This document shows, in pieces, positions 1-64,000 of a DNA stretch of 64,000 bases. Location: NCBI GenBank assembly GCA_964541305.1, contig CAZIPE010000001.1:12138-76137 (forward strand), given 5' to 3'. The stretch is from an uncultured Candidatus Saccharibacteria bacterium (GTDB lineage Bacteria; Patescibacteriota; Saccharimonadia; Saccharimonadales; UBA7683). The notes below the pieces were generated by a model that made no database searches, was not told where the DNA came from, and was given only the letters and a program-made list of their open reading frames with translations. A program made the position numbers and the translations under genes. Numbering within the stretch: the stretch's first letter is position 1; each line of letters starts with the position of its first letter.

Positions 1-498
1 ATGATCAAATGGGTTAATGAGATAAAACTTTTCTAGCGGAATCGTTCTGTTTTTCTCTTCATCTAGAATGTACTGAATCATAGAAAGCACCATGGCGTGA
101 GTGACGAGGATTGCCTGTGTATTTTGTATAGTGAGCTTATGTAGACCCCCTGTTACACGCTTCTTGAAATCGCTAAAATCTTCAATATCTGAGTTTATAA
201 AAACGTCGTGTGGCACATTCCTGTCCTGGTTGGTAAATTCACCAAAATCAAATTCATCAAATTCTGGAATAGAGATAACCTCACTGGGTTTGGCAATTAA
301 TCGGGTGTTTATTATCTCGGCGGTGTCTATGGAGCGATCCAGGGATGAGGCGTAAATCCTACCAAATTCCAATCCTTTCTCTTTTAAGTCTCGAGATATT
401 TCGTGTGCGTACGAAATCCCACTAGGGGTAAGTTGTGTGTTTACGTGTCGGCCAGCAAAAACATTGCGACGATTTGACTCACTTTCGCCGTGTCTCAT
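1..498 (-). CDS. Histidine phosphatase (phosphoglycerate-mutase-like) family protein, 3'-truncated by window edge
   Basis: Minus-strand ORF starting ATG at 498, translating MRHGESESNRR... with the catalytic RHG motif of the histidine phosphatase superfamily. Runs off the window start. Confidence 0.55.
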   Translation of the reverse strand, partial: MRHGESESNRRNVFAGRHVNTQLTPSGISYAHEISRDLKEKGLEFGRIYASSLDRSIDTAEIINTRLIAKPSEVISIPEFDEFDFGEFTNQDRNVPHDVFINSDIEDFSDFKKRVTGGLHKLTIQNTQAILVTHAMVLSMIQYILDEEKNRTIPLEKFYLINPFDH

Positions 499-515
499 AA
501 AGTACACTTGTGCGC

Positions 516-1223
516 TCATAACAAGCCCCTACTCCGCATTCCGTCGTATAAGTTCCCGACTACATCTTCGGCACTTGAATTGGCGTTTATGACTAAAACC
601 CTATCTTTTAATTCTGGTGGGGGCTGTAAGGCGACTTTGTAGAAATCGTCGTAGTACTTCAGGATTATATCTTTATTAAACGCTTTCTTCGAATCGGGCG
701 AATCACGTGTTTCATTGCGTATGAATAGCTGTTCTACTGAGCAGTGCAATATGAATACTAAGTCTGGGATGACTTTAGACCTATCGTATCTCATTGAACC
801 CGGCATGATGTCTGAGAGTGTGGTCCCGGGTTCGTATCTATCGGCTACGAATAAACGAGAGATAACCCCACGATCCTGAAGCAATATAGCATCTGGATCT
901 GAAGATATTGCGGTTCTCAAATTTGCCGCTTCGTGGGCAAGGCGAAGACTTGCTATGGCAGCAACGCGTCTCTCAATATCCGGTGGTCTATCGCCCACAT
1001 GTTTACCGCGAAGTAGTGCTGAGTTTTTTTGCCACCAATCACTGGGTGGGTCCAGTGCGGTTGCCCCGAGGCCCGACCTGACTCCATCGCCACGGCAATA
1101 CGAAACATTTCTGCCTTCTTGGGACAATAGAGAACCTAATTCATAGATAGCAGTGGTTTTCCCAGCGTTATTTATGCCATCTATGGATATCATTGGCGCT
1201 AACTTAGTCATAACTAACCTCAT
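516..1223 (-). CDS. Thymidylate-kinase-like P-loop kinase
   Basis: Walker A IDGINNAGKTT resembles the Tmk motif EGxDGxGKTT, and a DRY motif is present. The 3' end overlaps the upstream oxidoreductase gene by 20 nt, indicating an operon. Confidence 0.55.
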   Translation of the reverse strand: MRLVMTKLAPMISIDGINNAGKTTAIYELGSLLSQEGRNVSYCRGDGVRSGLGATALDPPSDWWQKNSALLRGKHVGDRPPDIERRVAAIASLRLAHEAANLRTAISSDPDAILLQDRGVISRLFVADRYEPGTTLSDIMPGSMRYDRSKVIPDLVFILHCSVEQLFIRNETRDSPDSKKAFNKDIILKYYDDFYKVALQPPPELKDRVLVINANSSAEDVVGNLYDGMRSRGLL

Positions 1224-2664
1224 TTCGTACTAAAAAGTTTTCACCATTTCTTCTCAAAAATGCCGACAAGTACGAAGCGTATAACAGGTTGGTGGTATTT
1301 CTATGAGAATTATAATCAGATCTTGCACTTATTTTCTCATTGCTTACGCATGAAAAGAAGTCTTGAAGACCATTATTCCTCGCCGACCGCATCATGTCTT
1401 CGGGTGCCTTACCAAGTTTATTGAATATTTGGTTAGAGCTAATATGTTCGTACTGCTTGAAAGCTGGGAATAGTGCGCTGTTCCTAAACACGTGGAGATC
1501 GAAATTACCGGACTCCCCTATACCTGTCCCCTCTAATTGTTCGTCGGCGGATGACTCGAGAGAAATAACTTTAACAGTTTGGAGAGGACCAGATATAAAA
1601 TTTAGTGATTCATGTCGCAATCGACCGTTGCCCTTATAAAGATCCCGGCCCTCTGCTGATGGCCAACTCCTTTGAGAAACTCCGTCATGATACATGCCGA
1701 TATTTCCTATAGCTATCTTTTTATTGTTATGATTCATGTAGCTAATCGATAGCTGAGCTGATATTTCTCCGAATTTATCAGCGGATTTGTCTTTAAAGTG
1801 CTCGTCTAAGTGTTTCCGATCTTGCTCTGAGAGTTGCTCTCCCAAGATTTCGTACTGACTATGTGAGGGAAATGCTTCTAGATAGTCCTCGGGGTAAACA
1901 AAGTTGGACACTAGATCAGTGCTAGTAATCTTTTTGCCCCAGCTACGTTCTAGCATCTCTTGGGCGGTGTCGATAGTATGGTATCCGGAATGGAGGCACT
2001 TACCATAGCCGCTATTATATGGATGATAATCTTGATAGATAATTTCTTTTGGTAGGCGCCACTGCCCATCGCTGTGTGAGGCTTCGAATGCAGTTATACC
2101 TACGCCGGATATGTCTACAATCTCGTCTACAAGCTGCCTAACTAAATCGAAGCCGTAGTGATAGCGTCTCTGGGCAAGCACGTTACAAACAAGATGAGGG
2201 TTTATTTTTCTAGCATTCGCGAGTGACTCGAACACTAGATCATAATCTCCTCTAATTGACTCTATCGCCTCGAGACTATTCTTGAGTTTGGTAGGCGCGG
2301 ATAAGGGCTTGTCTATCAACAGGTTAAACTGGTTGGCGAGAGCCCATCGAGCATACATAACATGTGTCTCGGGGTTTGTACTCACGATAATTTTGTCGGT
2401 CTTACATAGATCTGCAATTTCTCGTAAGTACTGGGAGGTTTTCGAGTCCAGTGTATTACCGGTGCCATCCTTTACGCTATATAAATCGAATCGCTCGAAC
2501 TCCAGTGGATACAGCTCTTCGACCAATTTCTTCAATCTGACTATTCGAGGTTCGAGATCGACGAGAACAATAGGGTCCTTGGAATTTTCGACTAAAAATG
2601 GCAGCAAATTTCTAACCGCATGGCGACCACAGCCAATTAACATGGTAGAACTATATTGTGACAT
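1204..2664 (-). CDS. Gfo/Idh/MocA-family NAD(P)-dependent oxidoreductase with large C-terminal domain
   Basis: N-terminal Rossmann signature MLIGCGRHAVRNLLP. Start chosen at MSQYSS (2664) because a TATAAT box lies 7 nt upstream, implying a leaderless transcript. The ORF track extends to 2703. Confidence 0.6.
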   Translation of the reverse strand: MSQYSSTMLIGCGRHAVRNLLPFLVENSKDPIVLVDLEPRIVRLKKLVEELYPLEFERFDLYSVKDGTGNTLDSKTSQYLREIADLCKTDKIIVSTNPETHVMYARWALANQFNLLIDKPLSAPTKLKNSLEAIESIRGDYDLVFESLANARKINPHLVCNVLAQRRYHYGFDLVRQLVDEIVDISGVGITAFEASHSDGQWRLPKEIIYQDYHPYNSGYGKCLHSGYHTIDTAQEMLERSWGKKITSTDLVSNFVYPEDYLEAFPSHSQYEILGEQLSEQDRKHLDEHFKDKSADKFGEISAQLSISYMNHNNKKIAIGNIGMYHDGVSQRSWPSAEGRDLYKGNGRLRHESLNFISGPLQTVKVISLESSADEQLEGTGIGESGNFDLHVFRNSALFPAFKQYEHISSNQIFNKLGKAPEDMMRSARNNGLQDFFSCVSNEKISARSDYNSHRNTTNLLYASYLSAFLRRNGENFLVRNEVSYD

Positions 2665-2745
2665 TACGGCTATTATAATGTATAATATACTTACTAGCAA
2701 CAAGGATTACTACTTTGTTAGATATTTATCATACAACCGCGAGGA

Positions 2746-3549
2746 ATGAGTCGAAAAATGAACGCCACCAGAAACTTATTTATCTCCGAACAACGCCCAC
2801 ACGTTGGTGAGCTAGTTCATTCCACTTTTCATACAGTTGAGGCAGACTGCCCTGCCCTAGAGGACATCCTCGCGTTCAGTCCGCCGGTTCAATTCTCAAG
2901 AGCCATAGCGCTCGTTGCACAAAAAGATGAGACGGGTCAATTTGATCCTCGTCGTCTCACTATTGATGATGACGTGATGCGTTATAAAGAGTTTACCGGT
3001 TGGACTCGCGCAGATAGACAGGGATTTGAATATGGAGAATTGCTTTTGAAATACGGAAAATTTCTATGTGATCAGCTACAAGACTCCCTTACCGACGATG
3101 CATATCATGATCCAGGTTTTACATCAGCGCTCAGCATATTAGTTGAGCACACGCGTCGTTACGCACCATTAACCGACCAACCATTCGAAGATGATTACCT
3201 ACCCCTTTTCGCCGGTACAAATGATTTGAGTTCGAACATTGTCCCAAGTAAATTTGGACCACACATTGACTTTACTCATTCCAGCCCGAGCATTATTGGC
3301 TTTGCTGTCTCGGCTGGCAGTGTCGGCACTATACTGTGCCAAGGAGAGTTTTCTTTTGTTGACCCGACGAGTAGCAAAGAGGAGCTGAATAGTGCCGGTA
3401 ATGGATTAGAAAAAATGGATGCAACTCCTCTCAAGATACATTACGGCGACAGTAGGACATCACTGCATGAGGGACCAGAAATACCACATAATACGTGGCG
3501 GAATTTCGTTCGCTTCTTTATGGGGCCAGCTCATCCAAGACACCCATAA
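2746..3549 (+). CDS. Hypothetical protein
   Basis: 267-aa ORF, divergent from the oxidoreductase operon, with AGGA upstream. No recognisable motif. Confidence 0.4.
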   Translation: MSRKMNATRNLFISEQRPHVGELVHSTFHTVEADCPALEDILAFSPPVQFSRAIALVAQKDETGQFDPRRLTIDDDVMRYKEFTGWTRADRQGFEYGELLLKYGKFLCDQLQDSLTDDAYHDPGFTSALSILVEHTRRYAPLTDQPFEDDYLPLFAGTNDLSSNIVPSKFGPHIDFTHSSPSIIGFAVSAGSVGTILCQGEFSFVDPTSSKEELNSAGNGLEKMDATPLKIHYGDSRTSLHEGPEIPHNTWRNFVRFFMGPAHPRHP

Positions 3550-3603
3550 AGTCTATTATATTTTTTGTAAGTTAGATCAGACTAATGCTAGAATATCTAT
3601 ATA

Positions 3604-4125
3604 ATGAGTCTTTCACTTGTAATTCGCGATTCAGACGTAATACCTGGCTCAACTCCACAGTCCAACATTACGTATAGAGATCGTTTTGCGGCTCGAGCTG
3701 TGGTTCTCAACGATGAGGGTGAAGTATTACTCCTTCACGTATCCCTTCACAACTACCATAAACTACCTGGTGGTGGCATAGAGGCAGATGAAGATGCGCG
3801 GGATGCCTTACAACGCGAACTACTCGAGGAAATAGGCTGTACCGGTAAGATTATTGCTGAACTTGGTCAGGTTACGGAGTATCGGGATCAATTTAAATTG
3901 CATCAAATATCGTACTGTTTCTTGGTCTCAAAAATTGGAGAACAACAGACTCCTATGCTTGAACCCGATGAGAAAGCACAGGGATTCGTAGAGACTAAAG
4001 CAAAAAACCTTAAAGACGCGATTGCTCTGATGAAAAAAGACAATCCGGATAACTACGAGGGCAAGTTCATCACACGGCGAGATGTCGCTATTCTGAAAGC
4101 AGCTTATAAAAATAGACCGCAGTAG
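3604..4125 (+). CDS. NUDIX hydrolase
   Basis: Nudix box GGGIEADEDARDALQRELLEEIG fits the consensus Gx5Ex7REUxEExGU. Confidence 0.8.
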   Translation: MSLSLVIRDSDVIPGSTPQSNITYRDRFAARAVVLNDEGEVLLLHVSLHNYHKLPGGGIEADEDARDALQRELLEEIGCTGKIIAELGQVTEYRDQFKLHQISYCFLVSKIGEQQTPMLEPDEKAQGFVETKAKNLKDAIALMKKDNPDNYEGKFITRRDVAILKAAYKNRPQ

Positions 4126-4417
4126 TTTATATAGTTTAAACAGTATTATTACACAAAAAATTTGGACCAAGGGGCTTGGCTTTATTGGTGCAGTCTAATC
4201 TATTAACAGATTTATTTTATAGATTACACGATGTTCCTGACGCATATCGATTTACTTAAAATTTCAGATCGTGACGCTCGGCCGAGTCAATGAATCGAGA
4301 CTCTACTAGTCTATTTTTTGCTCTAAGAAGTTTAATTATCGGGTTACGGTAGAGAATATTCGAAAAAAGCGGTATACTACACGTTGATACAATAACTAAT
4401 AGAGAGGTAAGACAGAT

Positions 4418-4609
4418 ATGGCTACAGGATACTGCGTTAAATGCAAAGAAAAAGGCGTTGAACTATCAGCACCAGAGATTCACCAAACAGCAAAAGGTGG
4501 CTTTATGGCTAAAGGCAAGCACGAGAAATGTGGAACAACCGTATGTGCAATGATGTCTAAAGATACTGCCGACAAAGCACTAGAAGACGGCGCGAAAAAA
4601 GCGTACTAA
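4418..4609 (+). CDS. Small Cys-containing (zinc-ribbon-like) protein
   Basis: 63 aa with CxxC ... CxxxxC spacing. Strong SD GAGAGG lies 8 nt upstream of the ATG. Confidence 0.45.
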   Translation: MATGYCVKCKEKGVELSAPEIHQTAKGGFMAKGKHEKCGTTVCAMMSKDTADKALEDGAKKAY

Positions 4610-4666
4610 ATACCTAATACACAATGATCTGAATTGCCGACGATTGATTCTAAGTAGTCGATGGTA

Positions 4667-6343
4667 CTACCGTGCTTTTAGACTTTCTCGGCGTTCTATG
4701 CCACGGAGTTCACGCTGAATTAATTCTTTAATTAAATCATTAATTACTGTTCCCCATTGTCTGCTTCTCACGTTTGCACGTGTAGATTCGTCTTCATGAG
4801 TAATTGACAGCATTAATCTTACTGCATCGACATTTTTGAGCCAAAAATTGTCATTAGGTGTAACTCTGCTACTTACAATGTGACTCATAGCCTCATCGGA
4901 AATATCAGTAATGAAGACATTTTTTAAATGACCAACCGTAATACCACCTCTCTCCAAAGCCCCATGATGTGCTATGGTTTTGATAATGGATCGAGTGCAT
5001 CCAGAAATAGAGCTTAACAACTCATGTTTAAGTCGTTCTTTGCGTTGAGCGTTTGTTTCATTTCGGTCATCGCGTGCTGAAGTATTATCACGAACTGTAT
5101 CAATAATAGGAACAGTGTCATCGTATCGGTGCGGTACATCGGAAGAGGCGGCGGCTGGGGTAGTCGTACCTGTTATTACTGACGGTTCTGGTAATGAGTC
5201 CTCAGAATCGTTATATATACGCATTGGTTCGAAATTATCTACATAATCATCTGTTTCGAAAGTGTTTTGATCTGAATAATCACCAACTTGATCTTTCCTG
5301 ATTGCTCTATATATACGATGTCGTCGAACAATAGCAGTGTGACCATTAGTCTTTTGCTCTAGGATTCTGCGCCAACCGTATTGTAGTATATGCCCTTCCT
5401 GATCAAGGATTTCAGAGAGCGCTTCACCGCGAACCTTGGGCCCTAATGTACTCGTTACTCGGCTACGTAAGTGATGTTCAGACAAATCAGCAATAACCTC
5501 TTTCGAATACAAGGCGCGTGCAATTTGGTCTACAGTAACCGTTTGTCCAGAATGCTCTGTCAAACAAAGTGCCGCATAGAGTGCAGCTTTAGGTTGGTCT
5601 ATGTGTCTTTCAGTAAATTTTTTAACTTCCCCATCCGGACAATCTATAGGTACGGGCTCAACTGGAAGTTCGTCCAGTACTGCAAAGATAGAACGATTCT
5701 GGTCCATTAAAGCTAGTGGTAATTCCCAGCTAACCGCTAGTTGACCAACTTTTTCGTCTAGAGAAACAGAATATACCTTAAGTTTTTCAAGTTCTTGACT
5801 GGCTTGATCCTCTTGATCCATTAAATCTATAACAGCATCTTCTAGGTCATTAATTTCTTGATTACTTACCAGCTTAATGCCGCGGGAATCCAATAACTCG
5901 ACTACCGCTTCAACCGATCTAGGAGCAAGCCGTTTCACGGTTGCTAAAAGTTCTTCTGTTTTCTGTCGATGTTTTTGCTGGATTAGTAGTTCCTCAAGAG
6001 CTGCTTCTTGCTCTTTTACAGTAGGCGCCAGTTCATTGACTCGAGCATCTGTTATTTCCAGACCCTTATCGATAGCGAGGCTCGCTTTACCCAGGCTTTT
6101 ATACAAAAGACTCGATTCAGGTGCTATAGCCAAAATATTGGCAAAACTCTCTTCTTGCTCTTCGGCTATACCAAAGTGCACAATATCAAGAATTTCAGGC
6201 TCATCTACGAGCAGAGTATTAGCTTCGTGATATCGAGCATTTTGATCTGCTATTTGCAGTGCAAGTCCATCAGCGTCCACAAGGGTAGCAGACCCGTCTT
6301 CTAGGCCTGCAAATAGCTGGCTTATTTGTTCACTATATTCCAT
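4667..6343 (-). CDS. Hypothetical 558-aa protein (coiled-coil N-terminus, central wHTH-like segment), co-transcribed with upstream helicase
   Basis: Long ORF 64 nt downstream of the helicase on the same strand. Heptad-rich N-terminal half, and a TVDQIARALYS-type helix-turn-helix-like stretch. No known catalytic motif recognised. Confidence 0.6.
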   Translation of the reverse strand: MEYSEQISQLFAGLEDGSATLVDADGLALQIADQNARYHEANTLLVDEPEILDIVHFGIAEEQEESFANILAIAPESSLLYKSLGKASLAIDKGLEITDARVNELAPTVKEQEAALEELLIQQKHRQKTEELLATVKRLAPRSVEAVVELLDSRGIKLVSNQEINDLEDAVIDLMDQEDQASQELEKLKVYSVSLDEKVGQLAVSWELPLALMDQNRSIFAVLDELPVEPVPIDCPDGEVKKFTERHIDQPKAALYAALCLTEHSGQTVTVDQIARALYSKEVIADLSEHHLRSRVTSTLGPKVRGEALSEILDQEGHILQYGWRRILEQKTNGHTAIVRRHRIYRAIRKDQVGDYSDQNTFETDDYVDNFEPMRIYNDSEDSLPEPSVITGTTTPAAASSDVPHRYDDTVPIIDTVRDNTSARDDRNETNAQRKERLKHELLSSISGCTRSIIKTIAHHGALERGGITVGHLKNVFITDISDEAMSHIVSSRVTPNDNFWLKNVDAVRLMLSITHEDESTRANVRSRQWGTVINDLIKELIQRELRGIERRESLKAR

Positions 6344-6407
6344 ATAAATTGTATTATACCAATAAATACCATAAATAGCAATAGTATTATCTATATATCC
6401 TTTTTAC

Positions 6408-7898
6408 TTATTTTTTACGTTTTTGAAAAATGGTGCCACTTGCTCGTCGAATTCTTTCGGCATCTTCGTGTGTAAAGTACGGAATATGACTTCCTTTTTT
6501 GGTTGGAAACTGTTCCGGTTCAATTTTTAAATAAATTGCCACTGATTTGAGCGCTGCAGGAGTCATATCTAGTTCACCCGCCAGCCTACTGAGTCTCGTT
6601 GCACCTAAAGGTACCGTCTGCCCTTCAAGATAGACTCCACTCGCAATTTTTTTAAGGAGAGGCAGTATCCGCTTTGCTTGCTCGGAAAAGTGAACGTAAC
6701 TCATGTCTATTTCAATAGTTTGGAGCAACTCTTCTTCTGGGTCGACCTTAGCGCCTGAGTCTCGCCATATTCTATCAACCATAAGTAGACGTTCGGCGTT
6801 ACCGACAAAGTCAAGTACCTGAACGCGCGATTTTGCACCAGTCTTACGTAGACCACGGCCTAGTTGCTGAAGGTATATTCGTTTTGATCCTGTTTGGCGT
6901 TTAAATACAATCTGTGTTGCCTCTGGCACGTCTATACCTTCGTTAAAGGCGTCAACTGCACAAATTGTACTAATGCCACTGCCGGTCTTAAACGAGTTGA
7001 GTAGACGTTTACGCTCAGTTCTTGTGAGTTCAGAGTGGTAGGCGGCAGAATTTTGGAAGTAGCCCGAAAAATTTTCAGCGTCTTCAATTGAACTACAGAA
7101 AATTATTCGCTTCACTTCTTTAAGATTCTCAGACTTCTCATGTATTATTTTGGCTATTTCATCGTCGCGTTTTGGTACAAATACTTTGCGGTCTAATTGC
7201 TCAAAAGGATATTCCTCGCCGTAATCATCGATAAGTCTGCGCTCTTCAATAACTTCGTCAGTGATAATGTGATAGTCCACGCTTGCAAGGAGTCTATTAC
7301 GTATTGCCTCCTCAAGTGTCATGCTGTACACTTCTTGGCCAAAAATATCTCGAATATCTTTAACATCCATTCGATCAGGAGTCGCAGTTACGCCGAGCAA
7401 GTGTTCAAAATCAAAGTATCTTAGAGTGGGCTCGTAAGTGTCGGCTTTCGCGTGATGTCCTTCATCAACTGTGCCAAATGTAAACTCATCTTTCAAAAAA
7501 GCAGGATGCCATTCGCGCATCACTTGAAATGATCCGAATAAAACAGATACTTCATCATAGTTTCGGCCATCGCCGCTAAATAGTCCGTATTCAAACTCTT
7601 CTCCAACTATGGATTCAAATCGTTCGTGGGCTTGATTAAGGATGTCATTGTTATCATTCAGAAATAAACCACGAGCAGACGGGTCTCTTAGGAGTCTACG
7701 GCGGGCATCAGCGGCCATCACGGTTGTCTTGCCTAGTCCTGGCGCCATAACGATAAGCGAGGAGGTATTACCTTGTTTTTCATTTTCGGCAATCGCATCA
7801 AGGGCTTCAATTTGATAGTCACGCACCTCTACTTCTGGCACACGATGATTAATTTCTCTCATCAATTCAATACTGGAGAGTTCTTTTGGGGTACTCAT
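6408..7898 (-). CDS. SF2 helicase, ResIII/DEAD-DEAH (DExH) family
   Basis: Motif I APGLGKT, motif II DEGHH, motif III TATP, motif VI QQLGRGLR. Has a ~100-aa C-terminal extension. Confidence 0.85.
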   Translation of the reverse strand: MSTPKELSSIELMREINHRVPEVEVRDYQIEALDAIAENEKQGNTSSLIVMAPGLGKTTVMAADARRRLLRDPSARGLFLNDNNDILNQAHERFESIVGEEFEYGLFSGDGRNYDEVSVLFGSFQVMREWHPAFLKDEFTFGTVDEGHHAKADTYEPTLRYFDFEHLLGVTATPDRMDVKDIRDIFGQEVYSMTLEEAIRNRLLASVDYHIITDEVIEERRLIDDYGEEYPFEQLDRKVFVPKRDDEIAKIIHEKSENLKEVKRIIFCSSIEDAENFSGYFQNSAAYHSELTRTERKRLLNSFKTGSGISTICAVDAFNEGIDVPEATQIVFKRQTGSKRIYLQQLGRGLRKTGAKSRVQVLDFVGNAERLLMVDRIWRDSGAKVDPEEELLQTIEIDMSYVHFSEQAKRILPLLKKIASGVYLEGQTVPLGATRLSRLAGELDMTPAALKSVAIYLKIEPEQFPTKKGSHIPYFTHEDAERIRRASGTIFQKRKK

Positions 7899-8024
7899 AA
7901 TCTTCTAATTATACAACACAATACTCAAAAAAACAACATTCTGTTGCGGTTTATATCTCAGAGTAATTTGAGTAACTGCTAAGTATTTTCGTCTAAAGCT
8001 CATGTGATAAAGTATGTATTAGTC

Positions 8025-8420
8025 ATGAGCAATATAAAAATAGCGCTGATTGAAGACGATAAGGACATAGTAGATATGTATGTGACTCGTTTTCGAATTA
8101 CCGGTGGTTTTGAAGTAAAAGTTGCTAATGATGGAGCCCGTGGCTTAGAGCTTATTCACACTTTTCAACCCGACATCATTCTCCTGGACATGATGATGCC
8201 ACGTATGTCGGGCATAGAAACACTCACCCGTCTTCGAAAACTGCCCCACGGAGAAGACTATAAGGTCATCGCATTGACCAATATGAAAGATAATGATACA
8301 GTCAACAAAATTAAACTATTGCATGTCAGCGATTATCTCGTTAAAGCTGAACACTCTCCGGGCGCCATTGTTGAGAGAATCTATAGTATTGTCGGACAAA
8401 CTGCTGACGAAACAAAATAA
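8025..8420 (+). CDS. Stand-alone response-regulator receiver (CheY-like) protein
   Basis: IALIEDDKDIVDMY ... ILLDMMMPRMSGIE ... KVIALT receiver signature with no output domain. ATG at 8025; the ORF track begins at GTG 8004. Confidence 0.8.
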   Translation: MSNIKIALIEDDKDIVDMYVTRFRITGGFEVKVANDGARGLELIHTFQPDIILLDMMMPRMSGIETLTRLRKLPHGEDYKVIALTNMKDNDTVNKIKLLHVSDYLVKAEHSPGAIVERIYSIVGQTADETK

Positions 8421-8467
8421 CGAATAATACGGCAGGACGCCTAGGTCTATACTCCTTATCCTTTCTT

Positions 8468-8476
8468 TGCTACAAT
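8468..8476 (+). promoter_or_regulatory. Extended -10 element TGcTACAAT upstream of giant HK gene
   Basis: TGCTACAAT lies 42 nt upstream of the TTG start. The same 12-mer TGCTACAATAGA recurs upstream of the second giant gene at 13891. Confidence 0.35.
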
Positions 8477-8517
8477 AGACTACAGTTACGAGGAGATAAT
8501 ACAAGGGGAATAAGGGT

Positions 8518-11500
8518 TTGAAAAAACAACTTAGACTAAAACTAACTAAGTCTCTACTTGCTGTAATTGCTATAGTAAGTATTCTTCCTATTGTTCAACC
8601 GGTCTTTGCCCTACCAGAACCCACCGTATCTACTGACCCCGCAACGAACATCACCACAACAACTGCTACTCTAAACGGTACCGTCTCCGATGCCGGTGAT
8701 AGCCCAGTTACTTCACGTGGCTTCAACTATGGAACAACAGATAGTTACGGAAGTATCGCAAATGAGGTGATTCCTGAGAGTTATGAATACGTCTCGCAGT
8801 GGGGCTCAGCAGCGACAAATGATGGCAAGCTAAGCGCTCCTGATTCTGTCGTTATTGATTCTGCCGGTAACCGGTATGTATCGGATACCGATAACCACCG
8901 CATCCAAAAATTCAACAGCAGCGGTGTCTATCAGTCACAGTTCGGGGGCCCCACATTCGGATCTGGCGATGGTGAATTTATTTCTCCAAAAGGTATGGCT
9001 ATCGATTCGGGTGGCAATCTGTATGTCGCAGATTCGGGTAACCACCGCATCCAAAAATTCAACAGCAGCGGTGTCTATCAGTCACAGTTCGGGGGCAGTG
9101 GTACTGGCGATGGCCAGCTCAATAGACCCGACTCTGTCGTAATTGATTCGACTGGCAACATTTACGTTGCAGATACTAATAATCACCGCATCCAAAAATT
9201 CAACAGCAGCGGTGTCTATCAGTCTCAGTTTGGCTCTTACGGCTTTGGCGACGGCCAGTTTTATGCTCCACGAGGTATCTCTTTTGATTCTAGCAATAAT
9301 ATATATATCGTCGATTCAAACAACTCTCGCGTCCAAAAATTCAACAGTAGCGGCGTTTACCTATCCCAGTTTGGAGGCATTGGTTCGGGTGATGGCCAGT
9401 TTAACACTCCCTATGGCATAACTATAGATGCCAGTAACAATCTTTACGTTGCAGATACAAATAATCACCGCATCCAAAAATTCAACAGTAGCGGTGTCTA
9501 TCAGTCTCAGTTTGGCTCTATTGGCTCAGGTGATGGCCAGCTATTTCAACCTTCGGGCATTACGCTCGATACTGACGGTAGCTTTATGATTGCAGACACT
9601 GGAAACAACCGCATTCAGAAATTCAATAGCAGTGCCGTCTATCAGTCGAAATTCGGAATGAACTGCTCGGGTAATAGCCAGTTCAACTTCATTCAAGGCG
9701 TCGCAATCGACCCCGTCGGTGACGTATACGTCTCCGATGCCGACGACAAATGTGTCCAGAAATTCAACAGCACTGGCTTCTACCAGTCCCAGTTTGGCTC
9801 TTTTGGTACCCAAAATGGTCAACTTAACTTTCCTGGAAAAATTAATATAGACCCCAGTGGCAACATTTTTGTTGCTGATACGGTAAATAGTCGGGTCCAG
9901 AAATTCAATAGCAGCGGTGTCTACCAATCCCAATTTGGCGGTGGGGGCGCAGGTAATGGCCAGTTTACTAATCCCCGCGACCTCGCGTTTGACTCTTTTG
10001 GCAACATCTATGTTGTGGACAGTAGCAACCACCGTATTCAAAAATTCAATAGCAGCGGTGTCTACCAATCCCAGTTTGGCAGCCTAGGTTCTGGCGATGG
10101 CCAGTTTAATGGGCCAGTCGCTATCGCTGTAGATTCGTTCGATAATATCTATGTTGCAGATACAAATAATCACCGCATCCAAAAATTCAACAGCAGCGGT
10201 GTCTACCAGTCGAAATTCGGAAGTTACGGCTCTAGTAACGGCCAGTTTGCCGGTCCGAATGATCTCACATTTGACTCTCTCGGGAACATCTTTGTCCTCG
10301 ATACATATAACAACCGAGTCCAAAAATTCAACAGCAGTGGTGTCTATCTATTACAATTCGGTAGTGTCGGCTCTGGCAATGGCGAGTTTAGTCTGCCCCG
10401 AGCTATAGCTATCGATTCGAATGACACCATATACATAGGAGATACTCTTAATGAGCGCGTCCAAACATTCACTCAAGGCATGAACGAGGGAGCTTTTAGC
10501 ACTAACCTAACAAATCTGACCTGTGGAACAACCTACCATTATCAAGCCTATGCTAACAATAGCCATGGATCTACCCAAGCTATTGATGCTACCTTTTCCA
10601 CTGAAGCATGTGAACCAGGTCCCCCAACTAATCTTTCCGCTACTGCCAGCTCACCCTCGTCCATTAACATAACTTGGGACGAGCCCCAGGAGGCAGGGGA
10701 TTCTGCTATTTCCTACTATATAGTCTCCCTCAGGAAAGACGGAGATATTGACTGGGTATCTGCGCTGACGCCGGATAACAATACTACCTTTACTTGGATT
10801 GGTTTGGAGCCGGATACCCAGTACGAAATTAAAGTCAAGACTCGAAATACCAACGATTATATAAGTATATATTCAAATATAGTTACCGCGACTACCGATA
10901 TCTACGTAAATCCTACACCTGATCCACCAACTAACCTCCAGGCTACCATCGGCTCTTCAAGCACTATCAATGTGACGTGGAATGCGCCGGTAAACACTGG
11001 TGATTCACCGATTTCAAAATACTATATTTATTATCAAAAAGTGGGTGACGGTTCTTGGGGCAGCCTTGATCCAGATAATGACAACACATCTGCAACCATA
11101 TCGGGTTTACAACCGAGTACACAATACAACATTAAGGTGATTGCCAGAAATAGCAACAATAACGATAGTATCGACTCCGAAATTATTACCGCGACCACAG
11201 CTACTCCGGATTTTTATCTCATCACTGATTGTCAGCAGTTGCAGGATATTCAAAACGATCTTGTTGGAAACTATGAACTTGCGAGAGATATTGATTGTTC
11301 CGACAGCATCAATTGGAATGGTGGAAAAGGGTTTATACCAATAGGATCGCCGCTAACGGCCTCCCCGTTTTCCGGGATAATCGCAGGAAATAACTATACT
11401 ATTGAAGATCTATATATTAATCAAGATGGAGAGGAGTATGCTTTTGCAGCACTTTTTGGCGGTACTGATGGTGCTTTGATTCAAGACTTGCGTGTCGTCC

Positions 11501-13851
11501 GTCCTGTGATTTCTGCATTGAACTCATCTTTTAGTATTCCTGCGACTTTGACTGCATATGATGCCAGTACATCTTCCAAAACAACTACTTTTAACAATGT
11601 GCATATTGTTGATGCACACCTGGAGGGCGGAGGTGAGCTGATTACGGTAGCGGGTGGAATGGTGGGGCTTACTCAAAATTCAGGAACGGCAGCAGATAAC
11701 CTAAATGAGTTTCAGGGGACAATAGAACTTCATGGATCAATGGGCCAACTGGTGGTAGCTGGAGGCCTGTACGGTCAAATGGACGGCGGCATTCGGTCTG
11801 TTAATAATAGTTATGCAGTTGCTGATATTACTATCGAGAATACATTTTCAGGTTCAGGTGATTCATATAGTATAGCAGGGGGACTTCTCGGTGGGAATGG
11901 ATTAATTCAAAGGGAACCCACGCAATCAATATTTAATCACAGCTATGCTGCTGGCAGTATCTCTCACAATGGTGTTGATCCAAACGGCGGGATCGCGCTC
12001 GGGGGAACAACTGGATTAGTAACCAGGGATGGCTCTATAAGCAACACCTTTGCTCGTAACACCCTTACAAACACGCAATCTGATGCTACGGAGTTTGTTG
12101 GCGGTGTTGTCGCAGGCTTCTATGGTTCTGGGGATCGATCCTTTACCAACAACTACTTCGACGCCGACCAAGCCGGCACCACCGACTGCATCGATCCAGT
12201 CTTCGGCTCGATCTCCGGTTGCACCCCCATTCAAGGCCAACCCAACTACTTCTACAACAACACCACCAACGCCCCCCTCAACACTTGGGACTTCGACAAC
12301 ATCTGGAAGACTACCAGTACTCTCCCCGTTTTCGGAGAAAAAGTTCTGACTAGTATTACCGCCATCCCTGAATCGCGCCTCAACCCTGATCCAGTAACCC
12401 CACCAGCCGGCGGTGTCCCCGCCATCGCTGAACTGACTAAGAAACTAAAGGCCCCCACAGTCCTTACGCAACTGGCAGCTCAGGAGACCACCTCAGCTCC
12501 CAAAGAAGATACCGGCATCCTTGGTGCAATAAAACGTTTCTTCAAGAACATACCGGGGTCTGTCTTAGTCAGCTTCCCCTACATTCTGTTTGCTCTGCTT
12601 CTTCTGGCTGCTGGAGCTATGCTCGTTCAATTCCTCATTGGCTCCCGTAGACTTAAAGAGACTAAACTCCTCATTGCCAAACAAAAAGCCGTAGCCGAAG
12701 AACGAGACACCTTCTGGCACCTGGCTGCCAATTACCTCAGGGCTCCCATTACTCTCATGATCGGTGGCGTCGAGCTCCTGAGCACCGACAAAGATATTCG
12801 CTTGCCGGCTGTGGCTCAGCTGGAAGTCTTTGCTAAGAACTTACAAAAGAAAGTATTTGCCATTATGTCCCACATAGAACAAAGCCGCACGCTGCAGGAT
12901 ATCCATTGGCCTGAGCTGGAGAGCGGTGGCAGAGTCCTCACACAACTTAAGTTCTGGCTCCCGGTAGGCCTGGTTGCTTTCTTTGCCGTTTCCATGAACC
13001 TGGTCGCTAAGAACTACCGTAACCTCAGTGTGAGCACTACGAACCTGGCTATTCAGCTCCTTATCTTCATCCTAGTCTCAGTCTTGTTCTACTGGGTACT
13101 CAGTGCCCTGGGTCTCGTGAACCGAAAACGCAAACAAGCTCAGGCACTGCTGGAGCAGCAGTCAGCTACTCTCGATGATGCCCGTACCTACTTCATTGAG
13201 CAATCTGCTGCTACCCTCGACAAAGACCTATCTGACTTTGAAGCTCAACTCGACAGCATACCCAAGAAAGCTGCCTCGGTCGGTATTATCCATGAAGGCG
13301 CCCACCGTCTTAGAACCCTCATAGATAGCTTCGAGCTACTGGTCGCTGCCCAAAACAACAAACTAGACAACCTGTCTCCTGCCACGGCTCACACCCAGCT
13401 CAACACCATCTTCGACGGTGTCCTTGCCTCCCTGCAGCCCATTATTTCCCAGAAACAACTCAAGGTTGTCACTCCCAACCTCAACAACGTCACCCTCCCC
13501 GGTAACGCACTGTTACTTAACCAGGTCATTGGTAGTGTGGTCTCTAACGCTGTCGCCTTTAGCCCTTCTGGAAGTACCATACAACTTGATCTCAAACAAC
13601 ACAAAGACGGTACCCGTCTTAGTGTGACCAACCAAGGAGAGACCATTGATGAAGACCAGCTGTCTCATGTCTTTAGTCCTCTTACCAAAGCTGATGGCTA
13701 CGACGCCCTTCAACTTGACCACGGCGGCCTGGGGGTCAACCTCTACATAGACAGACTGATTATGCAGCACCTGGGAGGTGGCATAAGTGTGGCTTCAGAC
13801 GCGTCCAAAGGTACGACGCTTACTATGTTGTGGCCGAAAAATATAACATAG
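8518..13851 (+). CDS. Giant (1777 aa) membrane sensor histidine kinase with extracellular NHL-repeat propeller(s), FN3 domains and GLUG domain
   Basis: TTG start with AAGGGGAA SD. Signal peptide, then about 14 tandem NHL repeats (NHRIQKFNSSGVYQSQFG...) and 3 FN3-like modules (PPTNL..SxI.ItW). GLUG motifs (AGGLLGGNG..SYAAG). TM helices around aa 1320 and 1480-1540. H-box-like HLAANYLRAPI and HEGAHRLRTL. C-terminal HATPase_c with N, G1 and G2 boxes (NAVAFS, TNQGETID, GGLGVNLY). Confidence 0.85.
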   Translation: MKKQLRLKLTKSLLAVIAIVSILPIVQPVFALPEPTVSTDPATNITTTTATLNGTVSDAGDSPVTSRGFNYGTTDSYGSIANEVIPESYEYVSQWGSAATNDGKLSAPDSVVIDSAGNRYVSDTDNHRIQKFNSSGVYQSQFGGPTFGSGDGEFISPKGMAIDSGGNLYVADSGNHRIQKFNSSGVYQSQFGGSGTGDGQLNRPDSVVIDSTGNIYVADTNNHRIQKFNSSGVYQSQFGSYGFGDGQFYAPRGISFDSSNNIYIVDSNNSRVQKFNSSGVYLSQFGGIGSGDGQFNTPYGITIDASNNLYVADTNNHRIQKFNSSGVYQSQFGSIGSGDGQLFQPSGITLDTDGSFMIADTGNNRIQKFNSSAVYQSKFGMNCSGNSQFNFIQGVAIDPVGDVYVSDADDKCVQKFNSTGFYQSQFGSFGTQNGQLNFPGKINIDPSGNIFVADTVNSRVQKFNSSGVYQSQFGGGGAGNGQFTNPRDLAFDSFGNIYVVDSSNHRIQKFNSSGVYQSQFGSLGSGDGQFNGPVAIAVDSFDNIYVADTNNHRIQKFNSSGVYQSKFGSYGSSNGQFAGPNDLTFDSLGNIFVLDTYNNRVQKFNSSGVYLLQFGSVGSGNGEFSLPRAIAIDSNDTIYIGDTLNERVQTFTQGMNEGAFSTNLTNLTCGTTYHYQAYANNSHGSTQAIDATFSTEACEPGPPTNLSATASSPSSINITWDEPQEAGDSAISYYIVSLRKDGDIDWVSALTPDNNTTFTWIGLEPDTQYEIKVKTRNTNDYISIYSNIVTATTDIYVNPTPDPPTNLQATIGSSSTINVTWNAPVNTGDSPISKYYIYYQKVGDGSWGSLDPDNDNTSATISGLQPSTQYNIKVIARNSNNNDSIDSEIITATTATPDFYLITDCQQLQDIQNDLVGNYELARDIDCSDSINWNGGKGFIPIGSPLTASPFSGIIAGNNYTIEDLYINQDGEEYAFAALFGGTDGALIQDLRVVRPVISALNSSFSIPATLTAYDASTSSKTTTFNNVHIVDAHLEGGGELITVAGGMVGLTQNSGTAADNLNEFQGTIELHGSMGQLVVAGGLYGQMDGGIRSVNNSYAVADITIENTFSGSGDSYSIAGGLLGGNGLIQREPTQSIFNHSYAAGSISHNGVDPNGGIALGGTTGLVTRDGSISNTFARNTLTNTQSDATEFVGGVVAGFYGSGDRSFTNNYFDADQAGTTDCIDPVFGSISGCTPIQGQPNYFYNNTTNAPLNTWDFDNIWKTTSTLPVFGEKVLTSITAIPESRLNPDPVTPPAGGVPAIAELTKKLKAPTVLTQLAAQETTSAPKEDTGILGAIKRFFKNIPGSVLVSFPYILFALLLLAAGAMLVQFLIGSRRLKETKLLIAKQKAVAEERDTFWHLAANYLRAPITLMIGGVELLSTDKDIRLPAVAQLEVFAKNLQKKVFAIMSHIEQSRTLQDIHWPELESGGRVLTQLKFWLPVGLVAFFAVSMNLVAKNYRNLSVSTTNLAIQLLIFILVSVLFYWVLSALGLVNRKRKQAQALLEQQSATLDDARTYFIEQSAATLDKDLSDFEAQLDSIPKKAASVGIIHEGAHRLRTLIDSFELLVAAQNNKLDNLSPATAHTQLNTIFDGVLASLQPIISQKQLKVVTPNLNNVTLPGNALLLNQVIGSVVSNAVAFSPSGSTIQLDLKQHKDGTRLSVTNQGETIDEDQLSHVFSPLTKADGYDALQLDHGGLGVNLYIDRLIMQHLGGGISVASDASKGTTLTMLWPKNIT
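8880..10460 (+). repeat. Tandem ~120-126 bp DNA repeats encoding the NHL blades
   Basis: Near-identical segments caccgcatccaaaaattcaacagcagcggtgtctatcagtc recur about 14 times. They generate the spurious antisense ORFs in this region. Confidence 0.8.
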
Positions 13852-13890
13852 AATTACCAGTCATTTGCATAAGCATCATCTGATATTTCG

Positions 13891-13899
13891 TGCTACAAT
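13891..13899 (+). promoter_or_regulatory. Extended -10 TGcTACAAT 12 nt upstream of ATG (possible leaderless start)
   Basis: TGCTACAATAGA 12-mer shared with position 8468. No SD precedes the ATG at 13912. Confidence 0.3.
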
Positions 13900-13911
13900 A
13901 GAGCTTAAGTT

Positions 13912-16900
13912 ATGAGGGTAAAAAAAGACAGGAAGCTGGTATTTTTTAAACGTATACAAGACGTGTACGTCCGTTTGGGCTATTCATCTGTTAGTAAAGC
14001 CATAAAACGGTGGCTTCGGTTACCCGCTAAAGCTATCGCTGGAACCTTATTGACTGTGCACGGTTGGTTGCTACGGCATAGCCGAGTATATCGGGCGGTG
14101 AGTCGCTATGGCTCTCATCATCCCCGCCAGCGGATACTAGCCTCGTTTCTTACCGTACTTTTTGCTGGCTCTCTCCTCCTTCGTTTTGGGGCATATGCTT
14201 CAGACGTTAACAAGGTCTGGGACTTTTCGAATCCCACCGATTATTCTCTTGAGGACAGCGACAAACTCGAATATGAGGGTAGCTCTGTTCGCCTAAAGGC
14301 GCAAAATTACGCCACTGATTCAAATACAAAAGCTCTGTATCATCTTGATGAAGCCTCAGGAACGACGGTCGCGGATAGTTCAAGCAACTCCAATACCGCA
14401 ACCGCTACGAATCCAACTTGGGGAACGGGAAACCTCAATAATGCCCTCCAACTAAACGGCACCACAAGTCAGCTTAGTGCGGATGATTCAACCTCTCTTT
14501 CGCTTACTCAATCAAATACGCTGGAGGCCTGGACCAAATTCAATGACTCATTTACCGCAGGCAGTACTGCGGGCAGACAGTCGGTCATAGATAAAGGCCC
14601 CTATCAGCTGTATTATGATGACGAAACGGGCAAGGCTGTCTACGAGTTGCAAAACAGCTCGGCAACTAACTGGCAACAGCAAGCCGGCGGCGGCGTAAAC
14701 CGTAGCTGGGACCTTGATGGCAAAAACTCCGCCGATTCCTCAGTTGGAATCGGGAATGATCTCTACATAGGGACAGGTAGCTCTACGGCTGGTGACGCTG
14801 AAGTGTGGAAACTTTCAGCCGCTGGTGTGTGGACACAAATTGGCGGAGCAGGGCTCAATAATAGTTGGGCCGCCAACACCTTCGAGACTATTGCCTCTTT
14901 GGAAACTGATGGCACCAACCTGTATGCCGGTACCGGTCTATCGAGTGGAGATGGTGAGGTCTGGATGTGGAACGGTACCACTTGGTCACGCATAGGCGGT
15001 GATGCTATTAACTCAAGCTGGGCAGTTAACACCTATAACTCGGTTCTAAGTATGGATTACTTTGGCGGCAATCTTTACGCGGGTCTCGGTAGCGGTACGG
15101 GCGGAGGTGAGGTTTGGCGATATAACGGAAGCAGCTGGACCAAGATTGGTGGCGATGGACTCAGCAGTAGCTGGGCGGCTGCCTTTACCGTCAAGCGATT
15201 AGAAAATGATGGCACCAACCTGTACGCCGGTACCGGGAACACTGCCGGCATGGCGGACGTATGGCGCTGGAATGGTACCATTTGGGCCCAAATCGGTGGT
15301 GACGGAATCAATAGTAGCTGGGCGGCCAGTACCTACGAGGAAGTGCTTAGTTCATTCTATATGGGCTCCAACCTGTACATTGGGCTTGGCACCACAGCCG
15401 GTGACGCCGAGGTGTGGCGCTGGAGTGGAGGTGCCTGGACAAAACTTGCCAGCAGTGGTGTCGGCTTCCCTGCTGCGACCTACACCGGCGTGTATAGCCT
15501 AAGTGGTGATGGCACCAATCTCTATGCTGGGGTCGGCTCCGGAGTAAATCTCGGCGACGTCTGGAAATATAACGGTAGCACCTGGACTCAAGTTGGTAAT
15601 GATGGCCTCAATTCAAGTTGGACAGGAGGCAGATTAGTCTCCACCATGGCGTATGTCAACTCTAAATTATTTGCTCACAACACATTTAGTGCGGTCGCGA
15701 CCATACCGCTCTATTCATATAACGGTTCAGTCTGGCAACGCGAAGGAGGGCAGTATTTTGATGGCAGTTGGGGTTACACCGCTTTTAACGCCGTACAATC
15801 TATGACCACAAGCAGTGGTAAGCTGTATGCTGGCCTGACCTCGACCTATGGTGGAGCGATTGTATTTGAGTTTAATGGAGGTGTGTGGCAACAGATCGGT
15901 GGCAACCTAACAAATGGAAGTTGGGATCTCGGCACTTTTAATGCGATCGAGAGCATGACTTCATACAACGGTAATCTCGTTGTCGGTACGACTGGTACTG
16001 TTAATGGAGACGCCGAAGTGTGGTCGTGGGACGGCAGTACCTGGACTAAACTTGGTGGTGACGGCTTAAGTTCAAGCTGGAACGTCAGCTATAGTGCAAC
16101 GAAGAGCCTAGCGGTAAATGCGGGTATACTCTACGCCGGTGTGGGTTCCACCGGCAATAATGGTGGCATCTGGAAGTACGAAAGCGGCACCTGGGTTAAG
16201 ATTGGCGGCGACGGTACCAATGGAAGCTGGAACAACGTATTTCGCTATGTGACTTCGATGAACTTCTATAACGGTGAGTTGGTGGCTGGCGGTACAGGTA
16301 GTACTACATCCTCTGCTGAAGTTTGGAAGTGGAATGGATCTTCGTGGACAAAAATTGGCGGCGATGGTGTGGGCAGTAGCTGGAATGCCGCTAACTACTT
16401 GGAGGTTAATGCACTGGCAACCTATCAGGGTAAGCTGATTGCCGGGATTGGTGGATCAGCGGGCGATGGTGAGGTATGGCGATATGATGGCACGACCTGG
16501 ACATTGATTGGTGGCGATAGCGTCGACAGTAGTTGGGATGGCACTACTACTCACCGTCGGGTGGCCACATTAACTGTCTACAACGGCGATCTTTACGCGG
16601 GAACGAGCGGTTCAGCAGGCGATGGTGAGGCCTGGAGATATAACGGCTCTACGTGGTCCCAGGCTGGTGGTGACAGTATAAGTAGCAGTTGGACGAATGC
16701 AATTATTTCTGTGCGATCAATGGTGGTATATAAAGGGAAATTATACACTGGCTTAGGAGACAATATATCGTTACATCCATTAGTGTATTCACTTGGTAAT
16801 AACGGCTATTTGGAGTCAACAAATAGTTCCTACAATACCGATTGGCGACATATTGCTGCCACCTATGATGGTACAACTATGAAGCTTTACATTAATGGGC

Positions 16901-19900
16901 AGCTTGATGCTAGTACGGCCGTTTCGCTTTCTATGTCTGACACTTCCTCACCGCTGCTTATAGGTTCGGCACAAGGGCCGGTGACCGCCAGTAAGGGTAC
17001 TGGTAAATTTAAGGGTATGCTCGATGAAGTTCGCATTAGTAATTCTGCGCGGACCAACTTCACAACGACACCTTATACCAGCGAAAGAGTGTCTGCTCGG
17101 CTTGCTACGGCAGATTACACCTCCGGGATTGCCTCGTGGGATGATTATATTTCTTCCGAAACAACAAATGGCGGCACCCTCACCTATCGTCTCTCAGATG
17201 ATGACGGCACCACCTGGAAATTCTGGAATGGTTCTGCTTGGGCTGTCTCTGCTGATCTGAGCCAGGCCAATGGTGCGACTGACATTGGCGATCATATCGC
17301 CACTTTCCCAGTCTCTACTGGCGGCATAACCTGGCAAGCGGTGTTTGATGGTGATGGCAATCAGCGCGTACAGCTTAATTCGGTTTCGCTTGCAGCCACT
17401 GCAGATAACACCGCACCTGCAGCAAATGCATCGAGCATTGTAATGAAAACGAGTCCTTCCGGCCCTACGATCAATTCCGGACAATGGACAAATGCCCAGG
17501 AGCCGTACTTTTCGTGGACACCTGGGAACGATGCCCAATCTACCATTAAGGGTTACTGTCTCTATCTAGGTACATCTCAAAGTGATGACCCGGTAACTTC
17601 CAAGGGTCTGCTTGGCACAAGTCCTCTCGATACCGACGGTGAATGTCAATTCGCTGTTGCCGGAGACTCGGTAGATCTTTCCACATCAGGTTATCTCGGA
17701 AGCCCTCTCGTCAGTTCAAATTCAACTTACTATCTTAATGTTAAAGCCATAGATAATGCCGGTAATGTATTCACTGGTGCCAGTGAGAGTTTTGCGTTTA
17801 AATTCGACAATACCAATCCGACCAATCCTCTCTTTGTGTCTGCGCCCTCACAATTTGTGTCTAACAAGCAGGTTACAATTACCTGGCCAACTTCTAATGC
17901 CACCGCTGCAGACGATAATCATTCTGGTGTTGCAGGTCTGCAATACAAAATTGGCGCTGGTGGAACCTGGTATGGCGATGGGCATACAGGTGCTCAAGAT
18001 GTTACCGACCTTCTGGCAGACGACGGGAGTTACCAGACAATCGATCCAATCGACTTTAATGCATTGAGTGATGGAAATAACACCATCTACTTTAGAACTT
18101 ATGACAATGCCGGTAACTTTTCTGCTTCGACAGTGACAGGAGTGATTAAAATTAATACCACCTCACCTACTGGACCACAAAATGTGACTGCCACACCAGC
18201 TACCAATACCACAAATGCCTTTGCTTTCAGCTGGAGTCCGCCAGCTACATTTGGAGGTTCAGCAAGCAACTTGGAGTACTGCTACTCGATCAATACTCTT
18301 CCCTCTGTTAATACTTGTACGTATACCGACCCCGGCGTGACAAGTCTTGTTTCCGGAGCGTATGCAACTCAGCCTGGCGAAAACACTTTTTATGTTGTGG
18401 CTAAAGATGAAGCTGGAAATATTAATTACGCTACCACCAGCAGTGCTATATTTACTGCCAACACCTCTGCTCCTGGTATTGCTCTTAATCTGGATATCGT
18501 CGATATAAGTGTGAAATCGACTAATAATTGGCGTTTAGCACTATCATGGGACGAGCCGACCGATGCGGGAGCTGGAATAGCAAGCTATAAGGTATATCGT
18601 TCTGCTGATAATATAACGTTTACCAACGTTGCCTCGACCGCTGGAACCAGCTATGTTGACGGCGGACTCTCTCAGCAACCGTATTACTACAAGGTTCGAG
18701 CCTGCGATTCTGCGAATAATTGCGGTGCTTATACGAGTGCCGTAGACGAAACACCAACCGGAAAGTACACGACTGCTGCAAATAGTACCAGTGCGCCGGA
18801 AGTATCAAGTGTCAGTACGCGTAAAGCAACCATTAGTTGGTCTACGGATCGTCAAAGTGATAGCCGCATTCAATATGGCATAAAGAGTGGTCAGTATTTC
18901 GCTACCGAAGCTGCCATATCTGATCAAGTCACCGACCATGAAGTACTCCTTAATAATCTGAGCGCTGGCACCACCTATTATTACAAAGCTAAATGGACAG
19001 ATGAAGATGGAAATACGGGACAATCGGCAGAGCTTAGCTTTAAAACAGCACCAGCCCCAGTCGTAAAAGAGGTCACTTCAGAACCATCCTTGTCAGATGC
19101 AGATATTAACTTCACCTCCAAAGATGCCGCAAAAGTGAAGATATACTTTGGTAAGTCAGAAAGCTTTGGAGGCCTCACCACCCTAAACACGTCGTTGGCT
19201 GAATCGAAATACGGCACCACGCTTACGGGCTTGGACGACGGAAGTAAGTATTTCTTTAAACTCAATACTCTCGACAGCGATGGTAATGAATACGAAGGAA
19301 ATGTCTATTCTTTTACCACTCCCCCACGTCCTCGCATTACGAATTTACGATTCCAACCTGTAAAAGACCAGCCCAGTAGCACCCAGAGAGTAACCTGGAA
19401 TACCAACGTTCCTTCGAGTAGTGAAATTACCTACGGCGTTCGTCGACCTACGCAGTCGCTCTCGCAATCTAAGCTCACCACTGAGCATGAGATAACAATT
19501 AAGGGTCTATCTGATGACAGTGACTACGTTTTAATAGCCCGGTCGCGTGATGCCAGCGGTAATGTTGCCACCTCCGATCAGCAAAGCTTTAAAACCGCTC
19601 TCGATACCCGCCCGCCGAAAATTGCCGATATTACGGTCGATACCTCAATACGCGGTACCGGGGCTGAAGCGCGCGGTCAGGTGGTTATTAGCTGGAAGAC
19701 AGATGAACCAGCCACCAGTCAGGTTGCTTACGGTGAAGGATCATCCGGTTTTCTCTCGAGTGTCAGCAGCGAGGATGCCAAGTTAACTACCGACCATGTT
19801 GTAGTGGTATCAGATCTTTCAACCTCACGTGTCTACCATTTCGAAGCACGATCATTTGACCGGGCTCGGAATGAGGCCAAGGGTGATCAACAAGTTGCCA

Positions 19901-19974
19901 TCATCGGTCGAGCCAGTGAAAATGTGCTCAGCATCATATTCAACGCGCTGCAAAAGATGTTCGGAATAAACTAA
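13912..19974 (+). CDS. Giant (2020 aa) N-terminally anchored surface protein: LamG/ConA-like domains, ~14 x 55-aa Trp/Gly-rich propeller-like repeats, FN3 and purple-acid-phosphatase-N-like FN3 modules
   Basis: N-terminal TM anchor (LASFLTVLFAGSLLLRF). LamG-like signatures (W.HIAATYDG..MKLYINGQ...FKGMLDEVRISN). Repeats of consensus GDGEVWRYNGSxWTKIGGDGxxSSW. C-terminal modules with SW.TD...Y......H.V.L..L..GT.YYYK pattern repeated 4 times. Confidence 0.85.
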   Translation: MRVKKDRKLVFFKRIQDVYVRLGYSSVSKAIKRWLRLPAKAIAGTLLTVHGWLLRHSRVYRAVSRYGSHHPRQRILASFLTVLFAGSLLLRFGAYASDVNKVWDFSNPTDYSLEDSDKLEYEGSSVRLKAQNYATDSNTKALYHLDEASGTTVADSSSNSNTATATNPTWGTGNLNNALQLNGTTSQLSADDSTSLSLTQSNTLEAWTKFNDSFTAGSTAGRQSVIDKGPYQLYYDDETGKAVYELQNSSATNWQQQAGGGVNRSWDLDGKNSADSSVGIGNDLYIGTGSSTAGDAEVWKLSAAGVWTQIGGAGLNNSWAANTFETIASLETDGTNLYAGTGLSSGDGEVWMWNGTTWSRIGGDAINSSWAVNTYNSVLSMDYFGGNLYAGLGSGTGGGEVWRYNGSSWTKIGGDGLSSSWAAAFTVKRLENDGTNLYAGTGNTAGMADVWRWNGTIWAQIGGDGINSSWAASTYEEVLSSFYMGSNLYIGLGTTAGDAEVWRWSGGAWTKLASSGVGFPAATYTGVYSLSGDGTNLYAGVGSGVNLGDVWKYNGSTWTQVGNDGLNSSWTGGRLVSTMAYVNSKLFAHNTFSAVATIPLYSYNGSVWQREGGQYFDGSWGYTAFNAVQSMTTSSGKLYAGLTSTYGGAIVFEFNGGVWQQIGGNLTNGSWDLGTFNAIESMTSYNGNLVVGTTGTVNGDAEVWSWDGSTWTKLGGDGLSSSWNVSYSATKSLAVNAGILYAGVGSTGNNGGIWKYESGTWVKIGGDGTNGSWNNVFRYVTSMNFYNGELVAGGTGSTTSSAEVWKWNGSSWTKIGGDGVGSSWNAANYLEVNALATYQGKLIAGIGGSAGDGEVWRYDGTTWTLIGGDSVDSSWDGTTTHRRVATLTVYNGDLYAGTSGSAGDGEAWRYNGSTWSQAGGDSISSSWTNAIISVRSMVVYKGKLYTGLGDNISLHPLVYSLGNNGYLESTNSSYNTDWRHIAATYDGTTMKLYINGQLDASTAVSLSMSDTSSPLLIGSAQGPVTASKGTGKFKGMLDEVRISNSARTNFTTTPYTSERVSARLATADYTSGIASWDDYISSETTNGGTLTYRLSDDDGTTWKFWNGSAWAVSADLSQANGATDIGDHIATFPVSTGGITWQAVFDGDGNQRVQLNSVSLAATADNTAPAANASSIVMKTSPSGPTINSGQWTNAQEPYFSWTPGNDAQSTIKGYCLYLGTSQSDDPVTSKGLLGTSPLDTDGECQFAVAGDSVDLSTSGYLGSPLVSSNSTYYLNVKAIDNAGNVFTGASESFAFKFDNTNPTNPLFVSAPSQFVSNKQVTITWPTSNATAADDNHSGVAGLQYKIGAGGTWYGDGHTGAQDVTDLLADDGSYQTIDPIDFNALSDGNNTIYFRTYDNAGNFSASTVTGVIKINTTSPTGPQNVTATPATNTTNAFAFSWSPPATFGGSASNLEYCYSINTLPSVNTCTYTDPGVTSLVSGAYATQPGENTFYVVAKDEAGNINYATTSSAIFTANTSAPGIALNLDIVDISVKSTNNWRLALSWDEPTDAGAGIASYKVYRSADNITFTNVASTAGTSYVDGGLSQQPYYYKVRACDSANNCGAYTSAVDETPTGKYTTAANSTSAPEVSSVSTRKATISWSTDRQSDSRIQYGIKSGQYFATEAAISDQVTDHEVLLNNLSAGTTYYYKAKWTDEDGNTGQSAELSFKTAPAPVVKEVTSEPSLSDADINFTSKDAAKVKIYFGKSESFGGLTTLNTSLAESKYGTTLTGLDDGSKYFFKLNTLDSDGNEYEGNVYSFTTPPRPRITNLRFQPVKDQPSSTQRVTWNTNVPSSSEITYGVRRPTQSLSQSKLTTEHEITIKGLSDDSDYVLIARSRDASGNVATSDQQSFKTALDTRPPKIADITVDTSIRGTGAEARGQVVISWKTDEPATSQVAYGEGSSGFLSSVSSEDAKLTTDHVVVVSDLSTSRVYHFEARSFDRARNEAKGDQQVAIIGRASENVLSIIFNALQKMFGIN

Positions 19975-20741
19975 TGGAACCAGCTGTAAAGACATCACAT
20001 TCTGGCAGAAACATGTGTGAGTTTAAGAATGTGTCTAAATCGTTCACATCCAAAGACCTGACTATCTCAGTTCTCAAAAATATAAACTTCACTATCCCTG
20101 AAGGCAGTTTTACAATACTCTATGGCCCATCTGGAAGTGGCAAAACGACCATCTTGAATACTATGATTGGTCTTCAACCTGCCACAAGCGGGAAGGTCTG
20201 TGTGAACGGCACTGATCTATACAGTCTCGATAGCGATAAACGGGCTCACTTTCGTGCTTCTACGCTTGGTATGGTGCACCAAGATAACTATTGGGTAAAC
20301 AGTCTTACCGTTCTTGAAAATATCGCCTTACCACTCCTGCTGGCTGGCTGGGACCATAAAAAGGCCTTGATGGTAGCACAACAAAGCTTGGTTCGAGTGG
20401 GGCTGGAGAGTTATGGTAACTATAACCCCACAGTACTCTCCGGGGGGCAGCAGCAACGCGTTTCTTTTGCTCGAGCTACCGTCATACGGCCAAAACTGCT
20501 AGTAGCTGATGAACCGACAGGCAATCTTGATAGCAAAAATGGCGAGCTTATTATTAGCCTTCTACAGGATTTCAACAGTCGCTACAATGCAACCGTAGTG
20601 CTCGTTACTCATAATCTTGAATTACTTGCTCTCAGTAATAATCTTATTAGCGTCAAGGATGGTCAGATTGTTGAATCAAGCACCCCCGATCCTACCGTCA
20701 AGTTCATGACAGCTTCAATTGCAGGGAAGAAACCAAAATGA
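19974..20741 (+). CDS. ABC transporter ATP-binding protein, MacB/LolD/FtsE family
   Basis: Walker [10 protein letters not shown], signature [14 protein letters not shown], Walker [13 protein letters not shown]. The start overlaps the upstream stop (TAATG). A later start at [11 protein letters not shown] (20013) is also possible. Confidence 0.8.
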
Positions 20742-22021
20742 AAATTCCTAAAACAAATCTCAAAAAAAATGTAAATGAAGCGAAAGGCACTATTCGCTGG
20801 AGCTTACTGATAGATATTGCATTCAAAAATCTATTTTACAAGAAGCTCCGGACCTCACTGACTATTATTGGTGTTGTCATCGGTGTAGGTGCGGTGGTAT
20901 TCCTACTTGCTTTTGGTTTTGGCCTACGTGATGTAGTAACTCGGCAGGTTGTGGATTCAAATTCTATTCGTACCATTGATGTTGAGAGTGCGAAATCTCA
21001 GCTGGTGACACTTAACCAGGAGACTATCGGCAAAATTACGCAAATTGAAGATGTTACCGATGTCTCACGGGTATATAGTGTCGCTGGTAATACAACCTAT
21101 GGAAATTCTCAAATTGAATCAGTGCTATACGGGGTTGATCAAGAGTATCTCGATCTGGCTAATGTAAAACTCTCAGCTGGGCAGCCACCCCAGTTTAAAA
21201 ATGCTGACGATATTTTCGTCAATACTTCTTATGCCAAAGCAATCGGAATTTCAGACAGCAAAGACCTTATAGGCAAGGAGCTCGAGGTGTCATTAGAGGC
21301 TCCGGTGCCGCAGCTTGCTGAAGAAGCTGAAAATAACGATACTGGTCCGGAGTCCGCTGTCGCTACGAAAGAAGTGGTGATTAAGGGCAAGGTGGCAAGC
21401 GTATTTGAAACAGGCAGCGGTTCTGAACTGTACGTTTCGAGTAACATATTTGATGATTTTGGCTTTGAAGATGCAAGTCAGTTGAAGGTACTGGTTGATC
21501 GAAAAGAACAAGTTGTTGAGGCGCAGAAGAAGATTGAAGCTCTGGGACTTATTACGGTTTCACCACTTAGCACGCTCGAACAAATTAACCAGGTATTCGG
21601 TTTTCTTAACCTACTATTTCTGGGCTTTGGTGGCATTGGTCTCATTATTGCTGTTTTAGGTATGTTTAACACACTCACTATCTCGCTACTCGAGCGCACC
21701 AAAGAAATTGGTTTGATGATTACACTTGGAGCACGCAAAAAAGATATTCTACGCTTGTTTGTAGTAGAAGCCGTCGGTCTTTCAATGATTGGTGGTGCTC
21801 TCGGAGTGGTAGTAGCGTATGGGATAAGTCGAATTGCTGATGTGGTGCTCAATGGGTTCGCCCGTTCAAGAGGTGTCACCGACACATTCACTATTTTCGC
21901 GTTCAAGCCCGTGCTGATTTTGGCTGTCTTTGTTTTCTCGGCCCTCCTTGGTTTACTTGTGGTCTATTTCCCCGCCAAGCGAGCCGCAAATATTAACCCA
22001 ATTGAAGCTCTCAAGTCGTAA
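20738..22021 (+). CDS. ABC transporter permease, FtsX/MacB-type (type VII ABC)
   Basis: ATGA overlap with the ATPase gene. One N-terminal TM, a ~230-aa periplasmic domain, then three C-terminal TMs with FtsX-like LxERxKEIGxMxxLGA motif (LLERTKEIGLMITLGA). Confidence 0.8.
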   Translation: MKIPKTNLKKNVNEAKGTIRWSLLIDIAFKNLFYKKLRTSLTIIGVVIGVGAVVFLLAFGFGLRDVVTRQVVDSNSIRTIDVESAKSQLVTLNQETIGKITQIEDVTDVSRVYSVAGNTTYGNSQIESVLYGVDQEYLDLANVKLSAGQPPQFKNADDIFVNTSYAKAIGISDSKDLIGKELEVSLEAPVPQLAEEAENNDTGPESAVATKEVVIKGKVASVFETGSGSELYVSSNIFDDFGFEDASQLKVLVDRKEQVVEAQKKIEALGLITVSPLSTLEQINQVFGFLNLLFLGFGGIGLIIAVLGMFNTLTISLLERTKEIGLMITLGARKKDILRLFVVEAVGLSMIGGALGVVVAYGISRIADVVLNGFARSRGVTDTFTIFAFKPVLILAVFVFSALLGLLVVYFPAKRAANINPIEALKS

Positions 22022-22055
22022 GTGCTATACTGATGAGCATAAGAAGGATTAACCC

Positions 22056-23168
22056 ATGACTTTAAATGTAAATATTGATACGAAAAATGTTATAAAAGTA
22101 TTCACGCTTGCAGTACTCTTCATTGTTGGTGTTTTTGCCCTCATTCGTATGTATGACGCGCTTGTGTTGGTTGCTACGGCATTCTTTTTTGCTCTTGCAC
22201 TGAATCCTGCGGTGAGTTTTTTGAGTAAATACATGCCGAAAAAAAAGCGTGGTCCTGCGGTATTTATTGTTATGCTTAGTGCATTCTTCTTGCTGAGCGT
22301 GTTAATCTTCTCTATTCTTACGCCAGTTTCGCGTGAAGCGTCTGCTTTTTCGGAGACAATACCACAAAGAATCGATGAGCTTAATAGTCAGGACTCGCCA
22401 TTTGGAAGATTTGTCTACAAATACGATCTTCAGGATGATATTACAGAAGTGATTAACTCTGCCCAAAGTCGACTAGTCAGCTTATCGAGCAATGCAGTGA
22501 GCAAGGTTGGTCAGTTTGGCAATAGTGTGATCATGTCAATCGCTGGAATGGTTATAACGGTACTAATGCTTACTAACGGCCCAGCGCTCTTTAAGCGAGT
22601 TGAACGCAACGTGTACCGTGACCAGAAGTTACGTGCTCGACACGAAAATCTTTTGAATAAAATGTACGATGTTGTCACTGGGTATGTGAATGGGCAGTTA
22701 CTTGTTGCTGTTGTCGCATCGCTTGTGGCGCTTGGGGTGCTTTTTCTGCTAGGCGTACCTTATCCACTCCCTCTTGCTGCAATCGTATTTGTATTCGGTT
22801 TAATCCCGCTCATCGGCAATACAATTGCCGCAATACTAGTAGTTTTGTTTACGCTGATACTTAAAGATCTTACTTCAGCTCTCATTCTTATCGCTTTCTT
22901 CGTGCTCTATCAGCAGATTGAAAATGCCACCCTGCAACCCCTTGTGCAAGGCAGAGCTACACAACTTCCTACGCTTGTCATCTTTGTGTCAGTCATCTTA
23001 GGCGTGGCGCTTATGGGCCCAATCGGTGGTTTATTCGCTATCCCTGCTGCTGGTTGCGCTAAGGTTCTGCTCGCAGATTATCTTGAACATCGTCCTGCTC
23101 CAAAGAATAGCGGTGCCAAAAACCTATCTGCCTCGTTAAAGCATCACATCAAAAAAGCCGTTAGCTAG
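22056..23168 (+). CDS. AI-2E family transporter (UPF0118/PerM-like)
   Basis: Eight predicted TMs, length ~370 aa, C-terminal GPIGGLFAIPAAG motif typical of the family. AAGGA SD. Confidence 0.65.
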   Translation: MTLNVNIDTKNVIKVFTLAVLFIVGVFALIRMYDALVLVATAFFFALALNPAVSFLSKYMPKKKRGPAVFIVMLSAFFLLSVLIFSILTPVSREASAFSETIPQRIDELNSQDSPFGRFVYKYDLQDDITEVINSAQSRLVSLSSNAVSKVGQFGNSVIMSIAGMVITVLMLTNGPALFKRVERNVYRDQKLRARHENLLNKMYDVVTGYVNGQLLVAVVASLVALGVLFLLGVPYPLPLAAIVFVFGLIPLIGNTIAAILVVLFTLILKDLTSALILIAFFVLYQQIENATLQPLVQGRATQLPTLVIFVSVILGVALMGPIGGLFAIPAAGCAKVLLADYLEHRPAPKNSGAKNLSASLKHHIKKAVS

Positions 23169-24535
23169 ACTCTACTCCAGATAGTTTTGTCGGCAGTATC
23201 TTTTACTTCAATACCGCGTTTTTTTAGCGTATCACGTAGTTCATCTGCTTTTACCCAGTCTTTTGCCTGTCGTGCCTGTTCGCGCTGTGCTATGAGCTGT
23301 TTTTCTCCATCGGTAATATCATCATCCAATAAATCTAAACCTAGTACGTCACGAATGGTGAGCAGGGTGTCTCGAGATGGCATTGCCTGGGCTTCTTCAA
23401 CGTTGTCAAAATAGGCATCAATTTTAGCCAGAGCTATCGGACTGTTCAAATCGTCTGAGAGGGCATCCATAATTTCCTGGGATATATCAGGTTGATCATT
23501 TTTTAAAGTTTCAATCTGCCAGCGACGATTGAACATAGCGCGCCACCTATTCAAACGGTTCTGACTTGCCTCTAAAATATCCCAAGTAAAATTACCTTCC
23601 GTGCGGTAGTGCTTGCTTAGGATGAGTAGTTTAAATGCTTCTGTCGAAAAGTTTTTGGCTTTAATATCTGCCAGGGTGTATATATTGCCAAGACTTTTAC
23701 TCATCTTTGTTCCGTCAACTTTGATGTGATTATTATGTAGCCATATCTGTGAAAATGGTTTTCCTGTTACACTCTCAGTTTGGGCAATCTCATTGGTGTG
23801 ATGCACGGGGATGTGATCTATGCCACCGGTATGAATATCAATCTGATCGCCCAGAAACTCTCTGGCTAGTACTGAACATTCGAGATGCCAACCAGGAAAG
23901 CCAATTACCCAAGGACTTTCCCATTCCATGTCTCGCTTCTCGCCCGCATGAGAAAACTTCCATAGTGCAAAATCAGTTGGGTTCTTCTTCCCTTCAACTG
24001 GCACACGAGCGCCAGGTTTTAAGCCTTCAATATCGAGCATTGCCAATTTGCCATAATCCGATAACTTGCTGGTATCAAAGTATACTCCGTCATCGGGGAT
24101 CACGTAGGTAAAACCTTTTTCCTCAAGTTCTTTGACAAATTCAATTTGCTTCTCAATATAATCAGTAGCTCGCGGCAGTTCATCTGGGGTGATGAGCCCT
24201 AGCTCAGCAGATTCCTTTTCTGCTATTTCAATGTATTTCTCAGCAACCTCCCAAGCGCTAATACCTTCGCGTTTTGCACCTTTTTCAAGCTTATCTTCAC
24301 CGCTATCCTCGTCGGACGTAAGATGCCCGACGTCAGTAATATTTTGTACACGTGTGACGTCGTAGCCATCAGCTTTTAGCGTGCGCACAAGGATATCCCA
24401 GTAAATATACCCCACCCAGTTACCAATATGGGGTTGTGAGTACACCGTCAGACCACAGGTATACATTTTCACCTTTTTGTCATCAAGTGGTTTGAATTCT
24501 TCTTTTTTTCTGGTGAGCGTATTATACAGCTTCAT
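23165..24535 (-). CDS. cysS: Cysteine--tRNA ligase
   Basis: Class I signatures HIGN (HIGH) and KMSKS, plus CysRS-like core (CGLTVYSQPHIGN, WHLECS). GGAG SD precedes the second ATG; the ORF track starts 4 codons earlier. Confidence 0.9.
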   Translation of the reverse strand: MKLYNTLTRKKEEFKPLDDKKVKMYTCGLTVYSQPHIGNWVGYIYWDILVRTLKADGYDVTRVQNITDVGHLTSDEDSGEDKLEKGAKREGISAWEVAEKYIEIAEKESAELGLITPDELPRATDYIEKQIEFVKELEEKGFTYVIPDDGVYFDTSKLSDYGKLAMLDIEGLKPGARVPVEGKKNPTDFALWKFSHAGEKRDMEWESPWVIGFPGWHLECSVLAREFLGDQIDIHTGGIDHIPVHHTNEIAQTESVTGKPFSQIWLHNNHIKVDGTKMSKSLGNIYTLADIKAKNFSTEAFKLLILSKHYRTEGNFTWDILEASQNRLNRWRAMFNRRWQIETLKNDQPDISQEIMDALSDDLNSPIALAKIDAYFDNVEEAQAMPSRDTLLTIRDVLGLDLLDDDITDGEKQLIAQREQARQAKDWVKADELRDTLKKRGIEVKDTADKTIWSRV

Positions 24536-24938
24536 GCTTTTCTCCATCTTTAATTATCAATGGTATTGCCGACACCGGAATTTTTCTAACGTTAACTTGC
24601 TCCATTCCTTCAATCGATTGCTTCATCAGCCGGTGTAATCCGTCAAGAATGAGCCAGCGTTCTTTCCAGTGTATTATGTCAATTGGATATCGTGTATCTG
24701 CCTGCATTGTTCGCGTATATTCTCCGGAATGTTTTTCTGGATGATTAATAACTTCCCTAGGTGTTACGTCATAATAACCATCAGGTTTAGACCAGTAGAA
24801 TGGTATATCAAAATGCCAAATTAAACTTTCAATTGATATTTCTTCAATCGGCACATTTAAACCCCAGACTTTTCGTTCATCCCAACTAAAATCAAAACCA
24901 ACCTCCTTTATTATGTCGGGGAGAGGGCGTTTAGTCAT
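24522..24938 (-). CDS. Hypothetical protein with ParB/sulfiredoxin-like DGxHR motif
   Basis: LILDGLHRL resembles the ParB-N/Srx fold signature. Overlaps the cysS start by 14 nt. Confidence 0.4.
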   Translation of the reverse strand: MTKRPLPDIIKEVGFDFSWDERKVWGLNVPIEEISIESLIWHFDIPFYWSKPDGYYDVTPREVINHPEKHSGEYTRTMQADTRYPIDIIHWKERWLILDGLHRLMKQSIEGMEQVNVRKIPVSAIPLIIKDGEKHEAV

Positions 24939-25899
24939 GTATTAGTTCCTGGGCTTTTTTAGTGATTTCAGTTTTTAGTTCGTCTAGTTGCCAATCGGTT
25001 GTTTTAAACCCAGCTGCATAATCATGGCCACCGCCGCCGAAATGTCCGGCTAGTTTGCCAGCTATTGGTTCGTTGCCTCGCAATTTTCCTGTAATTTTTC
25101 CATCAGGATACGTCTTGAGGGCAACAGAAAGTTTTACCCCTTCAGTATTTCGCAGTTCCTCAAGTGCGAGCATGCTCGGATTGTAGAGTGGACTATATTT
25201 TTCAATTTCTTCCCATGGAATAGTAATAAGGGCAAGCGCACCATCAAGCAGATATTCAATGCGTTGGAGTAAGATTCCTTTGTAGGTGACTATTTCTTTA
25301 GACTTTTGCATCATTTTGCGTCGCCGAGTATCGACGTCGCTCATTTTAGCCCCTTTATCGAGCATATCAGCCACTACACGAAGTGTTTGACTGGTTACTG
25401 CTTCAGTAGTCATCCCAAGTGTGTCGGCGAGTGTAGCCTCAATTATGTGGGTGGCAGCCATTGAGTTAATCTCCCAGCCCTCTTGTTGAGCAAGCTGATA
25501 TACGAGCTCTCCTGTTGCAATGACACTCCCCTCGCCCTTAAAAAACTCCGCATGCTCAAGCGGTAGGTCATTTTCTACTGGGTGACAGTCCAAGACGAGC
25601 ACGGGTTTATTATTGATTGCGCTCAGCCGAATACCACTAAGAGTGTTTTCTAGTAAGTTTCCTGAAACGGTGTCAACAATAACGCTCAGATCAAATTCAT
25701 TAGGAAATTCATCGGTAATTCGATCATGACCCTCTATATACCCAAGATAGCTCGGAATATTCACATAACTGTAGATTGCTACTTCCTTGCCAAAATCACC
25801 AAGAATTTCTTCCAGCGCTAGGGCTGAGGCAACGCTATCGCCATCCGGATTTTCCGGCTGCAACACAACCACTTTTTTAATTTCAGACCAGTTTATCAT
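24931..25899 (-). CDS. nrnA: DHH/DHHA1 phosphoesterase (NrnA-like oligoribonuclease / pAp phosphatase)
   Basis: DHH motifs PDGDSVAS and DTVS, plus DHHA1 GGGH motif (GHFGGGGHDYAAG). Confidence 0.75.
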   Translation of the reverse strand: MINWSEIKKVVVLQPENPDGDSVASALALEEILGDFGKEVAIYSYVNIPSYLGYIEGHDRITDEFPNEFDLSVIVDTVSGNLLENTLSGIRLSAINNKPVLVLDCHPVENDLPLEHAEFFKGEGSVIATGELVYQLAQQEGWEINSMAATHIIEATLADTLGMTTEAVTSQTLRVVADMLDKGAKMSDVDTRRRKMMQKSKEIVTYKGILLQRIEYLLDGALALITIPWEEIEKYSPLYNPSMLALEELRNTEGVKLSVALKTYPDGKITGKLRGNEPIAGKLAGHFGGGGHDYAAGFKTTDWQLDELKTEITKKAQELIHD

Positions 25900-25923
25900 C
25901 TGTTTAATTGTATCATGTAGAAC

Positions 25924-26535
25924 CTAGAGTTGCGTGCGACCCTGGAGGGCATGTTTTAAGGTTATCTGATCGGCGTATTCTAGATCGATTCCAACCGGAA
26001 GGCCACGGGCTAAACGACTCATTTTTACTGTTAAACCTGCTTCTTCAATCATCTTTTGAATAAATAATGCTGTGCTCTCACCTTCAACAGAAGCGTTGGT
26101 TGCTAAGATTATCTCTTGCACCTCATCCTCGGCTATGCGTTTAACGAGCTCCTGAATATGTAACTGTTCAGGGCCAATGCCGTCAATCGGACTAATGACA
26201 CCACCAAGTACATGGTAGGTGCCCTTAAATTGAGCTGTTTTTTCCAGGCTTACAATATCTATTGGGTCTTCTACTACTGCAATTAATTTCTTATCGCGCG
26301 CAGGATCGGAATAAAGTGAAGATACGTCCTCGTTCGTATCAATCAATGCAAATGTTTTTGGACAGGTTTTGAGTGAACTATGTAGATTCTCCAAGCTTGA
26401 TGCCAATTGAAGTGCGTCCTTATTAGAGCCCTTGAGCACCCCGAGAGCATAGCGTTCAGCCGTTCGAGGGCCAACTCCAGGGAGTTTTCCGAGGTTTTCA
26501 ATAAGATCTTCTAGGGCGCGTGGCAGGACACTCAT
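25924..26535 (-). CDS. recR: Recombination protein RecR
   Basis: N-terminal HhH LPGVGPRTAERYA and Toprim segment IIAVVEDPIDIVSLEKT. Sits at the conserved dnaX-ybaB-recR position. Confidence 0.85.
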   Translation of the reverse strand: MSVLPRALEDLIENLGKLPGVGPRTAERYALGVLKGSNKDALQLASSLENLHSSLKTCPKTFALIDTNEDVSSLYSDPARDKKLIAVVEDPIDIVSLEKTAQFKGTYHVLGGVISPIDGIGPEQLHIQELVKRIAEDEVQEIILATNASVEGESTALFIQKMIEEAGLTVKMSRLARGLPVGIDLEYADQITLKHALQGRTQL

Positions 26536-26590
26536 AGAGTGCCTCTGTGTTTCAAGTAGCATGTGTCATATAACAAAGAAGTAGCACGTA

Positions 26591-26950
26591 TCATGTTGCA
26601 GGTTTCTCGCGGAGCGTGTTAACTATTTTTTGTAAAATTAGTAATATTTCTTGTGTCTCTTTCAAGTATTTATCAGTCGCTAATTCATCTGTCAGTTCTG
26701 TGATTATTCTAAGCCAATAACGACTTTCACTCGCCTCTTTTTTTGCTATGAATATTTTATTTCTGAAATCAGCGCGAGAACTTGCGTTCTGAGCTTCTGA
26801 ATAATTGGCACCTACACTTGTTGAAGATCGTATGACCTGATCAATTACAGAAAATGGAAGAGCTTCTCTATATTGCTGAGTCAGTTTAATTACATTTACA
26901 CCAAAATTTAAAAATCGTTGTTCCAGCTCTTCGCTTTGCTTTGTTTTCAC
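26591..26950 (-). CDS. Four-helix-bundle protein (TIGR02436; 23S rRNA IVS-protein family)
   Basis: Family signature QVIRSSTSVGANYSEAQNASSRADFRNKIFIAKKEASESRYWL. Confidence 0.7.
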   Translation of the reverse strand: MKTKQSEELEQRFLNFGVNVIKLTQQYREALPFSVIDQVIRSSTSVGANYSEAQNASSRADFRNKIFIAKKEASESRYWLRIITELTDELATDKYLKETQEILLILQKIVNTLREKPAT

Positions 26951-27003
26951 TTGATACCTGTTACTTGTTACATCTTTGCTACGTGAAACATGTTAAATGA
27001 TAC

Positions 27004-27291
27004 TTATAACCCGAGGTTGCCGAGTTGGCCCATCATCGGCTTCATCTTCTCAGCTGCAAGCTGTTGAGATTCAGTAATAGCCTGTTTAATAGCTTCCTCT
27101 AGCCACGTTTCTAGCTCGCGGATATCATTAAGATCAACCTGGTCCGGATCAATACTAATCTTCTTTAGTTTTTGTTCACCGTTGATCTGAACGGTAACCG
27201 CACCATCGCCGGCCTCGACTTCCACTATCGTTTTAGAAAGTTCTTTCTGGAGCTTTTTTACCTGCATGAGCATTTTAGCTTGATCTAACAT
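27004..27291 (-). CDS. ybaB: YbaB/EbfC nucleoid-associated protein
   Basis: 95 aa; MLMQVKKLQKEL...VDLNDIRELETWLEEAIKQA pattern. Lies between dnaX and recR. Confidence 0.85.
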   Translation of the reverse strand: MLDQAKMLMQVKKLQKELSKTIVEVEAGDGAVTVQINGEQKLKKISIDPDQVDLNDIRELETWLEEAIKQAITESQQLAAEKMKPMMGQLGNLGL

Positions 27292-27372
27292 ATATTTCCT
27301 CTCTTTATAGTATTTGTATTATAGCCTAAAGATGCATGTACGTCATGAGCTCGTTATGTGAGGGGTGTGATT

Positions 27373-28833
27373 TCAGTTAACACTTACAATCCAACGAACA
27401 TTTTGTTGTAAGTCGCCATTACTGAGTGAGCGTGTATTTTCGCCATACCCATATAAGTTATTCTTGTGTGGTTTTGCAATAATCTTTAGCCCAGGTTGAA
27501 TCTGAATGATGTCTTTTGAGGAATAAAAGGTTGTTTCACAAACCGGCTTCTTAACGGTCAGGAGTATTTCAATTTGTTTAGTTGCTCCAGACACCGCACA
27601 TACTCCGGGCTGCGCAAGCTCGTTTTTCACAAGCTTAAAATCAGTGTTGAATACCTGGTGAGTTGCTGTCTGGCGCGGCCACAGTATAAAATACGACTGA
27701 TAGTGCAAAAGCGTCGTTGTGAGCACAAGTAACACAAGTGGAACTAGAAGTGCGACTTTAGCGTATGGATTCTTTGGAAATGTCCGTTGCCATCTGTGAA
27801 TGAAATGACGAATACCTGCAGTCATGCACACAGCAGCGGGTACGATAAGCAGGCTTCCGCCTCGAGAACCAGAGTTTAGCCCACTAACAACGGCTAGCAC
27901 CAGGGCGTTTGTTAATATCACGAGGTTCAGTCTGTTTACCCGAGTCATCCACAGCATAACTAGACCGAACAACATGAATATAAATTCAAAATAGCGAACC
28001 AAAAATACCCCACTCGGTCCAAGTAGAGGGTTATTATCTGGCCAGAGTATCGCGACGCCACTTGAATTTATAACAAAGTTTTTTACATACTCTCCGACTG
28101 AAGGTATGTCTGTGATGCCAAGAATAGACTGTAAAAAAGTGATATCCCTAATTGAGAGTAAAATGACAAGTACCAGACCCATTAGAATGCTAAAAATAGA
28201 GAGTACTTTAATATAAGTTCCAGATTCAGTAACTCTTTTTCGGAACATCGCACATGCACACATACAAATAGAAGTAGTGATAACAGCGTATACTCCATAC
28301 GGCACGAATAGCAACATGGTTGCACCTACTGCATACATCAGGAGCCAGTTAGTCTTTTTTTCAATTAACTTCATGAGAGAAAAAAGTAACAGTACAAACC
28401 AGAAGCTAAATTCAATACCTCCTGTGCCGAGTCTCGCTATATATAAAAACCAATCTGCACACAGTAGTAATGTAATAGAGAGTAGTACGGTTACTTTCCC
28501 GAACCACTTTTTTAGAAGATTGTAGAGTAGTAGCGCAGTTGTTGCTGCGAGAATAATACTTGGCAAGCGAATGCTGATTGAGGTGACGCCCAGAACATGC
28601 AGACTTATCCACTGAAGTAATGAATGGAGAGGATACAGCGGAAGCTGAATAAGTGATTCAAGGGAACTATTTTTGGCAGCCGCTATCAGTTCTGGGTGGC
28701 TGAGACCGGGAATAATTGAACCAAGCCGCCAACACAAAAAATAGAATGCGAACACAAATATAAGAAGGTAGGCAAAAACGTAGCGATAGTTATATAAAAC
28801 TAGAGATTTAAGCGTGCGCTCTTTCACCTTCAT
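27373..28833 (-). CDS. Polytopic membrane protein, possible GT-C-type glycosyltransferase (GT39/ArnT-like)
   Basis: About 12 predicted TMs over 486 aa with a luminal-loop-rich N-terminus. Assignment is by topology only. Confidence 0.45.
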   Translation of the reverse strand: MKVKERTLKSLVLYNYRYVFAYLLIFVFAFYFLCWRLGSIIPGLSHPELIAAAKNSSLESLIQLPLYPLHSLLQWISLHVLGVTSISIRLPSIILAATTALLLYNLLKKWFGKVTVLLSITLLLCADWFLYIARLGTGGIEFSFWFVLLLFSLMKLIEKKTNWLLMYAVGATMLLFVPYGVYAVITTSICMCACAMFRKRVTESGTYIKVLSIFSILMGLVLVILLSIRDITFLQSILGITDIPSVGEYVKNFVINSSGVAILWPDNNPLLGPSGVFLVRYFEFIFMLFGLVMLWMTRVNRLNLVILTNALVLAVVSGLNSGSRGGSLLIVPAAVCMTAGIRHFIHRWQRTFPKNPYAKVALLVPLVLLVLTTTLLHYQSYFILWPRQTATHQVFNTDFKLVKNELAQPGVCAVSGATKQIEILLTVKKPVCETTFYSSKDIIQIQPGLKIIAKPHKNNLYGYGENTRSLSNGDLQQNVRWIVSVN

Positions 28834-28862
28834 TATGGTATCCAGTATAGCACCTGAGACTG

Positions 28863-30215
28863 TTAATGTGAGGAATCAAGCGAGAGAAACTTGAGCTGCT
28901 CAGGGTGGAAGTAGAGCTCGATCTTACCAGTGGGGCCATTTCGATGTTTGGCAATAATAAGGTCGGTAATGTGTTGTCGGTCAGTTTCAGGGTTGTAGTA
29001 ATCTTCGCGGTAAATAAACATGACGATATCTGCATCTTGCTCAATAGATCCTGATTCACGAAGATCAGAAAGCTGAGGTATTTTATCAGGGCGCTGTTCA
29101 ACACTTCGTGAAAGCTGAGACAATGCCACAACCGGAACGTTCATTTCGCGGGCAATCAATTTGAGCCCACGACTTATTTCAGAAATCTCTTGTACGCGGT
29201 TAAAGTCATTTGCTTTGCCTGTTCCACTCATCAACTGCAGGTAATCTACCACGATTAAGCCAAGAGGGTGTTTGTTGGCCTCTCGGCGGGCCTTGGTGCG
29301 CATCTCCATAATGCTAATCCCCGGGGTGTCATCGATAAATATTGGTGATTCACTCAGGCTACCCATGGCGTGACCAAGTTTTTCAAAGTCATCATCATTA
29401 AGATCGCCGGTGCGTATCTTCCAGGCATCGACACCCGATTCTGCTGCCAACATCCTGTCGACTAATTGATCTTTGCTCATCTCGAGACTAAAAAATAGTA
29501 CTGCTTGTTTCTCTAGACCAGCAACGTTCTGAACGAGGTTACCTACTAGTGTTGTCTTACCCATGGCAGGTCGAGCGGCAAGTACAATAAGATCTGAGCG
29601 TTGAAGGCCGGAGGTCTTTTTATCGAGATCTTTCCAGCCGGTTCTAATGCCGCGGAGTGCGCCTTTGTTTTTGTGAAGTTCGTCTAATCTATCAAAGCCT
29701 TCAGCTAAAATCTGTTCAATTGAGACTAAGTCTTGCTTGAGAGTTCGCTGTGAAACGCTAAACAGTCGGGCTTCAGCTTGTTCTAGGATTTCTTGGACAC
29801 TCGTCGTGTTATCTGAAAAACTCATGCTAGTTATATCCTCAGAAGCCTTGATAAGTTTTCGACGTAACGCTTTTTCTGCAACTATGTCTGCATAATGCTC
29901 GCCATGTGCTGCGGTGGGAACGGCATTGGTAAGTTCAGTCAGGTAGCTCGCTCCGCCAACTTGTTCAAGATCACCTCTATCGTTCAGGGTGCTAGAAAGA
30001 GTCAGTAAATCAACTGGCTTATTTTGTTCATAGAGCCGTAAAATAGCGTCATAGATGATCCCGTGCCGCCTATCGTAAAAATCTTCATTACTTATTTTAT
30101 CGGCAATAGTGGTAATAACATCACCATCCAACAAAATTGAGCCGAGCAAGCTTACTTCCGCTTCAACGTTTTGCGGTGGGACCTTTCCTCCAGCGATATC
30201 AGGTGTTTCGGGCAT
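28863..30215 (-). CDS. dnaB: Replicative DNA helicase DnaB
   Basis: N-terminal PPQNVEAEVSLLGSIL, Walker A AARPAMGKTT, RecA-like motifs (VVDYLQLM, ALSQLSR). Confidence 0.9.
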   Translation of the reverse strand: MPETPDIAGGKVPPQNVEAEVSLLGSILLDGDVITTIADKISNEDFYDRRHGIIYDAILRLYEQNKPVDLLTLSSTLNDRGDLEQVGGASYLTELTNAVPTAAHGEHYADIVAEKALRRKLIKASEDITSMSFSDNTTSVQEILEQAEARLFSVSQRTLKQDLVSIEQILAEGFDRLDELHKNKGALRGIRTGWKDLDKKTSGLQRSDLIVLAARPAMGKTTLVGNLVQNVAGLEKQAVLFFSLEMSKDQLVDRMLAAESGVDAWKIRTGDLNDDDFEKLGHAMGSLSESPIFIDDTPGISIMEMRTKARREANKHPLGLIVVDYLQLMSGTGKANDFNRVQEISEISRGLKLIAREMNVPVVALSQLSRSVEQRPDKIPQLSDLRESGSIEQDADIVMFIYREDYYNPETDRQHITDLIIAKHRNGPTGKIELYFHPEQLKFLSLDSSH

Positions 30216-31722
30216 CTACAATTTCTCCTCCGCCCATCATATCTTGAATATTGGTAATAAGTGAAGCATGAGCACTATCGGGTTCTGGTGTGTGTGCGGC
30301 CAGAGTATCATCTTTTCGTTTTAAAGTTGAGTCTACTCGAGTGACAATATTCGGTTGCGAACCAATTTGGTTTGAAATGATTTCTGAAATAAGCTGTTTA
30401 TTCTTGGCTTCATCAGCTCGCTTCTGGTGAAAAGGAAACTGGAATGAAAGAATGCAGGTGTCACCCTCAATATGTGGGTGTGCGAGTCGCATAACGGTGT
30501 ACAGAGAGCTATTACGTTCCTTTACTTCGCTAAGTATATCGCGCCAATCATCTTCAATTGAGCCTACCGGATCGCTCACTTTTTTTGGTGCTTGAACCAT
30601 CTCTGTTTTTTCACGAGCTTCATCATCATTTAATTCTGGTGACTTAGACTCGATCACTTCTTTGGATGGCTCAACTGTTTTGACTGGTGGCTTTGGGGTT
30701 GGAGCAGCTAGCCCCTCCCTCACGGGCACTGAAGACTCGACAAGCCCACCTGTCTCAGGTTTATGGGCCAGACAATAATCTATAACTGCGATGTCAAGGC
30801 TTAATCCTGGCTGAGGACTTGCGTTTACAGAAAGCAAGCTGCGCATTAGACTAAGCGTAGAGTCATCGTTCACCTCACTTCTCAGGAGCGCAATAAGTTG
30901 ATCAGCAATACGTGCCGGCGATACTCCGTTTTCCTGTAAGGTGTGGGCTTTCTGGAGACTCTGGCTTGTATTACCTTCACGGGCACTGCTGAGCATTTCA
31001 GCAAGTTCATCTCGAGGTGCCAAGCCAAGCAAATCTTCAATTACCGCCTTAGAAACAGGTTGGGGTAGATGACTGATTTGGTCAAGTAAACTAATGCTAT
31101 CCCTAAAACTTCCTTCACCGTGCTCAGCGAGCAGAGTAAGCGCATCGTCATCAACTTTTATGCCCTCGCTTTTGGCAATTGCTTTTAAATGTGCAGTTAC
31201 TTGAGGTGTGGGAACGGCACGGAAGGTGTGACGTTGCGTACGACTGACGATAGTAGCAGGTAATTTGTGTACTTCAGTGGTCGCAAGTATAAATATCACA
31301 TGCGCAGGCGGCTCTTCGAGTGTCTTAAGTAGTGCATTGAAGCTCTCTGAAGTTAACATGTGTACCTCATCGATTATGTAAACTTTGTACGTAGCATTCA
31401 CAGGAGCGAGATTAACTTTTTCACGCAAATCTCGGATGTCATCAATCCGTCTATTGCTCGCAGCATCTATTTCTATAATATCGAGATGGGCTGAATCGTC
31501 GGTGTAAGCAATATTGTTTATTTCATGAGCCAGTATTCGCGCAATAGACGTCTTGCCCACCCCTCGAGGCCCCGTGAATAAATAGGCGTGGCTGAGCGTG
31601 TTATTCTTTATAGCATTCTTAAGACTTGTTGTGATGTGTTCCTGCCCGATAATCTCATCAAGAGATTTTGAGCGGTACTTACGATACAACGCACGATGCG
31701 CCTCTTTTTTCTTTTCTCCCAT
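30199..31722 (-). CDS. dnaX: DNA polymerase III subunit gamma/tau
   Basis: AAA+ Walker A GPRGVGKTS, ~200-aa clamp-loader core (SESFNALLKTLEEPP), and a long Pro/Glu-rich C-terminal region. Confidence 0.9.
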   Translation of the reverse strand: MGEKKKEAHRALYRKYRSKSLDEIIGQEHITTSLKNAIKNNTLSHAYLFTGPRGVGKTSIARILAHEINNIAYTDDSAHLDIIEIDAASNRRIDDIRDLREKVNLAPVNATYKVYIIDEVHMLTSESFNALLKTLEEPPAHVIFILATTEVHKLPATIVSRTQRHTFRAVPTPQVTAHLKAIAKSEGIKVDDDALTLLAEHGEGSFRDSISLLDQISHLPQPVSKAVIEDLLGLAPRDELAEMLSSAREGNTSQSLQKAHTLQENGVSPARIADQLIALLRSEVNDDSTLSLMRSLLSVNASPQPGLSLDIAVIDYCLAHKPETGGLVESSVPVREGLAAPTPKPPVKTVEPSKEVIESKSPELNDDEAREKTEMVQAPKKVSDPVGSIEDDWRDILSEVKERNSSLYTVMRLAHPHIEGDTCILSFQFPFHQKRADEAKNKQLISEIISNQIGSQPNIVTRVDSTLKRKDDTLAAHTPEPDSAHASLITNIQDMMGGGEIVDARNT

Positions 31723-31820
31723 AGTACTACTAGTATATCAGCAAGGGCATATTTTAAAGCGTTGATCGACTAGCTTGCTGTAAAAACCACACATATGCGA
31801 TATCAGAACCACCGGCTCTA

Positions 31821-32330
31821 CTACAGTGCTGCTTCGAGGGCGGCCCACTCGACGTCTTCATCGTCTTCAGGAATGACAACGCTTACCTGGTCGCCAACGT
31901 GACCCTTAAAGTACGTGACGCTAGCAAGAAGTACGCGGTACTCTTTTCCGGCTACATCAACAAAGTATCCGCCTTCGCGTTGAATGAGCGTGCCGATGAC
32001 TTGTTTTCGCGGTACAGGTCCTATTTGTTTGTAAATGAATGAACCGTCATCAGCTATGCTTAATTTTAAGATATCGCCCTGAATAAGCTTCGATTTGCTG
32101 GCGTAATTTGCTGGCACAGGATATGTTTTACCATCTGGACCAAGCATATTTTGACCATCAAAGACACCTTCTATAACCTTTCCTGCTACTTCTTCTCGTT
32201 GCGCTGTAGAAACACTAGTATCCTCGCCTACAAGGCTAGTTAATAGCTCTTTAGCGGCGGCAAGACTTGTTTCAGCCTCAGTTAACAACGCCTTCAGGCG
32301 TTTTACTTGTTTCTCCGGTAGTTCTGACAT
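31821..32330 (-). CDS. Hypothetical protein
   Basis: 169-aa ORF upstream of dnaX on the same strand. No recognisable motif. Confidence 0.4.
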   Translation of the reverse strand: MSELPEKQVKRLKALLTEAETSLAAAKELLTSLVGEDTSVSTAQREEVAGKVIEGVFDGQNMLGPDGKTYPVPANYASKSKLIQGDILKLSIADDGSFIYKQIGPVPRKQVIGTLIQREGGYFVDVAGKEYRVLLASVTYFKGHVGDQVSVVIPEDDEDVEWAALEAAL

Positions 32331-32509
32331 TTGATAAACCCTTACTTTTTATTTAACTCGCAAGTATCTTGCTCACATTAGCATGTAAGCGTATACGTGT
32401 CAATAATTATGTACAGACTTTTCCACAGTTATATATTCCAGAGTTGTAAATAGTCGTACGAGGGACAACAAATTTCAGGCATTACAATGTATAATTATAC
32501 AAATACTTC

Positions 32510-34243
32510 ATGTTAAAAAAACTATCATTTACTATACCTATTGTTGAAACGTTAAAGAGTTATCAGCGCTCATGGCTCAGGTTCGATTTACTCGCTGGTG
32601 TAACGGTTGCGGCGGTTGCTATTCCGCAGTCTATGGCATACGCACAACTTGCAGGGGCACCGATTGCTATGGGATTATATGCCGCGTTTGCCGCAATGAT
32701 TTTGTATGCACTTTTCTCCACCACCAAACACGTCATAGTTGGGCCTGATGCTGCCATGGCGGCTCTTACAGGAGCTACGTTGATACCTCTCGCAAGTGGA
32801 GGATCGGGGCAATACCTTGCGCTTGTAGCGTTGATGAGTATTTTAGTCGGTATCGCAAGCCTTATCGCGGTTGCCGCAAAGCTAAATTTTTTAAGTGAAT
32901 TTATATCCCGCCCCATACTACTCGGCTATATGGCTGGCTTGGCTTTGGCGGTGATTGCTTCGCAGGCACCAAAATTGTTCGGTATTCCGGTGCTACCTAA
33001 GAGTAACTTCTTTAGTAGCATACTTCATATTATTACTAGCCTTGGTGGCGCTCATGTTCAGACAGTACTGTTTAGTATTGCATTGGGTGTATCAGCATAT
33101 CTGTTATTTCGTTACTTTCCCAAATTACCAGCTAGCATACTAATTTTAATAACTAGTATTGTTCTCTCGTATCTATTTGATTTTCAAAGTAACGGTATTG
33201 CCATTGTGGGCGCTATTCCGTCTGGCTTACCCATCCCAAGTATTCCTCAGGTGAGTTGGTTCGATGTCCAAAACTTATTTGTGCCGGCGTTTGCTATTAT
33301 GATGGTCAGTTACGCGAACACAATTACTACGGCACGTTCGTTTGCCGCTAAGAAGAACGATCAGATTGATTCCTCTCAAGAGCTTACCGCACTAGGCATC
33401 GCTAGTATAGGCTCAGGATTGAGTGGTGGAATTCCAGTTGCCGCCAGTGGCGCTCGCACCGCGCTTAACGAGCAGAATAAAGCTGTCAGTCAGGTTTCTC
33501 AGCTTATTGCAGCACTGTTTATTGCACTAGCGCTGTTGTTTTTTACGCCTGTGCTCAAGTACCTTCCTCAGCCTGCGCTCGCAGTTATTATAATAATGGC
33601 AGTACTGACGTTATTTAACATCACAGAACTTCGTTCAATATGGCACGCCTGGCAACCTGAGGCAGTACTGGCAATTATTACCGTGCTTGGTGTAACGTTC
33701 CTCGGTATATTCCAGGGTTTACTGGTAGCAATACTTCTGGCTATTGTGAATCTCATACGCACTAGCGCTTTTCCTACTGATGCAGTACTTGGGGTCGCGG
33801 AAGATGGGTCAATTAGAGATAAAAAACGTCCACCAAAGACAGAGCCTGTCCCCGGTATAATTATGTATCGTTTTGACGCACCACTATATTTTGGCAATGC
33901 TAACTTCTTTCGACAACGGGTAATCGAGTTACTTGATGAAAATCCTGCAGCTCGCTGGTTTCTGTGGGACGCAGAAACCATTACGTCACTTGACTCAACT
34001 GGCGCCCAAATGCTTCTTGGACTTATGCAAGAACTTAAGGCACGAAAAATTACATTTTGTATTGCCCGCATGAAAGGTCCGATTCGCTCGACAATTAACA
34101 AAACAAATCGTCTTTCAAATGCCTTTAAGTCTGTCCCGCATTATCCAAGTATGGGGAAGGCACTCACTGCGTTTGAGGAGGAGTCTGGACGCAATACACG
34201 GGTAGCGAAACTTGTTAAAAAATCTAAAATACTTAGGAAATAG
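32510..34243 (+). CDS. SulP-family anion transporter with C-terminal STAS domain
   Basis: N-terminal SulP signature (RFDLLAGVTVAAVAIPQSMAYAQLAG), multiple TMs, and a STAS-like C-terminus. Confidence 0.85.
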   Translation: MLKKLSFTIPIVETLKSYQRSWLRFDLLAGVTVAAVAIPQSMAYAQLAGAPIAMGLYAAFAAMILYALFSTTKHVIVGPDAAMAALTGATLIPLASGGSGQYLALVALMSILVGIASLIAVAAKLNFLSEFISRPILLGYMAGLALAVIASQAPKLFGIPVLPKSNFFSSILHIITSLGGAHVQTVLFSIALGVSAYLLFRYFPKLPASILILITSIVLSYLFDFQSNGIAIVGAIPSGLPIPSIPQVSWFDVQNLFVPAFAIMMVSYANTITTARSFAAKKNDQIDSSQELTALGIASIGSGLSGGIPVAASGARTALNEQNKAVSQVSQLIAALFIALALLFFTPVLKYLPQPALAVIIIMAVLTLFNITELRSIWHAWQPEAVLAIITVLGVTFLGIFQGLLVAILLAIVNLIRTSAFPTDAVLGVAEDGSIRDKKRPPKTEPVPGIIMYRFDAPLYFGNANFFRQRVIELLDENPAARWFLWDAETITSLDSTGAQMLLGLMQELKARKITFCIARMKGPIRSTINKTNRLSNAFKSVPHYPSMGKALTAFEEESGRNTRVAKLVKKSKILRK

Positions 34244-34276
34244 TATTCAACGTAAAATCCGTCGTATTGCACTAAA

Positions 34277-34285
34277 TGGTATAAT
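34277..34285 (+). promoter_or_regulatory. Extended -10 TGgTATAAT 6 nt upstream of ATG (leaderless rhodanese transcript)
   Basis: TGGTATAAT at 34277-34285 and ATG at 34292, with no room for an SD. Confidence 0.35.
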
Positions 34286-34291
34286 GTAGGT

Positions 34292-34558
34292 ATGGATAGA
34301 GTAATAATTGATGTTAGGGAGCCTGAGGAGTACTCCGTTGATCATGTTGAGGGCGCAATAAACATCCCTCCTAGCGAAATTATGGCTGGTTCACGTAAGT
34401 TGGATGGTCTACCCAAGGATACGGAGCTCATTTTATATTGTGTTTCAGGTAGTCGTTCGAATGTCTCAGCTAACATTTTAAGATCCCAGGGATTTACAAA
34501 TATTGTAAACGGCATCAACAAGCAACAGGTTAAAGCTAAGTACGCCAGTATCAAGTAG
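34292..34558 (+). CDS. Single-domain rhodanese (sulfurtransferase)
   Basis: Active-site loop CVSGSRS (Cx2Gx2R/S); 88 aa. Confidence 0.8.
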   Translation: MDRVIIDVREPEEYSVDHVEGAINIPPSEIMAGSRKLDGLPKDTELILYCVSGSRSNVSANILRSQGFTNIVNGINKQQVKAKYASIK

Positions 34559-34603
34559 TGTCTCCCTCTTTAATTTGCCGATTTGAGAGAGTATCTTAGT
34601 AAT

Positions 34604-35101
34604 ATGACGGACGTACACGAACTGGTTGACAGAAGTGACTTTAGTGCATATCTGCCACTGGGCGAAGTTGAAAGCCGTGGCCTAGGAGTCTTGTACATAG
34701 CAGATAGTCTGCAGATTGATGAATTGGCAGTGTATATAGGAGACGGTATATTCAAAGGCATCTCGCCAGAAATTCGACCACAAGCGTTAACGCTAAGATT
34801 AAGGATTGATAATCACAAAGATTCGAACAAAGGAGATGCTCTTCGACCGTACCTTTATGTCAATAAAATTGATACTTCGATTCTCGAACAACCAGCAGTC
34901 CTTATGGCGACGCTACTGCCACAATTAACTGCACATTACCAAACATTAGTTAGTGAAAATACAAATGTAACGCAAAGAATGACGAATAGTGAACTGCAGG
35001 ACAGACTGAATCTTTATAAACGGACACTTAGGGCGCTTGAGGCCAGGGAAAAAACAATCGATCCAATTGATGGGTTAATAAATATGTTAGACACGGCTTG
35101 A
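34604..35101 (+). CDS. Hypothetical protein
   Basis: ORF with start taken at MTDVHEL. No motif recognised. Confidence 0.35.
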   Translation: MTDVHELVDRSDFSAYLPLGEVESRGLGVLYIADSLQIDELAVYIGDGIFKGISPEIRPQALTLRLRIDNHKDSNKGDALRPYLYVNKIDTSILEQPAVLMATLLPQLTAHYQTLVSENTNVTQRMTNSELQDRLNLYKRTLRALEAREKTIDPIDGLINMLDTA

Positions 35102-35368
35102 AAGCAAGAATATCATAACAATGAGCCCAACTGTTCGTCGTGCGTACGTAATGCCAGAAAATATCTCAAGCCAAGCCCAGGTAAAAAAAGCTCCGAAACC
35201 AACAAGTTGCAAGAGTAGCTGTAGCTGAAGGCTGCTTTCTGGTATCACGCGTTGAGCAAGAAGGCACACCACACCTGTTATTAAAGGTGTATTTGGAAAT
35301 TGCCACCAGATGACTTTATCATTTTTATCTTTATAGCAGCGGTCAATAATAGACTGTTTTTTGCTCAT
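35087..35368 (-). CDS. Hypothetical small membrane protein
   Basis: 93 aa with two hydrophobic helices. Weak support. Confidence 0.3.
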   Translation of the reverse strand: MSKKQSIIDRCYKDKNDKVIWWQFPNTPLITGVVCLLAQRVIPESSLQLQLLLQLVGFGAFFTWAWLEIFSGITYARRTVGLIVMIFLLSSRV

Positions 35369-35662
35369 ATGCTTATTTTACCGAATTACCACCAAAAAGT
35401 CATTGACATAAGCAATTTCCAGGACTATAACAGTATCAATACTAAACGAAAGGATATATATGTGTTCAGAGTTTGGAGTGCCCGTTAATCGGAATGAGTT
35501 AAGTTGCCATAGTAGGTGTTCGTATACAGATATAGGAGGTGGGGTGCTCGCTGTAGAGTGCTCAATGGAGCCAGGTCAGGTTGCGGTTATGATCCCTACT
35601 GGAGACAATGATACCTTTGTCAGACAGCAACAGTTAAATCCGTCCTAGTCTAGATGAAACAT

Positions 35663-35696
35663 AAAAAAGACTGCCCTAATGAGCAGTCTTTTTTAG
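35663..35696. terminator. Bidirectional rho-independent terminator downstream of rplL
   Basis: AAAAAAGACTGCCCTAATGAGCAGTCTTTTTT: a 7-bp stem, 8-nt loop, A-run on one side and T-run on the other. Confidence 0.7.
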
Positions 35697-35715
35697 TTGT
35701 AAGAACTAAACGAGA

Positions 35716-36093
35716 CTAGGCTAGTTCAACGGTTGCGCCAGCTTCTTCAAGTGACTTCTTTGCAGCTTCGGCTTCTTCTTTGTTAGCCTTTTCTTTTACT
35801 GCTTTTGGAGCACCATCAACAATAGCTTTTGCTTCACCAAGACCAAGACCAGTGATTTCTTTTACTGCTTTGATCACGGCTACTTTTTGAGCACCAGCAT
35901 CCTTAAGAATTACGTCAAATTCGCTCTTCTCGTCTGCTGCTGCACCGCCACCGTCACCTGCTGGTGCGGCAACTGCTGCAACTGCTGCTGCAGGCTCAAT
36001 GCCATATTCATCTTTTAGAATTGTTTTCAGTTCGTTTACTTCTAATACAGTCAAGCCTGTAAGCTGTTCTGCAATCTTCTTTAAATCAGCCAT
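35716..36093 (-). CDS. rplL: 50S ribosomal protein L7/L12
   Basis: Ala-rich hinge and conserved C-terminal domain ([33 protein letters not shown]). Confidence 0.95.
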
Positions 36094-36121
36094 GTGATTT
36101 CCTTTCGGTTTATTACGTTAT

Positions 36122-36646
36122 CTAACTTGTAGCTTTAGCCTCAACACCATCGAGGAGTGCGTGTAGGTTGCCAGAAAGGCCACTTACCACATCGTTTAGT
36201 GGTGATGAGAGCGTTGCCATTACTTGAGCGATAAGCTCGTTCTTGCTCGGAAGTATCGCAAATGCATTTACATCTTCGCTACCAAGAACTACTCCATCTG
36301 CTTGCAAACCTGCTACCAAATGTATATCTGGGTTTGTTTTGGCAAACTTTGCTAGTACTTGTGCTGGCGCCACTTCATCTTCTGGATTGAAAGCATACAG
36401 GAGCTGCTCAGCATACTGAGATAAATCAGCATCTTTAAGGCTCTCAATACGAGAAACTGCAAGACGAAATAGACGGTTTTTTACTACCTTTATCTCTGTG
36501 CCGTTTTCTCGTGCCAGGCGACGAAGTGTTTGCATATCTTTCACACTCAAACCCTTGTACTGTGCGAGTAGAGTGAATTTTGAGGTTGAAAGTAGCTCCA
36601 CTACTTCCGCAACAACAGATTCTTTTTGTTCACGACTTAGTGCCAT
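36122..36646 (-). CDS. rplJ: 50S ribosomal protein L10
   Basis: MALSREQKESVVAEV...LSVKDMQTLRRLARENG, a typical L10 N-terminus, immediately upstream of rplL. Confidence 0.9.
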   Translation of the reverse strand: MALSREQKESVVAEVVELLSTSKFTLLAQYKGLSVKDMQTLRRLARENGTEIKVVKNRLFRLAVSRIESLKDADLSQYAEQLLYAFNPEDEVAPAQVLAKFAKTNPDIHLVAGLQADGVVLGSEDVNAFAILPSKNELIAQVMATLSSPLNDVVSGLSGNLHALLDGVEAKATS

Positions 36647-36856
36647 AAACTTCCTCTCTTATTACGTTTATTTCGACCAGTTATGTTAATGAACAGACTA
36701 AAAAAGTCTTTGGTTATCGCATTGCCAAAGACTTAGGGACAAAAACAAAGTGTTTGTTTCACGCCTCGGTAAGTCTTATTGATTGTGTACAATCTGCTTA
36801 CTGTCTTTGGTAATGATCTGTAATATCTTACAGTAGTTGAACAGATTGGTCAATAC

Positions 36857-36887
36857 ATTGACATTAATAGATAAAACGTGCTATAAT
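36857..36887 (+). promoter_or_regulatory. Sigma70-like promoter (TTGACA-N19-TGcTATAAT) directly abutting GGDEF gene start
   Basis: TTGACA at 36857 and TGCTATAAT at 36879-36887. The ATG at 36895 is 7 nt downstream, consistent with a leaderless transcript. Confidence 0.4.
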
Positions 36888-36894
36888 ATAATTA

Positions 36895-37515
36895 ATGAGA
36901 ACTGTCATGGAAAAAACACTTGCACGCGGTGGTGATGCATTACGATTTGCGCGTAAGACTATTGGTCATTCTGCGCTCAAATTTGCTGAAATAGTTGATC
37001 CTGCCATAAAATTCGAAAACGAAACAGATGCGCTATCAGGTTTATTGACGTTCGATGCTTTTAAATGTTATTACGAGGCAAATGTTAATAATAATCGCCG
37101 AGCTCGTCTTGAGGGTGCCAAAGATTATTTATTGCTAGCAGATCTCGATAACTTCGGACAGTTCAATAAAACAAGAGGTCATCTTTATGGCGACTCAGTA
37201 ATAGCAGATATTGGTAGTCGTATTAAAGTATTCAAAAGAATTGAAGACCTTGCATGCAGACGTGGGGGCGACGAATTTATGGTACTTTTTCATGATGCAC
37301 TTGCACTCGATCCAATTGTTCAGAATCTCCGACACTTGAACGAACAGATATATGCAGATTACCAACAGCTCACAAGTGTAAGTATGGGCATGGTTGAGGT
37401 GAGGCGTGGAGACGATTTTAGCTTAGTGCACAAGTTAGCGGATGCAGCTCTGAGCGATGTCAAGCTTAATGGCCGTAATGATATCCGTGTTTATGAAAGA
37501 TTCGACACCGCCTAA
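36895..37515 (+). CDS. GGDEF-domain diguanylate cyclase (stand-alone)
   Basis: DALSGLLTFDAF, LLLADLDNFGQFN, active-site RRGGDEF, and ADAALSDVKLNGRN motifs. Confidence 0.8.
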   Translation: MRTVMEKTLARGGDALRFARKTIGHSALKFAEIVDPAIKFENETDALSGLLTFDAFKCYYEANVNNNRRARLEGAKDYLLLADLDNFGQFNKTRGHLYGDSVIADIGSRIKVFKRIEDLACRRGGDEFMVLFHDALALDPIVQNLRHLNEQIYADYQQLTSVSMGMVEVRRGDDFSLVHKLADAALSDVKLNGRNDIRVYERFDTA

Positions 37516-37523
37516 CGGTGTGA

Positions 37524-39047
37524 CTATTTCAAAAATAGTAAGTATGCTAAATTGTTTGATTCAATCTTGTATTCGAACCCTGTTGTGTTTAAAAACAATG
37601 TAAAGTCTTTCGCGTCTGGTGCTATGACATCGAATCCAATCAAGACTCTCCCGCTATCTGCGCCCATTCCTCTGTAGTGAAATAGGCTAATATTCCAGCG
37701 TCGACCGAGTGCTTTTAAGAAGTCACCAAGTGCGCCCGGTCTTTCAGGAAAGTCAAAATGCACGAGGATTTCATTTTTTGGCCCTTCAGCTCCTCCGACC
37801 ATGTGGCGAATATGTTCTTTTGCAAGTTCGTTATCAGTCAGGTCTATTATGTTGTATCCTTTTTTGGTTAGTCTCGTAGATATCATGCGAGCATCATTGA
37901 CGTCATGTGTTGTAATGCCTACGAGTATGTGAGCTCGTGACAAATTATTCTGCCGATAATTAAACTCACTGATATTGTGTTTTCCAAGATCTTTACAAAA
38001 ATGTTCGAGTGCGCCTTGTTTTTCAGGTAATTCAACTGAAAAAAGTGCTTCGTGACCACTACCAATGAGTGTTCGCTCTGTAATAAACTGCAGTCGCTCA
38101 AAACTCATGTTTGCGCCACTATTTATAGCTACAACATGGTCGGTTTCTGTCAGTGTGTGTGTTTGGGTGTATTTTTCTATGCCCGCAACACCAAGGGCGC
38201 CAGCTGGCTCAACAATTGAGCGTGTTTCTTCATAGATCCGTTTAATGGCAGCACATAATTGATCGTTTGTTACTAAAACAACCTCATCTACGTATTTTTT
38301 CGCGATATCAAAAGTGTTCTTACCGATTTGCTTAACAGCTACCCCGTCAGCGAATATACCCACATGAGGCAAGCTTACTCGTTTATTATGCCTGAGTGCT
38401 TCATGAAGCGTTGCGGCATCTTCCGGCTCAACTCCAATGATTTTGACATCGGGATGAGTAGATTTGATCGCACGAGCAACTCCTGCAATTAATCCCCCGC
38501 CACCAACAGGAACAAACACATGTGTAACCGACGGCAACTGTTGGAGTATTTCGCCACCAATTGTTCCCTGGCCCTCAATGACAAGTGGGTCGTCAAACGG
38601 ATGTATGAATATACGACCGGTCTTTTTTCGTAGTTTCTCGCAGTGTTCAGCTGCCTCGGAGTAATTGTCACCGCTGAGAATAATCTCGGCTCCATAGCCC
38701 GCTACTGCATCAATTTTTATGCGTGGTGTAGTCTTTGGCATAACAATTAATGCCGAAATACCTAATTTCTGCGCACTTAACGCGACACCCTGTGCGTGAT
38801 TTCCGGCACTTGCTGCAATTACGCCCGACTTCTTCTCTACTGGTGTGAGCGACAGCATCTTATTGTAAGCACCCCTGATTTTAAATGAAAAAACTGGTTG
38901 CATGTCTTCCCGTTTAAAATATACATTGGTAGATAGTGCTGTACTCAATTTGGGCGCCTTCTCAAGTGGCGTACGAACAACAACATTATATATGTTTGAT
39001 GTATCGGAGATGCCTGGTATGTTATTTGTCATCACTACCTTGTACAA
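37524..39047 (-). CDS. ilvA: Threonine dehydratase, biosynthetic (two C-terminal ACT-like domains)
   Basis: PLP-lysine motif FKIRGAYNKM and SAGNHAQGVA; 507 aa. Confidence 0.9.
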   Translation of the reverse strand: MYKVVMTNNIPGISDTSNIYNVVVRTPLEKAPKLSTALSTNVYFKREDMQPVFSFKIRGAYNKMLSLTPVEKKSGVIAASAGNHAQGVALSAQKLGISALIVMPKTTPRIKIDAVAGYGAEIILSGDNYSEAAEHCEKLRKKTGRIFIHPFDDPLVIEGQGTIGGEILQQLPSVTHVFVPVGGGGLIAGVARAIKSTHPDVKIIGVEPEDAATLHEALRHNKRVSLPHVGIFADGVAVKQIGKNTFDIAKKYVDEVVLVTNDQLCAAIKRIYEETRSIVEPAGALGVAGIEKYTQTHTLTETDHVVAINSGANMSFERLQFITERTLIGSGHEALFSVELPEKQGALEHFCKDLGKHNISEFNYRQNNLSRAHILVGITTHDVNDARMISTRLTKKGYNIIDLTDNELAKEHIRHMVGGAEGPKNEILVHFDFPERPGALGDFLKALGRRWNISLFHYRGMGADSGRVLIGFDVIAPDAKDFTLFLNTTGFEYKIESNNLAYLLFLK

Positions 39048-39405
39048 TTACTGATATTTCAACTAGTAACGGAACTTCACCGGCTACTGGTGGTAGTTCT
39101 CGTACGCCAACACATTCTCGAGTCGGTGGATATTCGCCAAAGAAGTCACCGTATAACTCGTTCATTTTTTCAAAGTCTGACATGTGCGTGAGATATACCC
39201 GTGAATTTACAACCGAATGTCTCGATAGTTTGTTTTGCTTAAGTATTGTATCAATATTTTTCAGTGCTTGAGTCATTTGGTCGCTAAAATCGTGAGAGGC
39301 TGTTTTGCTAACTGGGTCGACACCGACTTGACCTGCAACAAAGTATAGTCCACCAGCTTTGCGTATTATTGAATATGGTCCATATGTCTCGGTTTTCATA
39401 TACAT
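39022..39405 (-). CDS. ridA: RidA/YjgF reactive-intermediate deaminase
   Basis: 127 aa, YjgF signature (GPYS...AGGLYFVAGQVG...PARxxVxVxxLP...VEIxxIA). Overlaps the ilvA start. Confidence 0.85.
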   Translation of the reverse strand: MYMKTETYGPYSIIRKAGGLYFVAGQVGVDPVSKTASHDFSDQMTQALKNIDTILKQNKLSRHSVVNSRVYLTHMSDFEKMNELYGDFFGEYPPTRECVGVRELPPVAGEVPLLVEISVIVQGSDDK

Positions 39406-39408
39406 ATA

Positions 39409-40605
39409 TCAATTGGTTATTGCATTGGAATTTGTTTTTGCGGCGTGCGTGCCTTTCCGCCCTTGATATTTTCCTTCCTCGTGGATTGCGTTTTGTGCAT
39501 GTCCCCAAAAAGTTGGATCATAAGGTGTGTATAGGCGGTGACCATTTTCTCCCCCCGCAATAATACCAGCACTATGTATGCCAGATCGATGAACGTTCGT
39601 GTCGCGGCCTACAACTGGACTTTGCCTAGACACCTCTTGACCTGCGTATTTCATCACAGCTTCTGCTGTTAATACTGAATATTCTGGATTAAAACGCCAT
39701 CCGACAGGAACACCTAAATCACCAGTAAACTTAAAGACTCCTCCTATAAACGGAAAGACATCTGCATTACCTGCCCTCTCACCAAGTCCACAAATTGTTG
39801 TTTCTGCCTGCACCTTAATTATTCTTTCATATTGCTTGGAATATTTTGCCGCAGCCTTTACAAGGCTATAGCTGTTGGCCACTGCCATGCCAAGGTCGTT
39901 GTGGCAATGTGCAGATATCGTCACGTCGGGATTTAGTGGCTGTATCCATGCTATCGCTTTGTAGTAAAAGTCTTCCATCCACGAAGGATCGCGCTGGCCG
40001 ACTGTATCAGGGAGATTGATGACATCAGCACCTTCATCTACTGCAGCTTTTATAACGCGTTCTAAATACACTGGATCGGTTGTACTTGCAGCTTCTGCAG
40101 AAAACTCGACAGTGCCATCTGACGACTGATCTACTAATTCACGTGCCTGCTTTACTGCAGCCCTCCCCATACGAAGCACTTCATCGGGGCTCATATCTGG
40201 AAATTTTTCAGCCATATGTTCGTTATCGGTTGACACAAAGGTGTGGATGCGTGGTCGCGAAGCATATTGCACAGCATCCCAGGTTGCCTCAATGTCGGCA
40301 GGTGTTGTGCGTGATAAACCCGCAATTATTGGTGAGTCCCATGCGGTATCTTGGTGACCATCGGGTGTCCAGAGGTGTGTGGAATATATCTCATTGCCCA
40401 CTTGCTTGGATACTGAACTCACTTCTTCGCTGTCACCAGGTGTTGCTGGAAACCCCGCCTCTATTACTCCAATTCCAAGAGAAGCCAGTTTGTCAGCTAT
40501 TTCTGGCTTTGATCCCTCGGGAAACTGATTTTCTTTAGGTAGTGCCTGAGCACCATCGCGTAAAGTTGTGTCGAATATAGTTATATCTACATGTGCTTCT
40601 GTCAT
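39409..40605 (-). CDS. HMGL-like 2-alkylmalate synthase (citramalate/2-isopropylmalate synthase family, short form)
   Basis: DTTLRDGAQ and HCHNDLGMAVANS motifs. At 398 aa it lacks the LeuA C-terminal regulatory domain. Position beside ilvA suggests a CimA-like role. Confidence 0.75.
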   Translation of the reverse strand: MTEAHVDITIFDTTLRDGAQALPKENQFPEGSKPEIADKLASLGIGVIEAGFPATPGDSEEVSSVSKQVGNEIYSTHLWTPDGHQDTAWDSPIIAGLSRTTPADIEATWDAVQYASRPRIHTFVSTDNEHMAEKFPDMSPDEVLRMGRAAVKQARELVDQSSDGTVEFSAEAASTTDPVYLERVIKAAVDEGADVINLPDTVGQRDPSWMEDFYYKAIAWIQPLNPDVTISAHCHNDLGMAVANSYSLVKAAAKYSKQYERIIKVQAETTICGLGERAGNADVFPFIGGVFKFTGDLGVPVGWRFNPEYSVLTAEAVMKYAGQEVSRQSPVVGRDTNVHRSGIHSAGIIAGGENGHRLYTPYDPTFWGHAQNAIHEEGKYQGRKGTHAAKTNSNAITN

Positions 40606-40625
40606 TGATTATCCTTGCAAATTGA

Positions 40626-40653
40626 ATTTATTAAAAACCGAGTGTTGAAACTC
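40626..40653 (-). terminator. Attenuator-type terminator hairpin in leader of cimA/leuA-like operon
   Basis: Minus strand ACCGAGUUUCAACACUCGGUUUUUAAUAA lies 20 nt upstream of the start codon. Upstream alternative-pairing segments GCACAGC(C)/GGCUGUGC are repeated 3 times. Confidence 0.35.
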
Positions 40654-40676
40654 GGTATTCTTCTAGGCTGTGCGTG

Positions 40677-40766
40677 GCGCTATGCGCTCCGAGCTTCAAC
40701 TTCGTTAAAGCACAGCCCTTTTAGGCTGAGTAGAATGAGTAGTTGCTGTGCATTGAATTTTATCAT
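40677..40766 (-). CDS. Putative Leu/Ile-rich leader peptide (MMIKFNAQQLLILLSLKGLCFNEVEARSA)
   Basis: 29-aa ORF inside the leader with the run LLILLSL. Its stop lies just before the attenuator hairpins. No strong SD. Confidence 0.25.
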
Positions 40767-40808
40767 CACGTCTGATGGTACTCTTGGGAAAAACATTTGT
40801 CAATAAAT

Positions 40809-40836
40809 AGTTGACAAATAGTACTTTAAGAGTAAA
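40809..40836 (+). promoter_or_regulatory. Sigma70-like promoter TTGACA-N16-TAAAAT for long leader of gene 41002
   Basis: Read directly: ttgacaaatagtactttaagagtaaaat. Confidence 0.3.
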
Positions 40837-40954
40837 ATTAATTTTTGGAATGTCAATTCAATCTACAAACAACATGATTTCAAAGTATGTGCACCGCGCA
40901 TGTTTTAGTATTGTGCGCTAAATTGTAGATTGAGCCAGACAACTAACAGGATGT

Positions 40955-40984
40955 AACGAGCTCAATCACGGAAGGGAGCTCTTT
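40955..40984 (+). terminator. Hairpin + U6 immediately upstream of gene 41002 start (leader terminator / attenuator)
   Basis: GAGCTC-12 nt-GAGCTC followed by TTTTTT, 17 nt before the ATG. Confidence 0.3.
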
Positions 40985-41001
40985 TTTAACGAAAAATTAT
41001 C

Positions 41002-41400
41002 ATGACTACTATTGAACATACAACTCTACAAAACGGCGAAAGTGTCAGTGACTCACTAACAGTATGTGAGATTGATGAACAAGTGCAAGCAGTGGCCAGC
41101 AACTTCTTTGGATCGATTGACAAAGTACTAGATAGAAAAGATGCAAAGATACACGTAGCATATTTTGCTTCAGGTATTGCAGTACACGAAGATGTTCGAG
41201 AACAGCTCATGGCTGGTGTTATGGAGCTGTGCGATCACATAGATAGTAACTGTGTGCAATCACAGTTAAAAATATCTGATGTGGCCACCGCTATAGTTGA
41301 ATCGAAAAAAAGCGGAAATTTGCTTATTGAAGAGGTACACACTGATAGTGATGATGCTGTATTCGGATATTGGTATTACATTATGCCTTCTCCGGAGTAA
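41002..41400 (+). CDS. Hypothetical protein
   Basis: 132-aa ORF preceded by a ~160-nt structured leader. Confidence 0.4.
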   Translation: MTTIEHTTLQNGESVSDSLTVCEIDEQVQAVASNFFGSIDKVLDRKDAKIHVAYFASGIAVHEDVREQLMAGVMELCDHIDSNCVQSQLKISDVATAIVESKKSGNLLIEEVHTDSDDAVFGYWYYIMPSPE

Positions 41401-41417
41401 CGTGGAGTCTTTCGTTA

Positions 41418-43787
41418 TTATTTCAGTTGTTCTAATTTAAACTGAGTGGCGCGCTCTGCAGCGAGACGCGTGAGTTCTGGGTCTTCACCTTGGTTCACAA
41501 AGATCATGTTTTCCGCAAGAATTGGGTGCACACTCTCGATAGCGTCGTGCATTTGTTTGGCAAGCTTGCGGTAGCCTGGATGACCTTGAGGGCTTGTACG
41601 GAGCTCCATAAAGTGAAAAGCCTCTCGTGCATTCATAACTACCTTCCAGCGCATTTTGTGACCAAGCAGTGTGGCATACTGCGCTTCGTTGTGATAGCCT
41701 CCATCCCACAGAATTTGATACAACTTCCGGCTCAGTTCAAAACAAGTTTCAAATAAATCTTCGCATCCTGCTTCGCTGACAAGTTTTGGTACCTCGTAAC
41801 CATAATGAGGACTCAGTAATTGCCATTCCATACTATCTACCATGCGATGTCGCTGTAAGTCTCGAAAAATTCCGTAGTCGCAAAGTAGGTCGAAACTGTA
41901 GTGTGCTACTTCAAGTGCGCGACCAGGCTTGTGTCGCCGATTAAGGCGTTCGCCAATGTACGCCTTAAAAGCTTCTTCTTTTTCTTGGTAGCTCAGCTTA
42001 TCAACTGCTCGTTCAAGCTCACTAAGACCCATGCTACTGCTTTCGTACAGCATATGAGGTAGCAGATCCAGCTCATTTTTTGGCCAGAAATCTACCAGCT
42101 CTACCGCTTCTCCATCCGCACCTTTCATGGGTTGTAGGCTGTGTTCTGCGGTGAATTTTTGCAATGCTTTTCGTGTATTGGCGCGGTATGCCATCCATGC
42201 ACCACCGCGATCTGGCTTATCAGCACGCTCCAAGAAAGTCGGCACTACTTTACGTGCTTCATCTAAAATTGCTTGACCGGTATCCGTCGATTCAACCAAT
42301 TCCTCGCTCATTAGGTGCATTATCAGGCTTTCAAGTGCCTGGCCACTAGCGAAAATGCCAACAGTTGATTTGGTGGCTACAGGTAGTACTGGTCGTGCCG
42401 CATCACACGCCTGAGCACGTATCGCCGATTTCCATGCCCCGTCACGCGTATCTTCAGGTTCATCAGACGATGCTTCAACATGCTGAGTAAGTTTATGAAC
42501 TAGTTGCGAGTACGTTTCAAACAGTTCATCCATTGTGTTGTCATACGACTGAGTAGTCTTTTCGTCTAAGTTTGTAGGCGTGTAGTATTTAAATGCTCCA
42601 AATTCATCTTTTTGATCGAAATAGATGTAGCGTGTTGATTGCTCTAAATAGGCGGCTAGTCTGCCCCATTCAAGCTTTTTGGTGAGCAGATTGCTCGCAC
42701 CTTCAACGACAAAGTGAATTCCGGTAAGCTGTTGAACGCTATCGTCGCCGTAGGCAGTAATGACACGTTTGAGTAGATTTTGGTCTTTTCCTTCTTTTCC
42801 TGCAAATTCATCCAAGATTGTGATTCGCATATCATCACCTCGACGCGAAAGCCGAGCCATAGCCGCTGCAATTGTTTGGTTGGATATTTTATCGGTAAAA
42901 ACGTAGACATTGTCTTTTGTGTTGGTGACTGCTTCTGAAAGGTACTCGGTACCTTCTTTCGTAATTGAATAACTACCGTTCTGGTTCTTTGTGACGTAGG
43001 GGTTTAGTTCTTTAGTTTTTTTAGGAGCAAACACTGTTTGAGCAGACTGTCCCGACGTATCTTCCGGTTTCTTTTTGCGTAATTTACCGAGCATAGGCTG
43101 GATCCTTTCCCAGATGAGGTTATTGATTGTTGGAATACTTTGAAGTTCACCATCTTTCACACAGTCAATAGACTGGAAGGTATCTGGGAAGGCTTCGCGT
43201 AGTTGTTTGTAGGTTTCCACTGCATTTTCGAGATGATGTATATCTGCCTCGTGAATGTCTCGTTTCTTGTCTGTATAGCTGCGTTTCTCTTTTTTATCAA
43301 CCAACTTCTGAGCTACACCTGCTTCTACTAGCAGTATAATACTTAGGTCGGGACGAGGGATTTCAAGCATCCCGAACTCTAAATTGTCGAGCCACTTAAA
43401 TAGTTCACGGCGTTCAGCTAGTGTTTTAAATTTGCCCCCTTGATGCGCCATGCTTGAACCAGCAAATCGGTTGCAGAGAACTATCTTACCAGCAGCCAGG
43501 TCACGTTTCATGTCTGCTGAGGCATCAAATCTGTCCAGAGCGTAAAAAACTGATGGTATGTAGGGGCCGAGGTCATCACCAGAACCATAGTCACCATTAA
43601 GATACTTGCGCACAAAGTACGACGAGTCTTTCTCATATTGCGGGAAATCGTAAGTTGCCACATCATAGCCCTCTGATTTTAGTCGTTCAATCAGAAGTTT
43701 AAACTGAGTACCTTTGCCAGACCCGTCTGAACCTTCTATGACAATGAACAATCCGCTGTTGGTGTCGGACGCTTCCGAATTGTTCAT
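41418..43787 (-). CDS. Fusion protein: thymidylate kinase (N-term) + tandem-duplicated flavin-dependent thymidylate synthase ThyX
   Basis: Tmk Walker A IVIEGSDGSGKGTQ at the N-terminus. Two ThyX-like halves: the first with AAAMARLSRRGDD, the second with the RHR motif (FRDLQRHRM) and ELRTSPQGHPGYR. Confidence 0.8.
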   Translation of the reverse strand: MNNSEASDTNSGLFIVIEGSDGSGKGTQFKLLIERLKSEGYDVATYDFPQYEKDSSYFVRKYLNGDYGSGDDLGPYIPSVFYALDRFDASADMKRDLAAGKIVLCNRFAGSSMAHQGGKFKTLAERRELFKWLDNLEFGMLEIPRPDLSIILLVEAGVAQKLVDKKEKRSYTDKKRDIHEADIHHLENAVETYKQLREAFPDTFQSIDCVKDGELQSIPTINNLIWERIQPMLGKLRKKKPEDTSGQSAQTVFAPKKTKELNPYVTKNQNGSYSITKEGTEYLSEAVTNTKDNVYVFTDKISNQTIAAAMARLSRRGDDMRITILDEFAGKEGKDQNLLKRVITAYGDDSVQQLTGIHFVVEGASNLLTKKLEWGRLAAYLEQSTRYIYFDQKDEFGAFKYYTPTNLDEKTTQSYDNTMDELFETYSQLVHKLTQHVEASSDEPEDTRDGAWKSAIRAQACDAARPVLPVATKSTVGIFASGQALESLIMHLMSEELVESTDTGQAILDEARKVVPTFLERADKPDRGGAWMAYRANTRKALQKFTAEHSLQPMKGADGEAVELVDFWPKNELDLLPHMLYESSSMGLSELERAVDKLSYQEKEEAFKAYIGERLNRRHKPGRALEVAHYSFDLLCDYGIFRDLQRHRMVDSMEWQLLSPHYGYEVPKLVSEAGCEDLFETCFELSRKLYQILWDGGYHNEAQYATLLGHKMRWKVVMNAREAFHFMELRTSPQGHPGYRKLAKQMHDAIESVHPILAENMIFVNQGEDPELTRLAAERATQFKLEQLK

Positions 43788-44497
43788 CGTGCTTTTAAAC
43801 CTTTGATTGCCTCCGGCATGGTGCGCTTGTCTTTGTAGGCGCGGGGTAGCATCTGGGCAGGTGTCCAGTTGGAGATAAGTTCATCCAAATTGGTCCCTGT
43901 TTGGTATTTACCACTAAATCCGTCGTTTCTGCCTTCACCATAATTTCCCTCAACCTCGCCAGTTTCTAGAAATATAGCTTGTGCAATCCGCTCCCCAACA
44001 GGTAGAAGCACTGTCTCATGCTCATTTAGGTTATATATCTCAAGCGTCAGACGGTTGATATAGCCAGGATCTACCCAGCCAGCATCAAAGCACACCGCTA
44101 CACCATTTCGTCCCCAGCTGGAGCGTGATTTCACTTCATATGCGCCTGGTGGTTTAATACCAAAGAATTCATGAGTGTGCGCCAATATTCTTTCACCTGG
44201 ACGCAGCGGAATGACTGGATGTTCTGGCGGGATGCCCTCTAATAACTTTGTCCCGTTGCTGGCACACCAGTCTTGATGTGAAATTGCTTGCTGCACGTCG
44301 CCAAAGTACCGCTTCACATCTGCTTCATCGAATGGATTGTAGACAAATCCTTTCTTAGCCTGACCTGTGCGGTAGTAGTAATATCCTAGTGTTACATCCA
44401 AACTTGCATGAGAAATATGAGCATCATTAAACGGTTCACATACTATATGACCCTCTTTTAATGCTTGTCGAATTTGTGTGTTACTGTAGACTCCCAC
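43784..44497 (-). CDS. dcd: dCTP deaminase (dUTPase superfamily)
   Basis: VKSRSSWGRNGV matches the Dcd Ser-rich motif. GERIAQ resembles the Dcd/Dut beta-strand motifs. ATGA overlap with the tmk-thyX gene. Confidence 0.75.
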   Translation of the reverse strand: MGVYSNTQIRQALKEGHIVCEPFNDAHISHASLDVTLGYYYYRTGQAKKGFVYNPFDEADVKRYFGDVQQAISHQDWCASNGTKLLEGIPPEHPVIPLRPGERILAHTHEFFGIKPPGAYEVKSRSSWGRNGVAVCFDAGWVDPGYINRLTLEIYNLNEHETVLLPVGERIAQAIFLETGEVEGNYGEGRNDGFSGKYQTGTNLDELISNWTPAQMLPRAYKDKRTMPEAIKGLKAR

Positions 44498-44616
44498 GTA
44501 TACCCTCCATTACTTGTACGCGAGCCCACCTTCGCTTTGAACTATATTATATCAAAAAACTGACAAATCACTAATCCCTGTGGTACGATTGAAATCAATG
44601 TAAAAGGAGTTAGCTT

Positions 44617-45066
44617 ATGTCAGCTGAAGCACGTAAATTATATGTAGGTTGTGGTCTCACTCATGCTCCTGAAACATTCAGAAACTCAGTGGATGGCTTC
44701 AAAAAGGTTTTACGAAGTAATGGGCACGAAGTTTTTGATTTTGTCGGATTAGTCGCTGGAACTGAGGCTGATGTATATAACTGGGATATTGGACACTGTG
44801 TAGCCCGGGCTGACCTGCTAATTGGTGTCTGTGATGAGCCAAGCATAGGGCTTGGCTGGGAGCTGGCTGTTGCTGCAGAAAAACTTGAAATTCCTGTTTT
44901 GGCCACCGCTCATACTGACTCCAAAGTTACCCGACTAATTCACGGTGCAGCAGAAGTGTTACCTAATGTTCAATTCGCATCATATGATAATCTTGAGCAT
45001 GATATACCACCGCTTGTTGACGAGATTCTGCTCGCAGCTTACGGTCTTAAGGCGGTTATAAAGTAG
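44617..45066 (+). CDS. Nucleoside 2-deoxyribosyltransferase-like / DNPH1 (Rcl)-like protein
   Basis: LYVGCGLTH...ADLLIGVCDEPSIGLGWELAVA pattern of the PF05014 fold. Confidence 0.5.
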   Translation: MSAEARKLYVGCGLTHAPETFRNSVDGFKKVLRSNGHEVFDFVGLVAGTEADVYNWDIGHCVARADLLIGVCDEPSIGLGWELAVAAEKLEIPVLATAHTDSKVTRLIHGAAEVLPNVQFASYDNLEHDIPPLVDEILLAAYGLKAVIK

Positions 45067-45788
45067 ACTGACTTTAACTGGTTACTGGCTATGTCACTGA
45101 GTATGACCGACGCCGTTGCGCTCAACTGACTCAGGGAGCCGCTATTGATAATACGTGAGTCGTAGTGTATTTTAGATCGCTCTCGTTCGGTTGGATCATC
45201 GGTATCCGAAGTTTGTTTGTCGGGTCGGACTATTTCAACAACAAAGCCACCAGCGTTGCTTGTTGTGTCCGCGTCACCGGGAAAACGTAATCCGCCAATA
45301 ATGTATAATTTGCACCCATTTTGTTCAGCCGTTTTAGCTCGACGAATCAGTTCGTCGTACCATATAGTTGGGAATAATCTTTTAACAAAATATCCACCAA
45401 ACCACTGTAAAATAGACCGATGATTTGCTTTGTTGGCAGTTGTAATCTGTTCAGTGACTAGTTTTGGATTCTTCTGCGTTTGTAGTATGTAATTATGCAA
45501 TTTTACATATTCGCTCGAACTTAAGTCTGTATCATCTGTGATGTATAGGTCTGAGGTGCGTACTTTCGTATGCAGATGTTTATGTATACGTTCTTGGAGT
45601 GAATCGAGCCACTTGTTAATTTCGGGTATGTCAGTAGACGTCGGTAGGTCAATCTTGGCATCATTTGCAAATTCACTAATCAATCGTGATGATTCATCAT
45701 GAATTCCAGTTGGCTCGTGCGCCAAAAAAGCTTCGGCTAAACTTGTTTTGCCGTGTCCGATAGCTCCAGTGATACCGATTAAGATCAT
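45039..45788 (-). CDS. P-loop nucleoside/nucleotide kinase family protein
   Basis: N-terminal MILIGITGAIGHGKTS (CoaE/dNK-like Walker A). Confidence 0.5.
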   Translation of the reverse strand: MILIGITGAIGHGKTSLAEAFLAHEPTGIHDESSRLISEFANDAKIDLPTSTDIPEINKWLDSLQERIHKHLHTKVRTSDLYITDDTDLSSSEYVKLHNYILQTQKNPKLVTEQITTANKANHRSILQWFGGYFVKRLFPTIWYDELIRRAKTAEQNGCKLYIIGGLRFPGDADTTSNAGGFVVEIVRPDKQTSDTDDPTERERSKIHYDSRIINSGSLSQLSATASVILSDIASNQLKSVYFITALRP

Positions 45789-45822
45789 CTTCCTAGTGTA
45801 TCAAAGGTAGTAGAAATGACAG

Positions 45823-46251
45823 TTAGAAGCTCAGGCGGTATGCGGGTTTTTTTGAGTGCAATGTAATTCTTCGTTGCTTGCCTGTAGTCTTAATCAAATG
45901 GAAATGTTGATGTGGTATCGATTTTGTTGGTGATGACGGGGCTCGCGCATAAAGGTTATAGCCGCGCTTTTCATATGCACCAAGCAATTTCATGTAGTCA
46001 AGCAACTCTTTGTCATTCAAATCTCCAAGGCTACTGACGTGTCGTAGCGGGGTGATCATTAGGTGTTCGCTAACCTTCACATATTCCCAGAGGGAATAAG
46101 GGAAAATATTTTCAATTACACGACAGTATTTTGTTGATTGAATATGTGACTTATCACTGTTTTTAATATCACAAAACACACATATATTTGGTGGTAGCGT
46201 TTTTAGGTATGCTTTGTATTTCTTTTCCTCGGTTCTGTTTCTTGTTGCCAT
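45823..46251 (-). CDS. HIT-family (histidine triad) hydrolase
   Basis: HxHxHxx motif IPHQHFHLI near the C-terminus. Confidence 0.55.
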   Translation of the reverse strand: MATRNRTEEKKYKAYLKTLPPNICVFCDIKNSDKSHIQSTKYCRVIENIFPYSLWEYVKVSEHLMITPLRHVSSLGDLNDKELLDYMKLLGAYEKRGYNLYARAPSSPTKSIPHQHFHLIKTTGKQRRITLHSKKPAYRLSF

Positions 46252-46259
46252 AAGTTTAT

Positions 46260-47045
46260 TTATACGTTGCCAGTTATGCGTTTTACGATTGCTGTCGTTG
46301 AAAAGGTGCCCACAAGCTTATCGTGAAAATAGCTGTCGTTATCGATTCTAACTATCCTTGTTTCTTCAAGTCCTTGTTCTTCTGGTGCCAGAGATAATAT
46401 GTCATCAGACTCATGAAAAACTGACCATACATCTGGTTTCAGGTGTCTAGCAAGGGGTATCGTATCTTCGTGGTTGGTGCCCTTTAGTGAAACAGGATCA
46501 TGGATAGTGACTGCGTCTGCGATTGGCATAAATGTAGATTGGTTCGGTGTTTGATGCATGGCGGTTGCTACGCTTCGTGCTCGTGTTAACCACGAATATA
46601 TAGGTCGGGTGCTATTCCCTTTTTCAGGTTGGAAGCCCTTGCGTTTCATTACCCAATCATCCCCATCAACACTAACTACTAGCTTTAGTGTGCCACTACC
46701 GAGTACACGTTGTGCGGTTTCAATTTTCTCTTCTTCGCACATTGTATCCCACGCCGTTGGTCCGAACTCTTTCGTTACATGAAACGGGACTCCCTGTAGC
46801 TTAGTGTCCGCAAGATAACCCACGTGCGTAAGGTGCATTAGATCATAGCAACCACTAGTGAAAACAACTGTTTTATCATCAGACTTCCACTTACTGACTT
46901 GCTCGACTAGTAGCTCTGAAGAACCTTCTGTTGACAGAGGGTTAAACAGTCGATCGTCCCAAGGATTTCCAATTAGTTCCTGTATTTGAGGTACTGATGT
47001 GGTTTGATTATATACCCTGCCCTCTCTCACTCTTTCTTCACTCAT
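46260..47045 (-). CDS. Cytidylyltransferase-like nucleotidyltransferase
   Basis: FTSGCYDLMHLTHVGYL is a (H/T)xGH nucleotidyltransferase motif, as in RfaE domain II / TagD. Confidence 0.55.
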   Translation of the reverse strand: MSEERVREGRVYNQTTSVPQIQELIGNPWDDRLFNPLSTEGSSELLVEQVSKWKSDDKTVVFTSGCYDLMHLTHVGYLADTKLQGVPFHVTKEFGPTAWDTMCEEEKIETAQRVLGSGTLKLVVSVDGDDWVMKRKGFQPEKGNSTRPIYSWLTRARSVATAMHQTPNQSTFMPIADAVTIHDPVSLKGTNHEDTIPLARHLKPDVWSVFHESDDILSLAPEEQGLEETRIVRIDNDSYFHDKLVGTFSTTAIVKRITGNV

Positions 47046-47108
47046 GAATAGTATAGTATCACACTACCACTACGTGGACGCAAGTGGAAAGATAGAATCT
47101 GTTGTCAT

Positions 47109-48092
47109 CTAAACTTCGCTAGAAACGATTTTAACGCTTGGTCCCATAGTGGTTGTCATGGAAACACCCGTAATGTATCCACCCTTGATACTCGTTGGAC
47201 GAGCATCTTTGATACCCTTGAGTACTGCTTGTGTGTTTTCTGCTATCTGAACGGGTGTAAAGCTTACTTTCCCGACAGCTTGGTGAATGATTCCTTGTTT
47301 ATCAACACGGAACTCTACTTTACCGGCTTTAGCTTGCTTTACTGCATCTGCCACCTTAGTAGTAACAGTACCGCTCTTAGGGTTGGGCATTAAGCCTTTT
47401 GGCCCGAGTATTCGAGCGTATCTACCTAATTTTGCCATTAATTGAGGTGTTGCGATAAGTACATCAAAGTCGATGAGTTCTTTATCAAGCTGTTGCAAGA
47501 ACTCTTCCTCTCCAACAATATCTGCTCCAGCTTTTTTAGCAGCTTCGTGTTGATCTGCTGGTGCGAATACCGCCACCCGAAGTGTTTTACCTGTTCCGTG
47601 AGGCAGTACAACGGTTGCTCGGATGTTCTGGTCGGCCTGTCGTGGGTCAACATTAAGGTTGACATGGACTTCAATACTGGCGTCGAATTTAACGGTGCTC
47701 GTCTTGGGAAGTACTTCTGATGCCTCCTTGATACTGTATTCTTTTGAATTATCAAGAAGTTCGGCAGCTTTACGGTAACCTTTAGAGCGTCGTTCACTCT
47801 TCAAGCGAGTTTTTGGTGCAGGACCACGTTGAACTTCAGCAGATAGGTCTATCTCGCCCTTAGCTACTTGCTCCTTTCGTTCTTCTTTTTCAGCTAACTC
47901 TTCTGCTTCGTGTAGTGCTTTGGCGCTCCTTTTCCCAGCTTTAGCTACCTTTGTCGCATCTACTGATTCTGTTTTTTCTTCTACAGACGCTACAGTTGCG
48001 AGTGCTGCTTCAATTTCAGCAATGGTATTTTGATTAGATACGTCTAACTTTAGTTTCTTTGCTTGTTCTAATAGTTCTAACTTCTTTGCCAT
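47109..48092 (-). CDS. rplA: 50S ribosomal protein L1 with ~95-aa Lys/Glu/Ala-rich N-terminal extension
   Basis: Core VNLNVDPRQADQNIRATVVLPHGTGK...GPKGLMPNPKSGTV. No internal Met between residues 1 and 97. Confidence 0.9.
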   Translation of the reverse strand: MAKKLELLEQAKKLKLDVSNQNTIAEIEAALATVASVEEKTESVDATKVAKAGKRSAKALHEAEELAEKEERKEQVAKGEIDLSAEVQRGPAPKTRLKSERRSKGYRKAAELLDNSKEYSIKEASEVLPKTSTVKFDASIEVHVNLNVDPRQADQNIRATVVLPHGTGKTLRVAVFAPADQHEAAKKAGADIVGEEEFLQQLDKELIDFDVLIATPQLMAKLGRYARILGPKGLMPNPKSGTVTTKVADAVKQAKAGKVEFRVDKQGIIHQAVGKVSFTPVQIAENTQAVLKGIKDARPTSIKGGYITGVSMTTTMGPSVKIVSSEV

Positions 48093-48176
48093 GGTGGCTC
48101 CTTTTCTCCCTCCTTAGCTTTATGCGCAGGAAGGTCGTGGTTCAAACGGCTTTCGGCCTCCCACGTAGATTATTTG

Positions 48177-48413
48177 TTAACTTTCAACTTCTGGGTACTT
48201 GTTGTCTACAACAGCTTCTCGGTGTCTTACTTCAAGCGTTTGAACTTCGACTTCTGCCTTGTCGACAAATCTACGAAGACTCTCTACGCGAGGTCCGTGA
48301 GGGTGCTCAAGAGCAAGCTCGTTTGCCAGAACAACTGCTCCGTACTTAAAGCGTACATTCGGGTTGTTGAAGTATCCTTCAGGAACAAACAAGTCACGTG
48401 ATGTTTCAGACAT
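48177..48413 (-). CDS. Hypothetical 78-aa ORF between rplK and rplA
   Basis: Starts 3 nt after the rplK stop, with GAGAG 7 nt upstream. Occupies the usual L1-leader position. May be non-coding. Confidence 0.3.
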   Translation of the reverse strand: MSETSRDLFVPEGYFNNPNVRFKYGAVVLANELALEHPHGPRVESLRRFVDKAEVEVQTLEVRHREAVVDNKYPEVES

Positions 48414-48415
48414 GA

Positions 48416-48841
48416 TTAGCTCTCAATCTCCACACCCATTGAACGAGCGGTGCCTGCGATTACTTTTTTAGCTGCTTCAATATCGTTTGCGTTGAGGTAA
48501 CTCATCTTTTTCTCGGCAATTTCTGTCAGCTGAGCATCGGTGAGCTTACCCACTTTTTCTTTGTGAGGCACACCCGAGCCTTTTTTAATCCCGGCAGCTT
48601 TTCGTATTAAGTCGTCAGCAGGTTCGCCAATAACATCAAATTCGAAGGTACGATCATCAAAAATACGAAGATGTACAATAACATCACTTCCCATCATATC
48701 TTTCGTTTGTTCGTTAAACGGATTAATAAAATCCATCATATTAAGACCGTACTGACCAAGCGTCGAACCTACGGGAGGTCCAGCACTTGCTTTGCCAGCA
48801 GGAATACGAAGTTTTAAATTCGCAGTAATTTTCTTAGCCAT
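48416..48841 (-). CDS. rplK: 50S ribosomal protein L11
   Basis: IPAGKASAGPPVGSTLGQYGLNMMDF (L11 signature). Confidence 0.95.
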   Translation of the reverse strand: MAKKITANLKLRIPAGKASAGPPVGSTLGQYGLNMMDFINPFNEQTKDMMGSDVIVHLRIFDDRTFEFDVIGEPADDLIRKAAGIKKGSGVPHKEKVGKLTDAQLTEIAEKKMSYLNANDIEAAKKVIAGTARSMGVEIES

Positions 48842-48969
48842 AAAAACCTTTCAAGAAATACGTTTTTCCAATTTATAACAAAACAAATAGATTTCAATTT
48901 TCGAAGTTCACAATTTCGAAACAAGAAATGTAAGTGCGTAACAGATAGATTATAGCAAAATCATAGCTA

Positions 48970-49419
48970 TTAAACAATAGGTTTTCTAACGGTGCTAACC
49001 AGGGCAGATTGTGCTATTGCTACTTCACTCTCTTCGGGCGCTAGGGTTGACGCCCAGGCAATTGCTTCACCATCTAAATCGGAGGCAATGAGCTGTACCA
49101 GGACTCCAAAATCATCAGCAGCTCTTGCTGACATTACTTCCTCAAGTAGATCGTCTGGCTCATCCTCCCACAACGGGAATATGGTCGACCGATCATCCCA
49201 GGATACTACCGCTGCGACATCTACAGCTTCTCTTAGCAATGTGAAGAACTCACCCTGTATCCTATCAGCTTCGTCAGCTAATCGATCCGCTACTATTCTC
49301 GCTACAAGAGCACGTTTAATTGCTGTGCGTACCTCAGACGTAAATTCCGTCCCTTCTGGCATAAGGGTTACGCCGACAATTTCGTCGGCATCTGTACGGA
49401 GTATTCGCTCACCATCCAT
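48970..49419 (-). CDS. Hypothetical acidic protein inserted between nusG and rplK
   Basis: 149-aa ORF in operon orientation, starting 9 nt after the nusG stop. Locally higher GC. No motif. Confidence 0.35.
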   Translation of the reverse strand: MDGERILRTDADEIVGVTLMPEGTEFTSEVRTAIKRALVARIVADRLADEADRIQGEFFTLLREAVDVAAVVSWDDRSTIFPLWEDEPDDLLEEVMSARAADDFGVLVQLIASDLDGEAIAWASTLAPEESEVAIAQSALVSTVRKPIV

Positions 49420-49428
49420 CTGATGTTG

Positions 49429-49971
49429 CTACACCTTCTTAACTTGCAGGGCATCGAGTTCAACGGGGGTTTCACGACCGAACATGCTTACGAGTACTTT
49501 AAGCTTGCCTTTAGCGGCGTCAATTTCGTTGATAGCACCGTCGAAGCCTTTGAATGGGCCATCTATGATATTTACGACCTCACCAACACGGAAGTCAATT
49601 TTATGCTTAGGGTCTTCAGCACCCATCCGCTTCATAATTTTGCTCATCTCATCATCTTCAACCGGGCTAGGATCAGTTCCTGAGCCAACGAAACCGGTCA
49701 CATTCGGTGTGTTTCGAACAATATACCAGGCATCTTCGCTCATTTTCATTTGTACGAGTACGTAACCTTGAAAAATCTTCTTCTCTACTACTTTTCGCTT
49801 ACCATTTTTAATTTCAATCTGCTTTTCTTTCGGCACAACTACATCGTAGATTTTATCGGCCATATCAAGACTGTCAGCACGCTGTTTAATGCTTTCCGCT
49901 ACTTTCTCCTCATAACCTGAGTAGGTATGAATTGCGTACCACTGTTTACTTGAATCGTATCGTTTGCTCAT
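49429..49971 (-). CDS. nusG: Transcription termination/antitermination factor NusG
   Basis: NGN domain (WYAIHTYSGYEEKV) and KOW motif (FRVGEVVNIIDGPFKGFDGAI). Confidence 0.9.
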   Translation of the reverse strand: MSKRYDSSKQWYAIHTYSGYEEKVAESIKQRADSLDMADKIYDVVVPKEKQIEIKNGKRKVVEKKIFQGYVLVQMKMSEDAWYIVRNTPNVTGFVGSGTDPSPVEDDEMSKIMKRMGAEDPKHKIDFRVGEVVNIIDGPFKGFDGAINEIDAAKGKLKVLVSMFGRETPVELDALQVKKV

Positions 49972-49987
49972 CTTCTTATAACTCCGT

Positions 49988-50296
49988 TTACTTTAGAAAT
50001 ATCTGTTTAGCTAACTTTTCAAAACCAATGTCGATTGCGGCAGTGAACAAGGCAAATACGAGAGAGAAAGCAACAACAATAAACGTAAGTTTCCAGGCGG
50101 TTTTACGACTCGGCCACTGTACTTTCCGCACTTCACGCCATGAATTGATAAAGTATCCTCGAAACGGAGACCGTAGAATATACTTACGCAGAAACTTCCA
50201 TATTTTGGTTCTGCGAATTGGTGCAGTAACTTTTGCAAAAAAAGTCTTAATCTTTGCAAAAATGTTCTGGAAGGCTAATTTGATTCGTTTCTTCAT
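49988..50296 (-). CDS. secE: Preprotein translocase subunit SecE (long form)
   Basis: C-terminal REVRKVQWPSRKTAWKLTFIVVAFSLVF resembles the SecE TM signature. Position upstream of nusG. Confidence 0.7.
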   Translation of the reverse strand: MKKRIKLAFQNIFAKIKTFFAKVTAPIRRTKIWKFLRKYILRSPFRGYFINSWREVRKVQWPSRKTAWKLTFIVVAFSLVFALFTAAIDIGFEKLAKQIFLK

Positions 50297-50406
50297 TATT
50301 CCTCTATCTTGCAGTTCTTATTATAAAATTCTCTCAAATTAAAAAGAGCTTTATCAGCTCGTCAAGTCAATACTACCACATCGCAGTAATGAATTCAATA
50401 TGAGTA

Positions 50407-52053
50407 TCACTTCTTTTCCTTCTTGAGCGAAGGCACCGTAATAGTGAAGGTTGAACCCTTGTTAAGCTGGCTTTCTACTGTTATGACCGCTTTCAGTCGA
50501 TGCGCGAGCTTAGAAGTGACGTATAATCCGAGTCCTGTACCGCTTGATTCTCTCGTGCGGTAGTCTTCGCTACGGAAGAACTTTTCGAATATCTTTTTCT
50601 GATCTGATGTTGAAAGTCCAATACCAGTATCAGCTACTGAAAAGACGGCATTACCCTGAGGATCACTACGAACATGCACCATGATTGAGCCTTGTTTGGT
50701 GTATTTAATAGAATTAGTCACAAAGTTTTGTAAAATTTCACCAAGATATAGCTCAGATGTGTATATCTTTTTCAGGTGTGGCGCTGCGTGAACGATAAAC
50801 TTCAACTTTTTAACTTGTGCTTGCGGAGCGTAATCTCGAGCAATAGCATCAAGTACTTTTTGCGGATCAACATCGCCAAATTCAATGGGCTTATCAGTTC
50901 GCTCAGCACGCGAGAGGGTGGCAAGGTCATTTATCATGCTCGCAAGAAAGAGAATTTTATCGTGTGCCTGATTGAGTGATTCCATTGAGCTTTTTGGGGC
51001 GTGTTCTTTAGTGTTCATGAAGATAGCATTACTAATATTACCTTCAGCTATGGCAACAGGCGTACGGAGTTCATGACTTACTACACTAATAAATTCATCA
51101 CGCTCTTCTTCGAGCGATTTTTCACGCGTAATGTCTCTCATGATGAGAATGTAGCCACTTTGTGTTTTTTCTTTAAAACCAAGTCGAATAGGTGTGATAT
51201 TTAAGTATAGCGAAATAGCATCTTTCGCATTGAAATGGTGTTTGTAGGAGGTAGAACTCATACCATTGGGTGATTTCTTTAGTATTTTCAGTACATCAGC
51301 ATGCTTATGTTTTTGATCGTACAGATTGAGAATTTTGGTGATTGATTTACCCTCCAACGTCTCGTTAGTGTCCAGCAGCTCGAGTGTTGCACCGTTATAA
51401 AGAAGTACTTTGCCTTTTTCATCGGTGGCAATCACGCCATCACCCATGTTATTAATTAGCGAAAGCAAACGGTGTCGTTCGAACGATGTTTGCCGGGATG
51501 TCGAATCGAGAAGTTGACGCTCGCTATCTGACACTTGTCGATATTTTGATACTTGTAGTGCAACCAGCAGGGTGCCCGCTACATACGTCAGAGCAATAAC
51601 AATGTTTGAAGTGCTAACCTCAACACCCGATTGTATAAATATCGCGGTGTACACGACACCGTAATATGCCATGCTAATTTTCTGCCACCGTGCCCCAAAT
51701 AATACGTCGACAGCTACTAGCAGAACTATCCACAGAAATGCGAATGGTGATGGGTACGGTACTACGAAGACGGCAAGGAGCGTAAGTCCAATGTGATAGC
51801 CTACGTACATTATCGCAAGCCTGGTTTTTGATGGCTTTTTCCGCAGTAGTAACTGTAGAATTGCTGAGATGAGCACGATAGTAACTACGCCAGTATAGGC
51901 GTTTCGTGCGAACGTACCAGATTGAAAGAAGGTAGGATCTGCGAACCACAAAATTGATGCCAGCAGTGTACTCAGCGCCACGGGAATGAAAAGTCCGTGT
52001 AGCACATTTATATTCTGAATTCGCTGCTCAAATTTAGAGATTGCATTACCCAT
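50407..52053 (-). CDS. Membrane sensor histidine kinase with PAS domain
   Basis: Six N-terminal TMs, PAS-like region, H-box FISVVSHELRTP, and HATPase_c G2 box GTGLGLYVT. Confidence 0.85.
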   Translation of the reverse strand: MGNAISKFEQRIQNINVLHGLFIPVALSTLLASILWFADPTFFQSGTFARNAYTGVVTIVLISAILQLLLRKKPSKTRLAIMYVGYHIGLTLLAVFVVPYPSPFAFLWIVLLVAVDVLFGARWQKISMAYYGVVYTAIFIQSGVEVSTSNIVIALTYVAGTLLVALQVSKYRQVSDSERQLLDSTSRQTSFERHRLLSLINNMGDGVIATDEKGKVLLYNGATLELLDTNETLEGKSITKILNLYDQKHKHADVLKILKKSPNGMSSTSYKHHFNAKDAISLYLNITPIRLGFKEKTQSGYILIMRDITREKSLEEERDEFISVVSHELRTPVAIAEGNISNAIFMNTKEHAPKSSMESLNQAHDKILFLASMINDLATLSRAERTDKPIEFGDVDPQKVLDAIARDYAPQAQVKKLKFIVHAAPHLKKIYTSELYLGEILQNFVTNSIKYTKQGSIMVHVRSDPQGNAVFSVADTGIGLSTSDQKKIFEKFFRSEDYRTRESSGTGLGLYVTSKLAHRLKAVITVESQLNKGSTFTITVPSLKKEKK

Positions 52054-52092
52054 TCACTTAATTATGCCCTATTGGTGGCGGTAAGGTAAAGC

Positions 52093-52791
52093 TTATGCTT
52101 CAAGGTTCAGGTAGGGGCGGTGGGTTTTGAGTTCTTTTCTGAGTTGTTTGTAGTTTGGAATCATTGTTTCTAGTTCGAGCCAGAAGTCTGGTTGGTGGTG
52201 TTGGTGGTGCAGGTGTGTCAGTTCGTGAGAAATAACATAATCTATTAGTTCATCAGAAAGTTGCATAAGCCAAATATTCAGATTAATTATTCCGTTTGAT
52301 GAGCAACTTCCCCATCTTGTTTTGAGTGCTTTGCAACGAACATCCCTGTACGTGTAGCCACGTTCCTGTGCAATTTCATACATTCGACTTGGCAAATATG
52401 CTTCTGCCTGTCGTCGCATCGCCCGTGTACAAGCTTTTAGTGCTTCGGCTTGAACTTCGGTGGACTCAACAGCAAGAGGTGCGGGTACAGTAACCACTAT
52501 CGAATATTTCCCTACTCTGCTGGACAGTTTTTTACCACGCTTGAACTCTACGGTATGATTTTGTCCAATACGCGCACCGGCTTTAATAATCGTTTCAGGC
52601 GAGCGCTTGATGTGATCCATCAGCCACTGCTTGTTTTTTGTGGCGTATAGTCTACCGTAACCATAAGGTACGTGGCGTGGGATGGTGATGCGTGGGGTGC
52701 CATCATGACGAATTGAAAGTATTACGCGTTTCGCACGTGCAGATTTTTTAATTTCAATCTCACCCACTCCTTCGAGTGTGAAGCTGTGCAT
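52093..52791 (-). CDS. DUF45/YgjP-like HExxH metal-dependent hydrolase
   Basis: SHELTHLHHQHHQPDFW matches the YgjP/SprT-like motif. N-terminal RAKRVILSIRHDG. Start at MHSF; the ORF track extends to 52884. Confidence 0.65.
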   Translation of the reverse strand: MHSFTLEGVGEIEIKKSARAKRVILSIRHDGTPRITIPRHVPYGYGRLYATKNKQWLMDHIKRSPETIIKAGARIGQNHTVEFKRGKKLSSRVGKYSIVVTVPAPLAVESTEVQAEALKACTRAMRRQAEAYLPSRMYEIAQERGYTYRDVRCKALKTRWGSCSSNGIINLNIWLMQLSDELIDYVISHELTHLHHQHHQPDFWLELETMIPNYKQLRKELKTHRPYLNLEA

Positions 52792-52792
52792 G

Positions 52793-53479
52793 TTACTGAA
52801 TGACTCGTTTGCTCGAAAGCGGTCTCTGGGTGGCGCTGGCAGGAGGGGTCTCAAGAGAAAGTGCCGCGGTATACATGTCGGCAATTTTTCGAAGTACGGT
52901 CAGGTTCTGACCCTTGAAGGCGTTTTTTCCGCTTATAACAATCGATACTTCTTTTTCGGAAGGGCGTTGAAGTGAAGCTTGCAAACGTTGCATAGTTTTA
53001 CTATCAATATTGAAAGAATACTTGCTATCAAGGTTCCTTCTATCACGTTGACTCGCTCGATGCGCAGCCGTTCTGGCATCTGTTTGAACCCATACCGTGA
53101 GCGTGCGATACCCATTATTCCTAGCCAGAGTATACAGCGCTGTGCGGTGCGCCAGTGTTGAATAGCTACCGTCGCATACAATTGGTGACTTCGTCTTCAT
53201 GGCCTGCTCAAGACTGTAACGCAGTACGCTACCTATAATTTCTTGCTCGTCCGTATTGAATAACGGCTTTTCAAAGAGTTCATAGCGAAATCTATCTTCG
53301 CTGATACATGGCAAACTGTACAAATCTGCAAACTGACGCGCGAAGAAGGTCTTCCCTGCTCCCGGATACCCCATAGTGATGATTAAAAGCGGTGGTGTCA
53401 GCTGTAACTGCTTCATAAGTTCTGTAAACAATACTATAGCACGTTTCACCAAAGCCTGCGACGTCCTCTCAGATTGCAA
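52793..53479 (-). CDS. P-loop ATPase/kinase (zeta-toxin/AAA_33-like)
   Basis: Walker A GYPGAGKTF. About 170-aa kinase-like core. Stop lies 1 nt from the downstream start. Confidence 0.5.
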   Translation of the reverse strand: MQSERTSQALVKRAIVLFTELMKQLQLTPPLLIITMGYPGAGKTFFARQFADLYSLPCISEDRFRYELFEKPLFNTDEQEIIGSVLRYSLEQAMKTKSPIVCDGSYSTLAHRTALYTLARNNGYRTLTVWVQTDARTAAHRASQRDRRNLDSKYSFNIDSKTMQRLQASLQRPSEKEVSIVISGKNAFKGQNLTVLRKIADMYTAALSLETPPASATQRPLSSKRVIQ

Positions 53480-53536
53480 GGGTAGAATTTCAACCTACTA
53501 ACTGCTACAATTTCTGCGGTACATTAACTACATTAT

Positions 53537-53611
53537 AGGGGCATAGTACAACGGTTAGTATAAGGGTCTCCAAAACCCTAGATCGTGGTTCGATTCCACG
53601 TGCCCCTGCCA
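53537..53611 (+). tRNA. tRNA-Trp (anticodon CCA), CCA-encoded
   Basis: Hand-folded cloverleaf: acceptor AGGGGCA/TGCCCCT, D stem GTAC/GTAT, anticodon arm AGGGT-CTCCAAA-ACCCT, T arm CGTGG-TTCGATT-CCACG. On the opposite strand relative to secE. Confidence 0.8.
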
Positions 53612-53676
53612 AGCATAAGCACTATAAACAGAAAGAAGCTTCACAGTTTCTTTTTTATAATTGTTGCTTGAATTTT

Positions 53677-54081
53677 ATGTGTGATTTTGTCAGATTGATA
53701 CGTATGGGTAGTGAATATCGTGAAAAGATTATGAATGCAGATTTGTGCGAAAAGTGTCCAGCTAGACACGGAGAGGTGTTTACTGCAAAACTTCGTGGCT
53801 CTTCTTTTCGTGGGAGACTAATCAGAGACGGCGAAGAGTTTACAATTGATAATTGCATTATTGCCGTTAGAGATTTTCTTATTGCTAATGTACAGATAGC
53901 CAATATCGATATGGCGTCTGCTGAGCAAGATGCTGAGGTGCTCACAAGTATCTTCGAAACGAGTATAGATGGGTGTCAAGGTCCAGCAGAAGTCGCTACT
54001 GGACAAGGAATAGGTATGTTCTGCACACCAATCAATAAAGCTACTGACGACTTTATAGATGTAAACTACGACCAGCAGTAG
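53677..54081 (+). CDS. Hypothetical protein
   Basis: ORF downstream of tRNA-Trp, with TTATAAT upstream. No motif. Confidence 0.3.
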   Translation: MCDFVRLIRMGSEYREKIMNADLCEKCPARHGEVFTAKLRGSSFRGRLIRDGEEFTIDNCIIAVRDFLIANVQIANIDMASAEQDAEVLTSIFETSIDGCQGPAEVATGQGIGMFCTPINKATDDFIDVNYDQQ

Positions 54082-54381
54082 CTATTATTAAAGTTCTAAC
54101 CTGACCAATTATTCCCTGCCAAACTAAAGAATAGCTTGATCGATTATTAAAAGAAGAGACGCATTACGCGTCCCTTCTAACTAGGGAAGGCTTGCACCCA
54201 CAGATGTGATCTACTAACTAACAAACTATCTACCGTAACTTACTAACTCGAATGATCACATATACTGAGAACAAAGTGCTGTATCACTTGGTCTTCCGTG
54301 TAATAATATATCAAAGGTAAAAAGCAACGTCAACAAATATTTGTAGTATTATTTATAACAAAAAAAGGATGCTAAAATTTA

Positions 54382-54585
54382 CTAGTGTTTCTTAGGTTTA
54401 ACTTCGTTACGTCCAAGATTCTTCTTTGTTTCAGTAAAAACTTCAGTGCGCTTTAGTCGAGGATTGTATTTCTTAAGACTTAATTTATCAGGAGTATTCA
54501 TGGTGTTCTTTCGCGTATAATACAAGCGATCACCACTTTCTTCACCAACCATACCAACAATTACTCGTTTAGTGTTCTTTGCCAT
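54382..54585 (-). CDS. rpmG: 50S ribosomal protein L33 (Cys-less form, C-terminal extension)
   Basis: MAKNTKRVIVGMV...LYYTRKNTMNTPDKLSLKKYNPRLKR matches L33 (YxTxKNxRNxPxxLELKKYxP). Confidence 0.65.
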   Translation of the reverse strand: MAKNTKRVIVGMVGEESGDRLYYTRKNTMNTPDKLSLKKYNPRLKRTEVFTETKKNLGRNEVKPKKH

Positions 54586-54587
54586 TA

Positions 54588-54863
54588 CTATATGTTATCA
54601 GATGAAGCGCTATCTCGCAACACTTCAACAGGAAGCTCTTCAGCACATTGGTTCTTTAAAACAATATTTCCAATACATCCAACAGCAACGACTGCAAATC
54701 CCTTGAGCCCTTCTGCTTGAGAACCGTTAGTCATTAATTCAGCGCCTATAGCTGTTACTCCCAACGCGGTAGTTGTATCAGCTAAAACTTTTAGAGGTAG
54801 TACCTTTTCATATCTGTTGACATATCTACTAAGTGATTTAATCATGAACACACTATAACACAC
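54588..54863 (-). CDS. Hypothetical protein upstream of rpmG
   Basis: 91-aa ORF abutting the rpmG start. No motif. Confidence 0.3.
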   Translation of the reverse strand: MCYSVFMIKSLSRYVNRYEKVLPLKVLADTTTALGVTAIGAELMTNGSQAEGLKGFAVVAVGCIGNIVLKNQCAEELPVEVLRDSASSDNI

Positions 54864-54874
54864 TTACACTAATA

Positions 54875-55309
54875 GTGTCAATAGTTATGGATTCGTCGTC
54901 GAGATTTGAACTCGAACCCCTTCCTGACAATGGCAGTACTCAAGCTATATATCAATACATCAGACCGATGTTTCCATATATGTTACTACGAACTATGTAT
55001 TGTAAGGCTCAAGTTCTAACTTGCAGAAATATATGTCGTAAAACAATGTTGTATACTATCGCTATGATTAACCCTGAGGAAGCGGAGCACTTACGAGAGT
55101 ACAGAGTTCGACCAGATACAATATTGGAGCGTGTACTCGACTCTATAACACCCCCGCTACTGGGATTGGTAGGTGCTGTGGCCTTAGACTTTATACTTGA
55201 CTCACCGTTTGATACTGGCAGTGCTGCTATCTTGGGCGGTACAGCAGGATTTATACACCTTTTTCAAAGAAAAGATTACGAGATAGTAGATAGCCCACCG
55301 AAGCAATAA
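54875..55309 (+). CDS. Doubtful hypothetical ORF
   Basis: 144-aa ORF that begins inside the tRNA fragment and ends inside the 25-bp direct repeat. Possibly non-coding. Confidence 0.2.
   Translation: MSIVMDSSSRFELEPLPDNGSTQAIYQYIRPMFPYMLLRTMYCKAQVLTCRNICRKTMLYTIAMINPEEAEHLREYRVRPDTILERVLDSITPPLLGLVGAVALDFILDSPFDTGSAAILGGTAGFIHLFQRKDYEIVDSPPKQ
54888..54947 (-). pseudogene. Degenerate tRNA-Thr 3'-half copy (att-like remnant)
   Basis: The minus-strand sequence GGAAGGGGTTCGAGTTCAAATCTCGACGACGAATCCA matches 35 of 38 positions of the 3' end of the tRNA-Thr(GGT) at 56126-56200. The 5' half is diverged. Confidence 0.5.
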
Positions 55310-55312
55310 AAC
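55288..55312. repeat. 25-bp exact direct repeat, copy 1 (TAGATAGCCCACCGAAGCAATAAAA)
   Basis: Identical copy at 55572-55596. The ~259 nt between them contains nested inverted repeats (GTACCCC...GGGGTAC). Confidence 0.7.
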
Positions 55313-55571
55313 CCTAAGCTTGCACAGCCATTATTTAGAACTGCGACTCTCTTTGATCTCTTTCTCAGACGGATGAATAGGCAAGAAACAAAAAAACATT
55401 TATAAATTCAAAATCACCTGCGAAAGGCTTAACTGATAAATCAGCGTACCCCTTTATGCCAGGTGATTTGCTTTGAGATTTCCCTAGCATAGGGTTTCCG
55501 CATTGCGGTTACCTACTCAGAATCTAGGGGTACGGTATCGTCTTTCGACTTCCCGTAGATATTTTAACATA

Positions 55572-55596
55572 TAGATAGCCCACCGAAGCAATAAAA
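55572..55596. repeat. 25-bp exact direct repeat, copy 2
   Basis: See copy 1. Confidence 0.7.
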
Positions 55597-55888
55597 AAAG
55601 ACCACGGTCCATATGGGGTGATCTATGTCGCACAAGCTGTATTGTTAGACTAGATTGTGTGATGCTCGTTGTAGACTCGCTTTAAGTCGTTGTCTACTAC
55701 GTTTTGCAGATATATAATTCGAAGTAGATTTGTACCTTACTAGGCTGACGGAATACTACCCTTCTCTCTCATTGTTTACTCGGGGCTCGCTACCTTACCT
55801 CCTCCTCCATAGTTCATTGTGGTGAATTATGGGGGGAGAGGTTTTGAAAAGGTCGAGCTCCCTGTAACGTAAACGGAGGACTTATGTG

Positions 55889-56020
55889 ATGGCGAAAGCT
55901 AAAAACATACGCTACCGAAGGGCCGATAATGGTCGGTACACAACAGAGAGATATGCTGTAAAGCATCCTCACACCACTGTTCGTGAAACCGACAAGGCTC
56001 GGAGGACTAAGAAGAAGTAA
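55889..56020 (+). CDS. Candidate 43-aa highly basic small protein (MAKAKNIRYRRADNGRYTTERYAVKHPHTTVRETDKARRTKKK)
   Basis: Strong SD GGAGGA 8 nt upstream of the ATG. Below the size cutoff of the ORF track. Confidence 0.3.
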   Translation: MAKAKNIRYRRADNGRYTTERYAVKHPHTTVRETDKARRTKKK

Positions 56021-56125
56021 TTCTTTTTAGTGGTGTTTCCGTCAGTCTAATATGGTACAAATCGCTATAAGAATTTTCTATCTGAGTCACACGGTCGCAT
56101 CTGAAATGTTGGGTAATCTTTTGTT

Positions 56126-56200
<75 letters not shown>

Positions 56201-56261
56201 AAAATACCATAACAGAGTAGCAGATGTTCGTGGTCGACACAAATTACTTACAATATGTACT

Positions 56262-56609
56262 TTAGAACAATTGTAGCTGCTCAAAATTTTTAGAATAACG
56301 TTGTTTCACTTGGGCTTTTTTTGAGGGAATGGTACGGATGCCCTTTAGGTACGGGATATTCCCTCCAAAACTGCTAATTATTCTTGCAGTTAATTCAGTA
56401 TCATACGTTAAATCTACATTAAGAATTTCCGGCATGATATGTTGAGCTGAATCAAGATCATAACTTTTTGCATTTTCATCGAGCCAATACAGCGAATTTG
56501 TCACCGCCAATTCTGGTGTAGTTGCGACTGCATTAATTGTTAAGTGTCCAATTTCCACAGCATATATTTGTGGAAATTTAACTTGTGATAATTCAATTCT
56601 TTCAGACAT
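56262..56609 (-). CDS. Hypothetical protein embedded between tRNA-Tyr and tRNA-Thr
   Basis: 115-aa ORF filling the inter-tRNA gap. No motif. Confidence 0.4.
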   Translation of the reverse strand: MSERIELSQVKFPQIYAVEIGHLTINAVATTPELAVTNSLYWLDENAKSYDLDSAQHIMPEILNVDLTYDTELTARIISSFGGNIPYLKGIRTIPSKKAQVKQRYSKNFEQLQLF

Positions 56610-56617
56610 AGTTTAAA

Positions 56618-56703
56618 TGGTGCTGGGAGTAGGATTCGAACCTACGAAGGCATAAGCCAGCAGATTTACAGTCTGCCGTGTTTGACCGCTTCACTATCCC
56701 AGC
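56618..56703 (-). tRNA. tRNA-Tyr (anticodon GTA), long variable arm
   Basis: Minus strand GCTGGGA...GCAGA-CTGTAAA-TCTGC...GTAGG-TTCGAAT-CCTAC-TCCCAGC-A-CCA. Confidence 0.85.
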
Positions 56704-56827
56704 TCGTCGACGTTTACTACAAGTTACGGTTTTAATTGTACAAATTAAAATCCTTCACTTTTCGTTACGTCTCCTCTCAAATTGAAAAAGTCGCAAGCGC
56801 TTTGTTTTTCAATTTGTAAAGAATACT

Positions 56828-56904
56828 ATGGAGCCGCCTGTCGGATTCGAACCGACGACCTACTGTTTACAAAACAGTCGCTCTAACCAACTGAGCTAAG
56901 GCGG
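56828..56904 (-). tRNA. tRNA-Thr (anticodon TGT)
   Basis: Minus strand GCCGCCT-TA-GCTC-AGTTGGTTA-GAGC-G-ACTGT-TTTGTAA-ACAGT-AGGTC-GTCGG-TTCGAAT-CCGAC-AGGCGGC-T-CCA. Confidence 0.9.
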
Positions 56905-56966
56905 CACATCTGTTACTTAACTGTAACACTATACGAAATTTTACTCTAAACTGCAAATGACACTCA

Positions 56967-57626
56967 TTACATCACAACTTTGCGAGGTTGTTTGATTCGA
57001 GCCGCTTTTTTGATCTTCACATTCGCCTTCTTCATAGCTGTTTCAATCTTTTTAGCATCTTCGTCGCGCCCTACTTTTTTGTATGCATCCATAACCAGCA
57101 TATAGGTTTGGCGGTTAGGCTGAAGGCGCGCAGCTGTTTCGAGCGATTCCACCATCTTCTTTTCGTTTCCTAGCTTGTCTTGCACTTTGGCATAGGCAAT
57201 ATAACGAGTTGGTACGTCATCTTCTTCGTCTAGCGCTGTTTCGAGTACGTGGGCAGCTTTATTGTATTCTGCAGTCTCTAAATACACCAAACCAAGGTTA
57301 TGCAGTGTCGATGCATTAGGCTCTAGGCTTTGAGCAATTTCAAAACACTCCACCGCGTGATCAAATGAGCGTTGTTTTGCATATAAAATACCGAGGCGGT
57401 TGTAGGCTCCAGCGTTACGTTCGTCAAACTTCAAAATGGTAAGCAAGGCTCGTTCAGCACGAAGGAACTTGTTTTCTTTCAGAGATTTGAATGCATCATC
57501 CCATAGTTTCTGAAGTCTATCCCCTACGCGATTACTTACCAGCTCGTCGGCTTGTTCCTCGGCCTGATTCATGGCATAGACCGTCCAGCCACCAAGACCA
57601 ATAATTATAAATAATGAGAGTATCAT
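56967..57626 (-). CDS. Membrane-anchored TPR-repeat protein
   Basis: N-terminal TM followed by 3-4 TPR-like 34-aa units (AYNRLGILYAKQRSFDHAVECFEIAQSLEP...). Confidence 0.65.
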   Translation of the reverse strand: MILSLFIIIGLGGWTVYAMNQAEEQADELVSNRVGDRLQKLWDDAFKSLKENKFLRAERALLTILKFDERNAGAYNRLGILYAKQRSFDHAVECFEIAQSLEPNASTLHNLGLVYLETAEYNKAAHVLETALDEEDDVPTRYIAYAKVQDKLGNEKKMVESLETAARLQPNRQTYMLVMDAYKKVGRDEDAKKIETAMKKANVKIKKAARIKQPRKVVM

Positions 57627-57680
57627 TGATATAAATTATAGCATTATGAGAACACTCCCCAAAGTACAGTGGTTATGATA

Positions 57681-58517
57681 CTACAATTGTTCTGCGAATT
57701 TAGTGAGATGAATCTTGGGGTTGCCTGATATACTCTTCAAATTGTGGGTGGTAAGTTCAACGAGCTGTGCCTGATCTTTAAGTTTTGTGAGCACCTGCTT
57801 ATTACTCGTATTTCCACGTATCAAGGCCTGTAAAATTGTGGTGATGTTTTGCAAAAAAAGTAATGCCCAGTCTCTCTCGTAACTATGTGCAGTCAGGATT
57901 TTGTGTCGTTCATATTTCGGTGCACCATAAAAAAGTTTTGCTGTGTTCATCTCGGTTTGAGCAGCTTCCAAAGTTTCATTGTCGGTCATAGCTTGAGAGA
58001 GTGCACCTGGTAAGCCACGGGTGATACTGGCTATTTTGCTAAACTCATCTGTATCGCCAGCAAACTCAGGCTTAAAGTAGGTTACGGTATCCTCTTTGGT
58101 TGGAGCTACAACTTGAATGGTTGTGCAACGCGACTGAATGGTTGAAAGCAGGCTTTGTACGCTCGGAGCTGTGAGGATGAACAGAACGTTCTCTGGTGGT
58201 TCCTCGAGAAGTTTTAAGAATGCGTTCTGAGCCTCAGAGCCAAGATTATCGGCATCTCTGACAACTATTGCCTGTTTTCTGCCTGTTTTTGTCTTTTCAT
58301 AAAGTTCTCGTATTTGGTCTATTGAAATTGTAGATTTCTTTTCTAAGACCTCTACGACACTATACTGTGCACCCATTTTATAGCTAAGCCAACATGCTAG
58401 ATAAAACTTTCCAATGCCGTCCTCGCCATGTAGTAAAACGGCGTGCGGAGGATGCGCAAGATAAAGATCTAGTTGTATACGAGTCCGGTGATGCAACAGA
58501 GGTTCTTTCATAATCAT
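57681..58517 (-). CDS. holB: DNA polymerase III delta' subunit-like AAA+ protein
   Basis: Degenerate Walker A GEDGIGKF, SRC motif (IQSRCTTI), and sensor-2-like region. About 278 aa. Confidence 0.65.
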   Translation of the reverse strand: MIMKEPLLHHRTRIQLDLYLAHPPHAVLLHGEDGIGKFYLACWLSYKMGAQYSVVEVLEKKSTISIDQIRELYEKTKTGRKQAIVVRDADNLGSEAQNAFLKLLEEPPENVLFILTAPSVQSLLSTIQSRCTTIQVVAPTKEDTVTYFKPEFAGDTDEFSKIASITRGLPGALSQAMTDNETLEAAQTEMNTAKLFYGAPKYERHKILTAHSYERDWALLFLQNITTILQALIRGNTSNKQVLTKLKDQAQLVELTTHNLKSISGNPKIHLTKFAEQL

Positions 58518-59395
58518 AGAGAAAATTCTGCGGGTGTTTCCGTCTCAAAAACACGTCGTTCACCGTCAGGTAGTGTTATTTCAAGCTGACGTGCGTGCAG
58601 TAACATCCGTTCATTGTCAGATCCTTCGTAGAGTGCATCACCCACAATAGGGTGTTTGAGGTATGCGAGGTGAACGCGCAGTTGATGAGTGCGGCCCGTA
58701 ACTGGTCGTAATTCAAGAAGTGAACGCGTGCTGTTTGTTTTTAAAAGCCTAAATGCGGTCTGGGCTGATTTGCCGTTAATACCTGCTCTAAATGTTGCCG
58801 GTTTCTTGGGGTTGCGTCCGATGGGTATGTCTATCAGGCCTTCAGTTTCAGAGAGCTCACCTTCAATTACTGCAAGATATGTTTTTTTGACGCTTCGACC
58901 AGCAAACTGTTTCTGAATATAGGTTTGAGCCATCTCATTTTTTGCGCAAATGATAACCCCACTTGTTCCTCTGTCTAGTCGATGCACGATACCCGCACGG
59001 TTGGATTCCCAAAACACATCATCAGTAGTTATCTTCGATGTGGCAGAAGTCACGTGTCGTTTTAGCCACGTAGCAACTGTAGCTTCATTATGTAGCGTAC
59101 CTTTCGCATGCGTAAGGACACCAGCTGGCTTATCTACTACTACTATATTTTCATCTTCGTACACTATCGGAAGCGAAATATCAGGGGGAGCCTGATTCAC
59201 GACGCTCAGGTCGATTGTGATAACATCATCAGACTTTGTCTTGTACTTAGTTTTTACAGACATGCCATTGACCTGAACAGAGCCATCATCAATAAGTTTT
59301 TCAAGTAGAGACCTCGAATACTGCGGAAATGCAGAAGAAAGCACCTTATCTAGGCGCTCACCGACATTAAAATCCTCTACCTTCTGACTATTCAC
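58514..59395 (-). CDS. RluA-family pseudouridine synthase (RluD-like, N-terminal S4 domain)
   Basis: Catalytic motif HRLDRGTSGVIICAKN. S4-like N-terminus (RLDKVLS). Confidence 0.85.
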   Translation of the reverse strand: MNSQKVEDFNVGERLDKVLSSAFPQYSRSLLEKLIDDGSVQVNGMSVKTKYKTKSDDVITIDLSVVNQAPPDISLPIVYEDENIVVVDKPAGVLTHAKGTLHNEATVATWLKRHVTSATSKITTDDVFWESNRAGIVHRLDRGTSGVIICAKNEMAQTYIQKQFAGRSVKKTYLAVIEGELSETEGLIDIPIGRNPKKPATFRAGINGKSAQTAFRLLKTNSTRSLLELRPVTGRTHQLRVHLAYLKHPIVGDALYEGSDNERMLLHARQLEITLPDGERRVFETETPAEFSL

Positions 59396-59423
59396 TGCCC
59401 TATTGTAACTCTAATCAGTTAAA

Positions 59424-59915
59424 TTAGTCTTGATTTTTAATCTTTTGCTTGCGATTTTTAGCTTTGTCTTTGTTCTGTTTATGAACAATACTTTTTCCGC
59501 TTAGTTTGATTCCGTATGTTTTTTCAAACAACTTCTTAATTGTGGCTATTTCATCTGTGCTTGTGATTACTGCAATTACTGGCAAAAAATCTCCTGCATC
59601 AAAATCCTCATTATCAATATGCTCTGCAAAAGATACTCTTGAAAATCCCTTTATATCTTCTCCTTGCACCGTCAAATCTATAACTAGGCCTTGGTCGAAA
59701 ACTATCAGGTGGGCGTAGGAACTTACATAGCAATCGTCTGAATCTATTTCTAATGGGCAATTTTGATTCACCCAGACTTTATAGTCTTCATCAACCCATA
59801 ATGCATCGGCATCGATAATCCAGGCACTGCCGGGTACTGCGTCCTTGATTGTTGGTCTTTCAAGCCTTTCGGGTAGCTGTGCTTGTGTACCGTCTAGTTC
59901 TCCGTTTTGAAACAT
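59424..59915 (-). CDS. Hypothetical protein
   Basis: 163-aa ORF with a Lys-rich C-terminal tail. No motif. Confidence 0.4.
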   Translation of the reverse strand: MFQNGELDGTQAQLPERLERPTIKDAVPGSAWIIDADALWVDEDYKVWVNQNCPLEIDSDDCYVSSYAHLIVFDQGLVIDLTVQGEDIKGFSRVSFAEHIDNEDFDAGDFLPVIAVITSTDEIATIKKLFEKTYGIKLSGKSIVHKQNKDKAKNRKQKIKNQD

Positions 59916-59963
59916 TATAGAACTACGTTAGCACATCTGTTTTTGACGTCAACGTTAAGCGTT

Positions 59964-60992
59964 TTAGCGTAGCCCTACGGCTTCTTGCGCTTTTAACAGC
60001 GTTGCGCTGGCAACTTCGTTCATCATAGCTTCTGAAGAATTAAGTTTTTCCTCAACTGCCTGCATGTCGACTTGACCATATGCTGACTGGAAATTGTTCA
60101 AAAAGCTTTCAGTGGCGTCTGCGACTGCCTTTTTTAAATTGCCGTAACTTGTTTGTCCTGTGTATTCTGAAGCTACCTCTTCAAGTCTGCGACCGCTAAA
60201 TAAAGCCAGGATTTGCAGAAGATTACTTATACCTGGCTGATTTACATAATCAAGATTAATACTCCCGACACTATCGGTGTTAGCACTCATGATTTTCTTG
60301 ACTGCCTCCTCGGGAGCGTCGCTGAGGAAAATAATACCTCTACCCCATTCATCCGACTTGCTCATCTTCTTGGTTGGGTCGACTAAGTCTTTAATTCTAA
60401 GTCCCTGATCTTTACCAAAAAATTCGTGTTGTTTCTTCACTTCGTGTGGTACGGTAAATAATTCACCGAATTTAGCGTTCATTCGCTGGGCAATATCGCG
60501 CGTAAATTCAAGATGTTGGCTCTGATCATCACCCACGGGTACATATTCGGCTCCGTAGAGTAGTATATCTGCAGCCATGAGTACGGGGTAGTCAAAAAGG
60601 CCAACACTAATTCTGTCGCTGTCTAACTTCGCAGATTTGTCCTTGAACTGCGTCATTCGTGACATTTCACCCATACCGGTGAAGCAATTAAGTATTACTG
60701 TGAGCTCGCTGTGAGCCGATATACGGCTTTGGCGGTAGATATGGATATCTGGGACATCTAACGGCAATCCTGCAGCTACAAACAGTCGTAGATTGTCCAT
60801 AATCTGCTCTTTCAACAAGCTGTGGTCTATAGGTGTTGTAAAACTATGCAAATCTGGCACAAACAAATTAATTTGATATTCGTTTGCCTTGTTTTTTGCC
60901 ATATCAATAAGCGGTAGCAATGCACCGAAATAATTTCCGATATGCAGATCGTTATTGGCTCGAAGTCCCGTTAGAATGACTGGTTTACTCAT
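59964..60992 (-). CDS. trpS: Tryptophan--tRNA ligase
   Basis: HIGN (HIGH) and KMSKS motifs. TrpRS-like GLRANNDLHIGNYFGA N-terminus. 342 aa. Confidence 0.85.
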   Translation of the reverse strand: MSKPVILTGLRANNDLHIGNYFGALLPLIDMAKNKANEYQINLFVPDLHSFTTPIDHSLLKEQIMDNLRLFVAAGLPLDVPDIHIYRQSRISAHSELTVILNCFTGMGEMSRMTQFKDKSAKLDSDRISVGLFDYPVLMAADILLYGAEYVPVGDDQSQHLEFTRDIAQRMNAKFGELFTVPHEVKKQHEFFGKDQGLRIKDLVDPTKKMSKSDEWGRGIIFLSDAPEEAVKKIMSANTDSVGSINLDYVNQPGISNLLQILALFSGRRLEEVASEYTGQTSYGNLKKAVADATESFLNNFQSAYGQVDMQAVEEKLNSSEAMMNEVASATLLKAQEAVGLR

Positions 60993-61063
60993 AATGAGAC
61001 TATTATACTTTATCTCGTAGATACATATGAAATAAAAACACCCCTTTCGGGGTGTGATAATTG

Positions 61064-61462
61064 TTAACGCTTTGAGAATTGCTCGGTGCGTCTGGCACCT
61101 TTGAGACCTGGCTTCATTCGTTCTTTTTCGCGTGGATCACGCTTGAGTAGGCCATTCTTCTTGAGTGTAGACCGATAATCATCATTCATAGCACTGAGTG
61201 CTTTAGCAATCGCAAGCTTACAGGCACCAATTTGTGAGTGGTGTCCGCCACCATCTACCTTTAGGGTAATATCAAAGCTATCTGTCTTCTGAAGGAGACG
61301 CAGTGGCTCAGTTAATTCGTAAAGGAGTGCTTCGTTGTTGGAAAAATAGTCAGCTGCAGGTGTTTCGTTAAGCGTAATAACGCCTTTACCGCCGAGTAGT
61401 CGTGCTCGTGCAGTAGAACTCTTGCGTCGTCCTAGTCCGTAAAAATAGGTTTCTTTTTTCAT
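61064..61462 (-). CDS. rpsI: 30S ribosomal protein S9
   Basis: GGGHHSQIGACKLAIAKAL...KRDPREKERMKPGLKGARR...KR C-terminus. Confidence 0.9.
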   Translation of the reverse strand: MKKETYFYGLGRRKSSTARARLLGGKGVITLNETPAADYFSNNEALLYELTEPLRLLQKTDSFDITLKVDGGGHHSQIGACKLAIAKALSAMNDDYRSTLKKNGLLKRDPREKERMKPGLKGARRTEQFSKR

Positions 61463-61920
61463 TATTTCGACTCCTTAGGTGCGCTAAAGCTAATTTTAGT
61501 TGGTTGCTGAGCGTTGTGCTCGTGTTCTTCTCCAGCGAAGACATGAAGTCGCTTCAAACGTTCAGGCTGGAGCTTGTTGCGGGGAATCATTCCACGTACC
61601 GAAGCTACAATAACACTTCCAGAATCTTTAGCAATTTTATCACCGAGAGTAACTTCTTTAATTCCGCCAGGAAAACCAGTGTGACGGTAATATTTCTTAC
61701 CAAGTAGCTTATTACCTGTCACCACTAACTTATCGGTGTTAATAACAACAATGTGGTCACCACAATCAATATGCGGGGTATACATAGGCTTATCTTTGCC
61801 CATAAGTTTCGTAGCTATTACAGTAGAGAGACGGCCGAGGGGTGCATCTGATGCATCAATGACATACCAGTTTCGAGTAACTTCGGATGGTTTCGCGCTA
61901 TATGTTTTAACATTTTTCAT
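61462..61920 (-). CDS. rplM: 50S ribosomal protein L13
   Basis: KTYSAKPSEVTRNWYVIDA...TPHIDCGDHIVVINTDK. Confidence 0.9.
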   Translation of the reverse strand: MKNVKTYSAKPSEVTRNWYVIDASDAPLGRLSTVIATKLMGKDKPMYTPHIDCGDHIVVINTDKLVVTGNKLLGKKYYRHTGFPGGIKEVTLGDKIAKDSGSVIVASVRGMIPRNKLQPERLKRLHVFAGEEHEHNAQQPTKISFSAPKESK

Positions 61921-62450
61921 TATCTATTACCTCTTACGCCAGTTCGCTTCTTTGTAGCGGTCGTAGACGTAGCTTTAAGTGCGGATTTCGTAGTAGCCAG
62001 TTTATCTTTAACAACCTTGGTAACCTTTGCATCATGTTCGGTCGATACTTTTTTAGCAGTCGGTGCTGATTTGCCGGTAGTAGCAGTGTCTTTAATTTCA
62101 TCAACAAAAGATATGCGGGCCATCTGAGTGTTATCTCCGCGACGAAGTTCTGTTCGCTCAATGCGCAGGTAGCCACTTGTTCGCTTCATGACAGGTGCAA
62201 TCTGTTCGACGAGTTTGTGAGCGGCATCTTTGTTAGAAAGCTTATCAATAATCTGACGTCTGTTGTGTAGGTCATTTTTACGTGCCTTGCTCACGAGCTT
62301 TTCAACATAAGGACGAAGATCTTTCGCTTTAGGCAGTGTTGTCTCGATGCTACCGTGTTCAATAAGAGCAATAGCAAGGCCACGCATTAAAGCAGTGCGC
62401 TGATCACGCTCTCTTCCAAATTTACGACCTTTGTATGAGTGACGATGCAT
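61920..62450 (-). CDS. rplQ: 50S ribosomal protein L17 (C-terminal extension)
   Basis: MHRHSYKGRKFGRERDQRTALMRGLA...; 176 aa versus a ~125-aa core. Confidence 0.9.
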   Translation of the reverse strand: MHRHSYKGRKFGRERDQRTALMRGLAIALIEHGSIETTLPKAKDLRPYVEKLVSKARKNDLHNRRQIIDKLSNKDAAHKLVEQIAPVMKRTSGYLRIERTELRRGDNTQMARISFVDEIKDTATTGKSAPTAKKVSTEHDAKVTKVVKDKLATTKSALKATSTTATKKRTGVRGNR

Positions 62451-63373
62451 TAGAACTCCAATTCAGCCAGTTTATCCTTAACTTCATCAAGGGCCTTAGA
62501 TCCAAAACCTTTTAGGTCTCGGAGGTCAACTTCACCAAGTGTGACGAGATCGCCAACTGTTTTAATTCCGTTATTCACAAGTGCATTAGCAGTGCGAGCG
62601 GTAAGGTTAAGATCCTCAATTGAGGTCATTAACGCAGCTGTTTCTTCAGTATGGGCAGTTTGCGAAAGGGGCTGAGCCGCAGCAACAGTAGTGCTACCGG
62701 CAAGCGCTGTGTACTGGTTTACCAAAATGGCAGAAGCCTGTTCAAATGCTTCGCGTGGTGAAATGGAGCCGTCAGTGTCAATTGTCAGTAGTAGCTTATC
62801 GAGGTCAGTCATCTGGCCGACACGTGTACTTTCAACTTTGTAGCGCACGCGAGTAACAGGGGTGAATAGTGCATCAACTGCAATCATGTCGCTCGGGCGG
62901 CTCGCAGCTGGCGCTGCTTCAATAGTGCGGTACCCGCGACCAGTTTCTACCAAGATATCCATAACAAAAGGCTTGTTGCTATCGAGTGTAGCAATAACGT
63001 GCTCAGGGTTAACTACTTCAACCTGATCAGTTGTTTTGATATCGCCAACCGTGATTGCACCTTTTTTATTCTTCTCTAAACGTACAATCTGCGGTTCATC
63101 GCTAAATACCTTGAAGCGAGCTTGTTTAAGGTTGAGCATAATGTCTACGACATCTTCTTTGACACCGTCAACAGTAGTGAATTCGTGAGTAATACCTTCA
63201 ATTTTAAATGCTACGACGCTCGCACCTGAGATAGATGAAAGAAGAACTCGTCGTAAGCTATTACCAAGAGTCATACCGTAGCCAGTATGAAGCGGTTCTA
63301 TAACCATAGTAGCGCTGTGTGCGCTGTGGTCGTCGACTGATGCGAGGGTTGGGTTATGGATCATTTTTGACAT
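62450..63373 (-). CDS. rpoA: DNA-directed RNA polymerase subunit alpha
   Basis: N-terminal-domain motifs (GYGMTLGNSLRRVLLSSI) and C-terminal-domain HhH (TVGDLVTLGEVDLRDLKGFG). Confidence 0.9.
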   Translation of the reverse strand: MSKMIHNPTLASVDDHSAHSATMVIEPLHTGYGMTLGNSLRRVLLSSISGASVVAFKIEGITHEFTTVDGVKEDVVDIMLNLKQARFKVFSDEPQIVRLEKNKKGAITVGDIKTTDQVEVVNPEHVIATLDSNKPFVMDILVETGRGYRTIEAAPAASRPSDMIAVDALFTPVTRVRYKVESTRVGQMTDLDKLLLTIDTDGSISPREAFEQASAILVNQYTALAGSTTVAAAQPLSQTAHTEETAALMTSIEDLNLTARTANALVNNGIKTVGDLVTLGEVDLRDLKGFGSKALDEVKDKLAELEF

Positions 63374-63387
63374 TGTGTGCTCCTTTG

Positions 63388-64000
63388 TTAGCGTGAGTAG
63401 TACTCTACAATTAATTGTTCGTTAATATCTGGTTCAGATTCTTCTCTCTGTGGAAGGCCGGTAATAGTAATTTTCAGTTTCTTCACGTCGCTGGTGAGCC
63501 AGCTTAGTTGCGGCTGGCTAGCGGTTGCGTGAATGTCAGCAATTTCCTTGAAGTATTCGTTTTTTGCGCTCTTTTCGCGAACAGTAATGACGTCACCTTC
63601 ACTAACCCGAATTGATGGTATATCAACGCGTCGTCCGTTGAGCATAAAGTGGCCGTGGCCAACAAGTTGACGAGAGGCGCGGCGTGAAGTCGCGAATCCT
63701 GCACGGTATACTGCATTGTCGAGACGCTGTTCAAGTAGACGAAGTAGAATTTGACCAGACTGACCCTTGGAACGGTTGGCTTCCTTCATGAGATTGCTAA
63801 ACTGCTTTTCCATAAGACCATACAGACGACGAACCTTCTGTTTTTCACGGAGCTGCAATGCATAACCAGTCAGTTTTCGCTGACGCCCGTGACCGTGTTC
63901 GCCCGGTATGGTGCTCCGTTTGGCCATAATCTTATGAGCTTTAGGATGAAGCGCATAGCCTTCTCTTCGACTTTGTTTAACAATTGGTGAAGTATCTCGT
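63388..64000 (-). CDS. rpsD: 30S ribosomal protein S4, 5' end beyond window
   Basis: PGEHGHGRQRKLTGYALQLREKQKVRRLYG. The in-frame upstream stretch SPIVKQSRREGYALHPK aligns with the S4 N-terminus (GPKxKLxRREGTxLFLK), so the true start is about 2 codons past the window end. No zinc-finger cysteines. Confidence 0.85.
   Translation of the reverse strand, partial: RDTSPIVKQSRREGYALHPKAHKIMAKRSTIPGEHGHGRQRKLTGYALQLREKQKVRRLYGLMEKQFSNLMKEANRSKGQSGQILLRLLEQRLDNAVYRAGFATSRRASRQLVGHGHFMLNGRRVDIPSIRVSEGDVITVREKSAKNEYFKEIADIHATASQPQLSWLTSDVKKLKITITGLPQREESEPDINEQLIVEYYSR

Follow-up and report, generated by a model that had tools for sequence, protein, structure and literature searches.

In a 64,000-nucleotide stretch of DNA from an uncultured Candidatus Saccharibacteria bacterium (the window), dcd and a gene that fuses thymidylate kinase (Tmk) to two ThyX halves probably form a two-gene operon that carries the housekeeping thymidylate pathway of Saccharibacteria, with the doubled ThyX working as a two-site pseudo-tetramer. 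We place the probability of this reading, which rests on sequence comparison, at roughly 0.7. The architecture of the fusion enzyme is an undescribed variant, and a literature search finds no published description of a Tmk-ThyX-ThyX fusion; the pathway itself (dCTP -> dUMP -> dTMP -> dTDP) is ordinary.

Domain architecture of the fusion protein

The fusion gene (41418..43787, minus strand) encodes 789 residues, arranged as Tmk, linker, ThyX half A, and ThyX half B. Pfam Thymidylate_kin (PF02223) matches residues 17-208 (43164..43739, minus strand; 7e-16), and Pfam Thy1 matches two stretches, corresponding to half A (residues 303-517; 42237..42881, minus strand) and half B (residues 578-755; 41523..42056, minus strand). 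When scanned alone, each half covers almost the whole Thy1 profile of 191 positions (3e-20 for half A and 8e-20 for half B). In accordance, the tri-domain fusion claimed by the original prediction is borne out, including the ThyX-like character of its middle domain, and all six open reading frames that it placed in 41418-47045 are present at those coordinates.

The kinase domain is of the Mycobacterium-like type. Its top PDB match is M. tuberculosis Tmk (6e-14), and the P-loop Asp/Lys, FPxY, LDR, and the motif Arg are kept in that alignment. The corresponding motifs are GSDGSGKGT (P-loop), FPQY, and LDR, with NRF where DRY is expected (121 sequences compared). The Tmk domain and Dcd both score below NCBIfam equivalog cut-offs: 112 bits against a cut-off of 193 for the top Tmk match (NF005923), and 87.8 bits, slightly under the cut-off of 92.8, for Dcd (TIGR02274). 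The linker (residues 209-302; 42882..43163, minus strand) begins with a Lys-rich low-complexity segment followed by N-terminal strands. Comparison with unfused homologues indicates that these strands, which precede half A, are common to unfused doubled ThyX proteins, which start with the 'VTN..D..VF' segment that the fusion also carries.

The AlphaFold2 monomer model of residues 256-789 has a pLDDT of 93.5 and a pTM of 0.89, and is confident on the mutual packing of the two ThyX halves. Its PDB matches in Foldseek are ThyX proteins (M. tuberculosis 2AF6 and T. maritima 1O26; TM ~0.7 relative to target), and none of these matches has the Tmk/doubled-ThyX architecture.

Catalytic residues of the two ThyX halves

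We align half-specific HMMs to T. maritima ThyX (1e-11 for half B), the sequence of which is identical to PDB 1KQ4/1O26, and count the residues in each column for 43 diverse sequences (32-53% identity to the window) and for 121 close homologues. Half A retains the equivalents of T. maritima R80, E86, S88, R90, and Y91 (WGRLAAYLEQSTRY, 42627-42668) and of R147 (R465), and lacks those of R78, H79, R165, and R174. Half B retains the RHR motif (41844-41852), the R74 equivalent, and the NAR...ELR segment containing the R165 and R174 equivalents (41598-41633); neither the S-x-R-Y loop nor an R147 equivalent is present in it.

This pattern extends to the diverse set. In half A, E86, S88, R90, and R147 are each present in 43/43 sequences and Y91 in 41/43; the H79 position is His in 0/43, R165 is replaced by Gln in 38/43, and R174 by Leu or Met in 41/43. 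An Arg is still retained at position R78 in half A in 17/43 (~40%) of this wider family. In half B, R78, R80, R165, and R174 are each invariant (43/43) and H79 is present in 41/43, with S88 replaced by Gln (39/43), R90 by Leu (37/43), and R147 by Gln (28/43). Among the 121 close homologues, the complementary pattern is conserved at about 100%. In Saccharibacteria, an 'L-[TS]-P-[RH]-Y' segment stands in half B, offset downstream by three residues from the expected S-x-R-Y position. It may be what is left of a displaced loop, but the wider family does not conserve it.

Judged from these columns, degeneration has taken complementary courses in the two ThyX halves. The term 'pseudo-dimeric', used in the original prediction, understates their divergence, as the halves are only ~11% identical and differ in which catalytic residues each has lost, the two sets being complementary. 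Of the RHR/Ser and FAD-binding residues that were to be looked for in both halves, the RHR is found in half B and the Ser loop in half A, but neither half is complete.

Predicted organization of the active sites

In solved ThyX structures, subunit A supplies the RHR motif and M. tuberculosis R199 (the R174 equivalent), subunit B supplies Ser71 and Arg190 (the R165 equivalent), and subunit C supplies Arg87, Ser105, Arg107, and Tyr108, the last three forming the S-x-R-Y loop (PMC6514825). R147 is given no subunit assignment in that work. Because the residue sets of half A and half B reach one site from different subunits in the homotetramers, we predict that two fusion chains assemble into a pseudo-tetramer mimicking the ThyX tetramer. 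The true two-fold axis would relate a pair of B halves that together bind two FAD molecules, each B half holding FAD and polarizing dUMP through its RHR and its R165 and R174 equivalents. Half A would contribute only the dUMP-closing loop (E and S-x-R-Y) and the R147 equivalent, each A half donating its loop to the FAD site of one B half. The outcome would be two complete and two vestigial active sites, as compared with four in the ThyX homotetramer. The oligomeric state and the pairing of the halves are predicted from the published subunit roles and the monomer model. The halves themselves may derive from an ancient internal duplication and have since specialized.

Relative to the homotetrameric enzymes (T. 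maritima TM0449, 1O26; M. tuberculosis 2AF6/3GWC), each fusion half has the same fold, and the hallmark RHR, E86, S88, R90, Y91, R147, R165, and R174 are all present over both halves. However, the fusion chain comprises two divergent copies, each with a partial catalytic set, has two rather than four predicted sites per four ThyX folds, and carries an additional N-terminal kinase.

dcd and the thymidylate pathway

The dcd gene (43784..44497, minus strand; Pfam DCD 2e-31) starts with GTG, 7 nt downstream of a GGAGG Shine-Dalgarno sequence. Its TGA stop codon (43784-43786) overlaps the ATG of the fusion gene (43785-43787) as ATGA, the overlap behind the translational coupling claimed originally. 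A 119-nt spacer separates dcd from the divergent gene of a 149-aa protein. In this spacer, TGATATAAT (44546..44554, minus strand) reads as an extended -10 element and is a putative promoter; it is not among the elements reported by a two-hexamer promoter scan. PADLOC gives no defence matches on dcd.

The closest solved relatives of Dcd are dUMP-forming bifunctional dCTP deaminase:dUTPases (M. jannaschii 1OGH, M. tuberculosis 2QXX/2QLP, and B. halodurans 4XJC; 1e-13 to 1e-6), and the Ser/Arg and Glu catalytic motifs (SRSSWGR and TLEIYN) align with theirs. From these nearest relatives, Dcd is probably of the same bifunctional type, although it has an insertion of ~50 residues (residues 40-95) unlike the solved enzymes.

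The compact route from dCTP to dTDP read by the original prediction is supported. Dcd would deaminate dCTP and probably also remove pyrophosphate, giving dUMP directly. The doubled ThyX, from its family and conserved catalytic residues, would methylate dUMP to dTMP with FAD, NAD(P)H, and methylene-tetrahydrofolate, and the kinase domain at the N-terminus of this polypeptide would phosphorylate dTMP to dTDP. DHFR-TS of protozoa and plants is likewise a bifunctional chain with two consecutive enzymes of the thymidylate cycle. By analogy, the fusion joins consecutive steps of dTMP metabolism in one polypeptide and may invite channelling. However, the ThyA and DHFR folds are unrelated to those of the fusion, and the partner in the fusion is the next enzyme, a kinase, rather than a cofactor-recycling enzyme.

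Genomic context

The block is bounded upstream by rplA (ribosomal protein L1; 47109..48092, minus strand; Pfam Ribosomal_L1 2e-62 at residues 130-318) and downstream by rplJ (ribosomal protein L10; 36122..36646, minus strand; Pfam Ribosomal_L10 on the identical gene of the source contig). The interval of ~10.5 kb between them also holds a 132-aa orphan ORF and genes for an HMGL-like synthase, RidA, IlvA, and a GGDEF protein. The gene order in Saccharibacteria is rplK-rplA-[variable genes]-dcd-fusion-[variable genes]-rplJ-rplL. In 33/38 loci, dcd is the gene immediately 5' of the fusion gene; in the inspected loci, the two coding sequences overlap or are contiguous. rplA is upstream of the fusion gene in 33/42 loci and rplJ downstream in 34/42, the remainder being mostly contigs that end too early. 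The ThyX halves share 52-78% identity across the Saccharibacteria loci with the pair in this position. The dcd-fusion pair is lineage-wide, and its place between these two ribosomal genes predates the divergence of the sampled Saccharibacteria. The block had been described as an island that interrupts the ribosomal cluster; it does lie between these genes, but it is not inserted, since the pair occurs throughout Saccharibacteria, the G+C content (0.43-0.45) is that of the flanks, and only the accessory genes vary. The rplA product has an N-terminal extension of ~125 residues that is conserved in 33 loci.

Accessory genes

Lineage-specific genes for nucleotide handling (dNMP kinase, HIT with nucleotidyltransferase, DNPH1-like hydrolase) appear to come and go beside the pair. 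They are missing from most relatives and are therefore not required for the core function of dcd and the fusion. The original prediction had called all four neighbours nucleotide-related, and its assignments hold at the family level.

The 149-aa protein (44617..45066, plus strand) belongs by its family profile to the nucleoside 2-deoxyribosyltransferase superfamily. The window protein has no direct Pfam match; PF05014 (Nuc_deoxyrib_tr) is matched by 23/31 members of its family, a small clade (118 members) that comes mainly from CPR bacteria. Over the catalytic core, the profile of this family matches Rcl/DNPH1 (1e-7), with the catalytic Glu of 'GLGWEL' (G-x-G-[YW]-E-L) aligned. The protein is thus closest to DNPH1/Rcl and a predicted dNMP N-glycosidase. 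Its gene is not found at the rplA-rplJ locus in the other loci examined, and overlaps by 28 nt the convergent gene of a 249-aa P-loop kinase (45039..45788, minus strand). This kinase matches the phage T4/T5-type dNMP kinases (phrog_139, 1.8e-16), but is under the curated Pfam cut-off (DNMK, 24.7 against 27.1 bits). In 8 other loci, the rplA-dcd interval holds homologues with 33-41% identity.

The 142-aa protein (45823..46251, minus strand) is of the HIT family (Pfam HIT, 21.6 bits with the cut-off at 21.5; PADLOC 'HIT family' model, 5e-5) and carries the triad HQHFHLI. Its gene always follows that of the 261-aa protein (46260..47045, minus strand), the pair occurring in loci L014, L085, L086, and L087. 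The 261-aa protein, a putative nucleotidyltransferase, has no Pfam match and is rare, with 21 homologues among 5.8 billion clusters. Its family profile matches cytidylyltransferases (4e-6) over a span of only 30 residues. Its AlphaFold2 model (pLDDT 89) superposes on HldC (5XF2; TM 0.72) and TagD (1COZ; TM 0.78), its top PDB matches. It contains the motifs VVFTSGCYDLMHLTH (HxxH) and FSTTAIVKR; unlike HldC and TagD, it has HxxH instead of HxGH and ~100 extra residues.

Alternative explanations

It is unlikely that the doubled ThyX is active in another arrangement, either with four working sites through substitute residues or as a single chain whose one site is intramolecular. The model of a lone chain is compact and confident as it stands, an Arg is kept at the R78 position of half A in the 17 family members counted above, and some invariant motifs are new relative to single-domain ThyX (G-D-D-S in half A, R362/R368 in half B), of which GDDS and the invariant NRRHKPGR of half B are candidate substitutes. 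However, of the four residues that bind FAD phosphates and polarize dUMP, half A has kept one, the other three positions holding Gly/Ser/Pro/Ala, Gln, and Leu/Met. Moreover, for its FAD, a subunit of the solved enzymes also relies on Arg165 from a second subunit of the same kind. Therefore, two B halves, and hence a dimer, are required.

Less probable still is a phage-like role, also raised by the original prediction, in which the task of the block as a whole, or at minimum of its accessory part (nucleotidyltransferase, HIT, dNMP kinase, and DNPH1-like hydrolase), would be the synthesis or removal of a non-canonical pyrimidine nucleotide, for example hydroxymethyl or hypermodified dU or dC, instead of ordinary dTTP supply. 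The kinase is in a phage dNMP-kinase family, DNPH1 is called 5-hydroxymethyl-dUMP N-hydrolase in solved entries, and the nucleotidyltransferase-HIT pair is a rare one with no function assigned. Phage pyrimidine hydroxymethylases derive from the ThyA family, and one relative (L087) has the nucleotidyltransferase, HIT, DNMK, and a ThyA-family enzyme in the same slot; this ThyA, however, scores above the thymidylate synthase equivalog cut-off (143 against 108 bits). For the core pair this role finds no support: the pair is chromosomal and lineage-wide, its fusion to dTMP kinase argues for a dTMP product, and the residues for ordinary dUMP methylation are complete across the two halves. Most relatives do without the accessory genes, and no glycosyl-, amino-acyl-, or other base-modifying transferases typical of hypermodification clusters are seen. 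That separate tmk and thyX genes were joined into the long ORF by an assembly error or frameshift, or that the block is a recently acquired mobile or phage island, is hardly credible, even though the adjoining kinase is phage-like and the ribosomal cluster is normally contiguous. The best 120 homologues of the fusion protein (a lower bound on their number) are all full length (750-806 residues, 62-95% identity) and come from independent assemblies and sources, a contig identical to that of the window was assembled independently, and dozens of species-level genomes have the same gene order. No phage records cover >=80% of the fusion protein, and the kinase-fused version is absent from the viral contigs searched. 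The full-length homologues and the conserved gene order refute the artefact and recent-island reading, and with it the frameshift that the original prediction had considered.

Doubled ThyX in other lineages

Doubled ThyX without the kinase is widespread, occurring in Acidimicrobiia, Chloroflexota, Acidobacteriota, other CPR groups, and large phages; it is not a speciality of reduced genomes. A 'duplicated ThyX' has been noted in Chloroflexi and called uncharacterised (Valas and Bourne 2009, PMC3224940). The unfused proteins of this type (520-560 residues) align end to end with the ThyX part of the fusion at 32-53% identity and share its invariant residues, but unlike the fusion they have no kinase domain, dcd neighbour, or ribosomal-cluster context. 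The chlamydial ThyX (~529 residues), which Griffin et al. in 2005 reportedly assayed, may, on our assumption, belong to the same long doubled form.

A thymidylate kinase fused to a doubled ThyX

All six ORFs of the original prediction are present in the window at the coordinates given. The fusion, a 789-aa ORF at 41418-43787(-), comprises a thymidylate kinase (Tmk) domain, a linker, and two ThyX halves, half A (residues 303-517) and half B (residues 578-755). The predicted Tmk-ThyX-ThyX architecture is borne out by Pfam, which matches Thymidylate_kin to residues 17-208 (E = 7e-16) and Thy1 to two further stretches of the product. Scanned alone, half A (3e-20) and half B (8e-20) each match Thy1 and span nearly the whole profile. 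The Thy1 (PF02511) score is 140 bits for the whole protein and ~72 bits for each half alone (cut-off 24.8). The NCBIfam equivalog model for thyX (TIGR02170) gives the fusion 80.5 bits, below its cut-off of 87.9. A single-sequence phmmer search of the PDB with the ThyX part retrieves marginal ThyX matches only (E = 0.004); profile HMMs of each half are needed for the alignment used below.

A sequencing frameshift joining separate genes, the artefact against which the original prediction had warned, is ruled out by an identical contig in an independent assembly and by full-length homologues. In particular, the best 120 database homologues (62-95% identity) are all 750-806 aa long and carry both Pfam domains. 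Such homologues are named 'thymidylate kinase/thymidylate synthase ThyX' by JGI and 'FAD-dependent thymidylate synthase [Candidatus Saccharimonadales]' by NCBI.

The dCTP deaminase gene (dcd) lies directly upstream at 43784-44497(-). Its stop codon overlaps the start codon of the fusion as ATGA, in accordance with the translational coupling that had been proposed. As read from the sequence, dcd starts with GTG preceded by GGAGG, and the 119-nt divergent spacer upstream of dcd contains a TGATATAAT element. A promoter and terminator scan of 40900-48300 yields fewer sites than shuffled controls, and none is useful.

The Tmk domain is closest to M. tuberculosis Tmk (6e-14). Aligned to that enzyme, it retains the P-loop Asp and Lys (GSDGSGKGT), FPQY (FPxY), and LDR. 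The DRY motif reads NRF; its Arg is kept in 120 of 121 homologues, and Asn takes the place of the preceding Asp in 104 of 121. The domain scores 58.8 bits with PF02223, above the cut-off of 27, and falls below the cut-offs of two NCBIfam models (TIGR00041, 60.8 vs 83.25; NF005923, 112 vs 193).

Two types of Tmk, differing among Saccharibacteria, are fused to the doubled ThyX at the same N-terminal position. The window has a Mycobacterium-like type (EGSDGSGKGTQ...FPQY), and many other Saccharibacteria have a classical bacterial type (EGPEGVGKTTQ...REPDSQSDLTAR, listed also as GPEGVGKTTQ...REPDSQ). The comparison covers the N-terminus of the fusion ORF in loci L006, L010-L012, L019, L020, L023, L024, L027, L032, L033, L038, and L039. 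This distribution suggests either domain replacement or two independent fusions. The comparison locus L037 has the unfused form. In one genome, the doubled ThyX is unfused and a possible Tmk-like gene lies directly upstream (weak tblastn match, 29% identity).

Catalytic residues are divided between the ThyX halves

To assign residues, we align per-half HMMs to T. maritima ThyX, whose sequence is identical to that of PDB 1KQ4/1O26, and count the catalytic positions in 43 sequences with 32-53% identity to the window. The positions corresponding to E86, S88, and R90 are Glu, Ser, and Arg in all 43 sequences in half A, and Y91 is Tyr in 41; in half B they are variable (Glu in 19), Gln (39), Leu (37), and without a conserved residue in the consensus, respectively. 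R147 is Arg in 43 of 43 in half A and Gln in 28 of 43 in half B. Conversely, half B has Arg at R78 (43/43), His at H79 (41/43), and Arg at R165 and R174 (43/43 each). In half A, R78 is Trp (20) or Arg (17), H79 is Gly, Ser, Pro, or Ala and never His, R165 is Gln (38/43), and R174 is Leu or Met (41/43). R80 is Arg in every sequence in both halves. The pattern, WGR...EQSTRY in half A and RHR in half B, is nearly invariant (close to 100%) among 121 close homologues.

The original prediction proposed checking both halves for RHR/Ser and FAD-binding residues. The motif RHR-x7-S-x-R-Y is complete across the two halves only and in neither half alone: half A reads WGR...S-T-R-Y, and half B has RHR with no S-x-R-Y in register. 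In the saccharibacterial proteins, half B has L-[TS]-P-[RH]-Y shifted by three residues from the expected position, possibly a vestige of the loop. GDDS (half A) and NRRHKPGR (half B) are further invariant motifs.

The halves share 11% identity and align with an hhalign E-value of 0.0017, which points to an ancient duplication. With 42 diverse homologues as input, AlphaFold2 gives a single-chain model of residues 256-789 that has high confidence both as a whole and in how the halves pack together (pLDDT 93.5, pTM 0.89). All PDB fold matches listed are either ThyX structures with a single domain or PolB, a ThyX-like methylase. Their TM-scores are ~0.7 when normalised to the target but just ~0.3 when normalised to the query, indicating that no solved structure has the doubled architecture.

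A proposed model of the active site

In solved ThyX homotetramers, each of the four active sites is built by three subunits (PMC3498832, PMC6514825). Subunit A provides RHR and the R174 equivalent, which contact dUMP, the flavin, and the phosphates and ribityl chain of the FAD; from subunit B come a Ser and the equivalent of R165, both of which also bind the FAD of subunit A; and subunit C provides Arg, Ser, Arg, and Tyr, which bind and cover dUMP, the last three forming the S-x-R-Y loop (PMC3498832, PMC6514825). A subunit assignment of R147 is absent from the source used (PMC6514825). In our residue mapping, half B keeps exactly the arginines of the subunit A and subunit B roles, and half A keeps exactly the loop of the subunit C role.

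Given this split of roles, a complete site is obtained most simply if two chains pair as a pseudo-222 tetramer, and we infer this arrangement for the doubled ThyX from the residue pattern. The two B halves would meet at the true two-fold axis and jointly form two FAD sites, and each A half would lend its loop to one of them. The pseudo-tetramer would then have two complete and two vestigial sites, corresponding to one FAD per chain. The out-of-register stretch of half B, the additional invariant motifs, and the missing subunit assignment of R147 weaken this case. Half B would be a pure FAD and catalysis module and half A a pure substrate-lid module, making the protein a 'split active site' enzyme. 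In Saccharibacteria, the fused kinase could be near enough to take dTMP directly, and Dcd might dock as a third partner to form a three-enzyme thymidylate metabolon. Separately, the accessory genes of the locus (a nucleotidyltransferase-HIT pair, a dNMP kinase, and a DNPH1-like hydrolase) could form a pathway for editing or sanitising deoxynucleotides. We give this joint reading, a split-site ThyX in a metabolon with Tmk and Dcd plus a separate editing or sanitising pathway, about one chance in five.

A probable route from dCTP to dTDP

Dcd scores 109.6 bits with PF22769 (cut-off 27) and is marginally below the cut-off of TIGR02274 (87.8 vs 92.8). Its SRSSWGR and TLEIYN segments align to the catalytic Ser-x3-Arg and Glu of solved enzymes. 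Among solved structures, Dcd is most closely related to bifunctional enzymes that form dUMP, namely those of B. halodurans, M. tuberculosis, and M. jannaschii; monofunctional E. coli Dcd is absent among the solved matches at E <= 1e-3. These relationships support, but do not prove, a direct conversion of dCTP to dUMP. To our knowledge, no sequence motif is diagnostic of the dUTPase activity of bifunctional dCTP deaminases. That the synthase is fused to a dTMP kinase argues for dTMP as its product. The predicted route from dCTP through dUMP and dTMP to dTDP is probably right, and it would represent ordinary thymidylate supply. Within the window, tblastn finds no thyA, tdk, folA, or second thyX.

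The core pair belongs to a ribosomal gene neighbourhood

The window comes from a Saccharibacteria (CPR/Patescibacteria) genome. We fetched 42 Saccharibacteria-type loci and mapped the window proteins onto each. The order nusG-rplK-rplA-[variable]-dcd-fusion-[variable]-rplJ-rplL is constant. Of the 38 loci with enough flank, 33 have dcd immediately before the fusion. Of all 42, 33 have rplA upstream and 34 have rplJ downstream of the fusion; most of the others are contigs that end too early. Neighbouring genes overlap or abut in the examined Saccharibacteria loci. The constant order, the adjacency of dcd, and a G+C content of the block equal to that of its flanks indicate that dcd and the fusion (the core pair) are an old, vertically inherited part of the ribosomal gene neighbourhood.

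Gene content varies in the spacers on either side of the core pair. Four accessory genes (261-aa, HIT, kinase, and 149-aa) occupy the rplA-dcd spacer of the window, and its fusion-rplJ spacer carries a 132-aa orphan ORF together with genes for an HMGL-like synthase, RidA, IlvA, and a GGDEF protein. Elsewhere the rplA-dcd spacer contains a HAD hydrolase and a ParB-like gene, an LPG-synthase-like gene, or a stand-alone Tmk.

We reject the notion that the block is an island inserted into the ribosomal cluster, as a mobile element or prophage remnant, which is at odds with its flank-like composition and with a core pair that is not patchy, occupying the same locus in nearly all sampled relatives; between rplA and rplJ, the window has no integrase or transposase. 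A doubled ThyX is encoded by the jumbo Tunturiibacter phage Tunturi_5 (PP885688.1 46546-47976) and by ~20 IMG/VR contigs. Such genes of jumbo phages and other large viral contigs (among them IMG/VR loci L088-L113) cover both halves at 20-39% identity, and a few have a dcd-like gene ~1 kb upstream (L120-L123). None of them is kinase-fused and no phage record covers at least 80% of the fusion, and we reject a phage origin of the fusion. Dcd as a nucleotide-depleting defence enzyme is likewise dropped, since PADLOC gives no defence match on dcd; the kinase and other accessory proteins also lack a defence-system match in PADLOC, save for a generic 'HIT family' model.

Accessory genes are optional

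The original prediction counted four more nucleotide-handling genes as part of the block. Family matches uphold the nucleotide-handling assignment; the genes are optional and lie outside the conserved core. A role with modified deoxynucleotides is improbable.

The 249-aa protein (45039-45788(-)) is a phage-type dNMP kinase (phrog_139, 2e-16), with homologues in the same rplA-dcd spacer of eight other loci. The 149-aa protein (44617-45066(+)) belongs to a small, mostly CPR family of 118 proteins in the deoxyribosyltransferase superfamily. The family profile is closest to DNPH1/Rcl (1e-7), with the catalytic Glu of G-x-G-x-E-L aligned, and 23 of 31 members match PF05014; the window protein alone has no Pfam match. 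This gene is not seen at this locus in the other loci examined.

The 261-aa protein (46260-47045(-)) has 21 homologues in all among 5.8 billion clusters. It contains HxxH (H-L-T-H) rather than HxGH, and FSTT is present. Its sequence match to cytidylyltransferases extends over 30 aa only, and its predicted structure resembles the cytidylyltransferase fold (HldC, TM 0.72; TagD, TM 0.78). A HIT-family gene of ~143-177 aa follows immediately, often overlapping, in all five contexts: the window (46260-47045 and 45823-46251, both on the minus strand), L014, L085:5442-6636, L086:856-2099, and L087:6001-7328. The pair lies just downstream of rplA in four of the five and looks like a conserved two-gene module. 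The order in comparison locus L087 is rplA-nucleotidyltransferase-HIT-DNMK-ThyA, where the contig ends. This ThyA (L087:8237-8965; ENA ERZ25039476 contig_9823) scores 143 bits with TIGR03284 (cut-off 108) and may be a non-orthologous replacement of the ThyX fusion at the same locus.

Distribution and significance of the doubled ThyX

With the ThyX part as query, a search of 1.84 billion cluster representatives gives 686 matches at E <= 1e-30, a mix of ~520-560 aa proteins (doubled ThyX only) and ~720-800 aa proteins (kinase-fused). A scan of one genome per GTDB species finds the doubled form in at least 591 genomes. The top-scoring group is Saccharibacteria (55-73% identity), followed at ~40% identity by Acidimicrobiia and other Actinomycetota, Chloroflexota/Dehalococcoidia, Nitriliruptorales, and Acidobacteriota. 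The non-Saccharibacteria proteins examined are ~535-540 aa long and without kinase, a Microgenomates example is unfused, and none of 42 distant (non-Saccharibacteria) loci has a Tmk, dcd, or ribosomal-gene neighbour. Unfused doubled ThyX in Acidimicrobiia, Chloroflexota, Acidobacteriota, and large phages contradicts the idea that the arrangement is special to reduced genomes.

Our literature search finds no paper on ThyX in Saccharibacteria, none on a ThyX-Tmk fusion, and no mention of ThyX duplication in reviews or in a 2023 thymidylate phylogeny paper. The doubled ThyX receives one sentence in the searchable literature, on the 'duplicated ThyX' of Chloroflexi (Valas and Bourne 2009, PMC3224940). 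As far as this search went, the doubled ThyX is widespread and uncharacterised. Chlamydial ThyX, ~529 aa long and reportedly assayed in 2005, may belong to this family. Chlamydial sequences are described as too divergent for ThyX phylogenies (PMC6171736). Judged from sequence comparison, the new elements are the halves with partitioned catalytic residues and, in Saccharibacteria, the fusion to Tmk and coupling to Dcd; the pathway itself is ordinary.

ThyX is a target for antibacterial drugs, with a mechanism that has long been studied as a puzzle, and its three-subunit active site makes the roles of the individual subunits hard to dissect. If the halves have divided these roles, the doubled ThyX would offer a natural asymmetric system ready for structural and kinetic work. 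Annotation by motif (RHR...SxRY in one domain) and by equivalog cut-offs misses or mislabels a family that is present in at least 591 species-level genomes. In CPR epibionts, which are ultra-small, a tightly packed route from dCTP to dTDP appears to be retained in a conserved ribosomal protein gene neighbourhood, which makes it a candidate essential function and a useful synteny marker.

Other features of the window

Between the fusion and rplJ, 37524-40605(-) encodes an HMGL-like (citramalate or isopropylmalate synthase-like) protein, RidA, and the threonine dehydratase IlvA. The RidA-IlvA pair recurs in the equivalent position of L007, L011, L015, and L027, as does the HMGL-like gene in L026; such amino-acid metabolism genes are unexpected for a CPR genome. 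The 327-aa rplA product has a Lys/Glu/Ala-rich N-terminal extension of ~125 aa (47718-48092), kept in 33 related loci, and its Pfam L1 domain starts at residue 130. Orphan ORFs break the conserved cluster between rplK and rplA (78 aa, 48177-48413(-)) and between nusG and rplK (149 aa, 48970-49419(-)). Neither is conserved among the related loci examined. Small ORFs without annotation occupy these positions in other Saccharibacteria too, but show no detectable similarity. A 1777-aa ORF at 8518-13851(+), with ten NHL repeats, fn3 domains, and a C-terminal HATPase_c, and a 2020-aa ORF at 13912-19974(+), with Laminin_G_3 and fn3 domains, lie in a stretch with a G+C content of ~0.50 vs 0.43 elsewhere and are probably surface or sensor proteins.
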